Assembly (NCBI GenBank): GCA_029865515.1
Contig: JAOUGQ010000001.1
Location: 1-52,679 of the forward strand
DNA length: 52,679 nt
Reading direction: 5' to 3'
Source of the DNA: Nitrospirota bacterium
GTDB lineage: Bacteria; Nitrospirota; Nitrospiria; Nitrospirales; UBA8639
Position numbers and translations under genes: made by a program
Part shown: piece after piece, positions 1-52,679 of the stretch
Numbering within the stretch: the first letter of the stretch is position 1
How the letters are laid out: each line of letters begins with the position of its first letter
Notes under the pieces: generated by a model
Told to the model about the DNA's origin: nothing
Seen by the model: only the letters and a program-made list of their open reading frames with translations
Database searches by the model: none

Positions 1-492
1 TTTGGCCCGCTCGGCACGCCGATCAACGTCACTTTGCCAATCCGCTTTCCAATGCCAGATATTCACATAATGATCGAGTTGTCCCATGCAAAAAAATGCC
101 GGGGCATCCCCGAGAGGGAGGGCCACTGCAACCCCATCCCTGAAAACCCCAGGGGTCAAAGATTCATTGATAGTGGCATCCTGCCATTCCAGCAAAAAGG
201 CAATGTCTTGCCCGTTATGGATTGACCGGATGGATAAGGCTCGCGCACTGGGTTCTGGCCAGACGGGCCTGGTAATGATTTGACCGCTTAGTGGAACAGG
301 TAGAGGAGCAACTGTCTCCCAGGCAGGATCGGAAGGTTGAGAAGGCACCTCCCCTTCTAATAAATGAGCCCGAATAACCATACCCTGGGAACTCACAAGA
401 GGGACTCCCAACCACGTGAGACACGAAAACAGGGCTAAGACCATAAGCCCCAAAAACACCACCCTTTTTCCAGCTCGTATCCTCCTCAACAT
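1..492 (-). CDS. EbdC/NxrC-like heme b (DOMON-like) periplasmic subunit, paralog 2; 3'-truncated by the window edge and absent from the ORF track
   Basis: Manual translation from ATG 492 (AAGGA upstream) stays open to base 1: MLRRIRAGKRVVFLGLMVLALFSCLTWLGVPLVSSQ...DPAWETVAPLPVPLSGQIITRPVWP...NGQDIAFLLEWQD...FRDGVAVALP..DAPAFFCMGQLDHYVNIWHWKADWQ. This is colinear with the 6770..7729 protein (PLSGQ, FRD.VAV, CMGQ, VNIW.W.A.WQ). Confidence 0.85.
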   Translation of the reverse strand, partial: MLRRIRAGKRVVFLGLMVLALFSCLTWLGVPLVSSQGMVIRAHLLEGEVPSQPSDPAWETVAPLPVPLSGQIITRPVWPEPSARALSIRSIHNGQDIAFLLEWQDATINESLTPGVFRDGVAVALPLGDAPAFFCMGQLDHYVNIWHWKADWQSDVDRRAERAK

Positions 493-513
493 TCCATTCC
501 TTTATGGATTACC

Positions 514-527
514 ATGATTCGCATCAA
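514..527. promoter_or_regulatory. Candidate FNR/CRP-family box inside a 7-bp inverted repeat
   Basis: The minus strand reads TTGAT-gcga-ATCAT, a 9/10 match to TTGAT-N4-ATCAA. It lies within CATGATT-N6-AATCATG (513..532), 22-35 nt upstream of the ATG at 492. Confidence 0.35.
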
Positions 528-990
528 TCATGTTTCATGGATGACAGATGATCGGACAACTATTTTGGCAACATGTTTCAAGCATTCGGATACTTGCATT
601 CTACCATTTCAAATGGAAGGAAGGATCCACACAGGGAAAATTTGATTGTATACCAGGCCGAAACCCCCATGTGTGGGGTTGAGGAAGATCTTAAAAGACA
701 ACGACGAATTCTCCAATTTCAGAGAGAGCCGAGATGAGGATTACACGATAGAATGAACAAGCTGAAGACCAAAATTTTTGACTACCACTCCTGGAACAGC
801 AAAAATATTAAACTTCGTAGATATTTGTTTCATCTCCAACAGCCGTTTCAAACTTCCGTCCTCACTATCCTGAGTTTTGAGCTAAGACCTATTCTGTTCC
901 AATAGCTCTCTCCCTCTCCCTGTTGGACTCCCGAAACAATACCTAGAATAAAAGCCACACACGGCTGAACTATATTTGTTTCAGCTAGGC

Positions 991-2244
991 CTATCGTAAT
1001 TTTACTCGACGAATTTTATTTTCATTCCGCTCGCAAATGTATAAATTTCCTTGAGAGTCCAGGGTCAACCCGGCTGGGGTATTCACAATAGCCTCGGTGG
1101 CGAGTAGACCATCCCCATGCTTTAACATTCCAGCGTCTTCTTTCGCCACAAAGCGGGCGGCACCACAACCACCCATATTTTTATCGTCATAGCCACTATC
1201 CCCATTCCCGGCGATGGTCGTGATCATGCCAGTTTTGCTATCCACTTTTCTAACCCGGTGATTCATCGAATCAGAGATATATATATTCCCCTCTGAGTCC
1301 ACCACAGCACTTTCCGGGACATTAAGCATAGATTTCACTGCCAATTTCCCATCACCGTCATACCCATACCGGCAGACTCCAGCCACCGTGGACATCATCC
1401 CCGTTTTCCTGTCTATTTTTCGGATTCGATTAGTCCCTTTATCCGTAATATAGAGATCCCCCTGCCGATCCACATCAATATCGACCACATCATACAACCT
1501 GCAATCCAAAGCCGATTTTCCGTCATCAAGATACAATGTCAGATCTAGCCCGTCAGAACACCTCGGGCGCAGCAAACCTTCGTCGTTACTAAAATCAATT
1601 CCAATAGCATCACCGGAAAGGACAATAAGATTTTGCGCCGTCAGAGGACTCACGCGCTCATCATCTTCTGCCGTCCAACACCCGGCAATGGTCGTCAGCA
1701 TTCCTGTGTTAGGGTCATAATGACGGATGCGATGAGCTTGTGTGTCTGCAATGTAAAGATTATCCTGATCGTCTAATGCAATGGCCGCGGGATAGGTTAA
1801 ATTGCACTCCAACGCCGGTCCATCCCCATTAAATCCCCATTGCCCCGTCCCGACTATGGTTGTGATGATTCCCGTTTCAGCATCAATTCTTCGAATACGA
1901 TTACTACCGGAATCACAGATGTAAATATTGTTTCGTGAATCACACAAGACATCTAAGGGAAGATAGAGCCCGGCCTCACCACAAGGACCATAGTCGCCGC
2001 TGTAGCAAGTCTCACCGGTACCCGCAAAATTATGCAAGAGACCCGTCTCTAGATCCACACGCCTGATTCGGTCAGAACCGGATTCCGCAATGTATAAAAA
2101 GCGCTCATCCCGATCAACCGCAAGATGATTGGGCAGCGGAATCCCAGATTTCACAGCTCGCTTGCCATCACCCGTACTACGGGACTTTCCGTTTCCAGCA
2201 AAGGTGTCAATGACCCCAACTTCTAACGCGGTCTCAATACTCAT
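991..2244 (-). CDS. NHL-repeat beta-propeller protein, Cys-rich, no signal peptide
   Basis: Repeated units LYIADxxxxRIRxxD...G...TxAGxG...GDG; 11 Cys; two loop insertions. Confidence 0.85.
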   Translation of the reverse strand: MSIETALEVGVIDTFAGNGKSRSTGDGKRAVKSGIPLPNHLAVDRDERFLYIAESGSDRIRRVDLETGLLHNFAGTGETCYSGDYGPCGEAGLYLPLDVLCDSRNNIYICDSGSNRIRRIDAETGIITTIVGTGQWGFNGDGPALECNLTYPAAIALDDQDNLYIADTQAHRIRHYDPNTGMLTTIAGCWTAEDDERVSPLTAQNLIVLSGDAIGIDFSNDEGLLRPRCSDGLDLTLYLDDGKSALDCRLYDVVDIDVDRQGDLYITDKGTNRIRKIDRKTGMMSTVAGVCRYGYDGDGKLAVKSMLNVPESAVVDSEGNIYISDSMNHRVRKVDSKTGMITTIAGNGDSGYDDKNMGGCGAARFVAKEDAGMLKHGDGLLATEAIVNTPAGLTLDSQGNLYICERNENKIRRVKLR

Positions 2245-2334
2245 AGGAAATTTACCCTTCAGTATTTATCTGAGATAACAACGGGGAACAGCTTACCTCC
2301 TCAGCCTTTGATCTCCTCACTTGCTCAAGCAGGA

Positions 2335-2655
2335 TTAAGCCTTTGATGGCGCAGCAACATGCTCCTGAGCGGATGGATTCGCTTCCGGCTGAATTTGCCC
2401 AACTGTTCCCCCTGAGGCAGTACCCATAGGTTGGGAAATTTGCGGTGGAGCGTTGACCGGAGCAGCGGATGCCGTATTTTCTGCTTGAGCTTGGGGATCT
2501 ACATCATAGGCTTCTGCTTCTTGGACGGATTTCTTGAACCCTTTAATAGCTTTTCCCACTCCTTCCCCCAATTGTGGTAATTTTCCGGCTCCAAAGATAA
2601 TCAGCACAATCATCAGGATAAGAATTAATTCTGTAAAACCTAAGCTTCCAAACAT
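2335..2655 (-). CDS. tatA: Twin-arginine translocase TatA/E subunit
   Basis: [43 protein letters not shown] is the typical TatA TM helix, FG hinge and amphipathic helix; AGGAG Shine-Dalgarno (SD). Confidence 0.95.
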
Positions 2656-2677
2656 GGTACTTCTCCTTGTTGGGGTA

Positions 2678-3493
2678 TTACTTTTTTACCGTTTCCCGTG
2701 AACGCTTGCTAAACCGGTCCTTGAGACGATTTCGGGTCTCTTCCGCTTGCTCAAACATCTTGCATTTTTCATATGTATTAATCAGATTATAATAGGCCAA
2801 TGGTTCATCAGGATTATTTTCAACGGCATCTTCCATGATCTTGACAGCCATATCAGGTTTCTTCAGATTTAAGGCAATTTCCATGAGCTTAAAACTCGAC
2901 TCCAGATGATTCGGATCAAACTGCAAAACTTTCATATAGGCCTGCATGGCCATATCCAGTGTATTAAAATCCGATACTTGGGGGTCATCTAACTTTTCGT
3001 ACACTCCCGCTAAATTATACCAAGCTATCGGATCCTCAGGTGAAATTTCGATCAGCCGTTCGAAATATTCTTTGGCTTCAAGAAATTCATTTTTGTCATT
3101 ATAGAGTCGCCCGACATTAAACAGGGCAAGTACATCATAGGGGTTTAATTCCAGCGCCCGTTTAAATTGGGCCGTAGCTTCATCCAACATCCCCTTGGTC
3201 CCGTAAATCGTTCCAAGGTTCGAGTAATACATTGCCAGCGAACGATCCATTTCCACCCGAATACCTTCTGCCATCTCAATCGACTTTTTCACTTCAGCCA
3301 GCGCTTCATCCATCCGCCCCTTATTGAAATAAAGCTCTCCTAAACGGCACCGGGCTTGAAAGTCGTCAGGCTCTTCGCTCAATAACTTTTCAAGTTCTCC
3401 AATTTCCTCATCAACGGTTAATGGCCGTTCTTCTGCGGTCGTTTCAGCGCCCTGCGATTCCATCATTTGGCTTCCAGCACTTTGTTCTTCCAT
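2678..3493 (-). CDS. Tetratricopeptide-repeat protein
   Basis: Multiple TPR units, e.g. YSNLGTIY...A...FKRALELNP and AWYNLAGVY. Confidence 0.9.
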
Positions 3494-3507
3494 TGCGTGT
3501 ATCCTAC

Positions 3508-4620
3508 CTACTGTGTTTGCCCGTAAACGGGACGAATTGGTTGATAGACTAACCCGTCATGAATTTTCTTTCGAAGCTTTCCCAAAGTCCCTCGTTTATC
3601 AATGTTTAATAACATTAACCCAAGCACTACCATCAAGGTCAAATGCGATAATTGGAGCGCATAACCTGCCATAAACATGAGGCCAAGCCCATATCCAGCT
3701 ATCCGGCCAATCAAGACCAACTTAATCACGGTATAAGCCCAACACGTAAAGCCTAAAACATAAAATGCAAAGGGAAGATAAAAGGTATAGCCCATCCCCA
3801 TTTGGAAAATCCAACCTATCCCTTCCCCCGCCTTTCTTACTTCCTTGGCCACCTCAGGATTCCAGAGAGAAAGGAAATAATCCATAAACAGAAGAGCGAG
3901 AAAGACACCACCCCCACTGATTAACAAGGTTAGACCCCACCGACGTTGTTGTTTGTTTTTCGTAACAATCGAGGTACTCCCGTAGGCCCAAAACACCAAG
4001 ATACTCGAGAGAACCATTAAGGCCTCACCTAACCGGTTGACCTCATGCACCAGAGGAGGCGCATCAAGAATATTGAGCCATCCATAGGTCGTGGACATCG
4101 TTTGATAGTACAGCCACCCGCTAATCCCCACGAAAAAGCTGCCCACCATGAGCCGTTGACTGAATAAACGATGGGTTCCCCAGTATTCCATCAAAAGGGC
4201 AACGAGCAATAGAAAGGCCAAAATATTGTAAATAATCGTTCCCAACATGACCGGCGGGAAAAATAAATAGCCTACTGTACAGGCCACCAACAAGGCCACC
4301 AAGGGGATGACCACCTTATCCCAAGAGCCCACCCATAGTCTGGTGCGTATTTTTTGAACGAGCAAAATCCCCAATATCAGAAAAACCAGAATGGCAGTCA
4401 TGTTCAACAACACGAATCCCAATGACGACAGTGTCCGAAATCCGATTCGAACCGCTTCATATTTTTCCGCTAACTTTCCAAGGTGCATACCTAACCGTGA
4501 AACCAACCGATACAACACTAACTCAAAAAAAGCTGCGAACAGCAAACTTTTGAGACCCCATTCAAAAAGGAGTCCTGGGGTGTCTATCCTTTCGGCACTT
4601 TTTTCAGTAGCAGCAAGCAT
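3508..4620 (-). CDS. Polytopic membrane protein of unknown function (about 9-10 TM)
   Basis: 370-aa ORF with many hydrophobic segments, tightly packed between the radical SAM and TPR genes. Confidence 0.8.
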   Translation of the reverse strand: MLAATEKSAERIDTPGLLFEWGLKSLLFAAFFELVLYRLVSRLGMHLGKLAEKYEAVRIGFRTLSSLGFVLLNMTAILVFLILGILLVQKIRTRLWVGSWDKVVIPLVALLVACTVGYLFFPPVMLGTIIYNILAFLLLVALLMEYWGTHRLFSQRLMVGSFFVGISGWLYYQTMSTTYGWLNILDAPPLVHEVNRLGEALMVLSSILVFWAYGSTSIVTKNKQQRRWGLTLLISGGGVFLALLFMDYFLSLWNPEVAKEVRKAGEGIGWIFQMGMGYTFYLPFAFYVLGFTCWAYTVIKLVLIGRIAGYGLGLMFMAGYALQLSHLTLMVVLGLMLLNIDKRGTLGKLRKKIHDGLVYQPIRPVYGQTQ

Positions 4621-4688
4621 GATTCAAGCCTTCAGATATAGAGAGAGAGATGCGATGGAAGAGACATTGGGTTCCCAGAATGCCCTTC

Positions 4689-6461
4689 CTATACACTAGA
4701 GGGTTGCGCTTCCAGTTGCTTGTTATGGCGCGTAATATATAACAGTCCATCCGCCATGGAATAATTAAACGGTAATTCACACACAACTTCGCTAATCTTC
4801 TCATATACATGTTGATACACTTTTTCAGCCTGCTCTGGGGTCATTCCTGATTTCACTTCGTAAAAGAATCCTAAACTCAAATCCTCGGAAGCTGGACGCA
4901 TAATTCGTTGAATCCCGTACCCCCCCGGGTCACTCATAATTGGAGCTTCCTTTTCCAGATCAAACAGACAGGGTTGACAGGAAAAACCATATGAATTATG
5001 AAGTTTGGTGTTCTTGACAATAAAGTTCATCGTTTCCAGAGCTTCTTCTTCCGTTTCAGTAGGAAATCCGACAATCACATAGCAATGCACCGCAATCCCA
5101 ATTTCCACGCAATCGGAACAGATCCGATCGACATTTTCTTGAGTAATCCCCTTCACCATAAAATCCATCAATCGGGCATTATAGGTTTCCAAGCCAAACA
5201 CAATCTTCTGGCAACCTGCTTCCCGCATTGATGCTAACAACTCACGAGACAAATTCTTTTCAAATCGCAACTCTGCAGTCCACTGTAGATCCAACCCTCG
5301 ACGAATCAGTTCCTTGCAAAGCCGTTTGGTTGGCGAAAGGGCAAGGCATTCGTCGGTAAAGAAAAAATAGGGTGTTTCATACTTTCGGGATAGCGTCTCT
5401 AATTCATCAACGACTTTCATTGGATCTTTTTGACGGAAATTCTGATGATCCAAGGTCAACGCGCAAAAGGCACAGTCTTTGTAATAACACCCTCTGGAAA
5501 ACTGGACGGGTAACACTGTATGAGGTGCTAAATATTGACCCAAAGGAAATCCATCGTAATTTGGGGCAGGATGCTCCGTTAAATTTTCAGAGTAAAACGG
5601 TTGATTCACGATAATCTTGCCATCTTGCCGCCAGATGAGATTAGGCACTTTACTGAAGTCCTTTTTCCCTTCTAATTGATTAATCATTTCCAACAGTGCG
5701 GTTTCACCCTCAAACACAATAAAATCATCCGTCAATTGAAATAGCCGATCACATCGCCTGAGATTATCCACCAATCTGGTAAAAATACTTCCACCAACCG
5801 TCACATGAACGTCGGGATGGAATTCTTTTATTAACTTACATAGAGTTAAACCGGGAATAATCTGTGATGTCGCGGTGATGGAGACCCCAACAAAATCAGG
5901 AGTATCTTGAGAAAATGAGGGAAGGAAAAACTGTCGGTAAAGGTCAAGATAGGGATTTTGTGTTTCATCATGAATGGCTTGGAGAATTTCTCGTGAAGAA
6001 TAAATAGAATACGTAAATTGATTATCCACCACAGTCATTCTCGTGGGAAAATATAAGGAGGAAGCGACTTCCAGCCACCGGTCAATCAGAAAGAGACATT
6101 CTCGGTACCGGTCTAAATTAAAAAATTCCTCCCCACGCAACGAGGCTTTAGCTGGCTCAATCTCATCAATCAAATAGGGAAATCGGTCGAGTGACTCGAC
6201 AGCACGCGCGTAATGCTCTTTACTCCCTGGACCTGTTTCTCCATTCACCGATTGCTCTAACCTTTTAACCAGATCAACTAGTCGTTGATGAATATCTAAG
6301 CCGAAGTTTTTGGTCAAAACCTTATCGAGTAGTTCAATATTCAAATCACGTTGCTGATGGACGGAAATGCCAGATTTCTCGAGAAACGCTGAAAGGCAGG
6401 GAATGCTCAGATATGGCTGAGAGGGATGCCAACTTGGAGGAAATAAAAGAGAAATTTTCAC
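4689..6461 (-). CDS. Cobalamin-binding (class B-type) radical SAM enzyme
   Basis: N-terminal B12-binding domain (PYLSIPCLSAFL; PDFVGVS; VTVGG; EGE), cluster motif SRGCYYKDCAFC, AGC...FGLET, IVGFPTETEE; GTG start with GGAG SD. Confidence 0.88.
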   Translation of the reverse strand: MKISLLFPPSWHPSQPYLSIPCLSAFLEKSGISVHQQRDLNIELLDKVLTKNFGLDIHQRLVDLVKRLEQSVNGETGPGSKEHYARAVESLDRFPYLIDEIEPAKASLRGEEFFNLDRYRECLFLIDRWLEVASSLYFPTRMTVVDNQFTYSIYSSREILQAIHDETQNPYLDLYRQFFLPSFSQDTPDFVGVSITATSQIIPGLTLCKLIKEFHPDVHVTVGGSIFTRLVDNLRRCDRLFQLTDDFIVFEGETALLEMINQLEGKKDFSKVPNLIWRQDGKIIVNQPFYSENLTEHPAPNYDGFPLGQYLAPHTVLPVQFSRGCYYKDCAFCALTLDHQNFRQKDPMKVVDELETLSRKYETPYFFFTDECLALSPTKRLCKELIRRGLDLQWTAELRFEKNLSRELLASMREAGCQKIVFGLETYNARLMDFMVKGITQENVDRICSDCVEIGIAVHCYVIVGFPTETEEEALETMNFIVKNTKLHNSYGFSCQPCLFDLEKEAPIMSDPGGYGIQRIMRPASEDLSLGFFYEVKSGMTPEQAEKVYQHVYEKISEVVCELPFNYSMADGLLYITRHNKQLEAQPSSV

Positions 6462-6658
6462 AACGCAGCTCCAAGGTAATAGGGATGATAAAAAACGGCG
6501 GTCAAGTATATTCTAAATTTATACACGTCGGATTCTTCTCAATGCAACAATTTACCTTATCCGTGATCAATGAATCTCTAAATCTTAGAAAACTTTTGAC
6601 AAATAAATTCTTAACCCATATTTCCCTTTAAGCCTTTTCCTGATAATTTAATGCCTTT

Positions 6659-6715
6659 AAAAAAAAAGCCCCCGGCGACTTTCCCCATCGCTGGAGTCAA
6701 TCACCGGAGGCTTTT
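6659..6715 (-). terminator. Long intrinsic terminator of the chaperone-nxrC-like transcript
   Basis: Minus strand AAGCCUCCGGUGAUU...CUCCA-GCGA-UGGGG...AGUCGCCGGGGGCUU, with the U-tract extending to 9 U: a 15-bp lower stem with G-U pairs and an upper stem capped by a GNRA tetraloop. Confidence 0.8.
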
Positions 6716-6721
6716 ATCTTT

Positions 6722-6748
6722 AGTCGGACCCCTGAATAAGGGGCGACT
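6722..6748 (-). other. RNA hairpin in the 3' UTR just before the terminator
   Basis: AGUCGCCCCU-UAUUC-AGGGG(uc)CGACU. Confidence 0.55.
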
Positions 6749-6769
6749 TTGTTCAGAAAAGGATATAAC

Positions 6770-7729
6770 CTAGTTTGCTGGCATTTGAGCCGTGAACCAA
6801 GTCGAAATACCCTTCATTCCATTCCGTTCCACGTTGGAACCATCCCAGACTGCAAATGCAACCGGGAAGCTTGAGCCTGCCGCAAACTGGACATCGTTGG
6901 GGTCCTGCGTCTTAAGACTCCGCTTCATTACTACTCGCCACGTGGGTCCGCTGCAGCAGCCTCCCTTTAAAGAGCCATAAGGTTCCCATAATCCATTCCC
7001 AACCACATCTTGGGATGCTTGGGTGGTCAACGTACTAAAACCATTGGCATTTAAATCTTCGACTGAACCAAGGCGAAGATTCGGATCTGACATAATGTTT
7101 CCTGACCAAATGCCAGGGTTAAAAGGCCCTAAGCTCCGGCCAATCCGATCGGGATAGGTCACACCACCAGCTGGCTCTTCATAGTAGAAATCCCAGGCTA
7201 TGGAAGGATATTGATTGTCCACATCCCACATGCCTGCTACCCCTGATCCAAGATCCTTTTGCCATTCCGCATTCCACCGCCAAATGTTAACCGTCCCCCC
7301 AGACTGCCCCATACATTGAAATGGAGGAGCGCCTGCAGTTTGTACTGGGAATTGCACAGCCACTTGATCTCTGAAGTCCTGCGGACCAATGGTTGTGTTA
7401 TTCAATGTTTGATCACCCCAGTTGGCCCACACGCCAATCTCTTGGCCATTGGTTGCCATTTTGATCATCACGGTTTTTACCGAGATGTTAGGATGCATCG
7501 GAGTAGTAATCGTCTGTCCGCTTAAGGGAGCAACGATACCAGGCACGGATTCCCACACGGGATTGGCCGCATCCATTGGGATTGGGCCAGTAATTTTACC
7601 AACCGGAATCGTTACCGGTTGCGAGACGGCTAGCGGAATCTGCCCAATGGTCAAACCCACACATACCACCAGGACAGACAGAAGAACGCCAAACACCAGT
7701 CGTTTGTTACGCGTCTGCACCAATCTCAT
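6770..7729 (-). CDS. nxrC: EbdC/NxrC-like heme b subunit of a type II DMSO-reductase-family enzyme (candidate nitrite oxidoreductase gamma subunit)
   Basis: N-terminal signal or TM segment; EB_dh-like motifs FRDQVAVQFP, CMGQ (Met ligand), VNIWRW, WRVVMKRSL, AFAVWDGSNVERNGMK (Lys ligand). Directly downstream of a TorD-family chaperone; AGGAGG SD. Confidence 0.75.
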   Translation of the reverse strand: MRLVQTRNKRLVFGVLLSVLVVCVGLTIGQIPLAVSQPVTIPVGKITGPIPMDAANPVWESVPGIVAPLSGQTITTPMHPNISVKTVMIKMATNGQEIGVWANWGDQTLNNTTIGPQDFRDQVAVQFPVQTAGAPPFQCMGQSGGTVNIWRWNAEWQKDLGSGVAGMWDVDNQYPSIAWDFYYEEPAGGVTYPDRIGRSLGPFNPGIWSGNIMSDPNLRLGSVEDLNANGFSTLTTQASQDVVGNGLWEPYGSLKGGCCSGPTWRVVMKRSLKTQDPNDVQFAAGSSFPVAFAVWDGSNVERNGMKGISTWFTAQMPAN

Positions 7730-7837
7730 AATGACGCATCCTCCTTTGATAAAAGATTAAAACCGAAAAGACTGCTAACTACCTGTCTCCTCAAACCTGT
7801 CACCTTACAAAAACTCATATCCTAGCTAAGATACCCA

Positions 7838-8809
7838 CTAAGCATTCCCAGATTGCCCTGAAGCTCCACTTTCTTTATCTAAAAAAGCATCCGCCCCAAC
7901 TTCGCTCATGAGAAGGCTCAATTCGTTTCCTTGATCCTGAGCTCCACATTCAAATGTTTGGCCTTCCGGATTGTTGTATGTCGCAGGGCGGTAATCAGTC
8001 TCGGAATAAGGCTGTGGAGTAACTCCCAAAAAAGCAATATCAAATGCCATCCACTGTGACGTAAAGTCAGCTAAAATTTTATAAAATCCATAATCAGCTT
8101 TTCTTTTTAACATTCCAGAAAACAAAGGTACCCATCGACCGATATGCTCTTTAACAAACTTCTTCTCCGCTTCAATTACGGTTTTAAGCTTTTCCGCCCC
8201 ATCATGAAGAATGGCGTATGACTCTTTATAGGCCAAATAATGCATAAATTCTAACTCAACGCTCAAATGATCAAGTCTCTCATGAATATCCGGTGAAAGC
8301 TGAAGACCAAACGCACTATAGAATCCGGCAATGTCCCCCATTACGTAGGACTGACCAAAAACATGATCATTTCCAAATAATGTTTCATATGGCGGACAGT
8401 CCAGCGCAATTACATTACTGAAAACACGTCGATGCTCATCCCTCAAATCTTGAATATTCCAATTTTCCCCTTCAGAGGATATCCATTCTTCGATTGCATC
8501 AAAATGGGCCGCCAAGGCATCAAGGCGTTCTTGTGCTTCTGGGCCACCAATACTTTGCAATTCCTTTTTTAACCCTTCTAAGGCTGTTTTGCCATCCTCG
8601 ACAAATTCCCCGCTCTGGAGGTAATCCAAGAACTCATCATCCTCAGGGTACAGATAACCCCAAGAAACCAACAGATAAAGCTTACTTCGACAAAGCGCCC
8701 GATCAACAGCAGGCGCATCTTTTGGGGAGATCTTCACAGCCTTTCCTTCAGCGGGATTCGAGACCATCTTAGTTCCTGCCTTTTTCCCTTCTTTCACTCC
8801 TGATGCCAT
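7838..8809 (-). CDS. TorD/DmsD/NarJ-family molybdoenzyme maturation chaperone (candidate NXR delta/chaperone)
   Basis: CPPYET, FYSAFGL, ERLDHLSVELEFM and F..EH..RW.P.F motifs of the family. Confidence 0.85.
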   Translation of the reverse strand: MASGVKEGKKAGTKMVSNPAEGKAVKISPKDAPAVDRALCRSKLYLLVSWGYLYPEDDEFLDYLQSGEFVEDGKTALEGLKKELQSIGGPEAQERLDALAAHFDAIEEWISSEGENWNIQDLRDEHRRVFSNVIALDCPPYETLFGNDHVFGQSYVMGDIAGFYSAFGLQLSPDIHERLDHLSVELEFMHYLAYKESYAILHDGAEKLKTVIEAEKKFVKEHIGRWVPLFSGMLKRKADYGFYKILADFTSQWMAFDIAFLGVTPQPYSETDYRPATYNNPEGQTFECGAQDQGNELSLLMSEVGADAFLDKESGASGQSGNA

Positions 8810-8905
8810 ATTTCACCTAAACTTTATTAAAAACATTTTCATCTTAATACATTTACCATAACCTGCATCAACCAGGACCATTTGGAATTCATGAAAGGGG
8901 ACCAG

Positions 8906-8941
8906 ATAATAGGACAACAGGCCTATGAAGTCAAGACTTCA
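8906..8941 (-). promoter_or_regulatory. Sigma-70 promoter of chaperone-nxrC with a palindromic operator over the -35
   Basis: Minus strand TTGACT (8934-8929), 17 nt, TATTAT (8911-8906); perfect inverted repeat TGAAGTC-AA-GACTTCA at 8926..8941. Confidence 0.65.
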
Positions 8942-9141
8942 ATATCACTCATGCCCCTTCACTCTCAATAAATTTTCTGCATTTAAATATATACTCTCCA
9001 TAATAAAAAATCCTTATTTAAGCCACTACTTACAACCAAATTCCCATTTCCATTTTGCCCTGAATGGCCCAAAACAAAAATTCTTCAGATCCTTGCGTCC
9101 CTCATACTAACTAACCCCTAAGCGTAAAACACCCCTCCTTC

Positions 9142-9753
9142 CTATCTGGGAACAATCCGTATAGCTGCCCGGTCATTCACCGTTCGGCAAATATATTGAC
9201 AGACCCCGCAACCCACACAGAGCATGTCATCTATAGCAATACGAAACAATCCGAAATCCATCGAAATAGCCTCCGTTGGACATTTCGACACACAGGCATT
9301 ACAGCCATTCCCAGCCGTACACATTTTTGGCCAAACTTTCGCCACTCCCATATTTACCTGGAAACGCCCCGCTAAAGGCAAAAGAGCATCTGTTTCACAT
9401 GCCCCAATACAAGGAAGATCTTCACATAACTGACAGGGGGATTCTTCTGGAAATATCACAGGAGTATCGTTACTCAATAAGGTCTGAATAGCATCATGAG
9501 GACAAGCTTCCACGCAATCAGCGCACCCGGTACAACGCTCCAAAAACATCTCCTCCTCAACCGCACCAGGCGGACGGAGCCATCCCGTTCTTTCAGGAAT
9601 TGGCTGTTCCTGTTTTGTCTGCGAGGGAGCATCACGATGCTTCACAAATTCCTGGACAGTCGCCCCAATGGAAATTACGGAATGCCGAAGAAACGTCCTA
9701 CGACCTAATGAAGGATTGGGAGAAGACTGATCAGAGAGATTGGAATCGGACAT
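9142..9753 (-). CDS. NapG/MauM/NapF-type 4x[4Fe-4S] ferredoxin
   Basis: LGRRTFLR, LRPPGA, and cluster motifs CTGCADCVEACP, CQLCEDLPCIGAC, CTAGNGCNACVSKCP and CVGCGVCQYIC. Confidence 0.88.
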   Translation of the reverse strand: MSDSNLSDQSSPNPSLGRRTFLRHSVISIGATVQEFVKHRDAPSQTKQEQPIPERTGWLRPPGAVEEEMFLERCTGCADCVEACPHDAIQTLLSNDTPVIFPEESPCQLCEDLPCIGACETDALLPLAGRFQVNMGVAKVWPKMCTAGNGCNACVSKCPTEAISMDFGLFRIAIDDMLCVGCGVCQYICRTVNDRAAIRIVPR

Positions 9754-9812
9754 CAAAATGCTTTCAATTGGCTATAAAAAACAAATTTCAATAAAAAGAG
9801 CACACGTTTTTT

Positions 9813-10811
9813 TTACACCACTCCAGAGGCCCTAAGTTTATACACTTCCACGCATCTGTCGCAGGCACCATACTCGACATCCCAACCCGGGTGATTTTCA
9901 CGAATAAAATCCAAGACAAACCCTTCCAGAGTCTCATCCATATTTTCCACCCAAGTGTAAGTTGGGAATCGACAAAGGGGACAGGGAAACCCGGGAAGCA
10001 GCATAGGCTTAGTAGGCACATCAGGCACTTCACTTTCCTCCACCTCCACAGCCCTCTCAATGACTCGAATCGTATCCGAAGCCATTTCAACCAATTCGGC
10101 ATGAGTCAAATAATCCGCCTGCCAGATCCCTTCAAACACTGATTCCACCTGCCCAGGAGGAATTTTTCGATACCAGGAACGGAATTCCCGAAAACGATAT
10201 TCCCTGGAAAACATCGGCTCCTTACCTGATCGAGCAATCCGGCTATCAACATGAAGGTTCCACAGCACACGGTAACGATTCAAAATCAAATGTTCTTCGC
10301 CAGGATTTAAGCCCACTTTTGTATCAGGATCATATCCGAATGCCTCATCTAACATGTCAGAAATATGCGTTAACTCATGCCGTAAGTAGCGGGTAATGGC
10401 TGGATCATAAAAGCGCCGAGGGATCAATTTAATCCCCACCCCTTTTTTCCCTGCCTCTTCAAATTGACGTGCCAGCTTTTCTTCGACCACACCCCATTTC
10501 CGTAGAACATCCACTCCTTCCTGATCCTCCTTCAATACACCACGCACCAATACAATCCCCGTTTTATCGCGCAGGGCAGGGAAATCATCGAAGGCATCTC
10601 GGAGGATATCGGCAAAACCCCATTTAGCAAACAGATGTTGGTAGAGCCGCTTAAACTCGGGATCTCGGTCATCAAGGGAAAATTTCTCATAGATGGGATC
10701 TGCCAACTCATGAAACTCATTGTAATAGGTCGGATCACCCTCACGTTCAGTCTTCTCCGAAAATGAATCGATAACTTCCTGAAGAAGGGCGGGTTGAAAA
10801 CGAATTTCCAT
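9813..10811 (-). CDS. Conserved hypothetical protein with an HExxH motif and a C-terminal CxxC...CxxC
   Basis: LRHELTHISD; CPLC...CDRC; ATG 10811 with GGAGG SD. Confidence 0.8.
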   Translation of the reverse strand: MEIRFQPALLQEVIDSFSEKTEREGDPTYYNEFHELADPIYEKFSLDDRDPEFKRLYQHLFAKWGFADILRDAFDDFPALRDKTGIVLVRGVLKEDQEGVDVLRKWGVVEEKLARQFEEAGKKGVGIKLIPRRFYDPAITRYLRHELTHISDMLDEAFGYDPDTKVGLNPGEEHLILNRYRVLWNLHVDSRIARSGKEPMFSREYRFREFRSWYRKIPPGQVESVFEGIWQADYLTHAELVEMASDTIRVIERAVEVEESEVPDVPTKPMLLPGFPCPLCRFPTYTWVENMDETLEGFVLDFIRENHPGWDVEYGACDRCVEVYKLRASGVV

Positions 10812-10916
10812 GAGCAAAACCTCCGTTTACCGCAATATCACCACAAGACTGCGTTCATTTCTCGGGAAATGATCACTGCAATAATTCATTCGCGTTTAAT
10901 TTGGGAAGTAGGTATC

Positions 10917-10946
10917 TTGACTCCCTCGAAAAGCGACGTTTAGTAT
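10917..10946 (+). promoter_or_regulatory. Candidate sigma-70 promoter for the WD40 gene
   Basis: TTGACT, 18 nt, TAGTAT in the divergent intergenic region. Confidence 0.4.
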
Positions 10947-11077
10947 CATAACTGCTTGAATTATAGGAATGAGTTTTCCCTTTTGGCAAGGGAATCCTAA
11001 AATCCCAAGTAGATTGACTCAAGAAAGCTCTCAACCGATCTCTTTGCCATCAATCTGTTTCCCAAGCGAGGAATTTC

Positions 11078-12172
11078 ATGACGCACCCGACAAGTCCTGA
11101 CACACTAAGCTCCAATCCCGGACTCATCCAAAACCCTGAGTCACAACCTACACCAATCATTGATTCATTGGCCTACTGGAAGAGCGGGGCCAAAGAACTG
11201 AAATCCTTCCGTGGCCACACGCAAGAAATTTGGTCTGTGGCATTTTCCCCTGACGGGTTAACACTGGCAAGCGGAGGAACCGATCGCTTTATTCGGATTT
11301 GGGATATTGAAACCGGCCGTCTTCTTCGTTCCTTGCGTGGACACACACAGGTCATTCGGGAGATTAAGTATAGCCCGGATGGTCAGATATTAGCCTCTGC
11401 GAGTGAAGACCGGACCATTCGATTATGGAATCCTCAAACCGGCGAAAACCTTCGATTACTCTTTACCCGCTATGACCATGCTGTTTGCAGTATTTCCTTT
11501 TCCCCGGACGGCCTCATGCTTGCCAGGGCGGGACAAAACAAGGATATAAAAATTTGGGAAGTGACTACGGGCACAGAACTCATGACACTCCTTGGTAAAG
11601 ACCAATACGACCACAATTGGAGCGTCTGCACCGCATTTTCCCCTGATGGCATTCACTTGATTGCGGGCACCGACATTGGGAAAATCAAACTCTATGAGGT
11701 TCTGCCAAGTGGGGAAGAAAAAATCGTGCACAACGGCCATTGGAGAGACAATGCCGATGATGAATCGACTGAAAATCGTGGATTTTATGTAGACGACCAA
11801 GGGACATTTCAAAAACCCATGGAATATTGGATTGGAGCCTTAACCTTCACTCCAGATGGGGCCACCATGATATCCGGAAGTCGGGACTGCACGATTAAAT
11901 TCTGGGACATGCCGACACTGGAAGAGCGCCGCACACTGAAAGGTCATTCGGAATGGGTGAGAAATCTTCTTGTCACACAGGACGGCCAGGTCCTCATCAG
12001 CGCGAGCGATGATGGAACAGTCAAAATGTGGGACATTCAAAGTGGCCGTCAATTCCGAACACTTCGATCACACAAAGGGCCGGTCAGGGGAATTGCCCTT
12101 TCATCGGATGGGAAATACCTCGCTACAGCCGGAAATGACCGCATCATTACCCTCTGGGAGGGCGGAGAGTAA
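11078..12172 (+). CDS. WD40-repeat protein
   Basis: About 7 repeats of GH...V..VAFSPDG..LASGS.D.TI.LWD; GAGG SD. Confidence 0.92.
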   Translation: MTHPTSPDTLSSNPGLIQNPESQPTPIIDSLAYWKSGAKELKSFRGHTQEIWSVAFSPDGLTLASGGTDRFIRIWDIETGRLLRSLRGHTQVIREIKYSPDGQILASASEDRTIRLWNPQTGENLRLLFTRYDHAVCSISFSPDGLMLARAGQNKDIKIWEVTTGTELMTLLGKDQYDHNWSVCTAFSPDGIHLIAGTDIGKIKLYEVLPSGEEKIVHNGHWRDNADDESTENRGFYVDDQGTFQKPMEYWIGALTFTPDGATMISGSRDCTIKFWDMPTLEERRTLKGHSEWVRNLLVTQDGQVLISASDDGTVKMWDIQSGRQFRTLRSHKGPVRGIALSSDGKYLATAGNDRIITLWEGGE

Positions 12173-12221
12173 TCCATTTGCACCTTACTAGTTCTTACTA
12201 GCTATCTCAGGGCAGCCCTTA

Positions 12222-13682
12222 TCAAACATCATCCTGATCGCTTTTCATCGAATCAGAGTCTTCACCTGCCCGAATGATACCGTAGCGTTTACATTTTTCC
12301 CAAAGCCCTTTTCTGGATAATCCTAACACCTTCGAGGCCGTCATCCGACTCCACCCGGTTCGATTGAGGATCTCAAGGATATGACCTCGCTCAAAGTGCT
12401 CTCGGGCTTCGGCTAATGTTTCCATCGCCCCGTTTTTAATTCCCCTCCTGCCTTCCAGATCCCCGCAAAACCCGCATCCTTTTTGCGGCTCACCTCCCGC
12501 ATAAGGGCATCGACTCTGTCCACATAGATCCCATACCTGTATTTCATGAGTTTCTTGTGCCAATGCCAATGCGCGTTCAATGATATTTTCTAATTCCCGA
12601 ACGTTCCCAGGAAAGGAATATTGCAATAAAACTTCTCGAGCTTGCCGCGATAATACCTTGGATTCTTGGTGATTTCGAGTCGCCATCGCTTGCAAAAAAT
12701 GCTGGGCGATCATAAAGATATCTTCTCGACGTTCTCGAAGAGGGGGGAGTTGAACCGGAACCACATTCAATCGGTAATACAGATCTTCACGGAATCGACC
12801 CTGCTCAACTTCTTTCCTTAAGTCTTTCTGCGTCGCGCACACCAATCGCACATCGACTTCAATCGTATCATTACCCCCGACCCGTTCAAATTGCCGTTCC
12901 TGTAACACACGAAGCAATTTAATCTGCACCAACGGGGAAATTTCGCCGATTTCATCTAAGAAGAGGGTCCCCTGATGAGCAAGTTCGAACCGACCTCGCC
13001 GTTGCCGAAGAGCCCCCGTAAAGGCCCCTTTCTCGTGCCCAAACAACTCGGCCTCCAAGAGAGTTTCCGGAAGCGCTGCACAGCTCACCTTCACCAACGC
13101 ATGATTTCGGCGAGCGCTATTCGCGTGGATAGCATTGGCAATCAACTCTTTTCCCGTTCCACTTTCGCCAACCACTAAGACCGTCGCGTCGGTTGCGGAG
13201 ACTAACTTGATTTTCTCCAGCACTTGCCGCATCCGCTCATTTTTCCCCACAATCCCTTGAAAGCTAAATTTATTTTCCAATTCATCCCGTAACACCCGAT
13301 TCTCTTCACGCAGGGCCACCACTGCGCACACCCGTTCCACACTCAACAACAACTCATCCATGGAAAACGGTTTAGTAATGTAGTCGTAGGCTCCACTTTT
13401 CATCGCATCCACAGCCGTATCAACAGAACCATGAGCGGTAATGACAATCACTTCTGTGCCAGGCCACAGTTCCTTGCACTGCTTCACGATATGAAGCCCA
13501 TCCACGCCGGGCAATCGCAAATCGGTAATCACAAGATTAAACCGGGAGGACTCTAACCGTTCCAATCCTTCCAATCCTGTACTGGCTTCCTGTACGCCAT
13601 ACCCGACAGCTTTCAGCGCATCAACCATGGAGACGCGCATCAGTGGCTCATCATCAATAATTAGAACAGAGCCGCGAGTCAT
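12222..13682 (-). CDS. Sigma-54-dependent response regulator (REC-AAA+-Fis HTH, NtrC family) with a 4-Cys linker
   Basis: DD...D receiver, GESGTGKE, GAFTGA, LFLDEIGE, FPGNVRELEN and a C-terminal HTH; ATGA overlap with the kinase stop. Confidence 0.93.
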   Translation of the reverse strand: MTRGSVLIIDDEPLMRVSMVDALKAVGYGVQEASTGLEGLERLESSRFNLVITDLRLPGVDGLHIVKQCKELWPGTEVIVITAHGSVDTAVDAMKSGAYDYITKPFSMDELLLSVERVCAVVALREENRVLRDELENKFSFQGIVGKNERMRQVLEKIKLVSATDATVLVVGESGTGKELIANAIHANSARRNHALVKVSCAALPETLLEAELFGHEKGAFTGALRQRRGRFELAHQGTLFLDEIGEISPLVQIKLLRVLQERQFERVGGNDTIEVDVRLVCATQKDLRKEVEQGRFREDLYYRLNVVPVQLPPLRERREDIFMIAQHFLQAMATRNHQESKVLSRQAREVLLQYSFPGNVRELENIIERALALAQETHEIQVWDLCGQSRCPYAGGEPQKGCGFCGDLEGRRGIKNGAMETLAEAREHFERGHILEILNRTGWSRMTASKVLGLSRKGLWEKCKRYGIIRAGEDSDSMKSDQDDV

Positions 13683-16600
13683 GTTCCCACCTTCACCGGT
13701 GTGCCCGCACGAGATCGGGCCAATGGGAAGCGAACCGTAAACCGTGTGCCTTTCCCCTCTTCACTGTCGACCAACATCTCACCTCCGTGCTGCTGCACAA
13801 TTCCCAAACTCACTGACAATCCCAACCCGGTCCCCTCTCCCGTCCCTTTGGTCGTAAAAAAAGGATCAAAAATGTGAGGACGTATCTCTGAAGAGATTCC
13901 ACAGCCTGTATCCTCAACCTCAATCTCCCATCCTTCTTCCTGTTTTCGAGTGCGCACAGTCACCTGCCCGCCTTCTTTGAGTGACTGAACCGCGTTCAGG
14001 ATTAAGTTCATCATCACCTGCTCAATCATATGCGCATCGACCATCACCGGAGGAAGCGTCTGATCGTAGTCCTTATTTAAGGTCGCATGTTTTGCCAAAA
14101 ACACATGCTCGGTCAAGACCAAAACACGGTCTAAAATTGGATGAAGATCTGTTAAGGCTAATTCCGGTTCGCGTTGTCGGGAAAAATCCAAGAGCTGGCG
14201 CACAATTCGCTGAACCCGTCGAAGTCCATCCTCCATAAAATGTAAATATTCTTGAGAGCGCTCAGGCGTCAAAGTCCCCTTTCGAATATTGTACAGACAA
14301 TTCAAAATGCCCCCCAAAGGATTATTGATTTCATGGGCAACCCCGGCTGCCAATTTACCGATGGACGCTAACCGTTCAGAATTCTGCACTTGCTGCTCCA
14401 GGTGTTTGCGTTCCGTGATATCCCGGGCAATGCCCAAGACGCCGTTATGGACTCCTTCATCATTGAAAAGTGGAGCCACACTCACGAGTACCGATCGCAA
14501 CTCCCCCAGTCGACTGACCATCTCTACTTCGTAAACTTGCTTCGTCCCAAGATCTAAAGTCTCTTTCAAATAACGTCCTCGAAAGCGCTTGGACAACAAT
14601 GACAGATACGGCTTACCAATCAAATCCTCTTTGCGATATCCCCACGCCTCGACTTTTCCATTCACGTAAGTAAACCGCAAATCGACGTCCAAGGTATAAA
14701 TCACATCATTCGCATTCTCCAGTAAACTTTCAATATACAGCTTCGCCTGTTCAATTTCTCGAGTACGCTCATAAACCTTTTCTTCCAGGGCTTCATTGTT
14801 TCGTTGAAGCTCGGCTTCAAGCTTTTTATGTTCGGTAATATCCCGGAGCTGGACCATGATTGCGGCTCGTTCGCCCATATCAATCCGAACCAGGTCCATC
14901 TCCATGAACTTCATGGTGCCCTGTCTATCATAGACCTCAATCTCTGTTGTTGGGACCTTCGGTTCCGCACCGCTGACTCGTTCCAACAAATTTTGGCTGA
15001 CGATCTGAAAGGCCGGTGGAACAAGCTTGACGAAGGAATCGCCTTCCAAATCGGAAGGGACATACCCTAAAATATCCCGTTCCCGAGCATTGACATCCAA
15101 GATACGCCCTCCCGGATCCACGACAAATATCGAATCCGCAGCCAAATTAAACAACGCCTTATATCCGGCCTCGGAGTCGGACAATTGTTGCGTCCGCTCC
15201 GCCACAATCCCTTCCAGTTGGGTGGTATATCGTTCAACTTCACGCTGCAGAGCCTTTCGCTCAGTCATATCCCTCACAAATCCTCTTGAATACACCACTG
15301 AATGGGTTCCTGGATCCATCAGAGTCGTCGAATGAATTTCCACATCCATCTCCTCTTGGGATTTTGTCCGGAAGATCGTTTCGATGGAGCGAGCCCCACC
15401 CAAGGCCAACCCCTGGACATACGCCTTCACCACTTCCTGTTGTTCAGCTGGAACAATATCCCACAGCGACATCTCAAGCATGTCGGCCAGTGAATACCCG
15501 AGTTTCTGCAATTCAGTCGTATTGACATGAACAAACCGTCCTGAGGGATCCAATTGATGAATCATTTCCGGAGCATTTTCGATCAGATCCCGATATTTCT
15601 GCTCCAGTCGCCCAATTTCATCGACCGTCTGATTCAATTCAGAAAACGATCGCTGAAGATTCTCCGCCATGGCATTAAACGTCTCAGCCAAGCGTTCAAT
15701 TTCATCCCCGGTACGGATCGCGATTTTTCCCGCAAGGTTTCCACCCCCAAATTCCTCAACCCCTTGAGACAATGCCTGAATGGGTCTCACAATTCGTCCT
15801 GCGACCACCACTCCCGCTCCCCACAAAATGACAAAGACCGCTACTCCATAGGAGACCACCTTAGTCAATAATTGATCGAGCGGAGCATAGGTTTCGGCAG
15901 GATCTTGGCTGGCTAACATATACCAGGACTTGCCCCCAAAACTTTCAGGAGCAAGCGGGACCCCCAAATGCAGAGGAGCATATCCGACAATGGAATTCTT
16001 GGCACCATGCGAATCTGGATCAGCAACCAACCACCCAACATCCCCGCGTTGAAACGCACTGACTACACTGGCAGGCATCACATGTTCTTCTAAAGAAAAG
16101 GCGGGACACAGGATCGGCATCCCATCGGAGGCGGTTAACATAGCATGACCTGTCTTGCCGGCAGCCACCTCAGAAAGGGAACGAAACAACGAGTCCCGCC
16201 TCAGGAGAATACTAATTGCTCCAACCACCTGCCTATGTTGATCATCCCAAATAGGAACACCAACATTCAGTACATGTGTCCCAAACCCTGGACTAAACGA
16301 CAGATCGCTCACAAACGCCTGGGCCTCGTGGCGTTGGACGACCGCCTCCCACCAGAGACTGTTTCCATGAAAGAAATTCACTTGTGGGAAGGAACTCAAC
16401 ACCAACGCTCCTTGCGTATCCACCACGACAATCGCGAGATAATCAGATTTCCGAATGGCATGCCATTGAATTAGATAGTCAGTAGCATATTTATTAATAA
16501 AGACGGGGAACTCATCCTGACTGGATTGTAATCGCCAGTTTTCCTGCCACTCCTGAATGAGGGCCTGAATTTCGTCTGCGTTTTTATCCGTATAACTCCG

Positions 16601-16864
16601 GTTAGAGTTGATGACGGCACTCCGAATAAAAGGAATGGTGGCCAGCTGCTGAGCTTCATTGATCCCTCGAATAATCTGGGTCTCCACTTTACGGGCCACT
16701 TCCACCGCAATCCCCTTCATGGTAATACCCGCAGCTTCCCTAAGAGCCCGTTTTTCTTCGAAATATGTGAGGAGGAGAGAAAGGACAAGGGGCAGAAGAC
16801 CAACCAGCACCATAGCCAGAATTGTCTTGCCCTTGAGTTGGAGGGGAAACCCAAAGCGTTTCAC
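13679..16864 (-). CDS. Membrane sensor histidine kinase (Cache-like, HAMP, 3 PAS, HisKA, HATPase)
   Basis: Two TMs flanking a periplasmic domain, HAMP (DEIERLAETFNAM), three PAS/PAC units ending RDxTERK-like, H-box AHEINNPL, and N/G1/F/G2 boxes. Confidence 0.92.
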   Translation of the reverse strand: MKRFGFPLQLKGKTILAMVLVGLLPLVLSLLLTYFEEKRALREAAGITMKGIAVEVARKVETQIIRGINEAQQLATIPFIRSAVINSNRSYTDKNADEIQALIQEWQENWRLQSSQDEFPVFINKYATDYLIQWHAIRKSDYLAIVVVDTQGALVLSSFPQVNFFHGNSLWWEAVVQRHEAQAFVSDLSFSPGFGTHVLNVGVPIWDDQHRQVVGAISILLRRDSLFRSLSEVAAGKTGHAMLTASDGMPILCPAFSLEEHVMPASVVSAFQRGDVGWLVADPDSHGAKNSIVGYAPLHLGVPLAPESFGGKSWYMLASQDPAETYAPLDQLLTKVVSYGVAVFVILWGAGVVVAGRIVRPIQALSQGVEEFGGGNLAGKIAIRTGDEIERLAETFNAMAENLQRSFSELNQTVDEIGRLEQKYRDLIENAPEMIHQLDPSGRFVHVNTTELQKLGYSLADMLEMSLWDIVPAEQQEVVKAYVQGLALGGARSIETIFRTKSQEEMDVEIHSTTLMDPGTHSVVYSRGFVRDMTERKALQREVERYTTQLEGIVAERTQQLSDSEAGYKALFNLAADSIFVVDPGGRILDVNARERDILGYVPSDLEGDSFVKLVPPAFQIVSQNLLERVSGAEPKVPTTEIEVYDRQGTMKFMEMDLVRIDMGERAAIMVQLRDITEHKKLEAELQRNNEALEEKVYERTREIEQAKLYIESLLENANDVIYTLDVDLRFTYVNGKVEAWGYRKEDLIGKPYLSLLSKRFRGRYLKETLDLGTKQVYEVEMVSRLGELRSVLVSVAPLFNDEGVHNGVLGIARDITERKHLEQQVQNSERLASIGKLAAGVAHEINNPLGGILNCLYNIRKGTLTPERSQEYLHFMEDGLRRVQRIVRQLLDFSRQREPELALTDLHPILDRVLVLTEHVFLAKHATLNKDYDQTLPPVMVDAHMIEQVMMNLILNAVQSLKEGGQVTVRTRKQEEGWEIEVEDTGCGISSEIRPHIFDPFFTTKGTGEGTGLGLSVSLGIVQQHGGEMLVDSEEGKGTRFTVRFPLARSRAGTPVKVGT

Positions 16865-16966
16865 TTTGGTAACATCACAAAAATCATAAAGAACTCATAA
16901 CTCCAATGTATATTTACATTTTGGTACTCCTTTTTCCTCGATGTCAAGAAACGGTAACAGGGCGTA

Positions 16967-17887
16967 CTATTTACCTCGGCTTAATAGTTTGCCCTCTGCA
17001 CCAGGCCAAAGTAAGAGGAGCGGACTGGCCACAAAAATTGAGGAATAGGTCCCAACGATGACCCCCAACAGTAAGGCCAAAGAAAAATCGTGCAACACCT
17101 CTCCTCCCCAAATGGTCAATGGCACCAACACCAAAACAACTGTCAGCGTCGTAATCAACGTCCGGCTTAATACCTGATTAATCCCGTTATTGATAATCGT
17201 CGTAACAGTTTCACGCCTCCTCTGACGGATATTTTCCCGAATCCGGTCAAACACAATCACCGTATCAGTCAAAGAATAGCCGGCCAGGGTCAAGAGCGCT
17301 GTGACCACCAACAAGGTAATTTCCTTATTCAACAAAAAATAAATTCCCAAGACCACGAGGACATCATGAAACGTCGCAATGGCCGCAGCTACCCCAAAAC
17401 GAAACTCAAATCGGACGGCCACATAAAGAATAATACCTACCAGGGAAAGGACGACCGCAATAAGGGCATCTTTCTGAAGTTTTTTCCCGATCGTGGGGCC
17501 GATAGAGGTGCTGGAGTCCACGACAAACCCATGATCAGGAAACTCCGTTTGAAATGCCTGAATAATATTTTTACTGACTTCCTGTTCGATGGTAGTTTCG
17601 GTTTTCACGCGAATCAAGAGCTTCTGATCCTGGGGAAACTCCTGAAGTTCTGCGGCTCCTAATCCATGGGTATCTAAGGCCTTCCTGGCGTCAGCAATTA
17701 ATAGCGGCTTATCAAACTTGAGCTGGACCGCCGTTCCTCCGGCAAAGTCGATCCCTAAATTAGCCCATCCCACCAGAATCCCCACAATGGCCACAATCCC
17801 TACAAAAACCAGAATCCCTGATACCGTCAAGGCAATATTCCGTTTCCCCATAAAATCAATATCCGTTTTCCCCAGAATTTCCATCAT
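16967..17887 (-). CDS. secF: Protein translocase subunit SecF
   Basis: GIDFAGG, IGPTIG, HDV, GYSLTDTVIVFDRIRE, GTYSSIFVA; start moved to the ATG following GGAGGAG. Confidence 0.97.
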   Translation of the reverse strand: MMEILGKTDIDFMGKRNIALTVSGILVFVGIVAIVGILVGWANLGIDFAGGTAVQLKFDKPLLIADARKALDTHGLGAAELQEFPQDQKLLIRVKTETTIEQEVSKNIIQAFQTEFPDHGFVVDSSTSIGPTIGKKLQKDALIAVVLSLVGIILYVAVRFEFRFGVAAAIATFHDVLVVLGIYFLLNKEITLLVVTALLTLAGYSLTDTVIVFDRIRENIRQRRRETVTTIINNGINQVLSRTLITTLTVVLVLVPLTIWGGEVLHDFSLALLLGVIVGTYSSIFVASPLLLLWPGAEGKLLSRGK

Positions 17888-18045
17888 AGCCAAACAGTGC
17901 TCCTCCACAAAGAATAACTCATACCCATGAACGTGCGCTGACTGCCTGCATTAAGAAATCTCCGTATTCGAAAAGACCGCATTTCTAATTCTCAAACAGC
18001 CAAGAGAGCCATCTTGGCCAACAACGAATCACAAAAGAGAACACA

Positions 18046-19680
18046 TTAGATACTGAGTGAGTCCAATTTCCGGCGGTTCATAAAATCAAACACCACCTTG
18101 GTCCCGACTAACGCGGTAAACAAATTAATGGCAATTCCCAAACACAAGGTCACCGCAAACCCTTTAATGGGACCGGTTCCAAATAAAAACAGCGCCAACC
18201 CGGTGATCAGGGTGGTGACATGAGAATCCACAATCGTCAAGAAGGCTTTGTCATAGCCACTATCCACTGCCAAACGAACCGGACGCCCCTGGCGGAGTTC
18301 CTCCCTGATTCGCTCGAAAATCAGCACATTGGAATCGACTCCCATGCCAATGGTTAAAATAATTCCGGCAATACCCGGTAAGGTTAAGGTGGCATTAAGC
18401 CCGGATAAAGCTCCCAGTAAACAAATTAAATTGAGAAAGACGGCCATATTGGCAATGAAGCCGGAGAGCCGGTAATACACAATCATAAAGATCAAGACCA
18501 GCGACCCGGCGATGATGGTCGTTCGTAAACCCTTGTCAATTGAATCCTGGCCGAGAGAAGGGCCAACAGTTAAGTCCTGCAGAGTTTTTAAAGGAGCCGG
18601 GAGCGCACCCGCTCGGAGCACCACGGCCAGATCATTCGCCTCTGCCGTGGTAAAAGTGCCTTCAATGACCGCACGGCCACCGCTAATCCGATCTCGAATA
18701 ACCGGCGCAGAATACACCTTCCCATCCAACACCACAGCCATCCGCTTGCCGATATTGGCAGCCGTCAGCAAATCAAATTCCCGTGCCCCTTTGCTGTCAA
18801 AGGTAATACTGACGATTGGCTCATTAAAATCCCCAATGGTCACGCGCGCATCTTGCAGCACATCGCCGGTGAGAGCCGAATCTATTTTCACAAGATACGG
18901 AATGCTATAGGCCCGCCCATCGGGTTCGGAGACCGCGGACTCAAATAAGATTTCTGCTCCTTCAGGAACTTTGCCTTCCAGCTCTTTCCGGACTTTTTCT
19001 TCTTGGCCTTTTTCCACTTGTGGAGGCAAATCCAACGCAACCTTTGACTCCTCCAACAATTTAAATTCTAACAATGCCGTTTCTTGAATGAGATCTTTGG
19101 CTCGTTGAGGGTCTTTGACCCCCGGCAATTGAATCGCAATTTGATTGACCCCCAACCGCTGAATCAGGGGTTCAGCCACGCCAAATTGATCAATACGGTT
19201 TCTGAGTGTCTCAAGTGCCTGATTGATGGCTGAGGTTTTAACCCGTTCCACCTCGGTAGAGCGGAGGTCGTACACCAAACGAGTCCCCGATGGAGGTTGC
19301 GACACAAAATTCGGAAAAGCTTCATCAAGAAGCTTTCGAACTTCTTCGCCATCAGCTTCCTTCTGAAGAGTAATGGCAATCGTGGTCGCCCCCTCACGTC
19401 TGACACCATCAACGGCCATCGCCTTTTCCTTCAGCAGATCGTCTACCGCCTTCCGTGTCCGATCAACAGCAATCTCGACCGCCCGCTCCTCTTCCACTTC
19501 CAACACCAGATGGATTCCGCCCTGAAGGTCTAGACCCAAAGAAAGTCCGCGATGGCTCAACACCCGTTTCACGCCATCGGGCAACGACTGGTACAGCCCT
19601 GGGAACGAAGGAAGAGCCAGAATGACAGACACCACCGTGACCAGGAGAAGGAGAAGGAACCTTCCACGAAGCTTTTTCAT
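18046..19680 (-). CDS. secD: Protein translocase subunit SecD
   Basis: LGLDLQGG, RIDQFGVAEP, LRAGALPAP, VGPSLG, GMGVDSNVLIFERIREE. Confidence 0.97.
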   Translation of the reverse strand: MKKLRGRFLLLLLVTVVSVILALPSFPGLYQSLPDGVKRVLSHRGLSLGLDLQGGIHLVLEVEEERAVEIAVDRTRKAVDDLLKEKAMAVDGVRREGATTIAITLQKEADGEEVRKLLDEAFPNFVSQPPSGTRLVYDLRSTEVERVKTSAINQALETLRNRIDQFGVAEPLIQRLGVNQIAIQLPGVKDPQRAKDLIQETALLEFKLLEESKVALDLPPQVEKGQEEKVRKELEGKVPEGAEILFESAVSEPDGRAYSIPYLVKIDSALTGDVLQDARVTIGDFNEPIVSITFDSKGAREFDLLTAANIGKRMAVVLDGKVYSAPVIRDRISGGRAVIEGTFTTAEANDLAVVLRAGALPAPLKTLQDLTVGPSLGQDSIDKGLRTTIIAGSLVLIFMIVYYRLSGFIANMAVFLNLICLLGALSGLNATLTLPGIAGIILTIGMGVDSNVLIFERIREELRQGRPVRLAVDSGYDKAFLTIVDSHVTTLITGLALFLFGTGPIKGFAVTLCLGIAINLFTALVGTKVVFDFMNRRKLDSLSI

Positions 19681-19699
19681 TCATTAACCCCTTGATACA

Positions 19700-20023
19700 T
19701 CATGATTCATTTGTCGTGCGGATGCTCGCGATATGATCACGTTGCAACCGAATTTTTGTATTGTCCGCAACTTGTAGCGTGGCCGTCTCCTTATCCAAAT
19801 TGGTGACCGTCCCCCAAATTCCAGACGATGTAATCACCTTATCGCCCTTTTTCAGGCCATCCAGCAATTCCCGTTGTTTTTTTTGCCGACGCTGCTGCGG
19901 CAAAATGAGCAAAAAATAAAACACCACAAAAATCAGCAGAAAGGGGATAAGCGACAATAACCCCGCCGAGGAATCGGGACCGGAGCCCCCGGCTTGAGCC
20001 CAGGCGTAAGAATCTAAATTCAT
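19700..20023 (-). CDS. yajC: Preprotein translocase subunit YajC
   Basis: FYFLLILPQQRRQK...LKKGDKVITSSGIWG; canonical tgt-yajC-secD-secF order. Confidence 0.95.
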   Translation of the reverse strand: MNLDSYAWAQAGGSGPDSSAGLLSLIPFLLIFVVFYFLLILPQQRRQKKQRELLDGLKKGDKVITSSGIWGTVTNLDKETATLQVADNTKIRLQRDHIASIRTTNES

Positions 20024-20064
20024 AGGTACCTCAGTTTTAAAACGCATCTGCCAAATTGTTTCAA

Positions 20065-21240
20065 TCAGGTCGTCACTTCCTGAATGAGCGACTCACTCGC
20101 ATCACATTCGCGTCGACGGTAAAATTCTTTCCGATAGGCCTCGAACTGATTTTCTCTGATCGCGTGGCGTAACTCCTTCATGAGCGAGCCATAATACCAG
20201 AGATTATGTATCGTATTCAGGCGTACACCCAACATTTCATGAGACAAGAATAAGTGCCTCAAATAGGCCCGGGAAAACCGTTGACACACGGGGCACTCGC
20301 ACTTGGCATCAAGAGGATTGGGATCCCGGGCATAGCGAGCCTGTTTGATCAACACCTTCCCAGTCGAGGTAAACAGCCAGCCGGTTCGTCCGTGCCGGGT
20401 CGGTATCACGCAGTCAAATAAATCCAGGCCCCGGGCCACCCCTTCCACAATATCTTCAGGAAGCCCGACCCCCATTAAATAGCGAGGACGACTAGATGGA
20501 AGCTGATCAACTACCGTCTCAATCATGCTCAACATCGCAGGCTTTTCTTCTCCCAGGGATAATCCACCCAAAGCATATCCATCCATATTCAAGTTGACCA
20601 ATTCTTGAGTCGACTCTTCTCTCAACTGAGAAAACACCCCACCCTGGACAATCCCAAAAAGCCACTGATGCGCTTTTCTCGACACCACAGCACATCGCTT
20701 GGCCCACCTGGTCGTTCGCTGAACGGCCTCACGAGCTTGTGGTTCAGTACAGGGAAAGGTAGGACAATGGTCGAGAACCATCATGATATCCGATCCGAGA
20801 GCCACTTGAATGGCGATGCTTTTTTCAGGTGAGAGTAAATGCCACTCGCCATCGATATGAGAACGAAAGCCGACTCCCTCCTCCGTCACCTCACAGAGAT
20901 CTGCCAAGCTCACCATCTGATAGCCGCCACTATCGGTCAAAATAGCCCCAGGCCATTGCATAAAGGCATGCAGCCCCCCATGTGATTCAATCAGTTCATG
21001 GCCAGGTCGTAGAAACAGGTGATACGCATTGGCCAAAATCATATCAAACCCGCATTCTCGGACTTCTTTCGGATCCAACCCCTTGACCGTCCCCTGCGAG
21101 CCAACCGGCATAAAAGCCGGAGTTTCAATCTCCCCATGGGAGGTGGATAACAGTCCAACCCGCGCGCAGGCCGATGGCGAAGCATGAAGGACATCAAAAC
21201 GGTTCGGGGCTGACTGGGGGATAGATGGATCTTCAGACAT
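20065..21240 (-). CDS. tgt: Queuine tRNA-ribosyltransferase
   Basis: TPAFMPVG, ILTDSGGYQ, GIVQGG, PRYLMGVG, DCVIPTR, Zn motif CECPVC...H. Confidence 0.97.
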   Translation of the reverse strand: MSEDPSIPQSAPNRFDVLHASPSACARVGLLSTSHGEIETPAFMPVGSQGTVKGLDPKEVRECGFDMILANAYHLFLRPGHELIESHGGLHAFMQWPGAILTDSGGYQMVSLADLCEVTEEGVGFRSHIDGEWHLLSPEKSIAIQVALGSDIMMVLDHCPTFPCTEPQAREAVQRTTRWAKRCAVVSRKAHQWLFGIVQGGVFSQLREESTQELVNLNMDGYALGGLSLGEEKPAMLSMIETVVDQLPSSRPRYLMGVGLPEDIVEGVARGLDLFDCVIPTRHGRTGWLFTSTGKVLIKQARYARDPNPLDAKCECPVCQRFSRAYLRHLFLSHEMLGVRLNTIHNLWYYGSLMKELRHAIRENQFEAYRKEFYRRRECDASESLIQEVTT

Positions 21241-21272
21241 TGTGACACGCTACCATTGGGCCTTAACGTTCT

Positions 21273-23054
21273 TTACATTTTCTCCGGCGCCGAAATTCCC
21301 AGGAGAGTCAGTCCATTGCAAATGACCGTCTGCACCTGACGAAGCAGCGCCAAACGAGCTGCCGTCAGAGCGGGTTGGATACATTCATAAGCGTGTTCCT
21401 GCTCCAATTCTGAAGCTTTCCCATTCGACTCCAATTCATTGCTACGGCCTGCATCCCCAGTTTTGCCGACAGATTCCACAGATGGGAGAACGCGGTTTTT
21501 GTTGTAGTAGGCATGCAATTGCGCAGCAAGCTCTTGGAGGTAAAACGTTAATCGATGAGGCTCCAAGGCGGTTGCACTGACTTCGACAACGAATGGATAC
21601 TGGGACAGGGTTTTGATAAGCCCTAATTCTTCATCCTGTACCAACAAGGTCTGCTCAACATCCTGAATAGCCGGAAGGTTCACCTGCCGCTCCTGAGCCA
21701 CTCGAAACAGGCTGGCCAAACGGGCATGCGCATACTGGACATAATAGACGGGATTGTCCGAAGACTGTTGCTTGGCCAATTCCAAATCAAAATCCAAGTG
21801 TGTATCAGCCCGTCTCATTAAGAAGAAGAACTTGGCGGCATCGGAACCAACCTCTTCGAGAACCTCTCGTAAGGTCACAAACTCGCCGGCCCGCTTCGAC
21901 ATCTCAACTTTTTCCCCGCCGCGCAGCAGACTGACCATTTGCACAAGAACAATCCGCAAGGTCTCCTTGGCATAGCCAAACGCTTGAACCGTGGCCTCCA
22001 TCCGTGGGATATATCCATGGTGGTCGGCACCCCAAATATTAATCAATGTATCAAAGCCCCGTTCCAATTTTTGTCGATGGTAGGCGATATCCGCAGCTAA
22101 ATAGGTGTAGCTCCCATCCTGTTTTTGAACCACGCGATCCTTTTCATCTCCAAATTGAGAGGAGCGAAACCACCAGGCTCCTTCCTCTTGTGTTAAAAGC
22201 CCCTTCTGCCGGAGTTCGTCCAACGCCTGTTGAATGAGCCCCTTGCTATGAAGGGATGTCTCACTAAACCACGTTTCAAAATCTACTCCAAATGTGACTA
22301 GATCCTCCTTGATACGATCCAAGAGAATCTGGCTGGCCAATTGAGCGCAGCGTGTTTCGGCCACATCGGATGGGCTATCCAGTAAGGCACGCCCATGAGT
22401 CCTCGCAACAGATTCAGCCACAGTTTTTATATAGTCTCCATGATACCCATCCTCGGGAAACGTTGAAGATTCTCCACAATGCTCACGATAGCGGGCGTAG
22501 ACGGAACGACCCAATAACTGCAATTGGCGACCGGCATCATTAATGTAATATTCGCGGGAGACCGTGAATCCCACAGCTTCTAAGAGCGTCGCGATGGCCT
22601 GTCCCAGTGCAGCCCCACGTCCATGTCCCACATGCAACGGCCCGGTAGGATTCGCACTCACGAACTCCAGTAAAATACGCTTCCCTTTTCCAATGGAGCT
22701 GACGCCAAACGAAGATCCGTTGTCCTGGATAGTCTGTAAGACCTGCATCCACCGAATGGGATGGAGCGTCAGGTTCAAAAATCCCGGCGGGGCGACATCA
22801 ACACGAACGAACAATTCTGGAAACTGCGCACGAAGCCCTGTTGCCAGAACGCCGGCCACCTTCAGAGGCGATTGCCGAACTTGTGAGGCCAACGTCATTG
22901 CAACATTAGAAGAAAAGTCTCCCCATTCCGGTCGTTTGGGAGGCTCCACAAAAATGCTAGGAATCGTGGCAATACTCAGTTCTCCAGATTCTTTCACCTT
23001 GCCCAAGGCGACGGATATTGCTTCAATAACTTGATTCTGGAGAAGTGCCTCCAC
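21273..23054 (-). CDS. argS: Arginyl-tRNA synthetase
   Basis: EFVSANPTGPLHVGH, YYINDAG, WGADHHGY, EMSKRAG, NPVYYVQYAHAR, C-terminal LGISAPEKM. Confidence 0.97.
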   Translation of the reverse strand: MEALLQNQVIEAISVALGKVKESGELSIATIPSIFVEPPKRPEWGDFSSNVAMTLASQVRQSPLKVAGVLATGLRAQFPELFVRVDVAPPGFLNLTLHPIRWMQVLQTIQDNGSSFGVSSIGKGKRILLEFVSANPTGPLHVGHGRGAALGQAIATLLEAVGFTVSREYYINDAGRQLQLLGRSVYARYREHCGESSTFPEDGYHGDYIKTVAESVARTHGRALLDSPSDVAETRCAQLASQILLDRIKEDLVTFGVDFETWFSETSLHSKGLIQQALDELRQKGLLTQEEGAWWFRSSQFGDEKDRVVQKQDGSYTYLAADIAYHRQKLERGFDTLINIWGADHHGYIPRMEATVQAFGYAKETLRIVLVQMVSLLRGGEKVEMSKRAGEFVTLREVLEEVGSDAAKFFFLMRRADTHLDFDLELAKQQSSDNPVYYVQYAHARLASLFRVAQERQVNLPAIQDVEQTLLVQDEELGLIKTLSQYPFVVEVSATALEPHRLTFYLQELAAQLHAYYNKNRVLPSVESVGKTGDAGRSNELESNGKASELEQEHAYECIQPALTAARLALLRQVQTVICNGLTLLGISAPEKM

Positions 23055-23121
23055 CCTAAATCATCCTATCTATGCAGAATATATGGGTTTTTTAAAGCCG
23101 CGGCGAATGTAACACAGCATT

Positions 23122-24195
23122 CTAGCCAAGGCAAGGCACATGGGGAGATTCATCAACACCCCTTAAAGACGCACGGGGCACGGAAGTATTCATTCCACAC
23201 AATAATTCTTCCGCTTTTACCATGACCTCATTCATGGGAATGCCAAAACAACGTTTGTCCAAACATTGCTCAATGGACTCCTTCCCCACGCAATGACAGG
23301 CACTTCGCAGCACCGCGACAGATTTCCCCCGTGGCGCCCACTTGGCTGGATCGGTGGGACCGAACAGCAAGATAGAGGGAACAGCCAAACAGGTCGCCAA
23401 ATGTGAAAGCCCGGAATCATGTCCAATAAACAAGTGGGCCTGTTGCAGATGTTGCCCTACCGAAAGCAAATCCAATCCCTCAAAGATAGTGAGGTTAAGA
23501 TCATTTAACAACCCTTGTACTTTTCGCAGAGAGTCTGTGTCTGCGGGTCCTCCCACAAGGCAAACTCTCCGATGTGGTTGAGCCATCAGACCATTGACCA
23601 TATTCGCCCATAAAGCCGGAGGGGCACATTTGTGAATACTTCCACTTCCAGGATGAAGAATAATAAGTCGCTCCGTTGAAGAAGATTGCCCCATTATTGG
23701 TGATTGGCGGAATACCAGGAGTCGCTCATCGTGAAAATTCTTTTCTAATTGGTTGAATGCCTGTTGCGTGTTGAACCACGGTTGGAGTGTCTCAACATAA
23801 CGATCAGCCATATGATCCTGGAATAAAGACGGATCATGAGGCGAGCGAAGAATAAGGTTATTAATTCCAACGGCTTTAAACCAACTTCGCCATATCCCAT
23901 CTGAGTCCTCCATCCATCCGACAGCCCTTTCACAACGATTGAATAACGATGAGAATAGCCCTTGGCAAAAACCTTTAGTTCCTTCATACGCTAAAAAATT
24001 CAAGCTATCGAAAGAATAGGACTGATGAACCTCACGGGCATCCACAAACACATCGCCTAACTCCTTATGGCCAAACCAGATCATGCGATGTCCAGGAAAC
24101 TTGGCCCGCAAAACTCGAAGAGCAGGCAGGGCCAGCAACCCGTCACCCAAAGCTCCCGGATGAAAAACCAACAAGAATGGAGCAGAAACAGGCAT
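23122..24195 (-). CDS. Glycosyltransferase family 9 (ADP-heptose:LPS heptosyltransferase-like)
   Basis: GALGD, HPGSG..K, GHDSGLSHLA, LFGPTDP.KW.P; start moved to the ATG just after the mobA stop. Confidence 0.85.
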   Translation of the reverse strand: MPVSAPFLLVFHPGALGDGLLALPALRVLRAKFPGHRMIWFGHKELGDVFVDAREVHQSYSFDSLNFLAYEGTKGFCQGLFSSLFNRCERAVGWMEDSDGIWRSWFKAVGINNLILRSPHDPSLFQDHMADRYVETLQPWFNTQQAFNQLEKNFHDERLLVFRQSPIMGQSSSTERLIILHPGSGSIHKCAPPALWANMVNGLMAQPHRRVCLVGGPADTDSLRKVQGLLNDLNLTIFEGLDLLSVGQHLQQAHLFIGHDSGLSHLATCLAVPSILLFGPTDPAKWAPRGKSVAVLRSACHCVGKESIEQCLDKRCFGIPMNEVMVKAEELLCGMNTSVPRASLRGVDESPHVPCLG

Positions 24196-24200
24196 GAATA

Positions 24201-24821
24201 TTATTTCAAACGGGAAGCGGCCTTTCGGGCACATTCCAAATCAGAGGGGGTATTTATATTCAAAAAAGAATAACAATACGGATCAATGTCCTTGAACATT
24301 GATTCCTCAATAATTTGGACAGAGAGGGATGAATGATTGACCAGACTTTGAATCCGAAGGTTTCCTTCCTGAATCATCTGTTCCATGACGGGATAGCACC
24401 GTTTGGAATACCGTCCATGAAGGGGCTGAAACCCGGTAGAAAGTTTGACCATGACCACATCGCCTTCGGGAAGTGCGCAGAGCCGTGAAATGGCCAAAGG
24501 ATTTAAAAATGGCATATCACACGCCACCACAAACACAAAGGGGGCTGAGGCCTCCTTGAGCCCGGTGAACAACCCACCCAAAGATCCCTTTTGGGGAATA
24601 GCATCAGTCACTAATCGAACAGGGAGATGGCCACAAGCGTAATCTTCCGTGGCAGTCACCAGCAACACCTCGTCGAATAACTCACCCATGGTCAGACAGA
24701 CTTTATCCAGGAACTTCATCCCCTCCCATTCCAGAATTCGTTTATCCTGCCCCATTCGCCGGCTTTGACCACCACCTAAGACCACCCCGGTAATTGTTTT
24801 TATTTTTTGAAGTGTTGCCAT
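24201..24821 (-). CDS. mobA: Molybdenum cofactor guanylyltransferase
   Basis: GVVLGGGQSRRMGQDK, GSLGGL, VACDMPF, QPLHGRY, FLNINTPSD; most plausible start is ATG 24821. Confidence 0.92.
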   Translation of the reverse strand: MATLQKIKTITGVVLGGGQSRRMGQDKRILEWEGMKFLDKVCLTMGELFDEVLLVTATEDYACGHLPVRLVTDAIPQKGSLGGLFTGLKEASAPFVFVVACDMPFLNPLAISRLCALPEGDVVMVKLSTGFQPLHGRYSKRCYPVMEQMIQEGNLRIQSLVNHSSLSVQIIEESMFKDIDPYCYSFLNINTPSDLECARKAASRLK

Positions 24822-24853
24822 AAAAAAAAAGGGGGTGGTTGCCCACCCCCTTT
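24822..24853 (-). terminator. Intrinsic terminator after the cytochrome c operon
   Basis: GGGGGUGG-GCAA-CCACCCCC followed by U9. Confidence 0.88.
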
Positions 24854-24888
24854 GATTTGCAATTCGGAGGATTCCGATTTTTACATCA

Positions 24889-26763
24889 TTATAAGGATTT
24901 GCCTTTGCGCCGATTGGCACGACGGGTCAAGATCCACCCTTCCACGATGACCAACCCAATGGCCGCCACTGTAGGATAGATATACGTTTCTTTAGGAATT
25001 GGTGGTTCCAACACAAGGTAATAAAATGCAGAGACCGCCATCTTTCGTCCCACATCCCCATTGTGTCCATCCCAGGCAAAGAAATTGATGGGAATATATT
25101 TACCCAGCTCAATGTACGTATCTTCTTCATAATCACCCTTAAGCGGGCGAGTAATGATCACCGTCCATCGGCCATTTTGCCACTCAGCCTTCACCACTTT
25201 CAGCTGTTCCGTGAAATCATCACGGTCCTCAAAGTCCATATCCCAACCCGTGCCTTGATAAGCCTTCAGGTTGCCATCGGCCGTCCACTTTGTGATATCA
25301 ACGGGGAAAGACTCATCTCCCCAGAAATAACGTGGCTTCCGTGGGGCTGGTAATTCCTGCCATTTTATGGGGAATTGGAAAGCAATCCCGTCATTAAACA
25401 CTTGATAAGACGTTTGCTTAGCAGCAATCGAGTCCGGGTGAGTCGGATCATCATCGAATTTTGAACCTCCTGGTGGCTGCTCTTCTATTCCATAATCTCC
25501 AAGATTAACTTCATAGGGTTCCCAGTCAACACTGTCTTTTTGCACACTCTTGGTACGATCATCCCAGCGGAACATGAACGCAATATGGGTTTCATTATAA
25601 AGGGATTGAACCCAGACATCGTCAATCCGGTTAACAAAGTTGCGCGGCTTATGGGTAATTTGCCCACCCATGGCGACGATCCGGCGTTCGATAAGATTCC
25701 ATCGTGGGTCATGTTCATCAGCCGGGAGTTCCCCCTCAACAAACTTTGAAGGAACCACGAAATTGATCTTTGGTTTATCTGTTAAAGGATCAATTCCCCT
25801 TGGCTTGGCTTCCAGTAAAGATTTCGCGATCTCATCGGTCACGTTTCCACCGGCAATATCAACGTCCTTATCCCGTTCACACAGATGATTCACGTAATTG
25901 GCAATATGCCAGCGATCTTCAACTGTGGTGTTGTCGGCAAATGATGGCATCGGAGTTCCACTTACTCCTGTGGAGAAAGTTCTAAAAATATTTTTAACAT
26001 TGTAGGCATCCTGACGACTGCCCCTGAAATTCCAGCATTTGTGCCAGTCCGCCGGTTGAATGGAAAAACCCCAGTCATCCTTAAGGTTAAAAGCATTCCC
26101 ATCTCCTCGACCTTCCAGGCCGTGGCACTCAATACATTTCATTTCTTTTACCAACTCTGAACCACGCTTAACCGATTCCGCCGAAGGGGGAACCGGTTGA
26201 ATTTTTTCAAGTTGCAAAACATGAAATTCTTCAAATTCCGTATCCTGCCAACTACGATCCTTGACCAATTCTGTCGTCACAAAAGCCAAGACATCCTTGC
26301 GTTGCTCTTCGGTCAAAATACCTTCCCAGGAAGGCATAGCGGAACCTGGCAAGCCATGAGTCACGGTTTGGAACAGGTCCACATCAATAAGCGGTAATTC
26401 CCCGCTGGCTGTATGACGGATTTTAAACGTCCCCGCATTGAAATTACGCGGGCGAGGCCACAAACGGTCTGCTCCCGGTCCATCCCCTGATCCGTTCACA
26501 CCATGGCACCAGACACATTTTGTAAAATATACCCGCTTTCCTGCTTCAACCTGTTCAGCAGATGGTGGAGCCGGGCGACTTCCTTCGGCAAACCCTTCTG
26601 CCATCTCAGCTTGGGAAGTGGTAGCCACACCCATTCCACCAATCAAGAGGCTTAAACTGAGGAGCCAGGCGCCGAGCCCATGCCTACCGTATTCGGCCGG
26701 TTTCTTTTCGTTCATAACCATCCTCTTTTCAAAATTTCCAGTATCAGATTGAATTTCATGCAT
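24889..26763 (-). CDS. Diheme cytochrome c fused to an EbdC/NxrC-like domain with a C-terminal membrane anchor
   Basis: Signal peptide (..SQA-E), CVWCH, CIECH, PRNF, GSAMP/GTPMP, then FRWDD, DGIAFQFP, WTVIITRPL, FFAWDG....GRK and a C-terminal TM; GGGAGG SD before ATG 26763. Confidence 0.85.
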   Translation of the reverse strand: MHEIQSDTGNFEKRMVMNEKKPAEYGRHGLGAWLLSLSLLIGGMGVATTSQAEMAEGFAEGSRPAPPSAEQVEAGKRVYFTKCVWCHGVNGSGDGPGADRLWPRPRNFNAGTFKIRHTASGELPLIDVDLFQTVTHGLPGSAMPSWEGILTEEQRKDVLAFVTTELVKDRSWQDTEFEEFHVLQLEKIQPVPPSAESVKRGSELVKEMKCIECHGLEGRGDGNAFNLKDDWGFSIQPADWHKCWNFRGSRQDAYNVKNIFRTFSTGVSGTPMPSFADNTTVEDRWHIANYVNHLCERDKDVDIAGGNVTDEIAKSLLEAKPRGIDPLTDKPKINFVVPSKFVEGELPADEHDPRWNLIERRIVAMGGQITHKPRNFVNRIDDVWVQSLYNETHIAFMFRWDDRTKSVQKDSVDWEPYEVNLGDYGIEEQPPGGSKFDDDPTHPDSIAAKQTSYQVFNDGIAFQFPIKWQELPAPRKPRYFWGDESFPVDITKWTADGNLKAYQGTGWDMDFEDRDDFTEQLKVVKAEWQNGRWTVIITRPLKGDYEEDTYIELGKYIPINFFAWDGHNGDVGRKMAVSAFYYLVLEPPIPKETYIYPTVAAIGLVIVEGWILTRRANRRKGKSL

Positions 26764-26776
26764 ATCCGCGTCCTCC

Positions 26777-27745
26777 CTATTCCCAGGTCCGCGGGTAATA
26801 CCCGGTGTGCCAGTATTCAAACATGATGACTTTCCAAATTTCATCTACCGATAAATGCTGTTCCCAGGGAGGCATGACCGACGCCCAGGGGAAACCTTCT
26901 CCAGGGAGCCCGATTCCCCCTTTAGCTACCCGCCAGAACACGAATGTTTCCTGTAGCTGAGCAATAGTTCCCGCATCTGTAAAATTTGCAGGAATGGGAT
27001 TGAAGGCAAAGGCCCAGAGGCCACGGCCATTTAAATTATCCCCATGACAGAAGTGGCAATTTTGAAAAAATATCTCTCCACCTTCCCGTACATGCTTGAT
27101 ATAACCCTTGGCATTTGGATCCCAGGGATTATCTTCCGCGCTTTTCACATCTTTCATTAAACGACCCATAGATTGGTCCACAATATGAGCATTGCTATAG
27201 GCCTGATCATATTTTCCCTCGGGATTAATCCGGTAAGGGTTAGCAGCGGTCTGCAATACATAGGTTTTGCCGTGAACTTTCGTGGTTGCTGGTGGGGCAG
27301 GATGCACCGTCCGCAATTCAATCGGTTCATCAAAACTTGGCAGGAATGAATTGTAGGCGAATCCCCATAGACCGATCGGCAATAGGATCAACAGGGCCAT
27401 TCGCAAGGCCTTAGTGAATCCCGTCTTAGCATCCAACACGTTAATGATGGGGCGCTTGAATTCTTCCCACTCCGGCTGAGAACCTGAGACCCACATAAAA
27501 ATACCGCAAGCCGAGACAGTGCCATAAATGGCCCGCACGCTAAATGGAATGGGTGGATAAATTCGATACTTCAGATAGAACAAATTAACAAACGCCCAGA
27601 CAAAAATACCGGCCCAAAATTTCGGCAAACCCATTCCCGCCTTTTTGAGCGAGTAATTAATAATGGAGAAGACCAATATGCAGATGGCCAATTCGGATAT
27701 CATCTGCATCGGCATGTAGCCTTCGACTAGTTTTAGCCACGTCAT
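26777..27745 (-). CDS. Membrane-bound monoheme cytochrome c
   Basis: 3-4 N-terminal TMs, CHFCH, PANFTD, distal SVMP. Confidence 0.85.
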   Translation of the reverse strand: MTWLKLVEGYMPMQMISELAICILVFSIINYSLKKAGMGLPKFWAGIFVWAFVNLFYLKYRIYPPIPFSVRAIYGTVSACGIFMWVSGSQPEWEEFKRPIINVLDAKTGFTKALRMALLILLPIGLWGFAYNSFLPSFDEPIELRTVHPAPPATTKVHGKTYVLQTAANPYRINPEGKYDQAYSNAHIVDQSMGRLMKDVKSAEDNPWDPNAKGYIKHVREGGEIFFQNCHFCHGDNLNGRGLWAFAFNPIPANFTDAGTIAQLQETFVFWRVAKGGIGLPGEGFPWASVMPPWEQHLSVDEIWKVIMFEYWHTGYYPRTWE

Positions 27746-27792
27746 TCTTCTTTACTCCTTATAAAGGGTTAACCCTTAATTTTTGATTTTCC

Positions 27793-29106
27793 TTATTCTT
27801 TTGGAGGTAAAGGCTGGCCTTCTTTTAATTGCGCCAGGTAGTCCACGATTTTATTCAGGGCCCCTCCGGTCAATCTTACGCCAAAATCTTTTGGCATTTG
27901 ATTATCCGGGAAGTCCTTTACCACATATGCACTTGGATTTAAAATCGATTCCGTGATGTATTCCTTTGGCGATTTAGCTTTACCCTTATAATTTGGATCT
28001 TTTATGCGCTCCGGAGCATTCGATCCCTCCATGAGGAGTGGCCCAACTTTTCCAGTAGCCCCTTCAATCCCAGGGATAGTATGACAGGCGGGACATCCGG
28101 CCTTCATAAAGAGCTTATCATGTGGCTCGCTCCCGTCCGCCAAAATATTTCCCCCTGCACCGCCCTTCTCTTCTTCTCCACCTTCAGCCGGACGATCTGC
28201 TTCCGGAATAAACTTTTCATAGGAAGCCACTATTTCATCATATGTTGGGGCTTCCTTACCTTCCCTTGTATACATCCAGGTATCCACAGCAGCCAATTCA
28301 CCCAATGTCAATGATATTGGTGGTTTATGAATTTTAGGCATGGGGCTTACCGTATCGTTCGAACCCTTAACGCCAAACCCTGGCACCACATAACAACTTG
28401 GGCATGAATGTGATTCAGCGATATATTCTTGGCCGTTTGTGGCAGTCCCAGAACCTGCAAATGCTTCCTTTTGCTCAGAGGGACGGGCTGCTGCATCATT
28501 CATATGATAATTCGGCTCCTTCAATCGCTCTGGCGACCTGTCAGGAATGCCATAGAGATTCGGCGCCCGTTCACTTAAAAACCCTTGCTGGAATCCATGG
28601 CATAACGGGCATTGCCCCTTCCCAATGGCTCCCTGAGTTTTACTTTGCCCAATTCCTCCGAAAATAATTTTTTCTCCCTCATCACCTAACTGCTGGGCTG
28701 ACATACTTTGAAAATCCAACTTCACGACTGGAGGGGGAAATCCTCCCTCAACCTGCGGCAACCAATTTCCATATCCGGAAAGTGCGGCTGCCACAAAAAA
28801 CATGAACCCCCCAATCTTCATGAGGGCGCTAATGTTCGGGAAATAGAGCCCCATAATGAAAGACATTACGGTGATCATCACCAGAGAAACCGGCAGCAAT
28901 CGGCTTTCCCCATGAAAATTATGGGCGTAATTTGAAATAGCCATAAACGCTAAGAACGCACAAAGAATTCCGATTAATGTCTGAAAACTCGCACGTTTCT
29001 TTTTTACCGGATCAGAAATAGAGGCTTGAAAATACAATAATAGCCCAACCAGCATTAGCAATACCGGCCATCCCATTCCTATTGCCCGTCCCATTAACTC
29101 AACCAC
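27793..29106 (-). CDS. Membrane-bound diheme cytochrome c
   Basis: 4 N-terminal TMs, CPLCH and CPACH in two homologous domains, an extra HSCPSC; GTG start with GGAGG SD. Confidence 0.85.
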   Translation of the reverse strand: MVELMGRAIGMGWPVLLMLVGLLLYFQASISDPVKKKRASFQTLIGILCAFLAFMAISNYAHNFHGESRLLPVSLVMITVMSFIMGLYFPNISALMKIGGFMFFVAAALSGYGNWLPQVEGGFPPPVVKLDFQSMSAQQLGDEGEKIIFGGIGQSKTQGAIGKGQCPLCHGFQQGFLSERAPNLYGIPDRSPERLKEPNYHMNDAAARPSEQKEAFAGSGTATNGQEYIAESHSCPSCYVVPGFGVKGSNDTVSPMPKIHKPPISLTLGELAAVDTWMYTREGKEAPTYDEIVASYEKFIPEADRPAEGGEEEKGGAGGNILADGSEPHDKLFMKAGCPACHTIPGIEGATGKVGPLLMEGSNAPERIKDPNYKGKAKSPKEYITESILNPSAYVVKDFPDNQMPKDFGVRLTGGALNKIVDYLAQLKEGQPLPPKE

Positions 29107-29125
29107 AGTTCAATCCTCCACATGA

Positions 29126-29146
29126 GGGGCTGCCCACCGCAGCCCC
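29126..29146 (-). other. Intercistronic GC-rich hairpin without a U-tract
   Basis: GGGGCTGC-N5-GCAGCCCC between the cydA-like stop and the SD of the cytochrome c gene; likely an mRNA-stability element. Confidence 0.55.
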
Positions 29147-29173
29147 ATGATTGTTTGTAATTGTCTTCCTAGT

Positions 29174-31141
29174 TTAATGACCAGTTGCAGGCTGAGGAGA
29201 CGGAACTGGCTGCCCTGCTGTTGATGGAACCGGCACTTTCTTGGCGCCAAGGGTTCCCAACCAAAACACAAACATAATGCTTATCCAGAAAAACAGTACG
29301 TTAAAAGAAATGACGTTTGCCGCGAATCCAATTGTGTGGGTATACGCCCAGGGTGAATTATCCCGCATGACCTCGTTTACATGCCAGAACAACCTCACTG
29401 AAGACCTGATATAACCCATTAAACCCATCATCCACGTGAATGCTGTTGCCAACATAATTAATGCATATTGTGAACGAGGGGCAATTTTACCCCATTGAAT
29501 TGGTCCTAGCGGTCTCGCCCCTTTTAACATTGCTAAATTTAGCGGAGTCATCAAAAGAAGGCAGGACAAGGTGCCTGCCACCTGCGGAACCGATAATCCG
29601 ATACGGACATTCGCTGGGATGAAATACCCGTAGCAGGCCAACCAGATATTATTTAATTGGCCTATGACAAAGAAACATCCCATAAAAATATTCCCGAATT
29701 TTGCCCAACTAACGGTTGGCACCCGATTCCCGCGCTGGTACCAAATAAAGCTTAAAATAGTTGTCATAATAATGGCGTTAATGCCGCCATTCTTGGCCGA
29801 CATCACACCATAATTCCCCAAAACCGGGTGCTGCTGACCACCCATGGCTTTCAATTCAGCTGGGGTCATCACAATGGTATGCGGGGTAATAAAAACCAAC
29901 AAACCGCAAACCAAAATGAACACCAAATATTTTATGTATTTTTGGAATCTCTCCCCACCCGTCATTCGCCCAAGGGCTTGCCACAGGTAGTAATTTGTGG
30001 TCAGGAATAGAATCCCAATCATTGTGGCCTGAATAATAAATAACCACGCCAACAGACCACCCATCAATGTAATCCCCATCTGCTGTCTGTACGCGTATAC
30101 CTCACGCATGAGCCAATATCCCGCAAATGGAAGGGGAATCAGAAATGCCACACCCAGACTCATGGCGATGTAGCCCATCCAGTCATAGTGGGCCCGCTCT
30201 TCGTCCGTTTTTGAGGAAAGGAATCGGTATGCGGCATAAGCAGCCACCACACCACCACCGAAAGCCATATTTCCCAAAATTCTGTGGACATTCAATGGAT
30301 TCCAAAGCGCCGTATGCAACACATGCCAGATATTTCCGAGATATCGTCCTTGCTCATCTACACCGGCTGGCGACATCATAAAGCCGATCCATGAATTAGC
30401 GAGAAACATCAGGACAGTCCCAATCACATTGAGGATTACGGACATACTGAGATGGACCCACTTCATGACCCCTTCCCTCATTTTGTCCCATCCATAATAA
30501 TAGATGTAGAGCGTTCCACTCTCCGCCACGAACATAAGAGCATAAATATGCATGACGGGACGGAAAATACCGGAGAGATAACCGAAGAATGCGGGGTAGA
30601 GTGTCAGAAAGGTGAAAATGAGAATTCCACCCAAAATGGCCGTAAGTGAATACGCGGTCAAACTAATCTTGATAAAGTCGTAAGCCAATTGATCATATTT
30701 TTTGGCCATCGCTTTATCCTTGCTGACCATCCCGGCGAACTCAATACACATGCAGAAGATTGGCACGGCCAACACGAAACTCCCATAGTACAAATGCTGC
30801 TGATTAGCCACCCAAAGGAGGACACGACTTTCGAAGTTGTACCGAGGATAAAAAGTTTCGTTGTCGGCCGTTATGGGTGCTGGCATTCCAATGGCAGGCC
30901 CTTCAGTCTTGTAATAGACATCACGACCCATTTCAACTTTTTTCTCCTCACCCTCTGCTCCCTCCTTTTGTGCGGCAACCACGTCAGCAGGAGGTCCACC
31001 GGCTGGAGCCCCTCCCCCACTCGCCACAGCCGTCACAGACAGGAATATGGGCAGCAAAAGCAGCCCACCCATCACCATCAAGGCCATTGCGGCAAACAAC
31101 TTTTTCTTCCCCCGGGTCATTTGAATGAACAGGCGACCCAT
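29174..31141 (-). CDS. Cytochrome bd-like oxidase subunit I, copy 1 (Nitrospirota OR-N type; no Q-loop motif recognised, no cydB)
   Basis: CydA-like segments QQHLYYG (His19 equivalent), AESGTLYIYYYGW (Glu107 equivalent), LANSW..FMMSP, NVHRILG (His186 equivalent), GYIRSSVRLFW (GRQPW equivalent); many TMs; AGGAGG SD. Confidence 0.8.
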   Translation of the reverse strand: MGRLFIQMTRGKKKLFAAMALMVMGGLLLLPIFLSVTAVASGGGAPAGGPPADVVAAQKEGAEGEEKKVEMGRDVYYKTEGPAIGMPAPITADNETFYPRYNFESRVLLWVANQQHLYYGSFVLAVPIFCMCIEFAGMVSKDKAMAKKYDQLAYDFIKISLTAYSLTAILGGILIFTFLTLYPAFFGYLSGIFRPVMHIYALMFVAESGTLYIYYYGWDKMREGVMKWVHLSMSVILNVIGTVLMFLANSWIGFMMSPAGVDEQGRYLGNIWHVLHTALWNPLNVHRILGNMAFGGGVVAAYAAYRFLSSKTDEERAHYDWMGYIAMSLGVAFLIPLPFAGYWLMREVYAYRQQMGITLMGGLLAWLFIIQATMIGILFLTTNYYLWQALGRMTGGERFQKYIKYLVFILVCGLLVFITPHTIVMTPAELKAMGGQQHPVLGNYGVMSAKNGGINAIIMTTILSFIWYQRGNRVPTVSWAKFGNIFMGCFFVIGQLNNIWLACYGYFIPANVRIGLSVPQVAGTLSCLLLMTPLNLAMLKGARPLGPIQWGKIAPRSQYALIMLATAFTWMMGLMGYIRSSVRLFWHVNEVMRDNSPWAYTHTIGFAANVISFNVLFFWISIMFVFWLGTLGAKKVPVPSTAGQPVPSPQPATGH

Positions 31142-31230
31142 TGACCTACCTCCTTTGAAAACGTGTTGTGTTTATAACCATTAATTTTCCATTAAAATCG
31201 TCGAACAAAAATTCATCAACCTTTAACCTC

Positions 31231-31347
31231 TTAACGGAACATATAGAAATAATCGAGGCCCTGGGCATCCATTAAGATATAATCCAATGTTTGGAAATAC
31301 ACAAAACAGATAACTAGTGAAACTATGACATACAGAATCGTCTGCAT
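31231..31347 (-). CDS. 38-aa single-TM microprotein
   Basis: MQTILYVIVSLVICFVYFQTLDYILMDAQGLDYFYMFR with a strong AAGGAGGAG SD; the track's 67-aa start is too far upstream. Confidence 0.75.
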   Translation of the reverse strand: MQTILYVIVSLVICFVYFQTLDYILMDAQGLDYFYMFR

Positions 31348-31408
31348 GCGCTCCTCCTTGGGTCTAAAAGTATTAAATAAAAGATTGTCTTTTTGGAAGT
31401 CATGCCAA

Positions 31409-31543
31409 TCAGCAGGGGCACTGAATGCCCGCAAACCAATAGAAAAACCACATACTCACTGCGCAGGTCAGATAAAATATGGCTTTGCCTATTTTGACCT
31501 CTAATTCCGTTGACTCTCGCACGACCGTCGTCGAATCAGCCAT
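31409..31543 (-). CDS. 44-aa single-TM microprotein ending in Cys-Pro-Cys (not in the ORF track)
   Basis: MADSTTVVRESTELEVKIGKAIFYLTCAVSMWFFYWFAGIQCPC*, SD GGAGGGAGG. Confidence 0.75.
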   Translation of the reverse strand: MADSTTVVRESTELEVKIGKAIFYLTCAVSMWFFYWFAGIQCPC

Positions 31544-31670
31544 CTCAAACCCTCCCTCCGCTTAATCCTTAGTTTAATTTAGATAATTTACCCTAATTAA
31601 CTTTATTGACAGAATCTATTTTTTCGTGGTATTCAGACGTTCATTGATTATGTAAAAAGAGGGATTTCTC

Positions 31671-31775
31671 ATGCGTACAAATGCAAAAGTGTTCGACATT
31701 ATAGTTTTGGCCGGAATGGTTGTCAATATTCTCTTGGCGGTCTTTCTCATCCTCTACTATTTTGATTTTCTTTAA
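31671..31775 (+). CDS. 34-aa hydrophobic microprotein, divergently oriented (not in the ORF track)
   Basis: MRTNAKVFDIIVLAGMVVNILLAVFLILYYFDFL*, SD AGAGGG; TTGACA at 31606 with a weak extended -10 (TGG-TATTCA); AAAAAATC-TCG-GATTTTTT hairpin at 31798..31816 downstream. Confidence 0.6.
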   Translation: MRTNAKVFDIIVLAGMVVNILLAVFLILYYFDFL

Positions 31776-31819
31776 TTTTTGCCTCTGCATTTCCCACAAA
31801 AAATCTCGGATTTTTTGGC

Positions 31820-32695
31820 TTAATTTGAACGGGCACACCTAAAACCAATTGTCTCATCCCGAAAGTCCGGCACCATAAAACTTCTATTGGTGATTCGAAG
31901 ATCAACACCCTGGCTCGTATACCCGCTGCCCCTCATCGTTTTATATGTTGAGGGGGGATGATCACTCGCCTTCGAAATTGTTTTTTCTTGACTGTACAGA
32001 TCCTCAACATACCAATCATCCGTCCATTCCATGACGTTACCCGCACCGTCATATACACCAAACACACTTTGGTCAAGTTGAAATGATCCAACAGGAGCTG
32101 TCACCAAAAAACCGTCAGCCTCTCCCGCGAAATTGGCCGGATGGCCTGCCAGGCCCTCTCCCCACGGCCAGGTGCGCCCATCCGTCCCTCGCATGGCTTT
32201 TTCCCATTCTTTTTCGGTAGGAAGACGCTTGCCATTCCATCGACAATATTCATTCGCATCGCTCCATGACACATAGGTGACCGGCTGATGAAGCCCTCGT
32301 AGCGCTTCGAGTTTCCTGGCATACCGAGAGGGCGGGCCAGGCTGACGATGCCCGGTTGCCTCAACAAATTCCATATACTGCTGGTAGGTGACTTCATACC
32401 GATCGATCCAATACGTCCCTAGATAAGCCGCATGAGCGGGCTTTTCATTGAATCCACCTTGATCGCTACCAAGAATAAATTCCCCTGCAGGAACTTCAAC
32501 CATCTCTTCCCTGATCCCAGGCCCTTGCGACTCGCTGTTTCTTGACGGCTCCAATAATGAGGAAGGAGGCAGTGCTTGAGGTTTTTCCTCCGGAAGAGTC
32601 GGGGGCGGGTCGGTTCCTCTCAAAATTCCCAACACCGGCAGGCCGGTCATGAACAAGACCGCAACCAGAAAAATCAGTTTAAAGCGACTTTCCAT
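31820..32695 (-). CDS. Membrane-anchored FGE-sulfatase-fold (SUMF1/NirV/PvdO-like) protein
   Basis: MVEVPAGEFILG, IDRYEVT, PVTYVSW.DA.EYC.W.GKRLPTE.EWEKA, GNVMEW, GFRCA. Confidence 0.9.
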   Translation of the reverse strand: MESRFKLIFLVAVLFMTGLPVLGILRGTDPPPTLPEEKPQALPPSSLLEPSRNSESQGPGIREEMVEVPAGEFILGSDQGGFNEKPAHAAYLGTYWIDRYEVTYQQYMEFVEATGHRQPGPPSRYARKLEALRGLHQPVTYVSWSDANEYCRWNGKRLPTEKEWEKAMRGTDGRTWPWGEGLAGHPANFAGEADGFLVTAPVGSFQLDQSVFGVYDGAGNVMEWTDDWYVEDLYSQEKTISKASDHPPSTYKTMRGSGYTSQGVDLRITNRSFMVPDFRDETIGFRCARSN

Positions 32696-32775
32696 GTTTC
32701 CTATCTCTGAACCTTCATTCCTTCCTATACGGAGAAAGCATGGGCGCTCTCACTGGCAAGGCGTCTGGTTATCGC

Positions 32776-33693
32776 CTACGAGGACTGAGGAATCTCAGCC
32801 GGAGGATCCTTTGCGCACCGGAAGCCGACGCTCGCATCGGTCCTCCACATCTTCGCTGAAAAACGCTTGGTGACCCTGGCACCTAGACGAGACTCCCGCC
32901 ATGACCCTCCACGAATAACTTTATACACATCATCGTCTTTCGGACCAGGGGGATCACGATACGGCGCTTGTTGATAGTATTCAGCGGAATAATTATCCAT
33001 GACCCACTCAGCCACATTGCCGGTTGCATCATATAACCCGAACGGACTTCTCCCCACTTCAAATGATCCCACGGGGGCTAAATACCGAAAGCCATCTTCC
33101 TCCCCGTCTACATTGGCAAATTGATAGTCAAACTTATCACCCCAAGGATACCGCCGCTTCCCTTCTCCACGTGCAGATTTTTCCCACTCTGCTTCGGTAG
33201 GCAACCGCTTGCCCGCCCACCGACAATACCCAAACGCATCATTCCACGTCACCGCAATAACCGGATAATCCTGACCGACTAACTTGGCAACATCATCTTC
33301 AAAGACCGGAACTTTAGGCCTATCCCGTTTCGTCATGCTGAGATAACGCTCATAGTCCGCCTGTGTCACTTCTTTGAGATCGATGTAAAAGGTTTTGAGG
33401 TACACCGGATGCGGAGGCCCCTCATCGGGGTCCCCATCTCCAATCCCCATCGTAAATGGCCCTTCAGGAATTTCCACCATTTTCCGATTATCATCGCCGA
33501 TCAGTGTTTTATACATAGAAAAATCCTGCGTGGGCATCGGCTGCAGCACACGGACTTTTGCAGGTTGGCCAGCCGATAAGGCTTCCAACTCTTTTTTCCC
33601 TTTATAGGTCTCATACAACAGCATCACGATCATCATAATAAACGAGCCGAAGACAAACAGAATGGCTCCAATCAAGACACCTCGATTTTCCAT
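32776..33693 (-). CDS. Membrane-anchored FGE-sulfatase-fold protein (paralog)
   Basis: N-terminal TM; GKRLPTEAEWEK, GNVAEW, RGGSW, GFRCA. Confidence 0.9.
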   Translation of the reverse strand: MENRGVLIGAILFVFGSFIMMIVMLLYETYKGKKELEALSAGQPAKVRVLQPMPTQDFSMYKTLIGDDNRKMVEIPEGPFTMGIGDGDPDEGPPHPVYLKTFYIDLKEVTQADYERYLSMTKRDRPKVPVFEDDVAKLVGQDYPVIAVTWNDAFGYCRWAGKRLPTEAEWEKSARGEGKRRYPWGDKFDYQFANVDGEEDGFRYLAPVGSFEVGRSPFGLYDATGNVAEWVMDNYSAEYYQQAPYRDPPGPKDDDVYKVIRGGSWRESRLGARVTKRFSAKMWRTDASVGFRCAKDPPAEIPQSS

Positions 33694-33743
33694 GCCTACC
33701 TTATCCCTCGCTTCGATCCATCCATCACCATGCTCCAGATTGA

Positions 33744-34118
33744 TTACGCCCGAGAGTTGTTGCCAGGGGCTTCCACCGCCGGTTCAGAAGGAGGCTGCTT
33801 CCGTTGTTGCCACGTTTCCAAGAGCATTGAAATCCAAATTCCCAAGAATCCACCCATCGCGGCACCAGACGCGGCACCAACGGTCACCGCCTCAGTTCCA
33901 CCCAACCCCAAGGCCAACAATCCGCCCAAGATGGTGCCGATAAAAATGCTCAAAAAAAACCCTCGTCCGCCTAAAAAACCTACCCCCGCACCCAGAAGCG
34001 TTCCTAAAGCCAAGGTGACAGGAAGCCACCCCTCTCCCATAAACACCCCGATCAGAAAGCCCACGGTGCCTAATCCTAGGATGCCCAAGATGACATCAAA
34101 AACTTTTGATGTGGTCAC
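33744..34118 (-). CDS. Small Gly-rich membrane protein (glycine-zipper-like)
   Basis: About 4 hydrophobic helices with GxxxG repeats; GAGGAG SD. Confidence 0.7.
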   Translation of the reverse strand: MTTSKVFDVILGILGLGTVGFLIGVFMGEGWLPVTLALGTLLGAGVGFLGGRGFFLSIFIGTILGGLLALGLGGTEAVTVGAASGAAMGGFLGIWISMLLETWQQRKQPPSEPAVEAPGNNSRA

Positions 34119-34154
34119 AATGACTCCTCATCAACGACCCGATTGAACACGGAA

Positions 34155-34859
34155 TCATTCAGCCTGAACCTGAAGGGAACCAAAATCGACTTCCACACCT
34201 GGCCCTCCTAATAAAGATATGCCCCAGGCTTGGGCCGCCGGCTCATGGTCATGAATCTTAAGAAAATCCTCATACACGTTGACACGCTCTTCCACCCACT
34301 CTCCGAGGGGCTGCGTCCCACTGCGAATAACAATTTCGGTTGAGCTAAACATGCCGCCCTCTTTGACCGACCCCACCGGTAGCGTCGCGCTCCACACGTA
34401 TTTGGTATTCACGGGAATAAACATCAGATCCACATCTAACGAAGGATAAATTGCAGCAATAAAATCAGCACTATCGGGAACGGTCTTTATCCGCCAACGC
34501 CAAATCAAGACAGGGTGCTTCTTCGGATCCCACTGAATATTCTTGGTATAGACCCGTTGGTTGGCGCTCTTGGCGGACAAAAAAGCAATCCCTTCCTCCT
34601 TATGAATCGTGTAGGTTTCATGGGCTGTGACCGTGCTCCGTTGCGCCTCCCATCCCTGAGGAAATCCTTTTTCATCAGGATGCTCAAAATTTTCCAAAAC
34701 CATCAGGCCATCTGATGGACCCCGGCCCGGCACATCTTGCGCAGAAACAGGACGACTCCCAATCATGAAGATGCCCAGTAGCAGACATGCCGAAAATGTT
34801 GCCAGGCTGTTTGGCCAGGCACCCGCTACTCTATTTTGTTGTCTACGATACAATGCCAT
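34155..34859 (-). CDS. Exported DUF3047-like protein
   Basis: Signal peptide, then P.L.WRWRI, KYVWS, W..ERVNVYEDF; the ATG overlaps the cydA-like stop (TAATG). Confidence 0.7.
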   Translation of the reverse strand: MALYRRQQNRVAGAWPNSLATFSACLLLGIFMIGSRPVSAQDVPGRGPSDGLMVLENFEHPDEKGFPQGWEAQRSTVTAHETYTIHKEEGIAFLSAKSANQRVYTKNIQWDPKKHPVLIWRWRIKTVPDSADFIAAIYPSLDVDLMFIPVNTKYVWSATLPVGSVKEGGMFSSTEIVIRSGTQPLGEWVEERVNVYEDFLKIHDHEPAAQAWGISLLGGPGVEVDFGSLQVQAE

Positions 34860-36730
34860 TACGTTGATTCCTCTTCTGAAAGCACCTGAACCACCGGAGA
34901 AGGCCGCGCCAATCCAGCCGTTCGCCTCTCCACCACTCGTTGATCCCATCGGCTGAGCCAAAATACGAAAAAGACCGATAACCAGAATACGATCATATTA
35001 ACGGTGACCATCTTCGCAGCAAATCCCAATGAAGGGGTAAATGCCCACGAGGAACGATCCGGCATTAATTCAGAGATATGCCATTCCAATCGACCAGCAG
35101 ATCGAATATACCCCATCAACCCCATCACCCATGAAAACGCGGCAGCCACGACAAACAACGCGACTATCCCGCGCGGAGTAATTCGTCCCCACTGAACAGG
35201 CCCGGTCATTTCAGCGCCTCGCAACAACAACCGATTGAGCAATAAGCCCCCCACGACCACGGTAGCTGTCGTCATCCCTTGAGGGGTAGAAAGCCCGACT
35301 CGCACATTCGCCGGTATATAGAATCCATAAATAGCCAACCACACAATATTGGCAATGCCCATGAAAAACAATAACAGGAGTAATGCATTCCCCGCTGATG
35401 CCCACTGTACGGTCACCACCCGATTGGCACGCCGATACAAAATATAGCTCAGAGCAGTCAAACAGATCATCACGTTAATCGCGCCGTTCTTGGCGGACAT
35501 CACACCGAATTGACCAATGACCGGATGTTGCGCAGCACCCATGGCTTTCATCTCACTGGCACTCATGGCAATGGTGTGCGGCGTAAACCACACGAGAAAA
35601 CAGACCATCAAGGCAAATAGGATGGCTTTAAAATACGGATGATAGCGTTCGCCTCCTTGAAGACGGGCCAAGGATTGCCAGATGTAATAATTAATTCCTA
35701 AAAACAACACCCCGACCATAATGGCTTGGAGCACAAACAGCCACGACAACATCCCTCCCATCATCGTAATGCCCATATGCTGTCTGAACTCAAACACCGC
35801 CCGCATCAGCCAATATCCGGCAAGTGGCATGGGGAGAAGCGCACAGACCATGACCACAATAAACACATGCCCTACCCAATCATAATACGCCCGGTCTTCT
35901 GAAGTTTTTGCCATGAAAAACCGGTACGCTGCATAGGCGACAACCACGGCTCCACCCGACATAATATCTGCCAAAAAGCGATGAGCGTTCAGTGGATTCC
36001 ACAAAGGAGAGTGCAGAAGATGCCACACATTGCCTAAAAAATGGCCTTGGGCATCGACCCCAGACGGGGCCATCATAAAAGAAGCCCATGAATTGGCTAA
36101 CAACAACAAAATCACTCCGGTTCCGTTTGAAAGAATACCAAGCGTCATATGCACCCACTTCGTCGCCGGGGTTTTCAGGAAATTCCAGGTGTAATAATAA
36201 AGCGTCAACAGAAAGGCTTCACTCACAAACACCGTGGCATACACCGGCATCACCGGCTTAAAGGTCGCCCCCATATAGCTCATAAACCCAGGATATAGAG
36301 TGACAAAGGTCACAAGCATGAGAGAGCCTAACAAGGCCGTAATGGACATCGACAACAACGCCACACGTAAAATATCACGGGCCAACCCGTCGAACTTCTG
36401 TTGGGAAGCCTGATGCTTGCGCGTGAATCCCAAAAACTCCAGTAAAAGACTAAACAAGGGAAGGGCTAACACAAAACCGCCAAAATAAGTATGTTGCTGG
36501 GTCACAAACCAGACGATCAGCCGGTTATTCACAAGAGGGTAGGAAGAGTAGGTCTGAATAATTTCTACCGCAGCTGGACCCTCAATAGACCCCTGAGTTT
36601 GGTAGAAAATATCCTGAGTTGGCTGTCCATCATTTGACGGTAAGGACTTGGGATCCGCGCCCAACGCCATTCCCGTCTGCAGCAGAAAGACGACCAGAAA
36701 GCCCAATAATGGCTTTACAATTTGTATCAA
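34859..36730 (-). CDS. Cytochrome bd-like oxidase subunit I, copy 2
   Basis: Colinear paralog of 29174..31141 (QQHTYFG, LANSWASFMMAP, LWNPLNAHR, YYDWVG, GYWLMR, QHPVIGQFGVMSAKNG, MGYIRSAGRLEW); TTG start 1 nt after the upstream stop. Confidence 0.8.
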   Translation of the reverse strand: MIQIVKPLLGFLVVFLLQTGMALGADPKSLPSNDGQPTQDIFYQTQGSIEGPAAVEIIQTYSSYPLVNNRLIVWFVTQQHTYFGGFVLALPLFSLLLEFLGFTRKHQASQQKFDGLARDILRVALLSMSITALLGSLMLVTFVTLYPGFMSYMGATFKPVMPVYATVFVSEAFLLTLYYYTWNFLKTPATKWVHMTLGILSNGTGVILLLLANSWASFMMAPSGVDAQGHFLGNVWHLLHSPLWNPLNAHRFLADIMSGGAVVVAYAAYRFFMAKTSEDRAYYDWVGHVFIVVMVCALLPMPLAGYWLMRAVFEFRQHMGITMMGGMLSWLFVLQAIMVGVLFLGINYYIWQSLARLQGGERYHPYFKAILFALMVCFLVWFTPHTIAMSASEMKAMGAAQHPVIGQFGVMSAKNGAINVMICLTALSYILYRRANRVVTVQWASAGNALLLLLFFMGIANIVWLAIYGFYIPANVRVGLSTPQGMTTATVVVGGLLLNRLLLRGAEMTGPVQWGRITPRGIVALFVVAAAFSWVMGLMGYIRSAGRLEWHISELMPDRSSWAFTPSLGFAAKMVTVNMIVFWLSVFFVFWLSRWDQRVVERRTAGLARPSPVVQVLSEEEST

Positions 36731-36731
36731 G

Positions 36732-37805
36732 TTAATTCACCAAATTGCCATGCCCGATTTTAGCATCAGCAAGGGAAGGAAGAGACTCGGCGGCCTTTGA
36801 TTTTTGAAGAATCCCCATCACAAAGGGACAGCTTTGTAAGGATTCAGGAATCGTTACCAGACGTTCTTCATAGGATTTTCGCCAGCCCAGAAAGAGAGTA
36901 TATACAGTCAACAACAGCGCGGTGCAGGCCGCCATCGCGACAAACCCCAACTGAGACACTTCCTCGACCCGGAACACAAAGGCGGTCATCCCCATGAGCA
37001 CAAGAAAATAGGTGGCAGAAAAGGTCAAACTGGGCCACACCCAAAACCAAAGAGATGACAGCCAGGTTTTTGGCCTACGTTCTTTTTGATCTTGAGCATA
37101 GAGCGTTTCCCCAGCGAAAAACGCCATCAACCCGATGGAAGCGACAATAACCGGGACGAGTAATGATTGAACCATGGGCTGAAGTTCGATGGACCCTATA
37201 CGGAACAGAAGCCACGATCCGACTATCCCCATGATGGTGGCCAATGCTCCCCATTTCAAAACCGCGCCTATCTCCAGGGGAATCCATTTTCTTAATGCCT
37301 CTCCATCAGGAAATGTTGGCACCACAACGCCTTGATGCATCAATCGTTGCACATGACCGATTTCAAAGGCATCCCGAGTCACGGATGTACATGAAATAAT
37401 AATCGCCATCATGGCCGGACCTTCAGGGTGGAGTAAAAAATCGTACCCCACAAATACTTGAAGAATCGCCAGAACCAGGAGAGATAATTGAATACTATAG
37501 ACCAGGCCGATCCATCCCACCAACCACACCCATCGCTGAGTACCATCCTGACGCAAGGATTCCTGAAGCGTGCCCCCCCGGCCTTGCCGATAGGCCCAGA
37601 TTGCCGCAAGCATAGAAATGCACCCACTAAAACCAAGTAGCACCAAAGGCTCCGAAAGCGGCAAGACCTGCTTAAGAAGACGGTAAATCCCAAAAGCCAC
37701 CAGACCGGGAACCAGCATAACCAACCGTTTTCGTTTACGGACAGGTGGATCCGTCACTAAGGCATTCAACTGTGGAAGGACACGTAGGGAAAGTCGATGC
37801 AACAT
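36732..37805 (-). CDS. Polytopic membrane protein of unknown function (about 8 TM)
   Basis: Hydrophobic segments, TRDAFEIGH, C-terminal SCPF; translationally coupled to cydA-like copy 2. Confidence 0.75.
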   Translation of the reverse strand: MLHRLSLRVLPQLNALVTDPPVRKRKRLVMLVPGLVAFGIYRLLKQVLPLSEPLVLLGFSGCISMLAAIWAYRQGRGGTLQESLRQDGTQRWVWLVGWIGLVYSIQLSLLVLAILQVFVGYDFLLHPEGPAMMAIIISCTSVTRDAFEIGHVQRLMHQGVVVPTFPDGEALRKWIPLEIGAVLKWGALATIMGIVGSWLLFRIGSIELQPMVQSLLVPVIVASIGLMAFFAGETLYAQDQKERRPKTWLSSLWFWVWPSLTFSATYFLVLMGMTAFVFRVEEVSQLGFVAMAACTALLLTVYTLFLGWRKSYEERLVTIPESLQSCPFVMGILQKSKAAESLPSLADAKIGHGNLVN

Positions 37806-37871
37806 ACCGTTATTCGCTTCGAAGGGTTTTCCGGATTTCGACTTTTCTGGTGAATGCGTTACAAGGCAGCC

Positions 37872-38387
37872 TCATGAGCGCCCTGCCGCCATTCCAAAAT
37901 ATCGGGTTTTGACTTCTTCCATCAGTGCAACTGTCACTTCGGACATACCCCGATCCAACGCGGTCCGCTCCAACTCAGTCTTGGCCATCGCCCGGATTCC
38001 AGACGGCACATTACCCAAACGACGCTCCGCGTCTGGACTCCACTCCACAATACCCTTATTGCGGGCGACACCCACACGTGAAAACGTCAGAACCCGTTGT
38101 CGCTGCGCGTTGGCAAAGGTCTCGACTTCATCACGAACCAAAGGGGCCAAGTACGGGGGAAGCCGGTTTAATTGATACAAGGCCTCATCGGTCCAAACCA
38201 TTCCAGGAACCAGGAGATCCAATTCTTTAACATCCCCTTCTACCCCAACTGAAAAACTACAGTGATTGCAATGAAATTTCACAAACACAGAATCGGCAGG
38301 GAACTCCTCAATCTCTGTTACCTGCAAGGGATATTGGCAACCACATTGCACGATCGGCTCACCCAATTTTTCCCGGATAGAGGACAT
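37872..38387 (-). CDS. Protein with a Cys knuckle and tandem PCP_red (BchB/ChlB C-terminal-like) domains
   Basis: CGC...CNHC, then two repeats WTDEA...L..LP......VR..VE.FA and WSPDAERRLGNVP...R......E..A. Confidence 0.7.
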   Translation of the reverse strand: MSSIREKLGEPIVQCGCQYPLQVTEIEEFPADSVFVKFHCNHCSFSVGVEGDVKELDLLVPGMVWTDEALYQLNRLPPYLAPLVRDEVETFANAQRQRVLTFSRVGVARNKGIVEWSPDAERRLGNVPSGIRAMAKTELERTALDRGMSEVTVALMEEVKTRYFGMAAGRS

Positions 38388-39084
38388 ACAGCATCGTATA
38401 GGTAAACGTTCCGGTCATAAACAATACACAATAGATCACCATGGTGAATTTTCCGAGTACCCGATGCCGTCTAGCCCCATTAGGCCAAATCCGTTGAATA
38501 GAGATTTCAATTCCAAACACCATCGCAATGAGAATGATAAGGCCAAGATACACACTGAATTTCCCCATGGAAAATCCAGACGCCATCACCCGTGACCCGA
38601 AGAACAAAAGGACGACAGTCGTCACACCTCCAAGGATCGTGGCAATGCGTCGTCCGGATGTCTGCAAAATCGCTTCCTTCAAGACCCGCTGACCTTCCAC
38701 GAAGGCCTGCGACCGAAACCCCAGCACCATCATATAAATGGCCATAATCAGGCCGATCACCACCAGAAGAATATGTAAGGTCAACACAGGGACAAATACT
38801 TTATCGTATAGCCATTGAGGCCCGCCAAACCCTTCCTTCCCTTCAAAAGCCAAAACACCCAGATTGCGGAAAAGATAATAACTGACAAAGAAGGTGAGCA
38901 TGGCGATCATCCCACCGAACATCAACCAATGGTGATGATCGGCTTTGTGGTTTCTGGCCTGAATCCATCCGACGATAAACAACCCCGTAAAGAGTGTCGC
39001 CATCAGTTGACTTACGTCGGCTCCGATCGTCGCATGGGTCCCGAAAAATCCCGGTTCCCTCAGCCATACTGCGATATCATCCAT
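38359..39084 (-). CDS. DUF420-family membrane protein
   Basis: HHWLM, F.VSY, F.G....Y...L.LHI.L, RRHRVLG..T..I.....TG...Y.MLY. Confidence 0.8.
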   Translation of the reverse strand: MDDIAVWLREPGFFGTHATIGADVSQLMATLFTGLFIVGWIQARNHKADHHHWLMFGGMIAMLTFFVSYYLFRNLGVLAFEGKEGFGGPQWLYDKVFVPVLTLHILLVVIGLIMAIYMMVLGFRSQAFVEGQRVLKEAILQTSGRRIATILGGVTTVVLLFFGSRVMASGFSMGKFSVYLGLIILIAMVFGIEISIQRIWPNGARRHRVLGKFTMVIYCVLFMTGTFTYTMLYVLYPGKIG

Positions 39085-39105
39085 AGGTGGGTGCCACGCC
39101 TTTCC

Positions 39106-40101
39106 TTATTTCGTGCCTTGAATGATGGCACGGGGTTCTAATTCTTCGACCATACGAAATCCAGCTTGTTCCATCCATTGTTGACTGTCTTGAATCGTAA
39201 AACACTCCCCGCATTCAGTGTTCACCATAATATGGACGGCAAAGGCTGTGGTCCAGGCAGGGCTCGTCCTCGAGGGATCTAAAAACCGGTCTTTAATGAT
39301 CAGCCTTCCTCCCTCACTCAGGCAACCGTACACTTTTGCCACTAACGCCGCATTAGCCCGACCATCCTGGTAATGCAGGATATCTGACATGAGCGCAATA
39401 TCATAAGGCCCTTGAAAAGCATCGACATGAAAGTTACCGCCTTGCAGATGGATACGATCTTTTAACCCCGCGCTTTCCACGCGTTGCCTGGCAACATTCA
39501 GGGTTTGGGGGAGATCAAAAACCGTGGCGGATAACCCGGGATGCTCCAAGCAAAACGCAATGGCATTGGTTCCAGCCCCACCACCAATATCCAGCAACCG
39601 ATTGGCTCCATGAAGTGGAACCCGTTCCGCCAATCCCTGCCCGCTTCCTCGCCCGATCCGATCCAACACCGTGAGCACATGGGCACCCAGTTCAGGATTC
39701 GTTTCAAAAACGTGTTGGGTCACGGGTGAACGTCCGGTTCTCACGGTCTGTTCCAACTGTCCCCAATGACTCCACTCAGCGTCATGCAACAGTAATAAAT
39801 GGCCGACATAATCGGAACCCGGTTGCACCAGATATCGTTCAGCGACCGGGGTATTGGCATACAGCTTATCTTCTTTCGTTAACACGCGCATCGCGACTAA
39901 GGCGTTCATCACTAACTCCAAGGCCCGGGAGCTGAGATTCAGTGCATCGGCCACCTCAGTGACCGTGAGAGACTGTCCCTTGAGAGCGGTAAAGAGATCA
40001 AGCTTAACACCAGTGAGGAGTATTTTGGTTTCCCAGTAGTAACCTATCTGGAAAATATCTGCGAGGGACAACTCACGTGTCACACGGGGCCTCAAACTCA
40101 A
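39106..40101 (-). CDS. SAM-dependent methyltransferase, Methyltransf_2 family with dimerisation domain (CrtF/BchU-like)
   Basis: KLDLFT.L wHTH dimerisation domain, LLDIGGGAG, VFDLP, GNF, ILHY, GGRLII.D. Confidence 0.85.
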   Translation of the reverse strand: MSLRPRVTRELSLADIFQIGYYWETKILLTGVKLDLFTALKGQSLTVTEVADALNLSSRALELVMNALVAMRVLTKEDKLYANTPVAERYLVQPGSDYVGHLLLLHDAEWSHWGQLEQTVRTGRSPVTQHVFETNPELGAHVLTVLDRIGRGSGQGLAERVPLHGANRLLDIGGGAGTNAIAFCLEHPGLSATVFDLPQTLNVARQRVESAGLKDRIHLQGGNFHVDAFQGPYDIALMSDILHYQDGRANAALVAKVYGCLSEGGRLIIKDRFLDPSRTSPAWTTAFAVHIMVNTECGECFTIQDSQQWMEQAGFRMVEELEPRAIIQGTK

Positions 40102-40197
40102 AATACGACTAAAGAATCATTTTCGATGTCGATCTTAACGGGGTCACTTTGCGAGGTCAAATGCTTACAGGAAAGGAAAAGTCCCAAAGCCAACTAC

Positions 40198-40237
40198 AAA
40201 AAACAAGGGCAACCAGCCCATGGCCAGTTGCCCTTGT
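40198..40237 (-). terminator. Intrinsic terminator
   Basis: ACAAGGGCAAC-N13-GTTGCCCTTGT followed by a U-run on the minus strand. Confidence 0.7.
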
Positions 40238-40266
40238 CGGAAGAGCGATTCTCGAGGGAACCAGAC

Positions 40267-41061
40267 TTATTTGATCTCGAAATTCGCTTCGACGGTTCCC
40301 CCGTCCTTTACATCCACATCGGCTTCCACCTGGCCGGCAATAGGATGCCAGGCCATCACTTTGTGCTTACCAGCAGGCACATCCTTGATTTCGAAGGTAC
40401 CATCCGCGCCCGCCACGCCGTAATGGGCATTGGTCACCGGCAAATACCAGGCTTGCATAAACTCATGCTGATCACATTGCAACCGCAACACAGAACCCTT
40501 TTTGGACATTTTCAGCTTGACACTTTTATCCAACGAATCGCCTTTCTTGGCTAATCCGATATTGAACTCCGTGCTGGACTTGGCACCCAACTGATCGAAG
40601 CTATGCGGGTTGTGCAACACGCCTTCCGCAGATTTAGGGTCGCTTGGATCGGCATCGTTATTGACCACTTTAAACTGCCCCAGACTCACGGCAATTCCCG
40701 TATACGGCTTAAATTCGCACAATTCGGCCACAACCGATTGGGGAGCTTCTTTTTTGGCTTTGTCGGTAAACCCCTTGTCTTCAACATCACGAACCGATAC
40801 GACCGCATTTTTCAAACCCTTGCTTCCATCCACTTCCACTTCCTTGAGCAACCGAGTATTTCCATCAGCACTTTTGCTCTCATTTTTTTTGCAAAATTCC
40901 GTATTGGGAAATTTTTTAAACGCGAATTCCTTCGGTGGCGGAACTTTTCCGGTAAACGTGACTTTCCCTTTAATTGTTCCGCCTGCCTGGGCCACTAATG
41001 GCGCGGCAATCAGAATACCACCAATCAATAAAGACATAGTAAAAGACTGACGATTCCTCAT
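40267..41061 (-). CDS. Exported carboxypeptidase-regulatory-like/cupredoxin-like protein 1
   Basis: Signal peptide (AQA), GTIKGKV, LHNPH, LQCDQHEFM, DGTFEIKDVPAG.....WHP; AGGAGG SD. Confidence 0.8.
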   Translation of the reverse strand: MRNRQSFTMSLLIGGILIAAPLVAQAGGTIKGKVTFTGKVPPPKEFAFKKFPNTEFCKKNESKSADGNTRLLKEVEVDGSKGLKNAVVSVRDVEDKGFTDKAKKEAPQSVVAELCEFKPYTGIAVSLGQFKVVNNDADPSDPKSAEGVLHNPHSFDQLGAKSSTEFNIGLAKKGDSLDKSVKLKMSKKGSVLRLQCDQHEFMQAWYLPVTNAHYGVAGADGTFEIKDVPAGKHKVMAWHPIAGQVEADVDVKDGGTVEANFEIK

Positions 41062-41206
41062 GATGCTTCCTCCTAGTTGTTAAGAAAAAATTTGAGTTGA
41101 CGAGGGAAACTACCAACTTGAAAGGTTAAAAACCACCCACCTGCTTGACCACGGCCAGGTGAAAAAAGTTGATCGTGGAATGATTGTCTGACTGCACCCA
41201 CTTCCG

Positions 41207-41236
41207 TATATATCAGGAATAAAAAAAACGTGTCAA
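41207..41236 (-). promoter_or_regulatory. Candidate sigma-70 promoter for 40267..41061
   Basis: TTGACA, 18 nt ending in TGA, TATATA (extended -10). Confidence 0.45.
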
Positions 41237-41366
41237 GGAAACCAACTTGCAATAGGTCCTTTGGATCATCCTTTAGGCCTTTTAGTTCTACAAAAATCAA
41301 AGATTCGTGAAACCACCCTGTTTACAAAAACCATCACACAAGCACGACCGGTTATCTGGACAATAC

Positions 41367-43352
41367 TCATTTTTGATGCACGGGTTCCTTAAGTACCGCC
41401 AACATTTCAGCAATGCTCTCTTTCATCGCCTCTGCTTGAAAGACTGGAGCCGAACACATCCGATCGGTGCAGACAAAGGCCACAGGACGCCCATCGTAGG
41501 GAAAAACAATTTCACCCCATTTGGGTTGCCCTTCACGGGGGTCAAACCACCTCACAATTTTCCCTGGGCAATAGAGCTCACGGCCTTTTAACAACAAGGC
41601 TTGGGCCATTGGATCAAAGGATCCCCCCACCACGGCAATATGAACGGGAATCCGAAACCATTGATCGATGGCTAAACCTGCCAACGCGACAGGGAGGGGT
41701 TCCGGAGAAGTCACTATGAACTGTAACGTTCTTTCGGCAATGGATTGGTATTCCGGCTTCCCCGTGAGATGAAAAAGAGTCAGGTACCAGAGCGCAGCTT
41801 GAAAGTTTTCCGTCACCGGTTTCGTGGGCAACTTCAGAAGACCCAATGAGTCGGACGTGCCTGGATGATCGAAGAAACCCCCGTTCACGGAATCTTGCAA
41901 TAATTGCTGATTGACTTCAGCAAGAACTTCAGCGTTTTGCAAAAACCGAGGCTGCCCTGTGGCACTAAACGCCTCAAGCAATGCTTGCCCAAAGAGGATG
42001 TGGTCAGACAATAATCCGTACAAGCCGAGTTCCCCTTCCACCTCGACATGGGCGAGCCCCCTTTTCACGTCAAAGCGTTTTTCATACAACTGGGTGAGGG
42101 CCTGAAGGGCTATGTCCCGTATCTCCGTTTTTCCCAACACCGGAAATGCATGCAGGTAGGCCCATGCCATCAATGCATTACTTCCTGTGAAAATCCGCTG
42201 ATCTACTCCAGGAATACCGATAGCCAATCGCTTGCGTTCACTCAAAGCATAGTACTCGGCACCCGATACGAAAGGTCCCCCTTCAGGACCCCGGACATCG
42301 GCGTCCTGGCTTTCATAAAACAGCCTCGCTTGCGGATCCGTTAAAAACCGCGAGACATACTCAATGAGAGCTTCGGCAACACGTTTGAACTGAAGATCTC
42401 CAGTGAGTTGAAAGGCTTCAACATAATTGCGGAGATTCCGGGCTTGAATGGTCAACATTTTTTCAAAATGCGGCTGAGTCCAGTCCGCTTGTTCAGCATA
42501 GCGGTAAAACCCGCCCCAAACAGGATCGAGTAAGGGCAGTTGTTTTTCCAAGGTTTGCAAGCCCATCTTGAGCAATTCAGGGTCGTTTTCAAAGAAGCCA
42601 TGTGCAAAGGCCATCTGGATCGCTTCGGGTTCAAAAAATTTTGGCGCATTCCGAAACCCTCCATTAACAGCATCAAATTGCGCTCTCATGATCTCAACAC
42701 TTTGCTTAACCATAGAGACCTGAAGCGCATTACCCTTGGAAGGGCTGGCTTCGACCTTCTCCTTCACCCGGTTCCATAACCTGGAGGCCTGATTGAGTAA
42801 AGCAGCCTTATCGGTTGAATAGAGAGACTGCATCTCAAGAAGCAGTTCTTCCATTTCCTCAGGTTCCAGTGCGTTCGCTTGAAAGAGAATCTCCCCGGTC
42901 GGCAATAACAGATTGGTCGTCGGCCATCCTCCAGCTCGATAACGAGCCTGTAAATCTGGACGCTGATCGGTATCGACTCGAACAGGAATAAAGTTGTCAT
43001 TCAGCAACTGTATAATACGAGGATTGGCGTACGTCGCCTGATCCATCACATGACAGGCATGACACCATACCGCAGTAAGATCCAAAAGAATTAATTTATC
43101 TTCAGCTTGGGCTTGTCGGAAGGATTCCGATCCCCATTCATACCATTGGATAGACGGCCGGACATCGGTATCCACCACAGTGATTGTTTCAGCGTAAACG
43201 GAATTTCCGAGGAGAAACATGCCAAGCCCACCTATACACAACGATCTACGTACAAACTGAAGAAGGGGAGGACCATATCTCGCAGAAACCCATGACAAGG
43301 AATGCCCTGTCAGAATTTTGTGCCAGGATGGCGATAGGTGGGAATATGTCAT
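41367..43352 (-). CDS. DUF255/YyaL-family thioredoxin-domain plus glycosidase-like (alpha/alpha)6 protein, probably exported (start uncertain)
   Basis: W.EWG.E.F..A....K.I.L, WCHACHVMD, F.PVRVD.DQRPD, GGWP, GGF..APKF, PHFEKML, AFVC....CS.P. Confidence 0.85.
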   Translation of the reverse strand: MTYSHLSPSWHKILTGHSLSWVSARYGPPLLQFVRRSLCIGGLGMFLLGNSVYAETITVVDTDVRPSIQWYEWGSESFRQAQAEDKLILLDLTAVWCHACHVMDQATYANPRIIQLLNDNFIPVRVDTDQRPDLQARYRAGGWPTTNLLLPTGEILFQANALEPEEMEELLLEMQSLYSTDKAALLNQASRLWNRVKEKVEASPSKGNALQVSMVKQSVEIMRAQFDAVNGGFRNAPKFFEPEAIQMAFAHGFFENDPELLKMGLQTLEKQLPLLDPVWGGFYRYAEQADWTQPHFEKMLTIQARNLRNYVEAFQLTGDLQFKRVAEALIEYVSRFLTDPQARLFYESQDADVRGPEGGPFVSGAEYYALSERKRLAIGIPGVDQRIFTGSNALMAWAYLHAFPVLGKTEIRDIALQALTQLYEKRFDVKRGLAHVEVEGELGLYGLLSDHILFGQALLEAFSATGQPRFLQNAEVLAEVNQQLLQDSVNGGFFDHPGTSDSLGLLKLPTKPVTENFQAALWYLTLFHLTGKPEYQSIAERTLQFIVTSPEPLPVALAGLAIDQWFRIPVHIAVVGGSFDPMAQALLLKGRELYCPGKIVRWFDPREGQPKWGEIVFPYDGRPVAFVCTDRMCSAPVFQAEAMKESIAEMLAVLKEPVHQK

Positions 43353-43457
43353 GAAAGCCCTACTTTAGGAGGAAACACACACACCCATGGATTTGCTTGT
43401 TGCCTCCCGTCTTGAATGCCTAAGGGCAAACCAACCAAGCACAGCGTATTGATCAGG

Positions 43458-44834
43458 CTAAATACCGATCTCCTTATCCAGAATGGTCACAATGGCTGCC
43501 GCGGCGGTAACCCGCACCGCTTCATCCGTATCCCGAAGTGTGCGCTTCAAAACCGGCAACATCCTACGATCACCCATGCGACCCAATGCGCGGGCAGCCA
43601 CGATCCGAGGCCGAGGCAGCGGATCATTGAGACCCAACATGAGAGTCGCAATAACCTCCCGACCTGTTCCATTCCCAAGCGCCTTTACGGCAAGAGACCG
43701 AATGGCCGGATTTTGGTCATTGAGGAGCTGCTGAACCGTATCTTTGACCACGGCATAGGACGCACCCACGCGTAACAATGACGCCACTGCCGCCGCTTGG
43801 ACACCGGGATTCGAATCGGCCAACGCCCTGGTCAACGGGGTGACTACTTGATGTTGCTCAAAATACCCCAGGCTCACAGCCGCCTCACTCCGCACCGCAG
43901 GATTAGGATTAAACAAAACTGCTTTCAAGGTGGGCAAGGATTCAGGAGCTTTCAGTTTCCCTAACGACGCAATAGCCGCAGCACGGATAGACGGTTGATC
44001 ATCGGAAATCGTCTTTTCCAATATCGGTAGGGCACGACGATCATTCAGTTCGCCAAATGCACGGATAGCCGCTCCCCGTTCATAGCCCTCCTGACTTTTC
44101 GCGCCTTGCTCCAAACGAGCCCAATATTCTTTGTGACCCAACTCATACAACCCTCTCGCCGCGGCAATTTGGACAAGATGCTGCTCATCCTTCAACGACG
44201 GTTCAATCATGGGCACCAGGGTCCCGTCACCGGATTGTCCAAGCCCAATCAAGACTGTCGCTCGAACCAGACCGGCCCCGTCTTTTAATGCTTCACGAAA
44301 CCGCTTGGAACGCTGTCCGGCCTTTCGTTTTCCCAACGCTTCGGCCGCCAAAGCCCGGATCATGCCGGATCCATCAGTCAGGCCTTCCTCCAAATATTCC
44401 ACAACATTATCAGAATCGATTTCCTTCAACGCCGTGTAGGCGGCCCCCCGCATCTGCTCCCTCATATCGGAACGGAGCGGCAAAATACTGGCAATGGCAG
44501 TCTGTCGCAACAGCCTTTCATCTTCCTGTTTTGCCCCTTTTATCACTGTTTCATAGGCATCCATGGCTTCACCGGTTTTGCCCAATCCGGCTAATGCGAG
44601 AATGTGCAATCGAGAAGCCTGAGAAGGCGGAGACCCGTGATTGAGAAGAGGCTTCACAAGATCGACCACCTGTTGAAATTTCCCCTGGTCGTAGGCTCTT
44701 TGCGCTTGCACGATCACTGAATCACTCACTTCCTCCGCCCGGGCAAAACCCGCGAAAAGAAAAATGATTCCCAGGGCAACCGTCAAATAACTCCTCATCT
44801 TTTTTTGTCTGACCCCATCTCCTATCCGCATCAT
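43458..44834 (-). CDS. Exported HEAT/PBS-lyase repeat protein
   Basis: Signal peptide (ARA-E) and many L.D....VR..AA.ALG repeats; start moved to the ATG after AGGAG. Confidence 0.85.
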   Translation of the reverse strand: MMRIGDGVRQKKMRSYLTVALGIIFLFAGFARAEEVSDSVIVQAQRAYDQGKFQQVVDLVKPLLNHGSPPSQASRLHILALAGLGKTGEAMDAYETVIKGAKQEDERLLRQTAIASILPLRSDMREQMRGAAYTALKEIDSDNVVEYLEEGLTDGSGMIRALAAEALGKRKAGQRSKRFREALKDGAGLVRATVLIGLGQSGDGTLVPMIEPSLKDEQHLVQIAAARGLYELGHKEYWARLEQGAKSQEGYERGAAIRAFGELNDRRALPILEKTISDDQPSIRAAAIASLGKLKAPESLPTLKAVLFNPNPAVRSEAAVSLGYFEQHQVVTPLTRALADSNPGVQAAAVASLLRVGASYAVVKDTVQQLLNDQNPAIRSLAVKALGNGTGREVIATLMLGLNDPLPRPRIVAARALGRMGDRRMLPVLKRTLRDTDEAVRVTAAAAIVTILDKEIGI

Positions 44835-44838
44835 ACTC

Positions 44839-45513
44839 CTACCCTCTCGGAACCTGGGCTTCCTGTGCCTCAATAGTTCTGTAGCCCAAAGGGGCTTCAA
44901 AAAAATAATCTGGTTGCGGGGACAGCACCACATGATGATATTCCACGAACCAATCTCGATCCTGGCTTAAAAGTTTCAACAGTATGTTTCTGTCAGGATC
45001 TACCCACTCAAAAAATCGCTCAGTTTGACCAAAGCGATTCTGCACCACCACTTCATAGAGCAAAGCAGGCTGATCACCTACGACCGAATCCCCAATAACC
45101 GTTCGACTCGTCTCCCCTTCCAACTGAACAGAAAATGGTAACAAATAATCCGAAGTTAAGGGAACGCTCACCACCATTCGCCGTTGAGACAGCACATACC
45201 AGATTTTTTGTTCATCCAACCGGACAATTGTGACACTCGCATAGCCCAACTCCGTTCGTATTCCCCCTGCAGGTTCAATACGATAACGATCCTTTTTCAC
45301 AAACAGCAGGGCTTTGGCAATACGTCCACCCGTTTTCCACACTAGTCTTGCTGAAAATTCACGAGGACTGTCGGCAGAAAGATGCGGGGAATCAGCAAAA
45401 ACCAAAACCGACGGGCACCAGATCACCATTCCCAAAATGGCCCATAAAGTCAGTCCCGCAAATCTCCTGTCACATGATTTGGAAGAAAGGGCAAAAAAGC
45501 CTATCCGCTTCAT
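44839..45513 (-). CDS. Exported hypothetical protein (DUF4412/LolA-like beta fold)
   Basis: Signal peptide (VFA-D); FSA...K.RIE...TIVRLD.....W; F..P.GY C-terminus. Confidence 0.6.
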   Translation of the reverse strand: MKRIGFFALSSKSCDRRFAGLTLWAILGMVIWCPSVLVFADSPHLSADSPREFSARLVWKTGGRIAKALLFVKKDRYRIEPAGGIRTELGYASVTIVRLDEQKIWYVLSQRRMVVSVPLTSDYLLPFSVQLEGETSRTVIGDSVVGDQPALLYEVVVQNRFGQTERFFEWVDPDRNILLKLLSQDRDWFVEYHHVVLSPQPDYFFEAPLGYRTIEAQEAQVPRG

Positions 45514-46436
45514 GGCCTTTGGTGTTCAACCAAAGGGTCAATCAGGACAGGCCGTCCAAGGGCAGCGGAAGTAAATCGAGGAGGGGCTTGAAGTTTATGC
45601 GCAGTCCAACGCCCCACGGGCGATGCCAACGAAAAATCCATCCGAACGGTCTGATCGGATTCCACGGTAAATGTTTTGACCTGCTCCTGTTTGACGCTTG
45701 GATGCCAGGCACGAATGCGATAGCTTCCTGGCGGAAGTGACGAAATAACATATTCTCCTTTTTCATTGGTAAAGGCGAAATAAGGATTATCCACGGCAAT
45801 AGCCCAACTCTCCATGTAGGCATGAAACCCACACTGCATCACAAAGGTTTTGCGTCCCTTGCTCAATTGAAATTGATGAACCATGGATTTGCCAGGCAGA
45901 TGCTCGTGGGTTGCGTGAATATTCTCCCGTTGATGACGGGGATTAAAGGGCAGAGGAGAATTAAATAACACCCGCGTCCCTTGGGTCAAAGAAGTTTCAT
46001 AGGCCTGAATATCATGCATGACCGGATCCATATTCACCACTTCAATCCCATGCTCATCACGAACCACCGTCGTAAAGGGAAGAAACTGGCAGTCCCGGGC
46101 TTCTACTCGCGGAATGGACAGTGAAAATGGTTTTCCGGCTTTGACCCCTTCAACCACCATCACGACCCCTTGAATCTGACCTTCATTATTTACCACAAAA
46201 TCTTTAAGCAGGCGCCAGCCTCGGCCATTAGAAATGCGTCCGCAATATTCAGGATCAGGGAACGTAATCAGATTATAGGCTTTCGGGGAAGGCGGAGTTC
46301 CTTCGAGGGTCACTGTCCCCCTAATGGTTGCCCCTCCCTTTACTTCAGCCACTTCGTAGGCTAAAGCAGTCGAATTGACGGCCCAGATAAGACTCACCAA
46401 CAGGATTTTCACCATTCGACTTTTTTCCATTAGCAC
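45510..46436 (-). CDS. Exported carboxypeptidase-regulatory-like/cupredoxin-like protein 2
   Basis: Signal peptide (ALA-Y), YCGRIS, DCQF.P, MDPVMHDIQ, MQCGFHAYM, WHP. Confidence 0.8.
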   Translation of the reverse strand: MLMEKSRMVKILLVSLIWAVNSTALAYEVAEVKGGATIRGTVTLEGTPPSPKAYNLITFPDPEYCGRISNGRGWRLLKDFVVNNEGQIQGVVMVVEGVKAGKPFSLSIPRVEARDCQFLPFTTVVRDEHGIEVVNMDPVMHDIQAYETSLTQGTRVLFNSPLPFNPRHQRENIHATHEHLPGKSMVHQFQLSKGRKTFVMQCGFHAYMESWAIAVDNPYFAFTNEKGEYVISSLPPGSYRIRAWHPSVKQEQVKTFTVESDQTVRMDFSLASPVGRWTAHKLQAPPRFTSAALGRPVLIDPLVEHQRP

Positions 46437-46445
46437 CTCACGACT

Positions 46446-47375
46446 TTAGGGAATTTGCCTTCGTAACGACGGAACGATCTCAACGCCTTCTCCAAGCAAC
46501 TCCAGACCAAAATGCGGATTCTCCTGCATTTCATGCACACTTCGCCGTCCTTGGGGAGATTCATACTGAAAATCTAACTTCAGGGTTTTCCCCTCTTCCA
46601 CCACCACTTTTTTCTCCAGATAGGTTTTCATCCCAGGATGCCAGACAGCAACCTCATATTCTCCTGCTGGAATATCCTTAATTCCGTAGGCCCCATCTTC
46701 TTTGGAAATGGCATAATAAGGATTCTCCACCACCACCCCCCAGGAAAACATATAGGGATGAAAGCCGCACTGCATGACAAACACATTTCGTCCTTTTCGC
46801 AAATGGATTTTTTCCACCATCGGTTCGCCCGGCAGATGCGTGTGGGCATTTTTCCCGAACAGCCCAACTACCTTATGAAAGGGATTCATCGGCAAGGGAC
46901 GATTAAACAAGACTCTGGCCCCTCGTTCTCTGGCCGTTTCATAGCCCTGGATATCATGTTCTATCGGATCCATATTGATGACGGTGATTTCATCCTGATC
47001 ACGTAACACATTCACAAAAGGCAAAAAATCACAATCAATCGCTTCAACTTCCACCTTTGGCAAAGAAAACGATTTTCCTTTTTCTATCCCTTTAATCATA
47101 ACCACGGCATCTTTTAATTCCCCCTGTGGACCAACGATAAAATCTTCAACAATCCGCCACCCTGTTCCGGTTGATATCCTTCCGCAATATACTGCATCTG
47201 GAATGGTCACCAGATTAAACGCCATGGGTCTGGGGTTTTCTCCCGTAATGGTCACTTTTCCTTGAATGGATCCCCCATTTGTCACGTTGATTTCATCGTA
47301 GGACCACGCCGTATGTCCTAAAAGCGCCATAAGCCCCATCCCTACGATCCCTTGCCAGACTGTTCGGCCCCTCAT
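46446..47375 (-). CDS. Exported carboxypeptidase-regulatory-like/cupredoxin-like protein 3 (tandem paralog of 2)
   Basis: Signal peptide (AWS-Y), YCGRIS, DCDF.P, MDPIEHDIQ, MQCGFHPYM, WHP; GAGGAGG SD. Confidence 0.8.
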   Translation of the reverse strand: MRGRTVWQGIVGMGLMALLGHTAWSYDEINVTNGGSIQGKVTITGENPRPMAFNLVTIPDAVYCGRISTGTGWRIVEDFIVGPQGELKDAVVMIKGIEKGKSFSLPKVEVEAIDCDFLPFVNVLRDQDEITVINMDPIEHDIQGYETARERGARVLFNRPLPMNPFHKVVGLFGKNAHTHLPGEPMVEKIHLRKGRNVFVMQCGFHPYMFSWGVVVENPYYAISKEDGAYGIKDIPAGEYEVAVWHPGMKTYLEKKVVVEEGKTLKLDFQYESPQGRRSVHEMQENPHFGLELLGEGVEIVPSLRRQIP

Positions 47376-47437
47376 GCGTCCCTCCTCACCATGTATTGAT
47401 CGCCAGACTTATTGTCATTTTATAGAAACATGCCCGC

Positions 47438-47476
47438 AAAAAAAAGCGGGGAAGCCGATGAGAGGCTTCCCCGCTT
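47438..47476 (-). terminator. Intrinsic terminator after the multicopper oxidase gene
   Basis: AAGCGGGGAAGCC-N7-GGCUUCCCCGCUU with a U8 tract. Confidence 0.85.
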
Positions 47477-47504
47477 GCGCTGACCCTCTGAAATGAGGGA
47501 AAGC

Positions 47505-50500
47505 TTATTTCGCGACGGTAGGAATAATCCGCGGTTCGCCGTTGAATTCACCAAGAGCCGCCTGTTTGGAAGAAGACATGCCTCCTTCCAACGGCAGAAT
47601 CCGTTGATCCGTGTTCGGCAACACCCGGAGATAGCCCCATTGCCCGGACTGGGAATAGGGTAACCGCCCGTTGCTCCACACATAATCCCCGGCCAGGGCC
47701 CATTTCCCTCCTGCGGCAGGAAGGAACACATCAAGACCTTCCGAACCCGAGAACTCCACCGTGCTGATCATATCCGCGCCCGGAAGGAACGGTTCAATCG
47801 GCCATTCATGTTTTTCCACCGTGAACATCCCGTTTTGCTCGCTGCTGGCCCCAAAGACGTGAATCCGGACTTTGTCGCCCGCATGCGCTTCAATCACCGG
47901 CGTCACAGGATCCTGCGGGTTGTCCACCTGGCACGGTTGGAACATCCGCCCCAACGAACACCCGGCTTCTTCCCGTTGCAGGTAGGGTTCGGCGCGATAA
48001 TTGACGCCGGTTAACCCCGCCACATTCTGCACATATGGCATGAAACTCGTTCCGATGATGTTGTCCTCGTCCTGGAAGTACAAGGCCACATCACGATAGT
48101 TGGCCCGATTTTCATTTCCTTGAATAGCCCGATCGACGATCACATCGGCATTCCAACTATTCTTCAGCGAAATATCATCGCCAGTTTTTGGATCGCGGTA
48201 GCTCGAGCCTTTGGGCCCGATTATGATCCCCCCGAACAGGCCGTTGCGCGGATTGGTTGACACATTCCCCCAATCCCACACAAGCGTTTGGGTTTCCCCA
48301 TTGAAGGGATCCGCATAATAGGTGTATGTCCGGGACTCGCCAGAGGCCACAGTTTGGTCACCTGGGTTACTTCCCAAATTCACGCCCTGTGAATCCTTCG
48401 GATCGAAAGCCAGCCCGAAAGCTGAGAACGATGCCCGACCCTCCTTGAGTTTGTTCGTCAATTTCACCTTTATACAATCACCCACGTTGGCCCGTAAGGT
48501 CAACGGCATCGGTTGCACATCGCCCGCCACCTTCTGCACCTCATCCTCGAGGAGGTAGATCTTGGCGGCAGGATTGCGCAATTCAATCTTCCGTTCAAAG
48601 TCGACTTCAATGGCTTCCGGGGCGTTGGCATTAAAACTCATCCCCGGATGGTCCATGGCCACCACGTTAAAGCTCTTCACTGAAGCCTCTTTCGGACACA
48701 CCGGCAAGCGTTCCGGCATCCCTTCTTTGCCATATGCCTTATTGGGCAATGGCTGGAGGTCACCCACAGGCTTATCTAATACCCGGATGATGCCCCACGC
48801 GCCTTCCGAAAACTTGGAGCTACGTCCATTGAAGAACATATAATCACCGGCTTGATGCCGTGGTCCACCCGCTTCAGGAATCACCAAGTCATACCGTTCG
48901 GCAATCCCGATATGCAGGGAATGCTTACGATTGGCTTCCTGCGCATACCGCTCAGACCAGAAGGTATGGCCGGATAACGTAAACACATTACTTTCATTCA
49001 TGGTCACGTCCAACAGCCGGAACACAATGGCATCACCCAGGTAGGCCCGAATCATGGCCGTACTGGGATCGCCATGCACCGCACTGCTGAACAGCTTGGA
49101 GGGATCAGGGTTATTGGCCAACCGCTGCGCGAAAGGCTCCGCCCTGAAATTTAACGCTCCCCCCGTTGTATGGGTACCTCCGTTCAAGAACGGCATGGGT
49201 GTCATTTTTATTTTGTCGTTCGGGGGCATGATAAATGACACCGTCCGACCGGCTTCCAAGGCCACATCCACCGGTTGTCCCGGAGGATTACCGGCCGTCA
49301 CGATATTCACGGTGTGTGGCACGGTATCCATGATATGCACCATCAGTTCACGGAAGCTGCCGGCCACATCATGGCCAACACGCTCCACGGCATGAATATC
49401 GGCCACCGGCCCAGTCCGAATCCGTTTGCCGGTCTTCGGATCATGCCAGGTTGAATTGAAAGGTTCCGCAATCATGGTCCCGACTGCGCCATGGGGCCAC
49501 GTGGTGCCCCCGAAGGCATGATCATGCCAGAACACACTGCCCACATCCGCATCCACCCAGAACCGCTGTCGCACGTATTCCACGGTCACAATGTCATTGA
49601 CCGGATGCGCATTCCGCAACGGCTGGGCAAACGTCAACGTCTTGCCACTGATTTTGACAATCCGTTGCACTTCTTGCCCTTTGACATTATCCGCGCCAAT
49701 CAAGATTGGAATGCCCACATGATATTGCGTGGCATTCGAGACCTCCAAGGTTTTGTCGCCTTTTTTGGCGGCCTTGGTCACCTTGGCATTCATGGGAACC
49801 GGCAACCCTTTTTTGGTAGGTTTGTCAAATTGCGTGAACGGGCGCATGGACTGCTCATACGAAAAGCCAGAAATCACGCCATCGGAGGCTTGATTGTCAA
49901 ATTGAAAGAAATGGAAATGCGTGTTGATCTTGGACGATTGGAAGTTGGTGATATCGTCATCGATCCACTCGCTGGTGAGCATCCAATCGATGCAATCATA
50001 CACATTGGCCCGCACGACCAACGGGAATTTCTTATTATTGTCTGCCCGGACGGCCTCTTCTTCTTCATGCACGACATACAGCAGCCCATTGGGGTCCACA
50101 ATCGCCGGCTCTTTGCCCTCCGCCGCCGATAATTCAATCGGCAACTTGATGAAATGCACCTTGTAATCTTGGGATCCGGCCCGCGTCGGGCACAAGCTCC
50201 ACGGCCCGTTCTCGCCTGGTTTGGCCGGTTCGACCGACCGCGTCCCATCCGGATTCAACCGGATCATTTCCAGCCACGGCGCCGGATTATGATCGTTGGA
50301 GAACGGATTCCGTTTGCCGAAATGCGGCGTCAACCAAGGCCACGCCACTTTGCCGGTGGTGGGCTCAAACCAAATAGCCCGCCGTTCCCCCGCTTTATAC
50401 CCCTGCCATTCCGGGCGGTATTTGGGGTTATCGCCCAGCGTGGGTTCCTTCTCGCTCATCGCCTTCGCCCCGTTCCAGACCCAATCAACCACGGTAGCAT

Positions 50501-52391
50501 CATAGGCTTTCATTTGACCGAGTTCATCATCTGTGTGACCTGGTTTGCCTTGATTACTCAACTGCATTTCTACCCAGTCTTTAATATTCACGACAGCCGG
50601 CTCAGCATTCCAATTGCTCTTGCCATCGCCAACGATCTTAAACTGCTTGCCAAACCAATTGACCGTCTTGCCCACGAGCTGATCGGAGGTGACCGGCTTA
50701 TGAATACGTCCCAACCGATCCGGCAATTCCCGTAACGGGGCCATCACGTCATTTTGGACACCTGGTACTTGAATGGTGTTATACACCCGCCAATACCCCC
50801 ACATCCCCGCCACATAGTGATGCGCCACATGGCAATGGAAGAGAAAGTCGCCGGCCAACCATTGGCACAGGCCCGAGCCGCATTCCGTTTCTAAATCCAA
50901 CGCTTCCGACGGCCCGATGACTTCCACGTCCACCCGGTCTGACTTCGTGCGAATCACCGGATATTTCACCGGCCCGGTTTGCCCGGTGTTCCACACGGGC
51001 ATTTGCGTGGCTCGTGGGCTGCGTTGCCAACGAATTGAACCACCATGAGGATGGTGGGAATGGAAGACTTCCGATCCACCATGCACCACCCGGAATTTGG
51101 CTGGATCGCCCAAATAACTACGAGGAATGGTCGGAGCCGCATCACCAAAGGTATACGAGCTATAGGCCATCGATTCATCCTCAAACCCGAAATATTCATG
51201 CTGCACATGCATGTTATTGATGCCGAACGGCTCACTACGATAGTTAAGCGCCCGCGCGCCAGGGCGATAGGCATCAGTCAGAGGATCGCGTTGTGGTAAA
51301 AAATCCCCATGCTTATTGACAGGACGGAAGGCCTCGTCACCGACTTCATGATAGATCAGGACAAATTCCCGAAAGTCCGGTCCATCGCCATTATCAATCA
51401 TCACTTGCCATCCGCTGCTGGCCTCCGTGGCAGGTCCCGTTCCCAACGGCTCATAATAATTGGAGCCTCTCGGTTCTACGACAAACACCCCGAACAGACC
51501 CATGACTGTCAGTTCTCGGTCATTGCTAAAGGTATGAAATTGGCGGCCACCCTCTTGTGTATCCGGATGGATATACCATTCCATTTCAATCGTTTTACCT
51601 TCAACTGCCACCGAATCAGGATTGGTGGTGGTCGCCGGTTTACCGGTTTGGCTCATGACCATATCCGACCCATTGATATGCAAGCTGACTTCTTCTCCGA
51701 ATTCCAACTGGTTGTGTAGGGCGACCTTGACGCAATCACCTTGATTGCCTCGAATCACCAACGGTTGAATCCATTGATCTTGGATACCGTTTTTCACGCC
51801 ACCCGGATCATGGTGCCCTTCCTTCTCACGAGCCGCCGCATTTTTGGCTTCTTCCTCACGGATCTTGTCAATATTTTCAGTCAAGGCATACATGTACCCT
51901 GGGTAATAATCGAGCCATTGATTCAAGGTGATTTCAACGTTGATGGCGGACACATCGTAATTTCGGACGGGCGCTGTCTTGGGACACAGTCCGCCCTTCA
52001 TGGACACCGGTTCGACACCGGGTTGACTGGCCAGTAAGCCATTTGCAGGTCCCGCACCATATTGGTGAATCATCGACATGGAATTGAACGCTCCCGTCTC
52101 GCTGCCCTTCTGATCCATGTCCTGCTGCATTTGCTGCATCATGCGTTGATGTTGCTGTTCAACCAGGGCCGCCCGTTCCGCACGGCCCTCCATGGCATCT
52201 TCCACAATCGTCTGGCCTTTGAGCTGTTCGGCCCAGGCAGGAGAATCCTGGTGGGTCATACCTGCCTTGTGAATCATTGTTTCCTGGGTGTCTCCGGCCA
52301 AGAGATTACCTGCCGAAAACAGCGAAATCCCTCCCAGAAACAATCCTAGGGAAAGGGATGTGACGGCATTCCGAGTTTTCACATAAAACAT
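47505..52391 (-). CDS. Large exported multicopper oxidase (multi-cupredoxin, MnxG/ceruloplasmin-like)
   Basis: Signal peptide; repeated PL..R.N.GDC domain starts; Cu motifs HSHHPH, FHCHVAHHYVAGM, THFH, WHDH; AGGAGG SD. Confidence 0.88.
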   Translation of the reverse strand: MFYVKTRNAVTSLSLGLFLGGISLFSAGNLLAGDTQETMIHKAGMTHQDSPAWAEQLKGQTIVEDAMEGRAERAALVEQQHQRMMQQMQQDMDQKGSETGAFNSMSMIHQYGAGPANGLLASQPGVEPVSMKGGLCPKTAPVRNYDVSAINVEITLNQWLDYYPGYMYALTENIDKIREEEAKNAAAREKEGHHDPGGVKNGIQDQWIQPLVIRGNQGDCVKVALHNQLEFGEEVSLHINGSDMVMSQTGKPATTTNPDSVAVEGKTIEMEWYIHPDTQEGGRQFHTFSNDRELTVMGLFGVFVVEPRGSNYYEPLGTGPATEASSGWQVMIDNGDGPDFREFVLIYHEVGDEAFRPVNKHGDFLPQRDPLTDAYRPGARALNYRSEPFGINNMHVQHEYFGFEDESMAYSSYTFGDAAPTIPRSYLGDPAKFRVVHGGSEVFHSHHPHGGSIRWQRSPRATQMPVWNTGQTGPVKYPVIRTKSDRVDVEVIGPSEALDLETECGSGLCQWLAGDFLFHCHVAHHYVAGMWGYWRVYNTIQVPGVQNDVMAPLRELPDRLGRIHKPVTSDQLVGKTVNWFGKQFKIVGDGKSNWNAEPAVVNIKDWVEMQLSNQGKPGHTDDELGQMKAYDATVVDWVWNGAKAMSEKEPTLGDNPKYRPEWQGYKAGERRAIWFEPTTGKVAWPWLTPHFGKRNPFSNDHNPAPWLEMIRLNPDGTRSVEPAKPGENGPWSLCPTRAGSQDYKVHFIKLPIELSAAEGKEPAIVDPNGLLYVVHEEEEAVRADNNKKFPLVVRANVYDCIDWMLTSEWIDDDITNFQSSKINTHFHFFQFDNQASDGVISGFSYEQSMRPFTQFDKPTKKGLPVPMNAKVTKAAKKGDKTLEVSNATQYHVGIPILIGADNVKGQEVQRIVKISGKTLTFAQPLRNAHPVNDIVTVEYVRQRFWVDADVGSVFWHDHAFGGTTWPHGAVGTMIAEPFNSTWHDPKTGKRIRTGPVADIHAVERVGHDVAGSFRELMVHIMDTVPHTVNIVTAGNPPGQPVDVALEAGRTVSFIMPPNDKIKMTPMPFLNGGTHTTGGALNFRAEPFAQRLANNPDPSKLFSSAVHGDPSTAMIRAYLGDAIVFRLLDVTMNESNVFTLSGHTFWSERYAQEANRKHSLHIGIAERYDLVIPEAGGPRHQAGDYMFFNGRSSKFSEGAWGIIRVLDKPVGDLQPLPNKAYGKEGMPERLPVCPKEASVKSFNVVAMDHPGMSFNANAPEAIEVDFERKIELRNPAAKIYLLEDEVQKVAGDVQPMPLTLRANVGDCIKVKLTNKLKEGRASFSAFGLAFDPKDSQGVNLGSNPGDQTVASGESRTYTYYADPFNGETQTLVWDWGNVSTNPRNGLFGGIIIGPKGSSYRDPKTGDDISLKNSWNADVIVDRAIQGNENRANYRDVALYFQDEDNIIGTSFMPYVQNVAGLTGVNYRAEPYLQREEAGCSLGRMFQPCQVDNPQDPVTPVIEAHAGDKVRIHVFGASSEQNGMFTVEKHEWPIEPFLPGADMISTVEFSGSEGLDVFLPAAGGKWALAGDYVWSNGRLPYSQSGQWGYLRVLPNTDQRILPLEGGMSSSKQAALGEFNGEPRIIPTVAK

Positions 52392-52487
52392 GGACCAGCC
52401 TCCTTAAGTAAAATAGACCGACAAACAACTGACGTATTTTCAGTTCACGCCTGCAATAATATTCAATGAAGATTATGGGAAGCGCCA

Positions 52488-52516
52488 AAGGTAATCAAAA
52501 CGCTTCAGACTGTCAA
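52488..52516 (-). promoter_or_regulatory. Sigma-70 promoter of the multicopper oxidase
   Basis: TTGACA (52516-52511), 17 nt, TACCTT (52493-52488). Confidence 0.6.
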
Positions 52517-52594
52517 GTCAAAAACACATTTCATTGATTTTATTGGCATTTCAAAAAAAACTTCATGGAATTTGCATACCAGATTCATTGGCAG

Positions 52595-52636
52595 AAATGT
52601 GAATTCTTGTAATTACAATCCAGGATCACCACATTT
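52595..52636. promoter_or_regulatory. Nested inverted repeats, candidate transcription-factor site
   Basis: Perfect palindrome TTGTAATTACAA (52607..52618) flanked by AAATGTG...CACATTT. Confidence 0.35.
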
Positions 52637-52679
52637 AACATATTTGAAAATCCCCACCGTACAGCCGCCCAACATTCAC

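What the first reader, a model, noticed from the sequence alone, without database searches (positions are those of the whole stretch)
24889..39084. Candidate cytochrome-c-fed bd-type terminal oxidase made of two CydA paralogs, three cytochromes c and microproteins, without CydB
Seen: two full-length, colinear CydA-like genes that keep the His19, His186 and Glu107 equivalents and a conserved GVMSAK Met. Both replace the E-x-GRQPW motif with GYIRS(S/A)xR, carry signal-peptide-like N-termini, and lack a recognisable Q-loop motif; no cydB is present. Copy 1 is co-transcribed with 5 heme-c sites and an NxrC-like domain. Known: Nitrospira have bd-like proteins of unproven function, and CydAA' heterodimers exist in archaea. 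Inference: the paralogs form a CydA/CydA' heterodimer that takes electrons from nitrite through cytochromes c rather than quinol, possibly as a supercomplex with NXR. To my knowledge this is biochemically uncharacterised.
Basis: partly seen in the sequence, partly recalled or inferred. Interest (0 to 1): 0.8.

Follow-up and report, generated by a model that had tools for sequence, protein, structure and literature searches.

The report
Known Nitrospirales bd-like respiratory gene cluster
This is a further copy of an already described, biochemically untested respiratory gene cluster of nitrite-oxidising bacteria, in which one cytochrome bd-like membrane protein likely works with its own three cytochromes c and tiny membrane proteins, likely to reduce oxygen, and likely not as a pair with the second bd-like gene nearby.

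Summary
The genes are real and as described. They match, by gene order, the published Nitrospira cluster bd-like_3 + two cytochromes c + alt_NxrC_2 with bd-like_4 nearby (PMC6606698), of the OR-N family (bioRxiv 2021.01.16.426971). This scan met it before on other DNA. The copy 1/copy 2 heterodimer is not supported: copy 1 has its own conserved promoter; the copy 2 counterpart is transcribed about 10-fold lower in N. moscoviensis; 15 of 18 other Nitrospirota and 20 of 26 genomes of other groups have only one such gene; natural fusions join it to the next cytochrome c. CydB is not the partner (0 of 12 same-family genomes have it). Added here: three conserved microproteins, one predicted to bind copy 1 (0.72, best control 0.00); Glu99, Glu445 and probably Met393 are replaced; a four-helix insertion carries invariant His/His/Met; the module also lies beside iodate-reductase-like and lactonase-type N2O-reductase genes. 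Most likely a single-CydA, cytochrome-c-fed oxygen reductase (0.5); a cytochrome c-quinone conduit is the main rival (0.3).

The parts
31698..31726 (-). Perfect sigma-70-type promoter (TTGACA-17-TATAAT) pointing into the copy 1 operon; lies antisense inside microprotein 3
   Evidence: Only 12/12 site of 19 promoter-like sites (20 expected by chance); both hexamers intact in the window and 10 of 10 Nitrospirales loci, absent in 2 of 2 sister-family loci
31671..31775 (+). Microprotein 3 (34 aa, one predicted membrane helix)
   Evidence: 85-97% identical in 10 of 10 Nitrospirales loci; differences by codon position 13/0/73, 68 synonymous vs 10 non-synonymous codons; co-oriented first gene of the operon in other lineages. 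Part of its conservation may come from the overlapping promoter
31409..31543 (-). Microprotein 1 (44 aa, one predicted membrane helix, C-terminal Cys-x-Cys here, His-rich or absent tail elsewhere)
   Evidence: Strong RBS; 10 of 10 Nitrospirales loci; codon positions 29/11/140; motif upstream of 38 of 53 module genes
31231..31347 (-). Microprotein 2 (38 aa, one membrane helix, D-x3-M-x2-QGL motif); predicted subunit
   Evidence: Motif upstream of 49 of 53 module genes; predicted complex with copy 1 scores 0.72 vs best control 0.00; no match in NCBIfam
29174..31141 (-). bd-like copy 1 (counterpart of bd-like_3; OR-N family, likely OR-N2): signal-like N-terminus plus 13 long helices
   Evidence: PF01654; AlphaFold2 pLDDT 94.7; CydA fold Z 35.5, rmsd 3.4, 351 aligned; 80-93% identical to Nitrospirales orthologs
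27793..29106 (-). Dihaem cytochrome c with four N-terminal hydrophobic helices; likely direct partner of copy 1
   Evidence: CxxCH at 166 and 338; homologs fused to the C-terminus of bd-like proteins in P0122, P0141
26777..27745 (-). Membrane-anchored monohaem cytochrome c
   Evidence: CxxCH at 230; Pfam cytochrome c; fused to the next gene in many Proteobacteria
24889..26844 (-). alt_NxrC_2 counterpart: dihaem cytochrome c + EB_dh (NxrC-like) domain + C-terminal anchor; true start probably Met28 (26763) or later
   Evidence: the Met/Lys haem b ligand positions of NxrC/EbdC are Trp508/Met602 here
24828..24853 (-). Intrinsic-terminator-like hairpin closing the copy 1 operon
   Evidence: 11-pair stem and T run, top of 30 sites (19 expected by chance)
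34859..36730 (-). bd-like copy 2 (counterpart of bd-like_4); sister clade of copy 1, faster evolving, lacks the Glu347 equivalent
   Evidence: (mean identity among orthologs 0.71 vs 0.89 for copy 1)
31820..34961 (-). Genes after copy 2: DUF3047, a 124-aa membrane protein, two FGE-sulfatase-like proteins
   Evidence: same order in 10 of 10 Nitrospirales loci
36732..39084 (-). Genes before copy 2: DUF420, a protein with two PCP_red domains, a 357-aa membrane protein
   Evidence: same order in 10 of 10 Nitrospirales loci

Best explanation
Copy 1 is likely the single CydA-type core of a membrane complex with the three downstream cytochromes c and two or three one-helix microproteins, which likely takes electrons from periplasmic haem carriers (here likely from nitrite oxidoreductase) and likely reduces oxygen without using quinol. 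Shown: the genes, their order, the five haem c motifs, loss of the Q-loop, the conserved promoter and the single-gene modules elsewhere. Predicted: the CydA fold, a four-helix insertion between CydA helices 7 and 8, and docking of microprotein 2 on that insertion. Inferred: electrons run NXR or a soluble cytochrome, then the NxrC-like/dihaem protein, the monohaem and dihaem cytochromes, then haems held by His286 and His116 (with His587, Met360, His421, His438 and Met447 as candidate further ligands); the hydrophobic helices of the dihaem cytochrome would cover the face that CydB covers in ordinary bd oxidases. Copy 2 would be a low-level, separately regulated isoform rather than a stoichiometric partner.
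For: Single core: 15 of 18 non-Nitrospirales Nitrospirota with a hit have exactly one; 20 of 26 chosen genomes of other groups have one; G133 (98% complete) has the copy 1 module as its only PF01654 member; 9 of the 12 loci with two copies carry two whole modules, each with its own cytochromes; fusions to the next cytochrome; Kuenenia kustd1712-1709 lists one cydA followed by dihaem, monohaem, dihaem genes (PMC6423088 passages); transcript levels 2645, 3243, 2602, 4743 RPKM for the four module genes vs 262 for bd-like_4. Microprotein 2 binding: score 0.72, best control 0.00; the mark was reached by 116 of 157 solved complexes and 2 of 215 mismatched pairs (counts hold only roughly, own alignments); runs agree in 100% of contacts, partner pLDDT at least 85. 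Oxygen: 0 of 12 same-family genomes have a haem-copper oxidase or CydB, so some bd-like paralog should be the oxidase in these aerobes; copy 1 shares all listed candidate ligands with the C169-type paralog that is the published complex IV candidate; it is the most transcribed of the four in N. moscoviensis and TO_1 is the most expressed in Manganitrophus; His19, Glu107, His126 equivalents kept in 89-92 of 92 sequences.
Against: Glu99 is Tyr (91 of 92), Glu445 is gone and the Met393 position is probably Gln371, so the bd three-haem site is not intact. The same module is in the NXR cluster of anaerobic anammox bacteria. In 14 of 80 loci it directly precedes an iodate-reductase-like cluster and in 5 it lies by a lactonase-type N2O reductase, in genomes that all hold PF00115 members (18 of 18; the family includes NO reductases). 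Mundinger et al. and Luecker et al. favour reverse electron flow for this very cluster. A homodimer of copy 1 was not tested. No solved structure or assay of any OR-N member was found.
Confidence: 0.5

Rival explanations
1. Same single-core complex, but it is a cytochrome c-quinone oxidoreductase (alternative-complex-III-like conduit): it would carry nitrite-derived electrons uphill to quinone in nitrite oxidisers and anammox, and quinol electrons out to periplasmic reductases (iodate, N2O) in Proteobacteria.
For: Proposed for this cluster in PMC3578206 and PMC6606698 (passages); present in anammox; 85-1313 nt upstream of, and co-oriented with, peroxidase-peroxidase-Rieske-AioA-like genes in 14 of 80 loci, and the idr cluster was reported to lack its own quinone oxidoreductase (PMC8692401 passages); next-best fold matches are alternative complex III chains (Z 23.0, rmsd 3.6, 323 aligned) and polysulfide reductase C (Z 15.7); loss of Glu99/Glu445.
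Against: No quinone site identified; the ACIII likeness is shared by the whole CydA fold and is far weaker than the CydA match; ligand set is the same as in the C169-type complex IV candidate; the genome already has a Rieske/cytochrome b pair on C118; an O2 or peroxide scavenger would also make sense beside idr genes.
Confidence: 0.3
2. The complex reduces another small acceptor (NO, H2O2 or a reactive N/halogen intermediate) with cytochrome c electrons, as a detoxifying partner of periplasmic molybdo- and copper enzymes.
For: Changed distal residues (Tyr for Glu99) and extra invariant His/His/Met on the periplasmic side; neighbours that make or handle reactive intermediates.
Against: No positive test; very high transcription under plain nitrite oxidation (rank 37) fits a main respiratory role better; would leave the oxidase role to the two less transcribed paralogs.
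Confidence: 0.1
3. One reading: copy 1 and copy 2 form a CydA/CydA' heterodimeric oxidase.
For: Both genes are kept 3.7 kb apart in 10 of 10 Nitrospirales loci; both keep His19; most other CydA duplications are thought to co-assemble; copy 2 has no cytochrome genes of its own and evolves faster, as a second subunit might.
Against: Own promoter for copy 1; about 10-fold lower transcript for the copy 2 counterpart (one condition, mRNA only); single-gene modules dominate elsewhere; no a/b complementarity; Murali et al. name OR-N1/N2 as the possible exception to co-assembly; published CydAA' proposals pair the NIDE0901-like protein with an OR-N1 protein, not these two.
Confidence: 0.07
4. A CydB encoded elsewhere completes either copy.
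For: The assembly holds a cydB fragment on C300 and no canonical cydA was found.
Against: The fragment is cut at the contig end where its own cydA would lie; 27 of 42 genomes that carry bd-like genes, including 12 of 12 of the same family, have no CydB.
Confidence: 0.02

Closest known systems
Nitrospira moscoviensis bd-like_3 / two cytochromes c / alt_NxrC_2 with bd-like_4 (NITMOv2_3640-3650; Mundinger et al. 2019, PMC6606698)
   Same: Same gene order, gene sizes and neighbours (FGE, DUF3047, O-methyltransferase); the paper already states that the gene is duplicated a few genes away in all Nitrospira genomes and that the cluster may anchor NXR.
   Different: Matched by synteny and size, not by direct sequence comparison. 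The paper favours reverse electron flow and does not list the microproteins (no rows for 3644/3645 in its Table 1 supplement).
OR-N family of the cytochrome bd superfamily, likely subfamily OR-N2 (Murali, Gennis, Hemp; bioRxiv 10.1101/2021.01.16.426971); TO_1 of Ca. Manganitrophaceae (bioRxiv 10.1101/2021.11.15.468770)
   Same: No quinol site, 14 helices counting the N-terminal one, His19 kept, six residues between the Glu99 and Glu107 positions, often alone in its operon; TO_1 = bd-like protein + two cytochromes c + periplasmic cytochrome b.
   Different: Subfamily not checked with the authors' HMMs (supplements not available). Insertion mapped here between CydA helices 7 and 8 rather than in place of the Q-loop as written in PMC3578206.
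Anammox NXR cluster kustd1709-1712 (Kuenenia) and the Nitrospina gracilis cluster
   Same: One cydA-like gene followed by dihaem, monohaem and dihaem genes (PMC3578206).
   Different: Anaerobic host; a single bd-like gene listed in the cluster; no anammox sequence was compared here.
Archaeal CydAA' (qOR4a/4b) of Caldivirga maquilingensis
   Same: CydB-less bd-type enzyme; His19 kept in both chains.
   Different: A two-gene operon with quinol oxidase activity; chain a has the quinol site and proton channel, chain b does not. Here neither copy has a quinol site and both have the same channel residues.
Canonical CydAB quinol oxidase (E. coli bd-I, bd-II)
   Same: Nine-helix CydA fold (Z 33-35), His19, His126, His186, Glu107; small one-helix subunits are a parallel to CydX.
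   Different: No Q-loop, no CydB, Glu99/Glu445 and probably Met393 replaced, four extra helices, exported N-terminal extension, attached cytochromes c.

Membership tests
Cytochrome bd superfamily (CydA-like) | CydA fold with His19 in the first four helices | tested here: met
qOR (quinol-oxidising bd) | Q-loop with Lys252/Glu257 | tested here: not met
   motif absent; residues 100-395 align to CydA 2-417 with 285 of 296 residues, so the loop is deleted
qOR (quinol-oxidising bd) | CydB (or CydA') second subunit in the operon; Glu99, Met393, Glu445 | tested here: not met
   the Met393 mapping rests on range ends only
OR-N family | No quinol site, no CxxCH in the CydA chain, operon with alternative donors | tested here: met
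   definition
OR-N1/OR-N2 | 14 transmembrane helices | tested here: met
   13 long helices in residues 68-638 plus the N-terminal hydrophobic stretch, which may be a cleaved signal
OR-N2 versus OR-N1 | Clade assignment by the authors' HMMs or alignment | not testable with these tools
   Supplements not held. Own tree puts both copies nearer the C169 (NIDE0901-position) type than the C118 type, and PMC12342949 calls NIDE0901 OR-N2
CydAA'-type heterodimer | Two paralogs in one operon with a/b division of conserved residues | tested here: not met
CydAA'-type heterodimer | Physical association of the two chains | not testable with these tools
   two cores of about 530 residues exceed the 1000-residue limit of the complex predictor
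Terminal oxygen reductase | O2 reduction to water | not testable with these tools
   no assay; no characterised OR-N member found
NxrC/EbdC haem b subunit (for 24889-26844) | EB_dh domain with Met and Lys haem b ligands | tested here: not met
   domain present (below the TIGR03477 cut-off) but the two positions are Trp508 and Met602; His or Met in many homologs; ligand identities in EbdC are recalled
Alternative complex III / NrfD-PsrC membrane subunit | Fold and quinone site | tested here: inconclusive
   Z 15-23, below CydA matches; no quinone site test

The most novel reading that the evidence does not exclude
The OR-N2 module is a self-contained, CydB-free redox machine of one rebuilt bd core, three cytochromes and up to three unannotated microproteins, with a new metal or haem site in a four-helix insertion (His421, His438, Met447) and Tyr in place of Glu99, that many phyla plug onto different periplasmic enzymes (NXR, iodate reductase, lactonase-type N2O reductase) as their missing link to the quinone pool: a bd fold turned into an alternative complex III.
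Probability: 0.25. Interest if true: 0.75.

Novelty: already known. Interest (0 to 1): 0.33.

Why it matters
Which enzyme lets Nitrospirales breathe oxygen, and how nitrite electrons reach the quinone pool, are open since 2010. The cluster and the hypotheses are published, so the finding itself is not new. What helps: expression attempts should use one CydA-like gene with the cytochromes and the small ORFs rather than two paralogs; candidate ligands are named; and the module occurs in Proteobacteria, including a record named as a strain (L109, Aestuariirhabdus sp. LZHN29), where a knockout could separate the oxidase from the conduit model.

Tried and rejected
Solved relatives by sequence: only canonical CydA chains (1 sequence with the single query, 4 with the profile). 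Profile comparison with E. coli CydA aligned only the first five helices, so helix 7 was mapped by folding residues 100-395. A copy 1 + copy 2 or copy 1 homodimer prediction was not run (size limit; the one job went to microprotein 2). The ESM Atlas gave only unnamed small clusters below 0.9 for microprotein 2, a lead only. A weak match of the inserted helices to cbb3 subunit I (Z 6.7) is within noise and was set aside. NxrA was not found in this assembly, but an NxrB fragment at a contig edge is, so this is read as an assembly gap. My first guess that the window copies are OR-N1 and C118 is the NIDE0901 type was dropped after gene order showed C169 to hold that position. The IQ-TREE run did not finish; the tree is FastTree, 156 sequences of at least 520 aa, rooted on the C118 type, with no clade test. 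The CPSC motif in the dihaem protein is not conserved and is not a sixth haem site. Microprotein counts are by hand-made motifs and miss at least one real case (L109, seen). Searches for a complexome or structure of this complex found none; for small proteins in the cluster, none.


Full report
Observation. The minus strand carries, in reading order, DUF420, a PCP_red protein, a 357-aa membrane protein, bd-like copy 2 (34859-36730), DUF3047, a 124-aa membrane protein, two FGE-like proteins, two microproteins, bd-like copy 1 (29174-31141), a dihaem and a monohaem cytochrome c and a dihaem/EB_dh protein. The copies are 49.7% identical. Closest named homologs are from Nitrospirales. The assembly (92.6% complete) has four bd-like genes, a cydB fragment at a contig end and no haem-copper oxidase.

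What is in print. Mundinger et al. (PMC6606698; passages and two supplementary tables read) describe this cluster in N. moscoviensis as bd-like_3 with two cytochromes c and alt_NxrC_2, duplicated nearby as bd-like_4, conserved in Nitrospina and anammox, and propose an NXR anchor with reverse electron flow; they take another paralog as complex IV. Luecker et al. 2013 (PMC3578206, passages) note 14 helices, loss of quinol residues and a possible alternative-complex-III role. Murali et al. (bioRxiv 10.1101/2021.01.16.426971; outline, parts 2-4 of 6 and passages) define the OR-N family and say OR-N2 is often alone in its operon. Yu et al. (bioRxiv 10.1101/2021.11.15.468770, passages) call the four-gene unit TO_1. 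Kop et al. (PMC10839748, PMC12342949, passages; supplement searches) propose a cytochrome-c-fed CydAA' of OR-N1 with OR-N2. Passages of 10.1101/2020.07.02.185504, PMC10579370, PMC6423088, PMC8387239 and PMC8692401 were also read. Not seen: Murali's supplements, Luecker et al. 2010, Yu and Leadbetter 2020 and de Almeida et al.; these may already list the residues I call candidate ligands, since haem and copper sites were proposed for NIDE0901. Eight earlier reports of this scan found the same cluster on other DNA.

Is it a heterodimer of the two window genes? Probably not. (a) A perfect sigma-70 site at 31726-31698 points into microprotein 1 - microprotein 2 - copy 1 - three cytochromes and a hairpin ends the unit at 24853-24828 (such sites overall are no more common than chance, but this one is intact in 11 of 11 Nitrospirales sequences). 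(b) The four module genes are transcribed at 2602-4743 RPKM in N. moscoviensis, bd-like_4 at 262 (one growth condition; mapping by synteny). (c) Of 151 genomes of the phylum, 55 match; 33 of 36 other Nitrospirales with a match have four paralogs, but 15 of 18 genomes outside the order have one, within the same four-gene module in most loci fetched. Of 80 loci from all GTDB genomes (best 80 of 607 for a query centred on a distant homolog), 73 show the next cytochrome and 61 the NxrC-like gene, many of the rest being cut by contig ends; 12 hold two bd-like genes, 9 of them as two whole modules. 20 of 26 of these genomes that I searched have one gene. (d) Three database proteins of 784-889 aa fuse the bd-like chain to a C-terminal cytochrome c, two of them recognisably the next gene's product. 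(e) Copies 1 and 2 are sister clades within Nitrospiria (FastTree support 1.0) and have the same channel residues, unlike a/b pairs. For the heterodimer: fixed linkage in 10 of 10 loci and the lack of cytochrome genes beside copy 2. CydB is absent from 27 of 42 genomes tested, including 12 of 12 of this family.

Anatomy. The model of residues 68-638 (pLDDT 94.7) has 13 long helices and matches CydA (Z 35.5, rmsd 3.4, 351 aligned); CydB chains score far lower. Residues 100-395 align to E. coli CydA 2-417 over 285 of 296 residues, so the Q-loop is deleted, helix 365-390 stands for CydA helix 7, and four helices (about 396-550) are inserted before helices 8 and 9. By the range ends Met393 falls near Gln371; the GVMSAK Met447 lies in the insertion. 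Glu99 is Tyr200 and Glu445 has no acidic counterpart. In 92 sequences His116, Glu134, Tyr200, Glu207, His230, His286, Met360, His421, His438, Met447 and His587 are present in 89-92. By helix count the His/Met residues of the insertion and His587 face the periplasm (inference). No coordinates were available, so ligand geometry is untested. The C169 paralog shares this whole set; the C118 paralog lacks His421/His438.

Microproteins. Three short hydrophobic ORFs are under coding selection and travel with the module across Nitrospirota, Nitrospinota and Proteobacteria; the third is on the plus strand here and overlaps the promoter. Microprotein 2 is predicted to bind copy 1 residues 481-526, in the insertion (score 0.72, best control 0.00; mark reached by 116 of 157 solved and 2 of 215 mismatched pairs; contacts agree 100%, partner pLDDT at least 85). 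This supports binding and does not show it, and it is not on the CydB face.

Function. For oxygen reduction: this family has no haem-copper oxidase (0 of 12) and no CydB, so a bd-like protein should do it; copy 1 is the most transcribed and has the same ligands as the published candidate; in G133 the copy 1 module is the only CydA-family gene, with no PF00115, CydB or NxrA found (lifestyle unknown). Against: rebuilt haem sites, presence in anammox, and context elsewhere: 14 of 80 loci continue, within 85-1313 nt, into two peroxidase genes, a Rieske gene and an AioA-like gene, the layout used to define iodate reductase (no direct comparison with IdrA); 5 of 80 lie by a gene family whose tested member passes the lactonase-type NosZ cut-off; 18 of 18 such genomes have PF00115 members; Nitrospira-type NxrA was found in 1 of 26. 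These neighbours are kin-linked and not independent counts. I put a single-core, cytochrome-c-fed oxygen reductase at 0.5, a cytochrome c-quinone conduit at 0.3, another acceptor at 0.1, the copy 1/copy 2 heterodimer at 0.07.

Verdict. Real, conserved and biochemically unsolved, but already described; the heterodimer that made the finding look new is the weakest part. Interest 0.33, carried by the microproteins, the ligand map and the wider host range, which make the open question easier to test.

Noticed in passing
window 31671-31775 (+) and 31698-31726 (-): A 34-aa membrane microprotein gene carries, antisense within its codons, the perfect -35/-10 promoter of the divergent bd-like operon; both are conserved in 11 of 11 Nitrospirales sequences.
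   Followed up: yes
L064, L065, L067, L069, L070, L080, L082, L091, L095, L097, L100, L109, L110, L125: The module is directly followed by two dihaem peroxidase genes, a Rieske gene and an AioA-like molybdoenzyme gene (idr-like layout) in marine Gamma- and Alphaproteobacteria, each genome with one bd-like gene.
   Followed up: partly
L071, L077, L089, L107, L123: The module lies beside a lactonase-type (clade III) nitrous oxide reductase-like gene; L089's protein passes NF052460.
   Followed up: partly
27 of 80 loci, e.g. L105:13173-16615, L092:13123-16548: A UspA-UspA-PCP_red repeat protein and an AhbD/NirJ2-like radical SAM protein with a PCP_red tail (often with a HemY-like oxidase, name recalled) flank the module; the window's two-PCP_red protein (37872-38387) may be a remnant. 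Possible haem maturation system.
   Followed up: partly
L115, L124, L126, L129: A lone copy-1-like gene (extra paralog, no cytochromes) stands directly before nxrA in some Nitrospirales.
   Followed up: no
window 1-492, 6770-7729, 7838-8809, 47505-52391: Two further NxrC-like genes (the 319-aa one keeps the Met/Lys positions and matches 7b04_C at 5.8e-31), a TorD-like chaperone and a 1628-aa multicopper oxidase: the wider cluster drawn in PMC3578206.
   Followed up: partly
L006 (C169) 7186-12433 and L007 (C118) 8038-13382: The other two paralogs: C169 with its own cytochrome/EB_dh module and C118 with a cytochrome c, Rieske and cytochrome b; adjacent in 10 of 10 relatives fetched, split here at contig ends.
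   Followed up: yes
G133 (L020): A 98% complete sister-family genome whose only CydA-family gene is the copy 1 module, with no haem-copper oxidase, CydB or NxrA found.
   Followed up: partly
window 4689-6461, 9142-9756: A B12-binding radical SAM gene and a NapG-like polyferredoxin gene sit among the NxrC and chaperone genes.
   Followed up: no

What the first reader, a model, noticed from the sequence alone, without database searches (positions are those of the whole stretch)
31231..31543. Two single-helix microproteins lead the bd-like oxidase operon, one ending in Cys-Pro-Cys
Seen: 44-aa (…WFFYWFAGIQCPC*) and 38-aa ORFs, each with a strong SD and one TM helix, directly upstream of cydA-like copy 1. 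The 44-aa ORF is absent from the ORF track and the 38-aa ORF appears there only with an over-long start. Known: bd oxidases use small single-helix subunits (CydX, CydS, CydH). Inference: these are new small subunits or assembly factors, and the terminal CxC could bind Cu or heme or form a redox disulfide.
Basis: partly seen in the sequence, partly recalled or inferred. Interest (0 to 1): 0.75.

Follow-up and report, generated by a model that had tools for sequence, protein, structure and literature searches.

The report
Microprotein subunits of nitrite-oxidiser membrane complex
Two tiny membrane-protein genes (44 and 38 amino acids), plus a third one beside them, are real and conserved across two phyla rich in nitrite-oxidising bacteria, and are likely overlooked subunits of an uncharacterised respiratory complex, but the Cys-Pro-Cys end is limited to one lineage.

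Summary
Observation confirmed. ORF A (44 aa, ends Cys-Pro-Cys) and ORF B (38 aa) are under strong purifying selection. They lead the bd-like_3 / two cytochromes c / alternative-NxrC operon of a Nitrospirales genome; this is not the paralogue proposed as terminal oxidase. B was found in 134 of 151 class genomes and 105 of 120 Nitrospinota genomes, but not credibly in anammox bacteria. A precedes B in all 154 loci holding both. A third microprotein, C, travels with them and carries an antisense consensus promoter. A co-fold places A on TM4 and the loop before TM5 of the bd-like protein, a CydX-type site (0.69, controls 0.00). One genome has B fused to a bd-like protein. Cys-Pro-Cys occurs in 59 of 59 loci from three families and 0 of 95 elsewhere, where His-tipped or ligand-free tails replace it, so it is no universal cofactor site. 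A metal site with bd-like His273/His276 remains possible and untested. No translation evidence was found. No Pfam, NCBIfam or PDB family matches; databases call them hypothetical. The scan noted the pair before in another genome (e1-3035476). Verdict: new families of CydX-like accessory subunits.

The parts
31409..31543 (-). Microprotein A, 44 aa, one TM helix (about residues 22-40), basic residues before the helix, C-terminal Cys-Pro-Cys; predicted to dock on the bd-like protein
31550..31559 (-). Shine-Dalgarno-like site of A
   Evidence: purine-rich sites in orthologues
31231..31347 (-). Microprotein B, 38 aa, one TM helix followed by a conserved Met-x-x-Gln-Gly-Leu motif
31351..31359 (-). 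Shine-Dalgarno site of B (AAGGAGGAG)
31671..31775 (+).
31698..31726 (-). Perfect TTGACA-17-TATAAT promoter consensus inside C, antisense to it, pointing at A-B-bd-like; the only perfect copy in the genome
29174..31141 (-). bd-like_3 (OR-N family CydA-like protein, 655 aa); His116 and His286 align with CydA haem ligands; His273/His276 lie at the predicted A site
27793..29106 (-). Membrane cytochrome c of the module (437 aa)
26777..27745 (-). Membrane cytochrome c of the module (322 aa)
24889..26844 (-). Alternative NxrC (two cytochrome c domains plus EB_dh haem-b domain)

Best explanation
A and B are conserved single-helix membrane microproteins that likely serve as accessory subunits of the bd-like_3 / cytochrome c / alternative-NxrC membrane complex of nitrite oxidisers and their relatives, with A predicted to bind the CydA-like subunit where CydX binds canonical bd oxidases. 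Shown: the genes, their selection, their order and their linkage to the module. Predicted: A packs along TM4 (residues 224-246) with its C-terminus on the periplasmic loop before TM5, which carries the haem b558-equivalent ligand His286. Inferred: A braces that haem region and helps assembly or stability, as CydX does; B is a second helix of the same complex, probably N-in and C-out, tied to the bd-like subunit; C is a probable third. Cys-Pro-Cys is a lineage-specific tip of A's periplasmic tail. It sits next to His273/His276 in the model and may add a metal ligand or a disulfide, but the complex is built without it in most lineages.
For: Purifying selection. B profile hits 134 of 151 class genomes, nearly always once, 105 of 120 Nitrospinota genomes and 6 genomes of two families outside the class. 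A lies directly before B in 154 of 154 loci holding both, of 159 examined; 6 are duplicate genomes. The pair stays at the head of the module when the bd-like protein is only 47-51% identical and when the gene order is shuffled (L287, L288, L290, L291, L293, L294). Co-fold of bd-like + B + A with A scored: ipSAE 0.69, best of 3 controls 0.00, runs agree in at least 84% of contacts, partner pLDDT at least 72; the mark was reached by 116 of 157 solved and 2 of 215 mismatched pairs, counts that hold only roughly for this job. The contacted helix aligns with CydA TM4, and a review lists TMs 1, 4, 5, 6, 7 as the CydX/AppX site (PMC8951039, passages). A natural 994-aa fusion of a B-like helix, a bd-like protein and a dihaem cytochrome c, preceded by an A-like ORF, exists in G347.
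Against: No direct evidence of translation or co-purification: the N. moscoviensis locus tags next to bd-like_3 (NITMOv2_3644, 3645; that they are these ORFs is inferred from numbering) are missing from a proteome table that holds 3642 and 3643 and from a RefSeq-based RNA table. The co-fold may echo solved CydA-CydX structures. The fusion is a single case (1 of 251 class genomes). In the main Nitrospinota group C-A-B sits beside a DUF420 gene, unlinked to the bd-like gene. Anammox bacteria keep the module without detectable A or B. Four extra bd-like copies of about 80% identity have no A or B upstream (L069-L072), and solo A copies exist in two genomes.
Confidence: 0.68

Rival explanations
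1. A, B and C are transient assembly factors that help insert the bd-like protein or load its haem or metal and then leave.
For: In the main Nitrospinota group the trio sits beside a DUF420 gene rather than the structural genes; DUF420 and two FGE-sulfatase-like genes are in the same cluster here. His- or Cys-tipped tails are frequent: 72 of 95 non-CPC loci against 12% and 7% background. The proteins were not seen in two proteomes. That DUF420 proteins act in oxidase assembly is recalled, not tested.
Against: A and B head the structural operon behind the genome's only perfect promoter consensus, an operon among the 40 most transcribed genes in N. moscoviensis, while the FGE-like genes rank 539 and 1143. 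A confident full-length helix interface and a B fusion fit permanent subunits better. Small hydrophobic peptides are commonly missed by shotgun proteomics (general knowledge).
Confidence: 0.15
2. A supplies ligands to a metal site shared with the bd-like subunit: its Cys-Pro-Cys (or a terminal His of A or B in other lineages) joins His273/His276 to bind Cu or Zn, with a role in electron entry or redox sensing. This would add to the best explanation rather than replace it.
For: A residues 41-44 and bd-like residues 272, 273, 275, 276 are all in the predicted interface. His276 is invariant in 97 of 97 orthologues from the class and the main Nitrospinota group, against 0 of 5 anammox and 8 of 63 other loci; His273 is in 30 of 30 loci of the CPC families. 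Cys-Pro-Cys is invariant in 59 of 59 loci of those families, and 0 of 1595 long ORFs of the genome end in CxC.
Against: 23 of 95 non-CPC loci have no terminal His or Cys on either protein, several of them with His276. Two other Nitrospinota have His-rich A tails but Arg at 276. His273 is in only 11 of 47 other class members. No metal was modelled, the listed best contacts do not include the Cys-His pairs, and relatives are not independent.
Confidence: 0.2
3. B (and C) bind the cytochrome c or alternative-NxrC subunits, or act as regulators of another membrane protein, rather than binding the bd-like subunit.
For: In G405 and G406 A-B directly precede an alternative-NxrC-like gene, with the bd-like gene last. 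A solo A copy lies among two-component genes in G267. B was not scored in the co-fold.
Against: The one fusion joins B to the bd-like N-terminus; in most lineages B is the gene next to the bd-like gene.
Confidence: 0.12
4. The ORFs are leader peptides or a by-product of conserved regulatory RNA, and the peptides have no function.
For: They lie in the leader of the operon; no peptide evidence.
Against: Synonymous sites are saturated while residues are kept; the leader has no unusual structure (z -0.40) and no credible Rfam match; the trio persists away from the operon in another phylum.
Confidence: 0.02

Closest known systems
CydX / AppX / CydS, single-helix subunits of canonical cytochrome bd oxidases
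   Same: Single helix of 30-45 aa; co-encoded with a CydA-fold protein; A is predicted on TM4 and next to TM5 near the b558-equivalent ligand, overlapping the CydX/AppX site described in PMC8951039.
   Different: No sequence match in Pfam, NCBIfam or PDB. The partner is an OR-N protein without CydB or quinol loop. There are two or three microproteins, they lead the operon, and A has a variable Cys/His/Pro tail.
CydH (CydY, YnhF) of E. coli bd-I
   Same: A second, orphan-encoded single-helix subunit of a bd enzyme; a possible analogue of B or C, which are also unlinked in part of Nitrospinota.
   Different: CydH binds between TM1 and TM9; the sites of B and C are unknown and there is no sequence similarity.
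bd-like_3 / alt_NxrC_2 module of Nitrospira, Nitrospina and anammox bacteria (OR-N family)
   Same: Same four genes; described as a highly transcribed putative NXR anchor or reverse-electron-transport complex (PMC6606698, PMC3578206).
   Different: The passages I read name only the four large genes. Anammox versions lack detectable A and B and instead have an insertion of about 70 residues with two hydrophobic helices in the bd-like protein.

Membership tests
CydX/AppX/CydS family | Sequence match to the family profile or to solved chains | tested here: not met
   No CydX-type hit for any of 46 A or 51 B members in Pfam, 46 A or 47 B members in NCBIfam, or PDB profile searches
CydX/AppX/CydS family | Single transmembrane helix, about 30-45 aa | tested here: met
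CydX/AppX/CydS family | Binds a CydA-fold subunit along TM4-TM7 near haem b558 | tested here: inconclusive
   Predicted for A on TM4 and the pre-TM5 loop only; a model, possibly echoing solved complexes; B not scored
CydX/AppX/CydS family | Partner is a quinol-oxidising CydAB enzyme | tested here: not met
   PF01654 matches only residues 106-352 of the partner and no cydB-like gene was annotated among the neighbouring ORFs; OR-N lacks the quinol site (bioRxiv 10.1101/2021.01.16.426971)
CydX/AppX/CydS family | Needed for assembly, stability or activity of the complex | not testable with these tools
   needs deletion or reconstitution
CydH/CydY | Binds between TM1 and TM9 | tested here: not met
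   A is predicted on TM4; not tested for B or C
CxC metal-binding or redox-disulfide motif as family-wide cofactor site | Both cysteines kept across the family | tested here: not met
   59 of 59 loci in three families, 0 of 95 elsewhere
CxC metal-binding or redox-disulfide motif as family-wide cofactor site | Binds metal or haem, or forms a disulfide | not testable with these tools
   needs biochemistry
OR-N bd-like_3 module (host complex) | CydA-like gene followed by two membrane cytochromes c and an alternative NxrC | tested here: met
   matches the description in PMC6606698

The most novel reading that the evidence does not exclude
The nitrite oxidisers' bd-like_3 complex has three unrecognised microprotein subunits, and A's periplasmic tail completes an inter-subunit metal site with His273/His276 of the CydA-like protein, using Cys-Pro-Cys in Nitrospirales and terminal His residues elsewhere. 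That would put a non-haem metal centre on a bd-fold protein at the entry point for nitrite-derived electrons.
Probability: 0.18. Interest if true: 0.78.

Novelty: new variant of a known kind. Interest (0 to 1): 0.5.

Why it matters
How Nitrospira- and Nitrospina-type nitrite oxidisers connect soluble NXR to the membrane is an open question, and this module is the main candidate in the papers read. If A, B and C are subunits, attempts to express, purify or model the complex from its four annotated genes would lack parts, as happened with CydX. The work gives exact targets, a predicted binding site, a natural fusion, a candidate metal site to mutate and a candidate promoter. The kind of thing, small subunits of a bd-fold enzyme, is known; these families and their range are not described in anything I found.

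Tried and rejected
Family searches found nothing meaningful: Pfam and NCBIfam for the window proteins and for alignment members (only weak hydrophobic hits such as SecE, FixP_N, YmiA), PDB profiles, ESM Atlas (only hypothetical clusters; a YWFCY cluster at 0.83 is below the lead threshold). A against B by HHalign gave probability 79% over 26 hydrophobic columns: common origin not established. A search for longer, fused forms of B found none among 7994 candidates, which the tool calls weak evidence. AlphaFold2 of the natural fusion left the B-like helix at pLDDT 49-65, uninformative about docking. B was in the co-fold but not scored, and no A-B contact was named. RNA runs held under 10% of the words; one 823-nt contig of a relative spans A, B and the start of the bd-like gene, which does not show a single transcript. 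A N. marina proteome table lacks IMG id 2597407154, the gene next to its bd-like_3 by numbering; I did not verify which ORF that is. Anammox order: 10 of 81 genomes had hits at E up to 0.05, all with internal stops or inside long frames, judged chance from the table and not opened. The idea that A and B replace the anammox two-helix insertion has no sequence support. The 50% representative search and tree (quick tree only) served only to pick a query. Literature searches for the locus tags and for small proteins in these organisms returned 0 papers; searches listed none on these microproteins. Subscription papers are not covered, and bioRxiv supplements, including those of the OR-N paper, were not seen.

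Full report
Observation. Both have strong ribosome-binding sites and one hydrophobic helix. A third ORF, C (34 aa, 31671-31775, + strand), lies divergent from A.

They are genes. In 30 loci picked by the bd-like protein, A and B were complete in 29 (the last is cut by a contig end) and C was found in 27. Among 19 same-genus sequences A has pN 0.060 and pS 0.79, B has omega 0.052, and C (17 sequences) 0.037; other frames fail. Relatives are in public databases as hypothetical proteins, for example CUQ68311.1, CUS39853.1 and SPP65761.1 from Nitrospira species; 438 proteins match the A profile. No known family matches.

Context. Downstream lie a CydA-like protein (PF01654 over its N-terminal half; fold matches only bd oxidases), two membrane cytochromes c and an alternative NxrC. 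This is the bd-like_3 / alt_NxrC_2 cluster of PMC6606698 (passages), described there as among the 40 most transcribed genes and as a possible NXR anchor or reverse-electron-transport complex. The proposed terminal oxidase is another paralogue, bd-like_2. In that paper's supplements bd-like_3 ranks 37, the neighbouring cytochrome 29 and alt_NxrC_2 17, while the upstream FGE-like genes rank 539 and 1143. PMC3578206 (passages) and the OR-N paper (10.1101/2021.01.16.426971, passages) state that these proteins lack the quinol site. PMC12342949, PMC10839748, PMC9040806, PMC8387239 and PMC8115632 were read as passages and those passages do not mention the microproteins.

Range. The B profile hits 134 of 151 class genomes (114 of 124 high-quality), where 146 of 151 have a bd-like match. 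It hits 105 of 120 genomes of the phylum of a Nitrospinae record and, in a phylum-wide draw, 5 of 6 and 1 of 7 genomes of two families outside the class, with none in the other outside families (62 of 251 overall). It finds nothing in 201 Planctomycetota and nothing credible in 81 anammox-order genomes, though five anammox loci hold the same four-gene module. Of 159 loci examined, 154 hold both A and B, always A then B within 300 nt (six are duplicate genomes, and many loci were fetched because A or B matched). The pair heads the module in the class, in the two outside families and, with shuffled gene order, in two Nitrospinota genomes. In the main Nitrospinota group (my label: Nitrospinaceae-like) C, A and B keep the same arrangement but sit beside a DUF420 gene, away from the bd-like gene. 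Four extra bd-like copies have no A or B upstream, and two genomes have a solo A copy.

Physical link. A co-fold of bd-like residues 66-635 with B and A, scoring A, gave 0.69 against 0.00 for the best of 3 controls, with runs agreeing in at least 84% of contacts and partner pLDDT at least 72. The mark was reached by 116 of 157 solved and 2 of 215 mismatched pairs, counts that hold only roughly here. A lies along residues 224-246 and touches 77, 270-276, 281 and 284. These map to CydA TM4 and the loop before the TM5 haem ligand, and a review gives TMs 1, 4, 5, 6 and 7, near haem b558, as the CydX/AppX site (PMC8951039, passages). The pass may partly echo those solved structures; it supports binding and does not show it. 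For B, genome G347 encodes a 994-aa protein that starts with a B-like helix, continues into a bd-like protein and ends in a dihaem cytochrome c, behind an A-like ORF. It is a single case (1 of 251).

The Cys-Pro-Cys end. It is invariant in 59 of 59 loci from three families and absent in 95 of 95 others, including a fourth family of the same order. Elsewhere A ends in one or more His, in Pro-rich tails or in no ligand; in the main Nitrospinota group B often ends in a Gly run and His. A terminal His on A or B occurs in 72 of those 95 loci (background 12% and 7%), with 23 exceptions. In the model the tail lies by His273 and His276; His276 is invariant in 97 of 97 orthologues from the class and the main Nitrospinota group, against 0 of 5 anammox, 0 of 2 other Nitrospinota and 8 of 63 other loci. 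The pattern does not co-vary cleanly, and relatives are not independent. So the motif is not an essential family-wide cofactor site, and a shared metal site is a hypothesis at about 0.2.

Promoter. C contains, on its antisense strand, the genome's only perfect TTGACA-17-TATAAT, 155 nt before A. It is perfect in 27 of 27 and 30 of 30 loci of the three CPC families (the sets overlap), the codons under the hexamers do not vary, and it is lost where C persists in other lineages. It is a consensus match, not a mapped start.

Against. No peptide or ribosome evidence: the tags presumed to be these ORFs are absent from the N. moscoviensis proteome supplement of PMC9381531 and the RefSeq-based RNA table. 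The module exists without A and B in anammox bacteria.

Verdict. Real genes; most likely new, non-homologous CydX-like accessory subunits of the OR-N bd-like_3 module (0.68). They work like CydX by prediction but are not members of that family. Interest 0.5.

Noticed in passing
window 31671-31775 (+) and 31698-31726 (-): Third conserved microprotein C with a perfect sigma-70 consensus promoter embedded antisense in its coding sequence; dual coding constraint (pS 0.29 against 0.73-0.79 for A and B). The promoter and the CPC tail occur in the same three families.
   Followed up: yes
L200:7022-10006 (G347:C14): Natural fusion of B-like helix, low-complexity linker, bd-like protein and dihaem cytochrome c (994 aa), behind an A-like ORF; the same genome has a normal A-B-bd-like locus in which the bd-like frame appears split (L201:2134-3800).
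   Followed up: partly
L147, L152, L161, L142 bd-like genes: Anammox-type bd-like proteins have an insertion of about 70 residues with two hydrophobic helices after position 488 of the window protein.
   Followed up: partly
L068:6752-6922 (G317) and L067 about 8002-8150 (G267): Solo second copies of A, still ending in Cys-Pro-Cys, away from any bd-like gene; the G267 copy lies among two-component regulator genes.
   Followed up: partly
L069-L072: Extra bd-like_3 copies (about 80% identical) without A or B upstream; they keep His273 and His276 in the three that were aligned.
   Followed up: partly
window 34859-36730 (-): Second CydA-like gene (bd-like_4, 47% identical) also has His273 and His276 and could be a second partner for A or the other half of a CydAA' pair; not co-folded.
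   Followed up: no
window 31820-33693 (-), 33744-34961 (-), 37872-39084 (-): Two FGE-sulfatase-domain membrane proteins, a glycine-zipper protein, DUF3047, a PCP_red-domain protein and DUF420 sit in the same cluster; DUF420 stays next to C-A-B in Nitrospinota.
   Followed up: partly
L206:49-228, L207:28-201, L210:81-227 and similar: A further conserved small two-helix ORF (48-59 aa) precedes DUF420 in the Nitrospinota loci.
   Followed up: no
L248, L249, L252: In one Nitrospinota subgroup B carries a Cys-x-x-x-Cys motif in its tail while A has no Cys or His.
   Followed up: no
L103, L108, L201:236-445, L202:4512-4697: Another small single-helix ORF (45-69 aa) recurs near the FGE-like genes in other orders of the class.
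   Followed up: no

What the first reader, a model, noticed from the sequence alone, without database searches (positions are those of the whole stretch)
40267..47375. Three exported 'carboxypeptidase-regulatory-like' proteins look like blue-copper proteins with amicyanin-type ligand spacing
Seen: each has an upstream His (LHNPH, MHDIQ, EHDIQ), a C-x2-H-x2-M loop (CDQHEFM, CGFHAYM, CGFHPYM) and two further conserved Cys, all set inside a split beta-sandwich. Known: amicyanin's type-1 Cu loop is C-x2-H-x2-M. The Lys-rich copy at 40267 has its own candidate promoter and terminator, which suggests separate and possibly high expression. Inference: an overlooked family of high-potential periplasmic Cu electron carriers linking the multicopper oxidase, NXR and the terminal oxidase.
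Basis: partly seen in the sequence, partly recalled or inferred. Interest (0 to 1): 0.75.

Follow-up and report, generated by a model that had tools for sequence, protein, structure and literature searches.

The report
Abundant two-domain blue-copper proteins of nitrifiers
Three mislabelled exported proteins of a nitrite-oxidising bacterium carry a predicted blue-copper site and likely ferry electrons in the periplasm; their relatives were already proposed for this job in 2013, but no test of it was found, and the orthologue of one is among the most highly expressed genes in a cultured relative.

Summary
All three genes encode a cupredoxin domain inserted into a split transthyretin-like sandwich, which is what earns the 'carboxypeptidase-regulatory' label. 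The His, Cys, His and Met align with amicyanin's ligands and are kept in 89-96 of 98 diverse homologues.

The family is not overlooked. By gene order, its anammox members are kustd1713 and kustd1699, already called blue copper proteins. Lücker et al. 2013 proposed cupredoxin-like carriers in this NXR/bd-like/multicopper-oxidase gene set. This scan also noted it before in another genome.

Added here: the 40267 gene has a conserved promoter-like site and terminator. Its positional orthologue is transcript rank 20 in N. moscoviensis (about 21x its paralogues) and as abundant as NxrA in the N. marina proteome.

Not supported: 'high potential' (untested) and a link to the terminal oxidase. The nearby bd-like genes are the type shared with anaerobic anammox bacteria. 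The family also occurs in genomes where no NxrA was found, beside other redox enzymes.

Best reading: a general periplasmic type-1 copper shuttle serving the bd-like_3/cytochrome c module. Copper binding is likely (about 0.9); partners are inferred. No biochemical study was found.

The parts
40267..41061 (-). Lys-rich two-domain cupredoxin (P0001, 264 aa); predicted type-1 Cu ligands His150, Cys196, His199, Met202; likely disulfide Cys57-Cys115; usually single-copy in Nitrospirales; positional orthologue highly expressed
40432..40743 (-). Inserted cupredoxin domain of P0001 (residues 107-210)
41207..41236 (-). Conserved sigma70-like promoter element TTGACA-18-TATATA, 175 bp upstream of the start codon (function inferred)
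   Evidence: sequence; similar element in 24 of 30 orthologous upstream regions; missed by the strict scan
40193..40238 (-). Intrinsic terminator-like hairpin (17 bp stem) and T-run after P0001
   Evidence: strong hairpins downstream in 30 of 30 orthologous loci (no shuffle control)
45510..46436 (-). Second paralogue (P0002; likely start 46430, 306 aa) with the same ligand set, an extra loop and a C-terminal tail of about 40 aa; cupredoxin domain 45789-46115
46446..47375 (-). Third paralogue (P0003, 309 aa), 46% identical to P0002, directly downstream of the giant multicopper oxidase; cupredoxin domain 46725-47057
47444..47476 (-). Terminator-like hairpin between the multicopper oxidase and P0003
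   Evidence: fits the roughly 10-fold drop in transcripts after the oxidase in N. moscoviensis
47505..52391 (-). Context: giant MnxG-like multicopper oxidase (1628 aa) with its own type-1 and trinuclear-cluster motifs
24889..31141 (-). Context: bd-like_3 oxidase subunit, diheme and monoheme cytochromes c and alternative NxrC, homologous to kustd1712-kustd1709, the module that follows the cupredoxin gene in anammox bacteria
6770..10817 (-). Context: NxrC, TorD-like chaperone and zinc-finger-like gene, homologous to genes of the anammox nxr cluster

Best explanation
These are exported two-domain proteins whose inserted cupredoxin domain is predicted to bind one type-1 copper (His, Cys, His, Met) and which likely act as soluble one-electron shuttles in the periplasm. 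Shown: ligand motifs, their conservation, predicted fold, gene neighbourhoods, and high expression of the positional orthologue of the 40267 gene. Inferred: Sec export with copper loading outside the cytoplasm; a Cys57-Cys115 disulfide tying the N-terminal loop to the copper domain; the split transthyretin-like sandwich serving as a stalk or docking module. The abundant, separately transcribed, mildly basic 40267 protein most likely carries electrons between periplasmic donors (NXR via NxrC in this organism) and the acidic cytochromes of the bd-like_3/alt-NxrC membrane module. The two low-abundance paralogues likely exchange electrons with the multicopper oxidase in a catalytic, non-stoichiometric way. 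The family is a general plug-in carrier, not an NXR-specific part.
For: Fold: AlphaFold2 pLDDT 98 and 92. The insert matches Cu-bound 4hcf (Z 10.0, rmsd 1.9, 84 aligned), plastocyanin 7zqe (Z 9.7, rmsd 2.5, 87) and amicyanin 1aac (Z 8.8, rmsd 2.7, 86); the flanks match the carboxypeptidase D transthyretin-like domain (Z 11.8, rmsd 1.8, 77) (same pattern for P0003). A domain profile aligns His and Cys/His/Met with the same motifs of amicyanin (E 1.6e-4 for 1aac) and with the Nitrosopumilus cupredoxin 5fc9 (E 1.3e-8). Ligands kept in 89-96 of 98, with Leu (3) and Glu (3) among the axial swaps. Both extra Cys are lost together in P0211, P0253 and the kustd1699-type proteins. Context: 61 of 78 anammox-type loci hold a bd-like gene and 51 of 78 an alt-NxrC; a second member follows nxrA directly. 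Outside Nitrospirales, members neighbour bd-like subunits, c-type cytochromes, diheme peroxidases and small multicopper oxidases, and in two genomes without a detected NxrA one follows an AioAB-family enzyme. A family gene lies within 1.5 kb of the giant oxidase in 24 of 30 loci. Expression: NITMOv2_3655 has RPKM 4348, rank 20, against about 205 for the two paralogues; N. marina 2597407144 has NSAF 0.29-0.39 against 0.33-0.35 for one NxrA copy; kustd1713 is as abundant as NxrB and mostly soluble. Charge: 99 of 119 close homologues of P0001 are net positive (median +8), while the diheme cytochrome (-9), alt-NxrC (-25) and NxrC (-7) are negative.
Against: The three window proteins do not reach Pfam's or NCBIfam's copper-protein models; only 2 of 101 members touch PF00127 at E<=0.01. 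P0001 itself is only +2 and the Kuenenia kustd1713-type protein is -1, so the charge argument is weak. The quick tree puts the window proteins apart from kustd1713/1699, so anammox context transfers by homology, not by one-to-one orthology. In the window P0001 is 3.5 kb and four genes from bd-like_4 and 9 kb from bd-like_3. Orthologues in the expression tables were matched by gene order and length, not by sequence. Of 7 genomes outside the order with an NxrA-like gene, 4 showed no family match. Neighbouring copper-maturation-type genes (ABC permease, SCO1) fit a chaperone role equally well.
Confidence: 0.62

Rival explanations
1. Periplasmic copper chaperones or buffers with a cupredoxin fold (CupA/CopI-like) that load the giant multicopper oxidase and other copper enzymes.
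For: Adjacent to a copper-hungry oxidase in 24 of 30 loci; some relatives sit by ABC-2 permeases and SCO1; thioredoxin-domain and DUF420 genes nearby; CupA 4f2e is among the fold matches (Z 8.2-9.0); high abundance suits a buffer.
Against: A complete four-ligand type-1 set is typical of electron transfer (established knowledge). P0001 has no His/Met-rich stretch. In anammox bacteria the gene leads an operon of heme proteins, with no giant-oxidase hit in 78 loci, and its transcript follows nitrite oxidation (7.7-fold down when fed NO).
Confidence: 0.15
2. P0002 and P0003 are fixed subunits of the multicopper oxidase, like MnxE/MnxF on MnxG; only P0001 is a free carrier.
For: Gene order oxidase-then-paralogue recurs at both oxidase copies of this genome and in 24 of 30 loci; both have a C-terminal tail of lower model confidence; N. 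marina NSAF 0.10 against 0.19 for the oxidase.
Against: Terminator-like hairpin between oxidase and P0003; transcripts about 10-fold lower than the oxidase in N. moscoviensis; when the second N. marina oxidase rises 16-fold its neighbour rises 1.5-fold, not significant; 6 of 30 oxidase loci have no family gene within 1.5 kb.
Confidence: 0.12
3. A distorted (green, purple or red) copper site with catalytic or NO-handling activity, as for the Nitrosopumilus purple cupredoxin or nitrosocyanin.
For: The best sequence match among solved cupredoxins is 5fc9; nitrosocyanin 1iby is a fold match (Z 9.3); the host is a nitrifier; a few members carry an axial Glu.
Against: 5fc9 has Arg where this family keeps Met; the axial Met is present in all three window proteins and in 89 of 98 homologues.
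Confidence: 0.07
4. Metal-free structural or carbohydrate-binding surface proteins, as the database labels imply.
For: Pfam and Atlas names are carboxypeptidase-regulatory or rhamnogalacturonan-lyase domain II.
Against: Those hits cover only the last 50-60 residues; the central insert has a cupredoxin fold with near-invariant ligands.
Confidence: 0.04

Closest known systems
[quoted passage not shown] 2013 (PMC3578206)
   Same: Full-length homology (tblastn 26-31% identity, E 1e-16 to 4e-25 to the kustd1713-position gene in two Kuenenia loci), same split-sandwich-plus-cupredoxin layout and C-x2-H-x2-M loop, same wider gene set (bd-like, cytochromes c, alt-NxrC, NxrC, chaperone), high abundance.
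   Different: Separate clades in the quick tree; the kustd1699 type lacks the Cys pair; Nitrospirales carry 2-9 copies, and two of the window's sit beside a giant multicopper oxidase not found in the anammox loci. Figure 6 of the paper was not visible, so which Nitrospira genes it meant is not confirmed.
Amicyanin (Paracoccus; PDB 1aac)
   Same: Upstream H-N-x-H motif and C-x2-H-x2-M loop align residue for residue; fold Z 8.8-9.2.
   Different: Amicyanin is one 105-aa domain serving methylamine dehydrogenase; these are 240-285 aa two-domain proteins with a likely disulfide, 14-19% structural identity, and no methylamine dehydrogenase genes among the neighbours examined.
Nitrosopumilus purple cupredoxin (PDB 5fc9)
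   Same: Best sequence-profile match among solved cupredoxins (E 1.3e-8); nitrifier host.
   Different: It lacks the axial Met and is a single domain.
Rusticyanin with Cyc2, and azurin with arsenite oxidase (carrier roles recalled, not from a call)
   Same: Family members sit beside Cyc2-like monoheme proteins (label recalled from the motif; no Pfam or NCBIfam hit) and beside AioAB-family genes above NCBIfam cut-off.
   Different: Different ligand-loop lengths and single-domain architecture; an analogy of context only.
MauL-like cupredoxins (CDD cd04221; recalled)
   Same: Recalled as cupredoxin domains with a similar short ligand loop.
   Different: Not testable here: no CDD library, and searches found no paper describing it.

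Membership tests
Type-1 (blue) cupredoxins | Greek-key cupredoxin fold | tested here: met
   Z 8.8-10.0, rmsd 1.9-2.7, 84-89 aligned residues against 4hcf, plastocyanin and amicyanin for two models; Foldseek agrees
Type-1 (blue) cupredoxins | His plus Cys-His-Met ligands at the canonical positions | tested here: met
   Aligned with the amicyanin motifs; conserved in 89-96 of 98; invariant in 23 of 23 domains
Type-1 (blue) cupredoxins | Ligands converge with type-1 geometry | not testable with these tools
   Model coordinates are not returned; inferred from fold and alignment only
Type-1 (blue) cupredoxins | Cu binding with a band near 600 nm, type-1 EPR, reversible redox | not testable with these tools
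   Needs protein; no such study surfaced in searches
Pfam PF00127 Copper-bind / PF13473 Cupredoxin_1 | Score above the curated cut-off | tested here: not met
   No hit for the three window proteins; 2 of 101 members hit PF00127 weakly; one Kuenenia paralogue passes the cut-off, 25.9 against 21.2 bits
Amicyanin | C-x2-H-x2-M ligand loop | tested here: met
Amicyanin | Single ~105-aa domain matching TIGR02657 | tested here: not met
   Two-domain proteins; no hit for the window proteins; 3 of 101 members hit weakly, best E 3.7e-4
Kustd1713/Kustd1699 family of the nxr cluster | Full-length homology and shared architecture | tested here: met
   All 78 anammox-type loci are hit by all three window proteins; gene order in L063, L083 and L084 matches the kustd1713-1699 table
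Kustd1713/Kustd1699 family of the nxr cluster | Location in the NXR/bd-like/cytochrome c gene set | tested here: met
   The window holds homologues of kustd1712-1709, NxrC, chaperone and zinc-finger gene; nxrA is not assembled in this genome and a part of nxrB lies on another contig
Kustd1713/Kustd1699 family of the nxr cluster | One-to-one orthology with kustd1713 | tested here: inconclusive
   The quick tree separates them (SH-aLRT 96-98) but has no bootstrap, a midpoint root and no clade test
Carboxypeptidases | Catalytic peptidase domain | tested here: not met
   Only the ~80-residue transthyretin-like accessory domain matches
MauL-like (CDD cd04221, recalled) | Match to the CDD model | not testable with these tools
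   No CDD library is held

The most novel reading that the evidence does not exclude
In Nitrospirales the main soluble carrier of electrons from nitrite is not cytochrome c but this NxrA-abundant two-domain copper protein. It belongs to a large family of plug-in cupredoxins with no solved structure, reused with bd-like modules, AioAB-family enzymes, Cyc2-like cytochromes and giant multicopper oxidases. Nitrite oxidation in oceans and treatment plants would then carry an unrecognised copper demand.
Probability: 0.25. Interest if true: 0.62.

Novelty: new member of a known kind. Interest (0 to 1): 0.36.

Why it matters
How electrons leave periplasmic NXR in Nitrospira and anammox bacteria is still open, and recent reviews of Nitrospirales respiration name only cytochrome c (PMC12342949 main text has 0 occurrences of 'copper'). 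The idea of a copper carrier dates from 2013, but the Nitrospira genes are still labelled hypothetical or carboxypeptidase-regulatory in the expression tables read here. Tying the idea to a specific small, soluble, very abundant protein makes it testable with one expression experiment. It is a useful re-annotation and target choice, not a new kind of system.

Tried and rejected
Complex prediction of oxidase residues 130-560 with P0003: no verdict, score 0.00; not used as evidence. RNA runs for the region: none was listed. Single-sequence PDB search with P0001: nothing meaningful; profiles were needed. No solved structure covering both domains appeared. The strict sigma70 scan missed the promoter-like site. 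ESM Atlas gave only clusters with lyase-domain or hypothetical names and no structure search. The second His of H-N-x-H (His in 65 of 98, Gln in 22) was considered as a second-metal ligand and rejected, because it aligns with the equivalent His of amicyanin's motif. NXR-specificity was rejected as a general rule: four same-order genomes with no NxrA match keep family members and the bd-like_3/diheme pair, and three of them searched also have the oxidase. Literature: 10 searches; three papers name kustd1713 and the passages seen do not characterise it. Kartal 2013 was not held; de Almeida 2011 and Lücker 2010 were not read. Supplement searches in PMC11897245 and PMC12342949 found none of the locus tags, so I could not check whether these genes are among the 140 'nitrite-oxidiser' markers. 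The careful tree did not finish. Nitrospina genomes were not examined.
Full report
Observation. The three ORFs and all quoted motifs are present. Homologue names point to Nitrospirales. The genome has seven paralogues. Pfam covers only the last 50-60 residues. The ligand loop alone is barely above chance (12 of 2442 ORFs against 6.5 in shuffles), but the full pattern is far above it (8 against 0.03, pattern derived from these proteins). A profile search of 1.84 billion representatives returned 595 proteins at E<=1e-30 and 24,160 at E<=1e-3; the larger figure includes long repeat proteins matching only the sandwich. Of the 150 listed I kept the 95 new ones of 225-340 aa; with the three window proteins, His150, Cys196, His199 and Met202 are kept in 96, 95, 94 and 89 of 98, and Cys57 and Cys115 in 95 and 96.

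Structure. AlphaFold2 models are confident (pLDDT 98.1 for P0001, 91.6 for P0003). The middle ~110 residues superpose on cupredoxins (4hcf Z 10.0, plastocyanin 9.7, amicyanin 8.8) and the two ends on a transthyretin-like sandwich (carboxypeptidase D domain Z 11.8; a small subunit of the Kuenenia hydrazine dehydrogenase complex Z 9.8) (for P0003). A profile of 23 isolated domains aligns the His and the Cys/His/Met with amicyanin's motifs. Joint loss of both extra Cys in several members suggests a disulfide (inference).

Prior knowledge. [quoted passage not shown] To test whether that is this family, I fetched 78 anammox-type loci. All are hit by the three window proteins; 61 hold a bd-like gene, 55 the diheme cytochrome and 51 alt-NxrC (these genomes are kin, not independent). 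The order in a Kuenenia locus (member, cydA-like, diheme, monoheme, diheme, tetraheme, monoheme, UspA) matches kustd1713 to kustd1706 in PMC6423088 (passages and tables). A second member follows nxrA, at the kustd1699 position. PMC11897245 (passages) calls both 'blue copper proteins' and finds 65-69% in the soluble fraction. PMC11791136 (passages) mentions blue copper proteins in the cluster. PMC8387239 (passages) names the cluster only. JGI already names some members 'plastocyanin'. So the family and the hypothesis are in print. No biochemical study surfaced in the ten searches listed under Tried and rejected. A quick tree makes the P0001 and P0002/P0003 clades sisters, apart from the anammox clade, so they are homologues rather than proven orthologues.

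Expression. P0001 has a match in 52 of 61 same-order genomes, single in 50. All 30 loci examined keep HNPH and CDQHEFM; 24 have a TTGACA..TATA element upstream and all 30 a strong downstream hairpin. In PMC6606698 (passages; supplement rows) the gene at the same position, NITMOv2_3655 (265 aa), is rank 20 with RPKM 4348, against 350 and 205 for its neighbours, about 205 for the two paralogues and 1922 for the oxidase. In PMC8115632 (passages; supplement rows) the 264-aa protein at that position has NSAF 0.29-0.39, like one NxrA copy (0.33-0.35) and above NxrC (0.17-0.20), with no significant change at low oxygen; the paralogues reach 0.10-0.12 and 0.01-0.05. These matches rest on gene order and length. 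In Kuenenia, kustd1713 is as abundant as NxrB.

Partners. The window's bd-like genes match bd-like_3 and _4 by context and size. The proposed terminal oxidase is a different paralogue (PMC6606698; PMC12342949 passages and section 23; PMC10839748 passages and section 14; the bioRxiv OR-N paper, passages). Since anaerobic anammox bacteria pair the cupredoxin with the bd-like_3 module, an oxygen-reducing endpoint is not implied. In a phylum sample the family was found in 57 of 151 genomes, including all 34 of the order. An NxrA-like gene was found in 34 of 151; of 7 outside the order, 3 had the family. Four same-order genomes without an NxrA match (possibly the NXR-less family described in PMC12342949; not verified) keep the bd-like_3/diheme pair and family members. 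In the two I read, a P0001-like gene sits directly before the oxidase and another member follows AioAB-family genes. In 30 loci from 19 other Nitrospirota genomes (1.5 kb flanks, some overlapping) the neighbours include bd-like subunits (5 loci), alt-NxrC-like or related cytochromes (5), Cyc2-like monoheme proteins (7, label recalled), diheme peroxidases (2), small multicopper oxidases (2), ABC-2 transporter genes and SCO1. The recurring theme is periplasmic redox machinery. A family gene lies within 1.5 kb of the giant oxidase in 24 of 30 loci, and the oxidase has its own full copper motifs. The roughly 10-fold transcript gap, the intervening hairpin and the lack of co-induction (16-fold against 1.5-fold) argue against fixed subunits. 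PMC10579370 and PMC11812461 (passages) add nothing on these proteins.

Mechanism and odds. Type-1 copper binding: about 0.9. Electron-shuttle role as stated: 0.62. Chaperone 0.15, fixed oxidase subunit 0.12, catalytic distorted site 0.07, metal-free 0.04. The redox potential is unknown; the nitrite couple sits near +400 mV, and Met-ligated type-1 sites span a wide range (recalled).

Verdict. Real, correctly recognised as cupredoxins, but members of a family already labelled blue-copper in anammox work and already proposed as carriers. The value lies in naming the specific abundant Nitrospirales gene, defining the two-domain architecture and showing the family's wider reuse.

Noticed in passing
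window 47505-52391 and L001:878-5818: Two giant multicopper oxidase paralogues. In the N. marina proteome the window-type copy falls to 0.6x while the other rises 16x in what appear to be the low-oxygen samples; that paper's main text has no occurrence of 'multicopper'. In N. moscoviensis they rank 53 and 19. The substrate is unknown.
   Followed up: partly
L157:6479-14408 and L154:171-6468: Same-order genomes without an NxrA match carry Rieske plus molybdoenzyme genes above the AioB/AioA cut-offs (scanned for L157), followed by a family cupredoxin, MauG-like diheme proteins and a cytochrome c; could be arsenite oxidase or an iodate-reductase-like system (label recalled).
   Followed up: partly
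L107:2239-3504, L110:78-1565, L113:202-1521, L114, L115, L096, L085:2422-3840 and 10923-12332: 420-500 aa proteins with one N-terminal CxxCH and no Pfam hit, resembling Cyc2 porin-cytochromes (recalled), repeatedly next to family cupredoxins, also in a same-genus Nitrospirales genome.
   Followed up: partly
window 37872-38387 and L063:18583-19926: The small PCP_red-domain protein of the window matches the C-terminal end of the UspA-like protein in the Kuenenia nxr cluster (E 3e-7), another shared element of the two gene sets.
   Followed up: partly
L103, L118, L120-L123: Family genes beside ABC-2 transporter genes (NosFY-like, label recalled), a redoxin, SCO1 and a transglutaminase-like protein, suggesting a copper-loading route.
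   Followed up: partly
window 41367-45513: Between the paralogues lie a thioredoxin/DUF255 protein, an exported HEAT-repeat protein and a 224-aa protein with no Pfam or NCBIfam hit; the DUF255 gene seems absent at this position in N. moscoviensis.
   Followed up: no
G000:C51:570-1034: A 155-aa ORF outside the seven paralogues matches the full cupredoxin-like pattern; possibly a single-domain blue copper protein.
   Followed up: no
L083:9661-10452, L084:8269-9024, L093:5047-5706: Anammox members of the kustd1699 type lack the Cys pair and the N-terminal loop; one passes Pfam PF00127, bridging the family to plastocyanin/azurin.
   Followed up: yes
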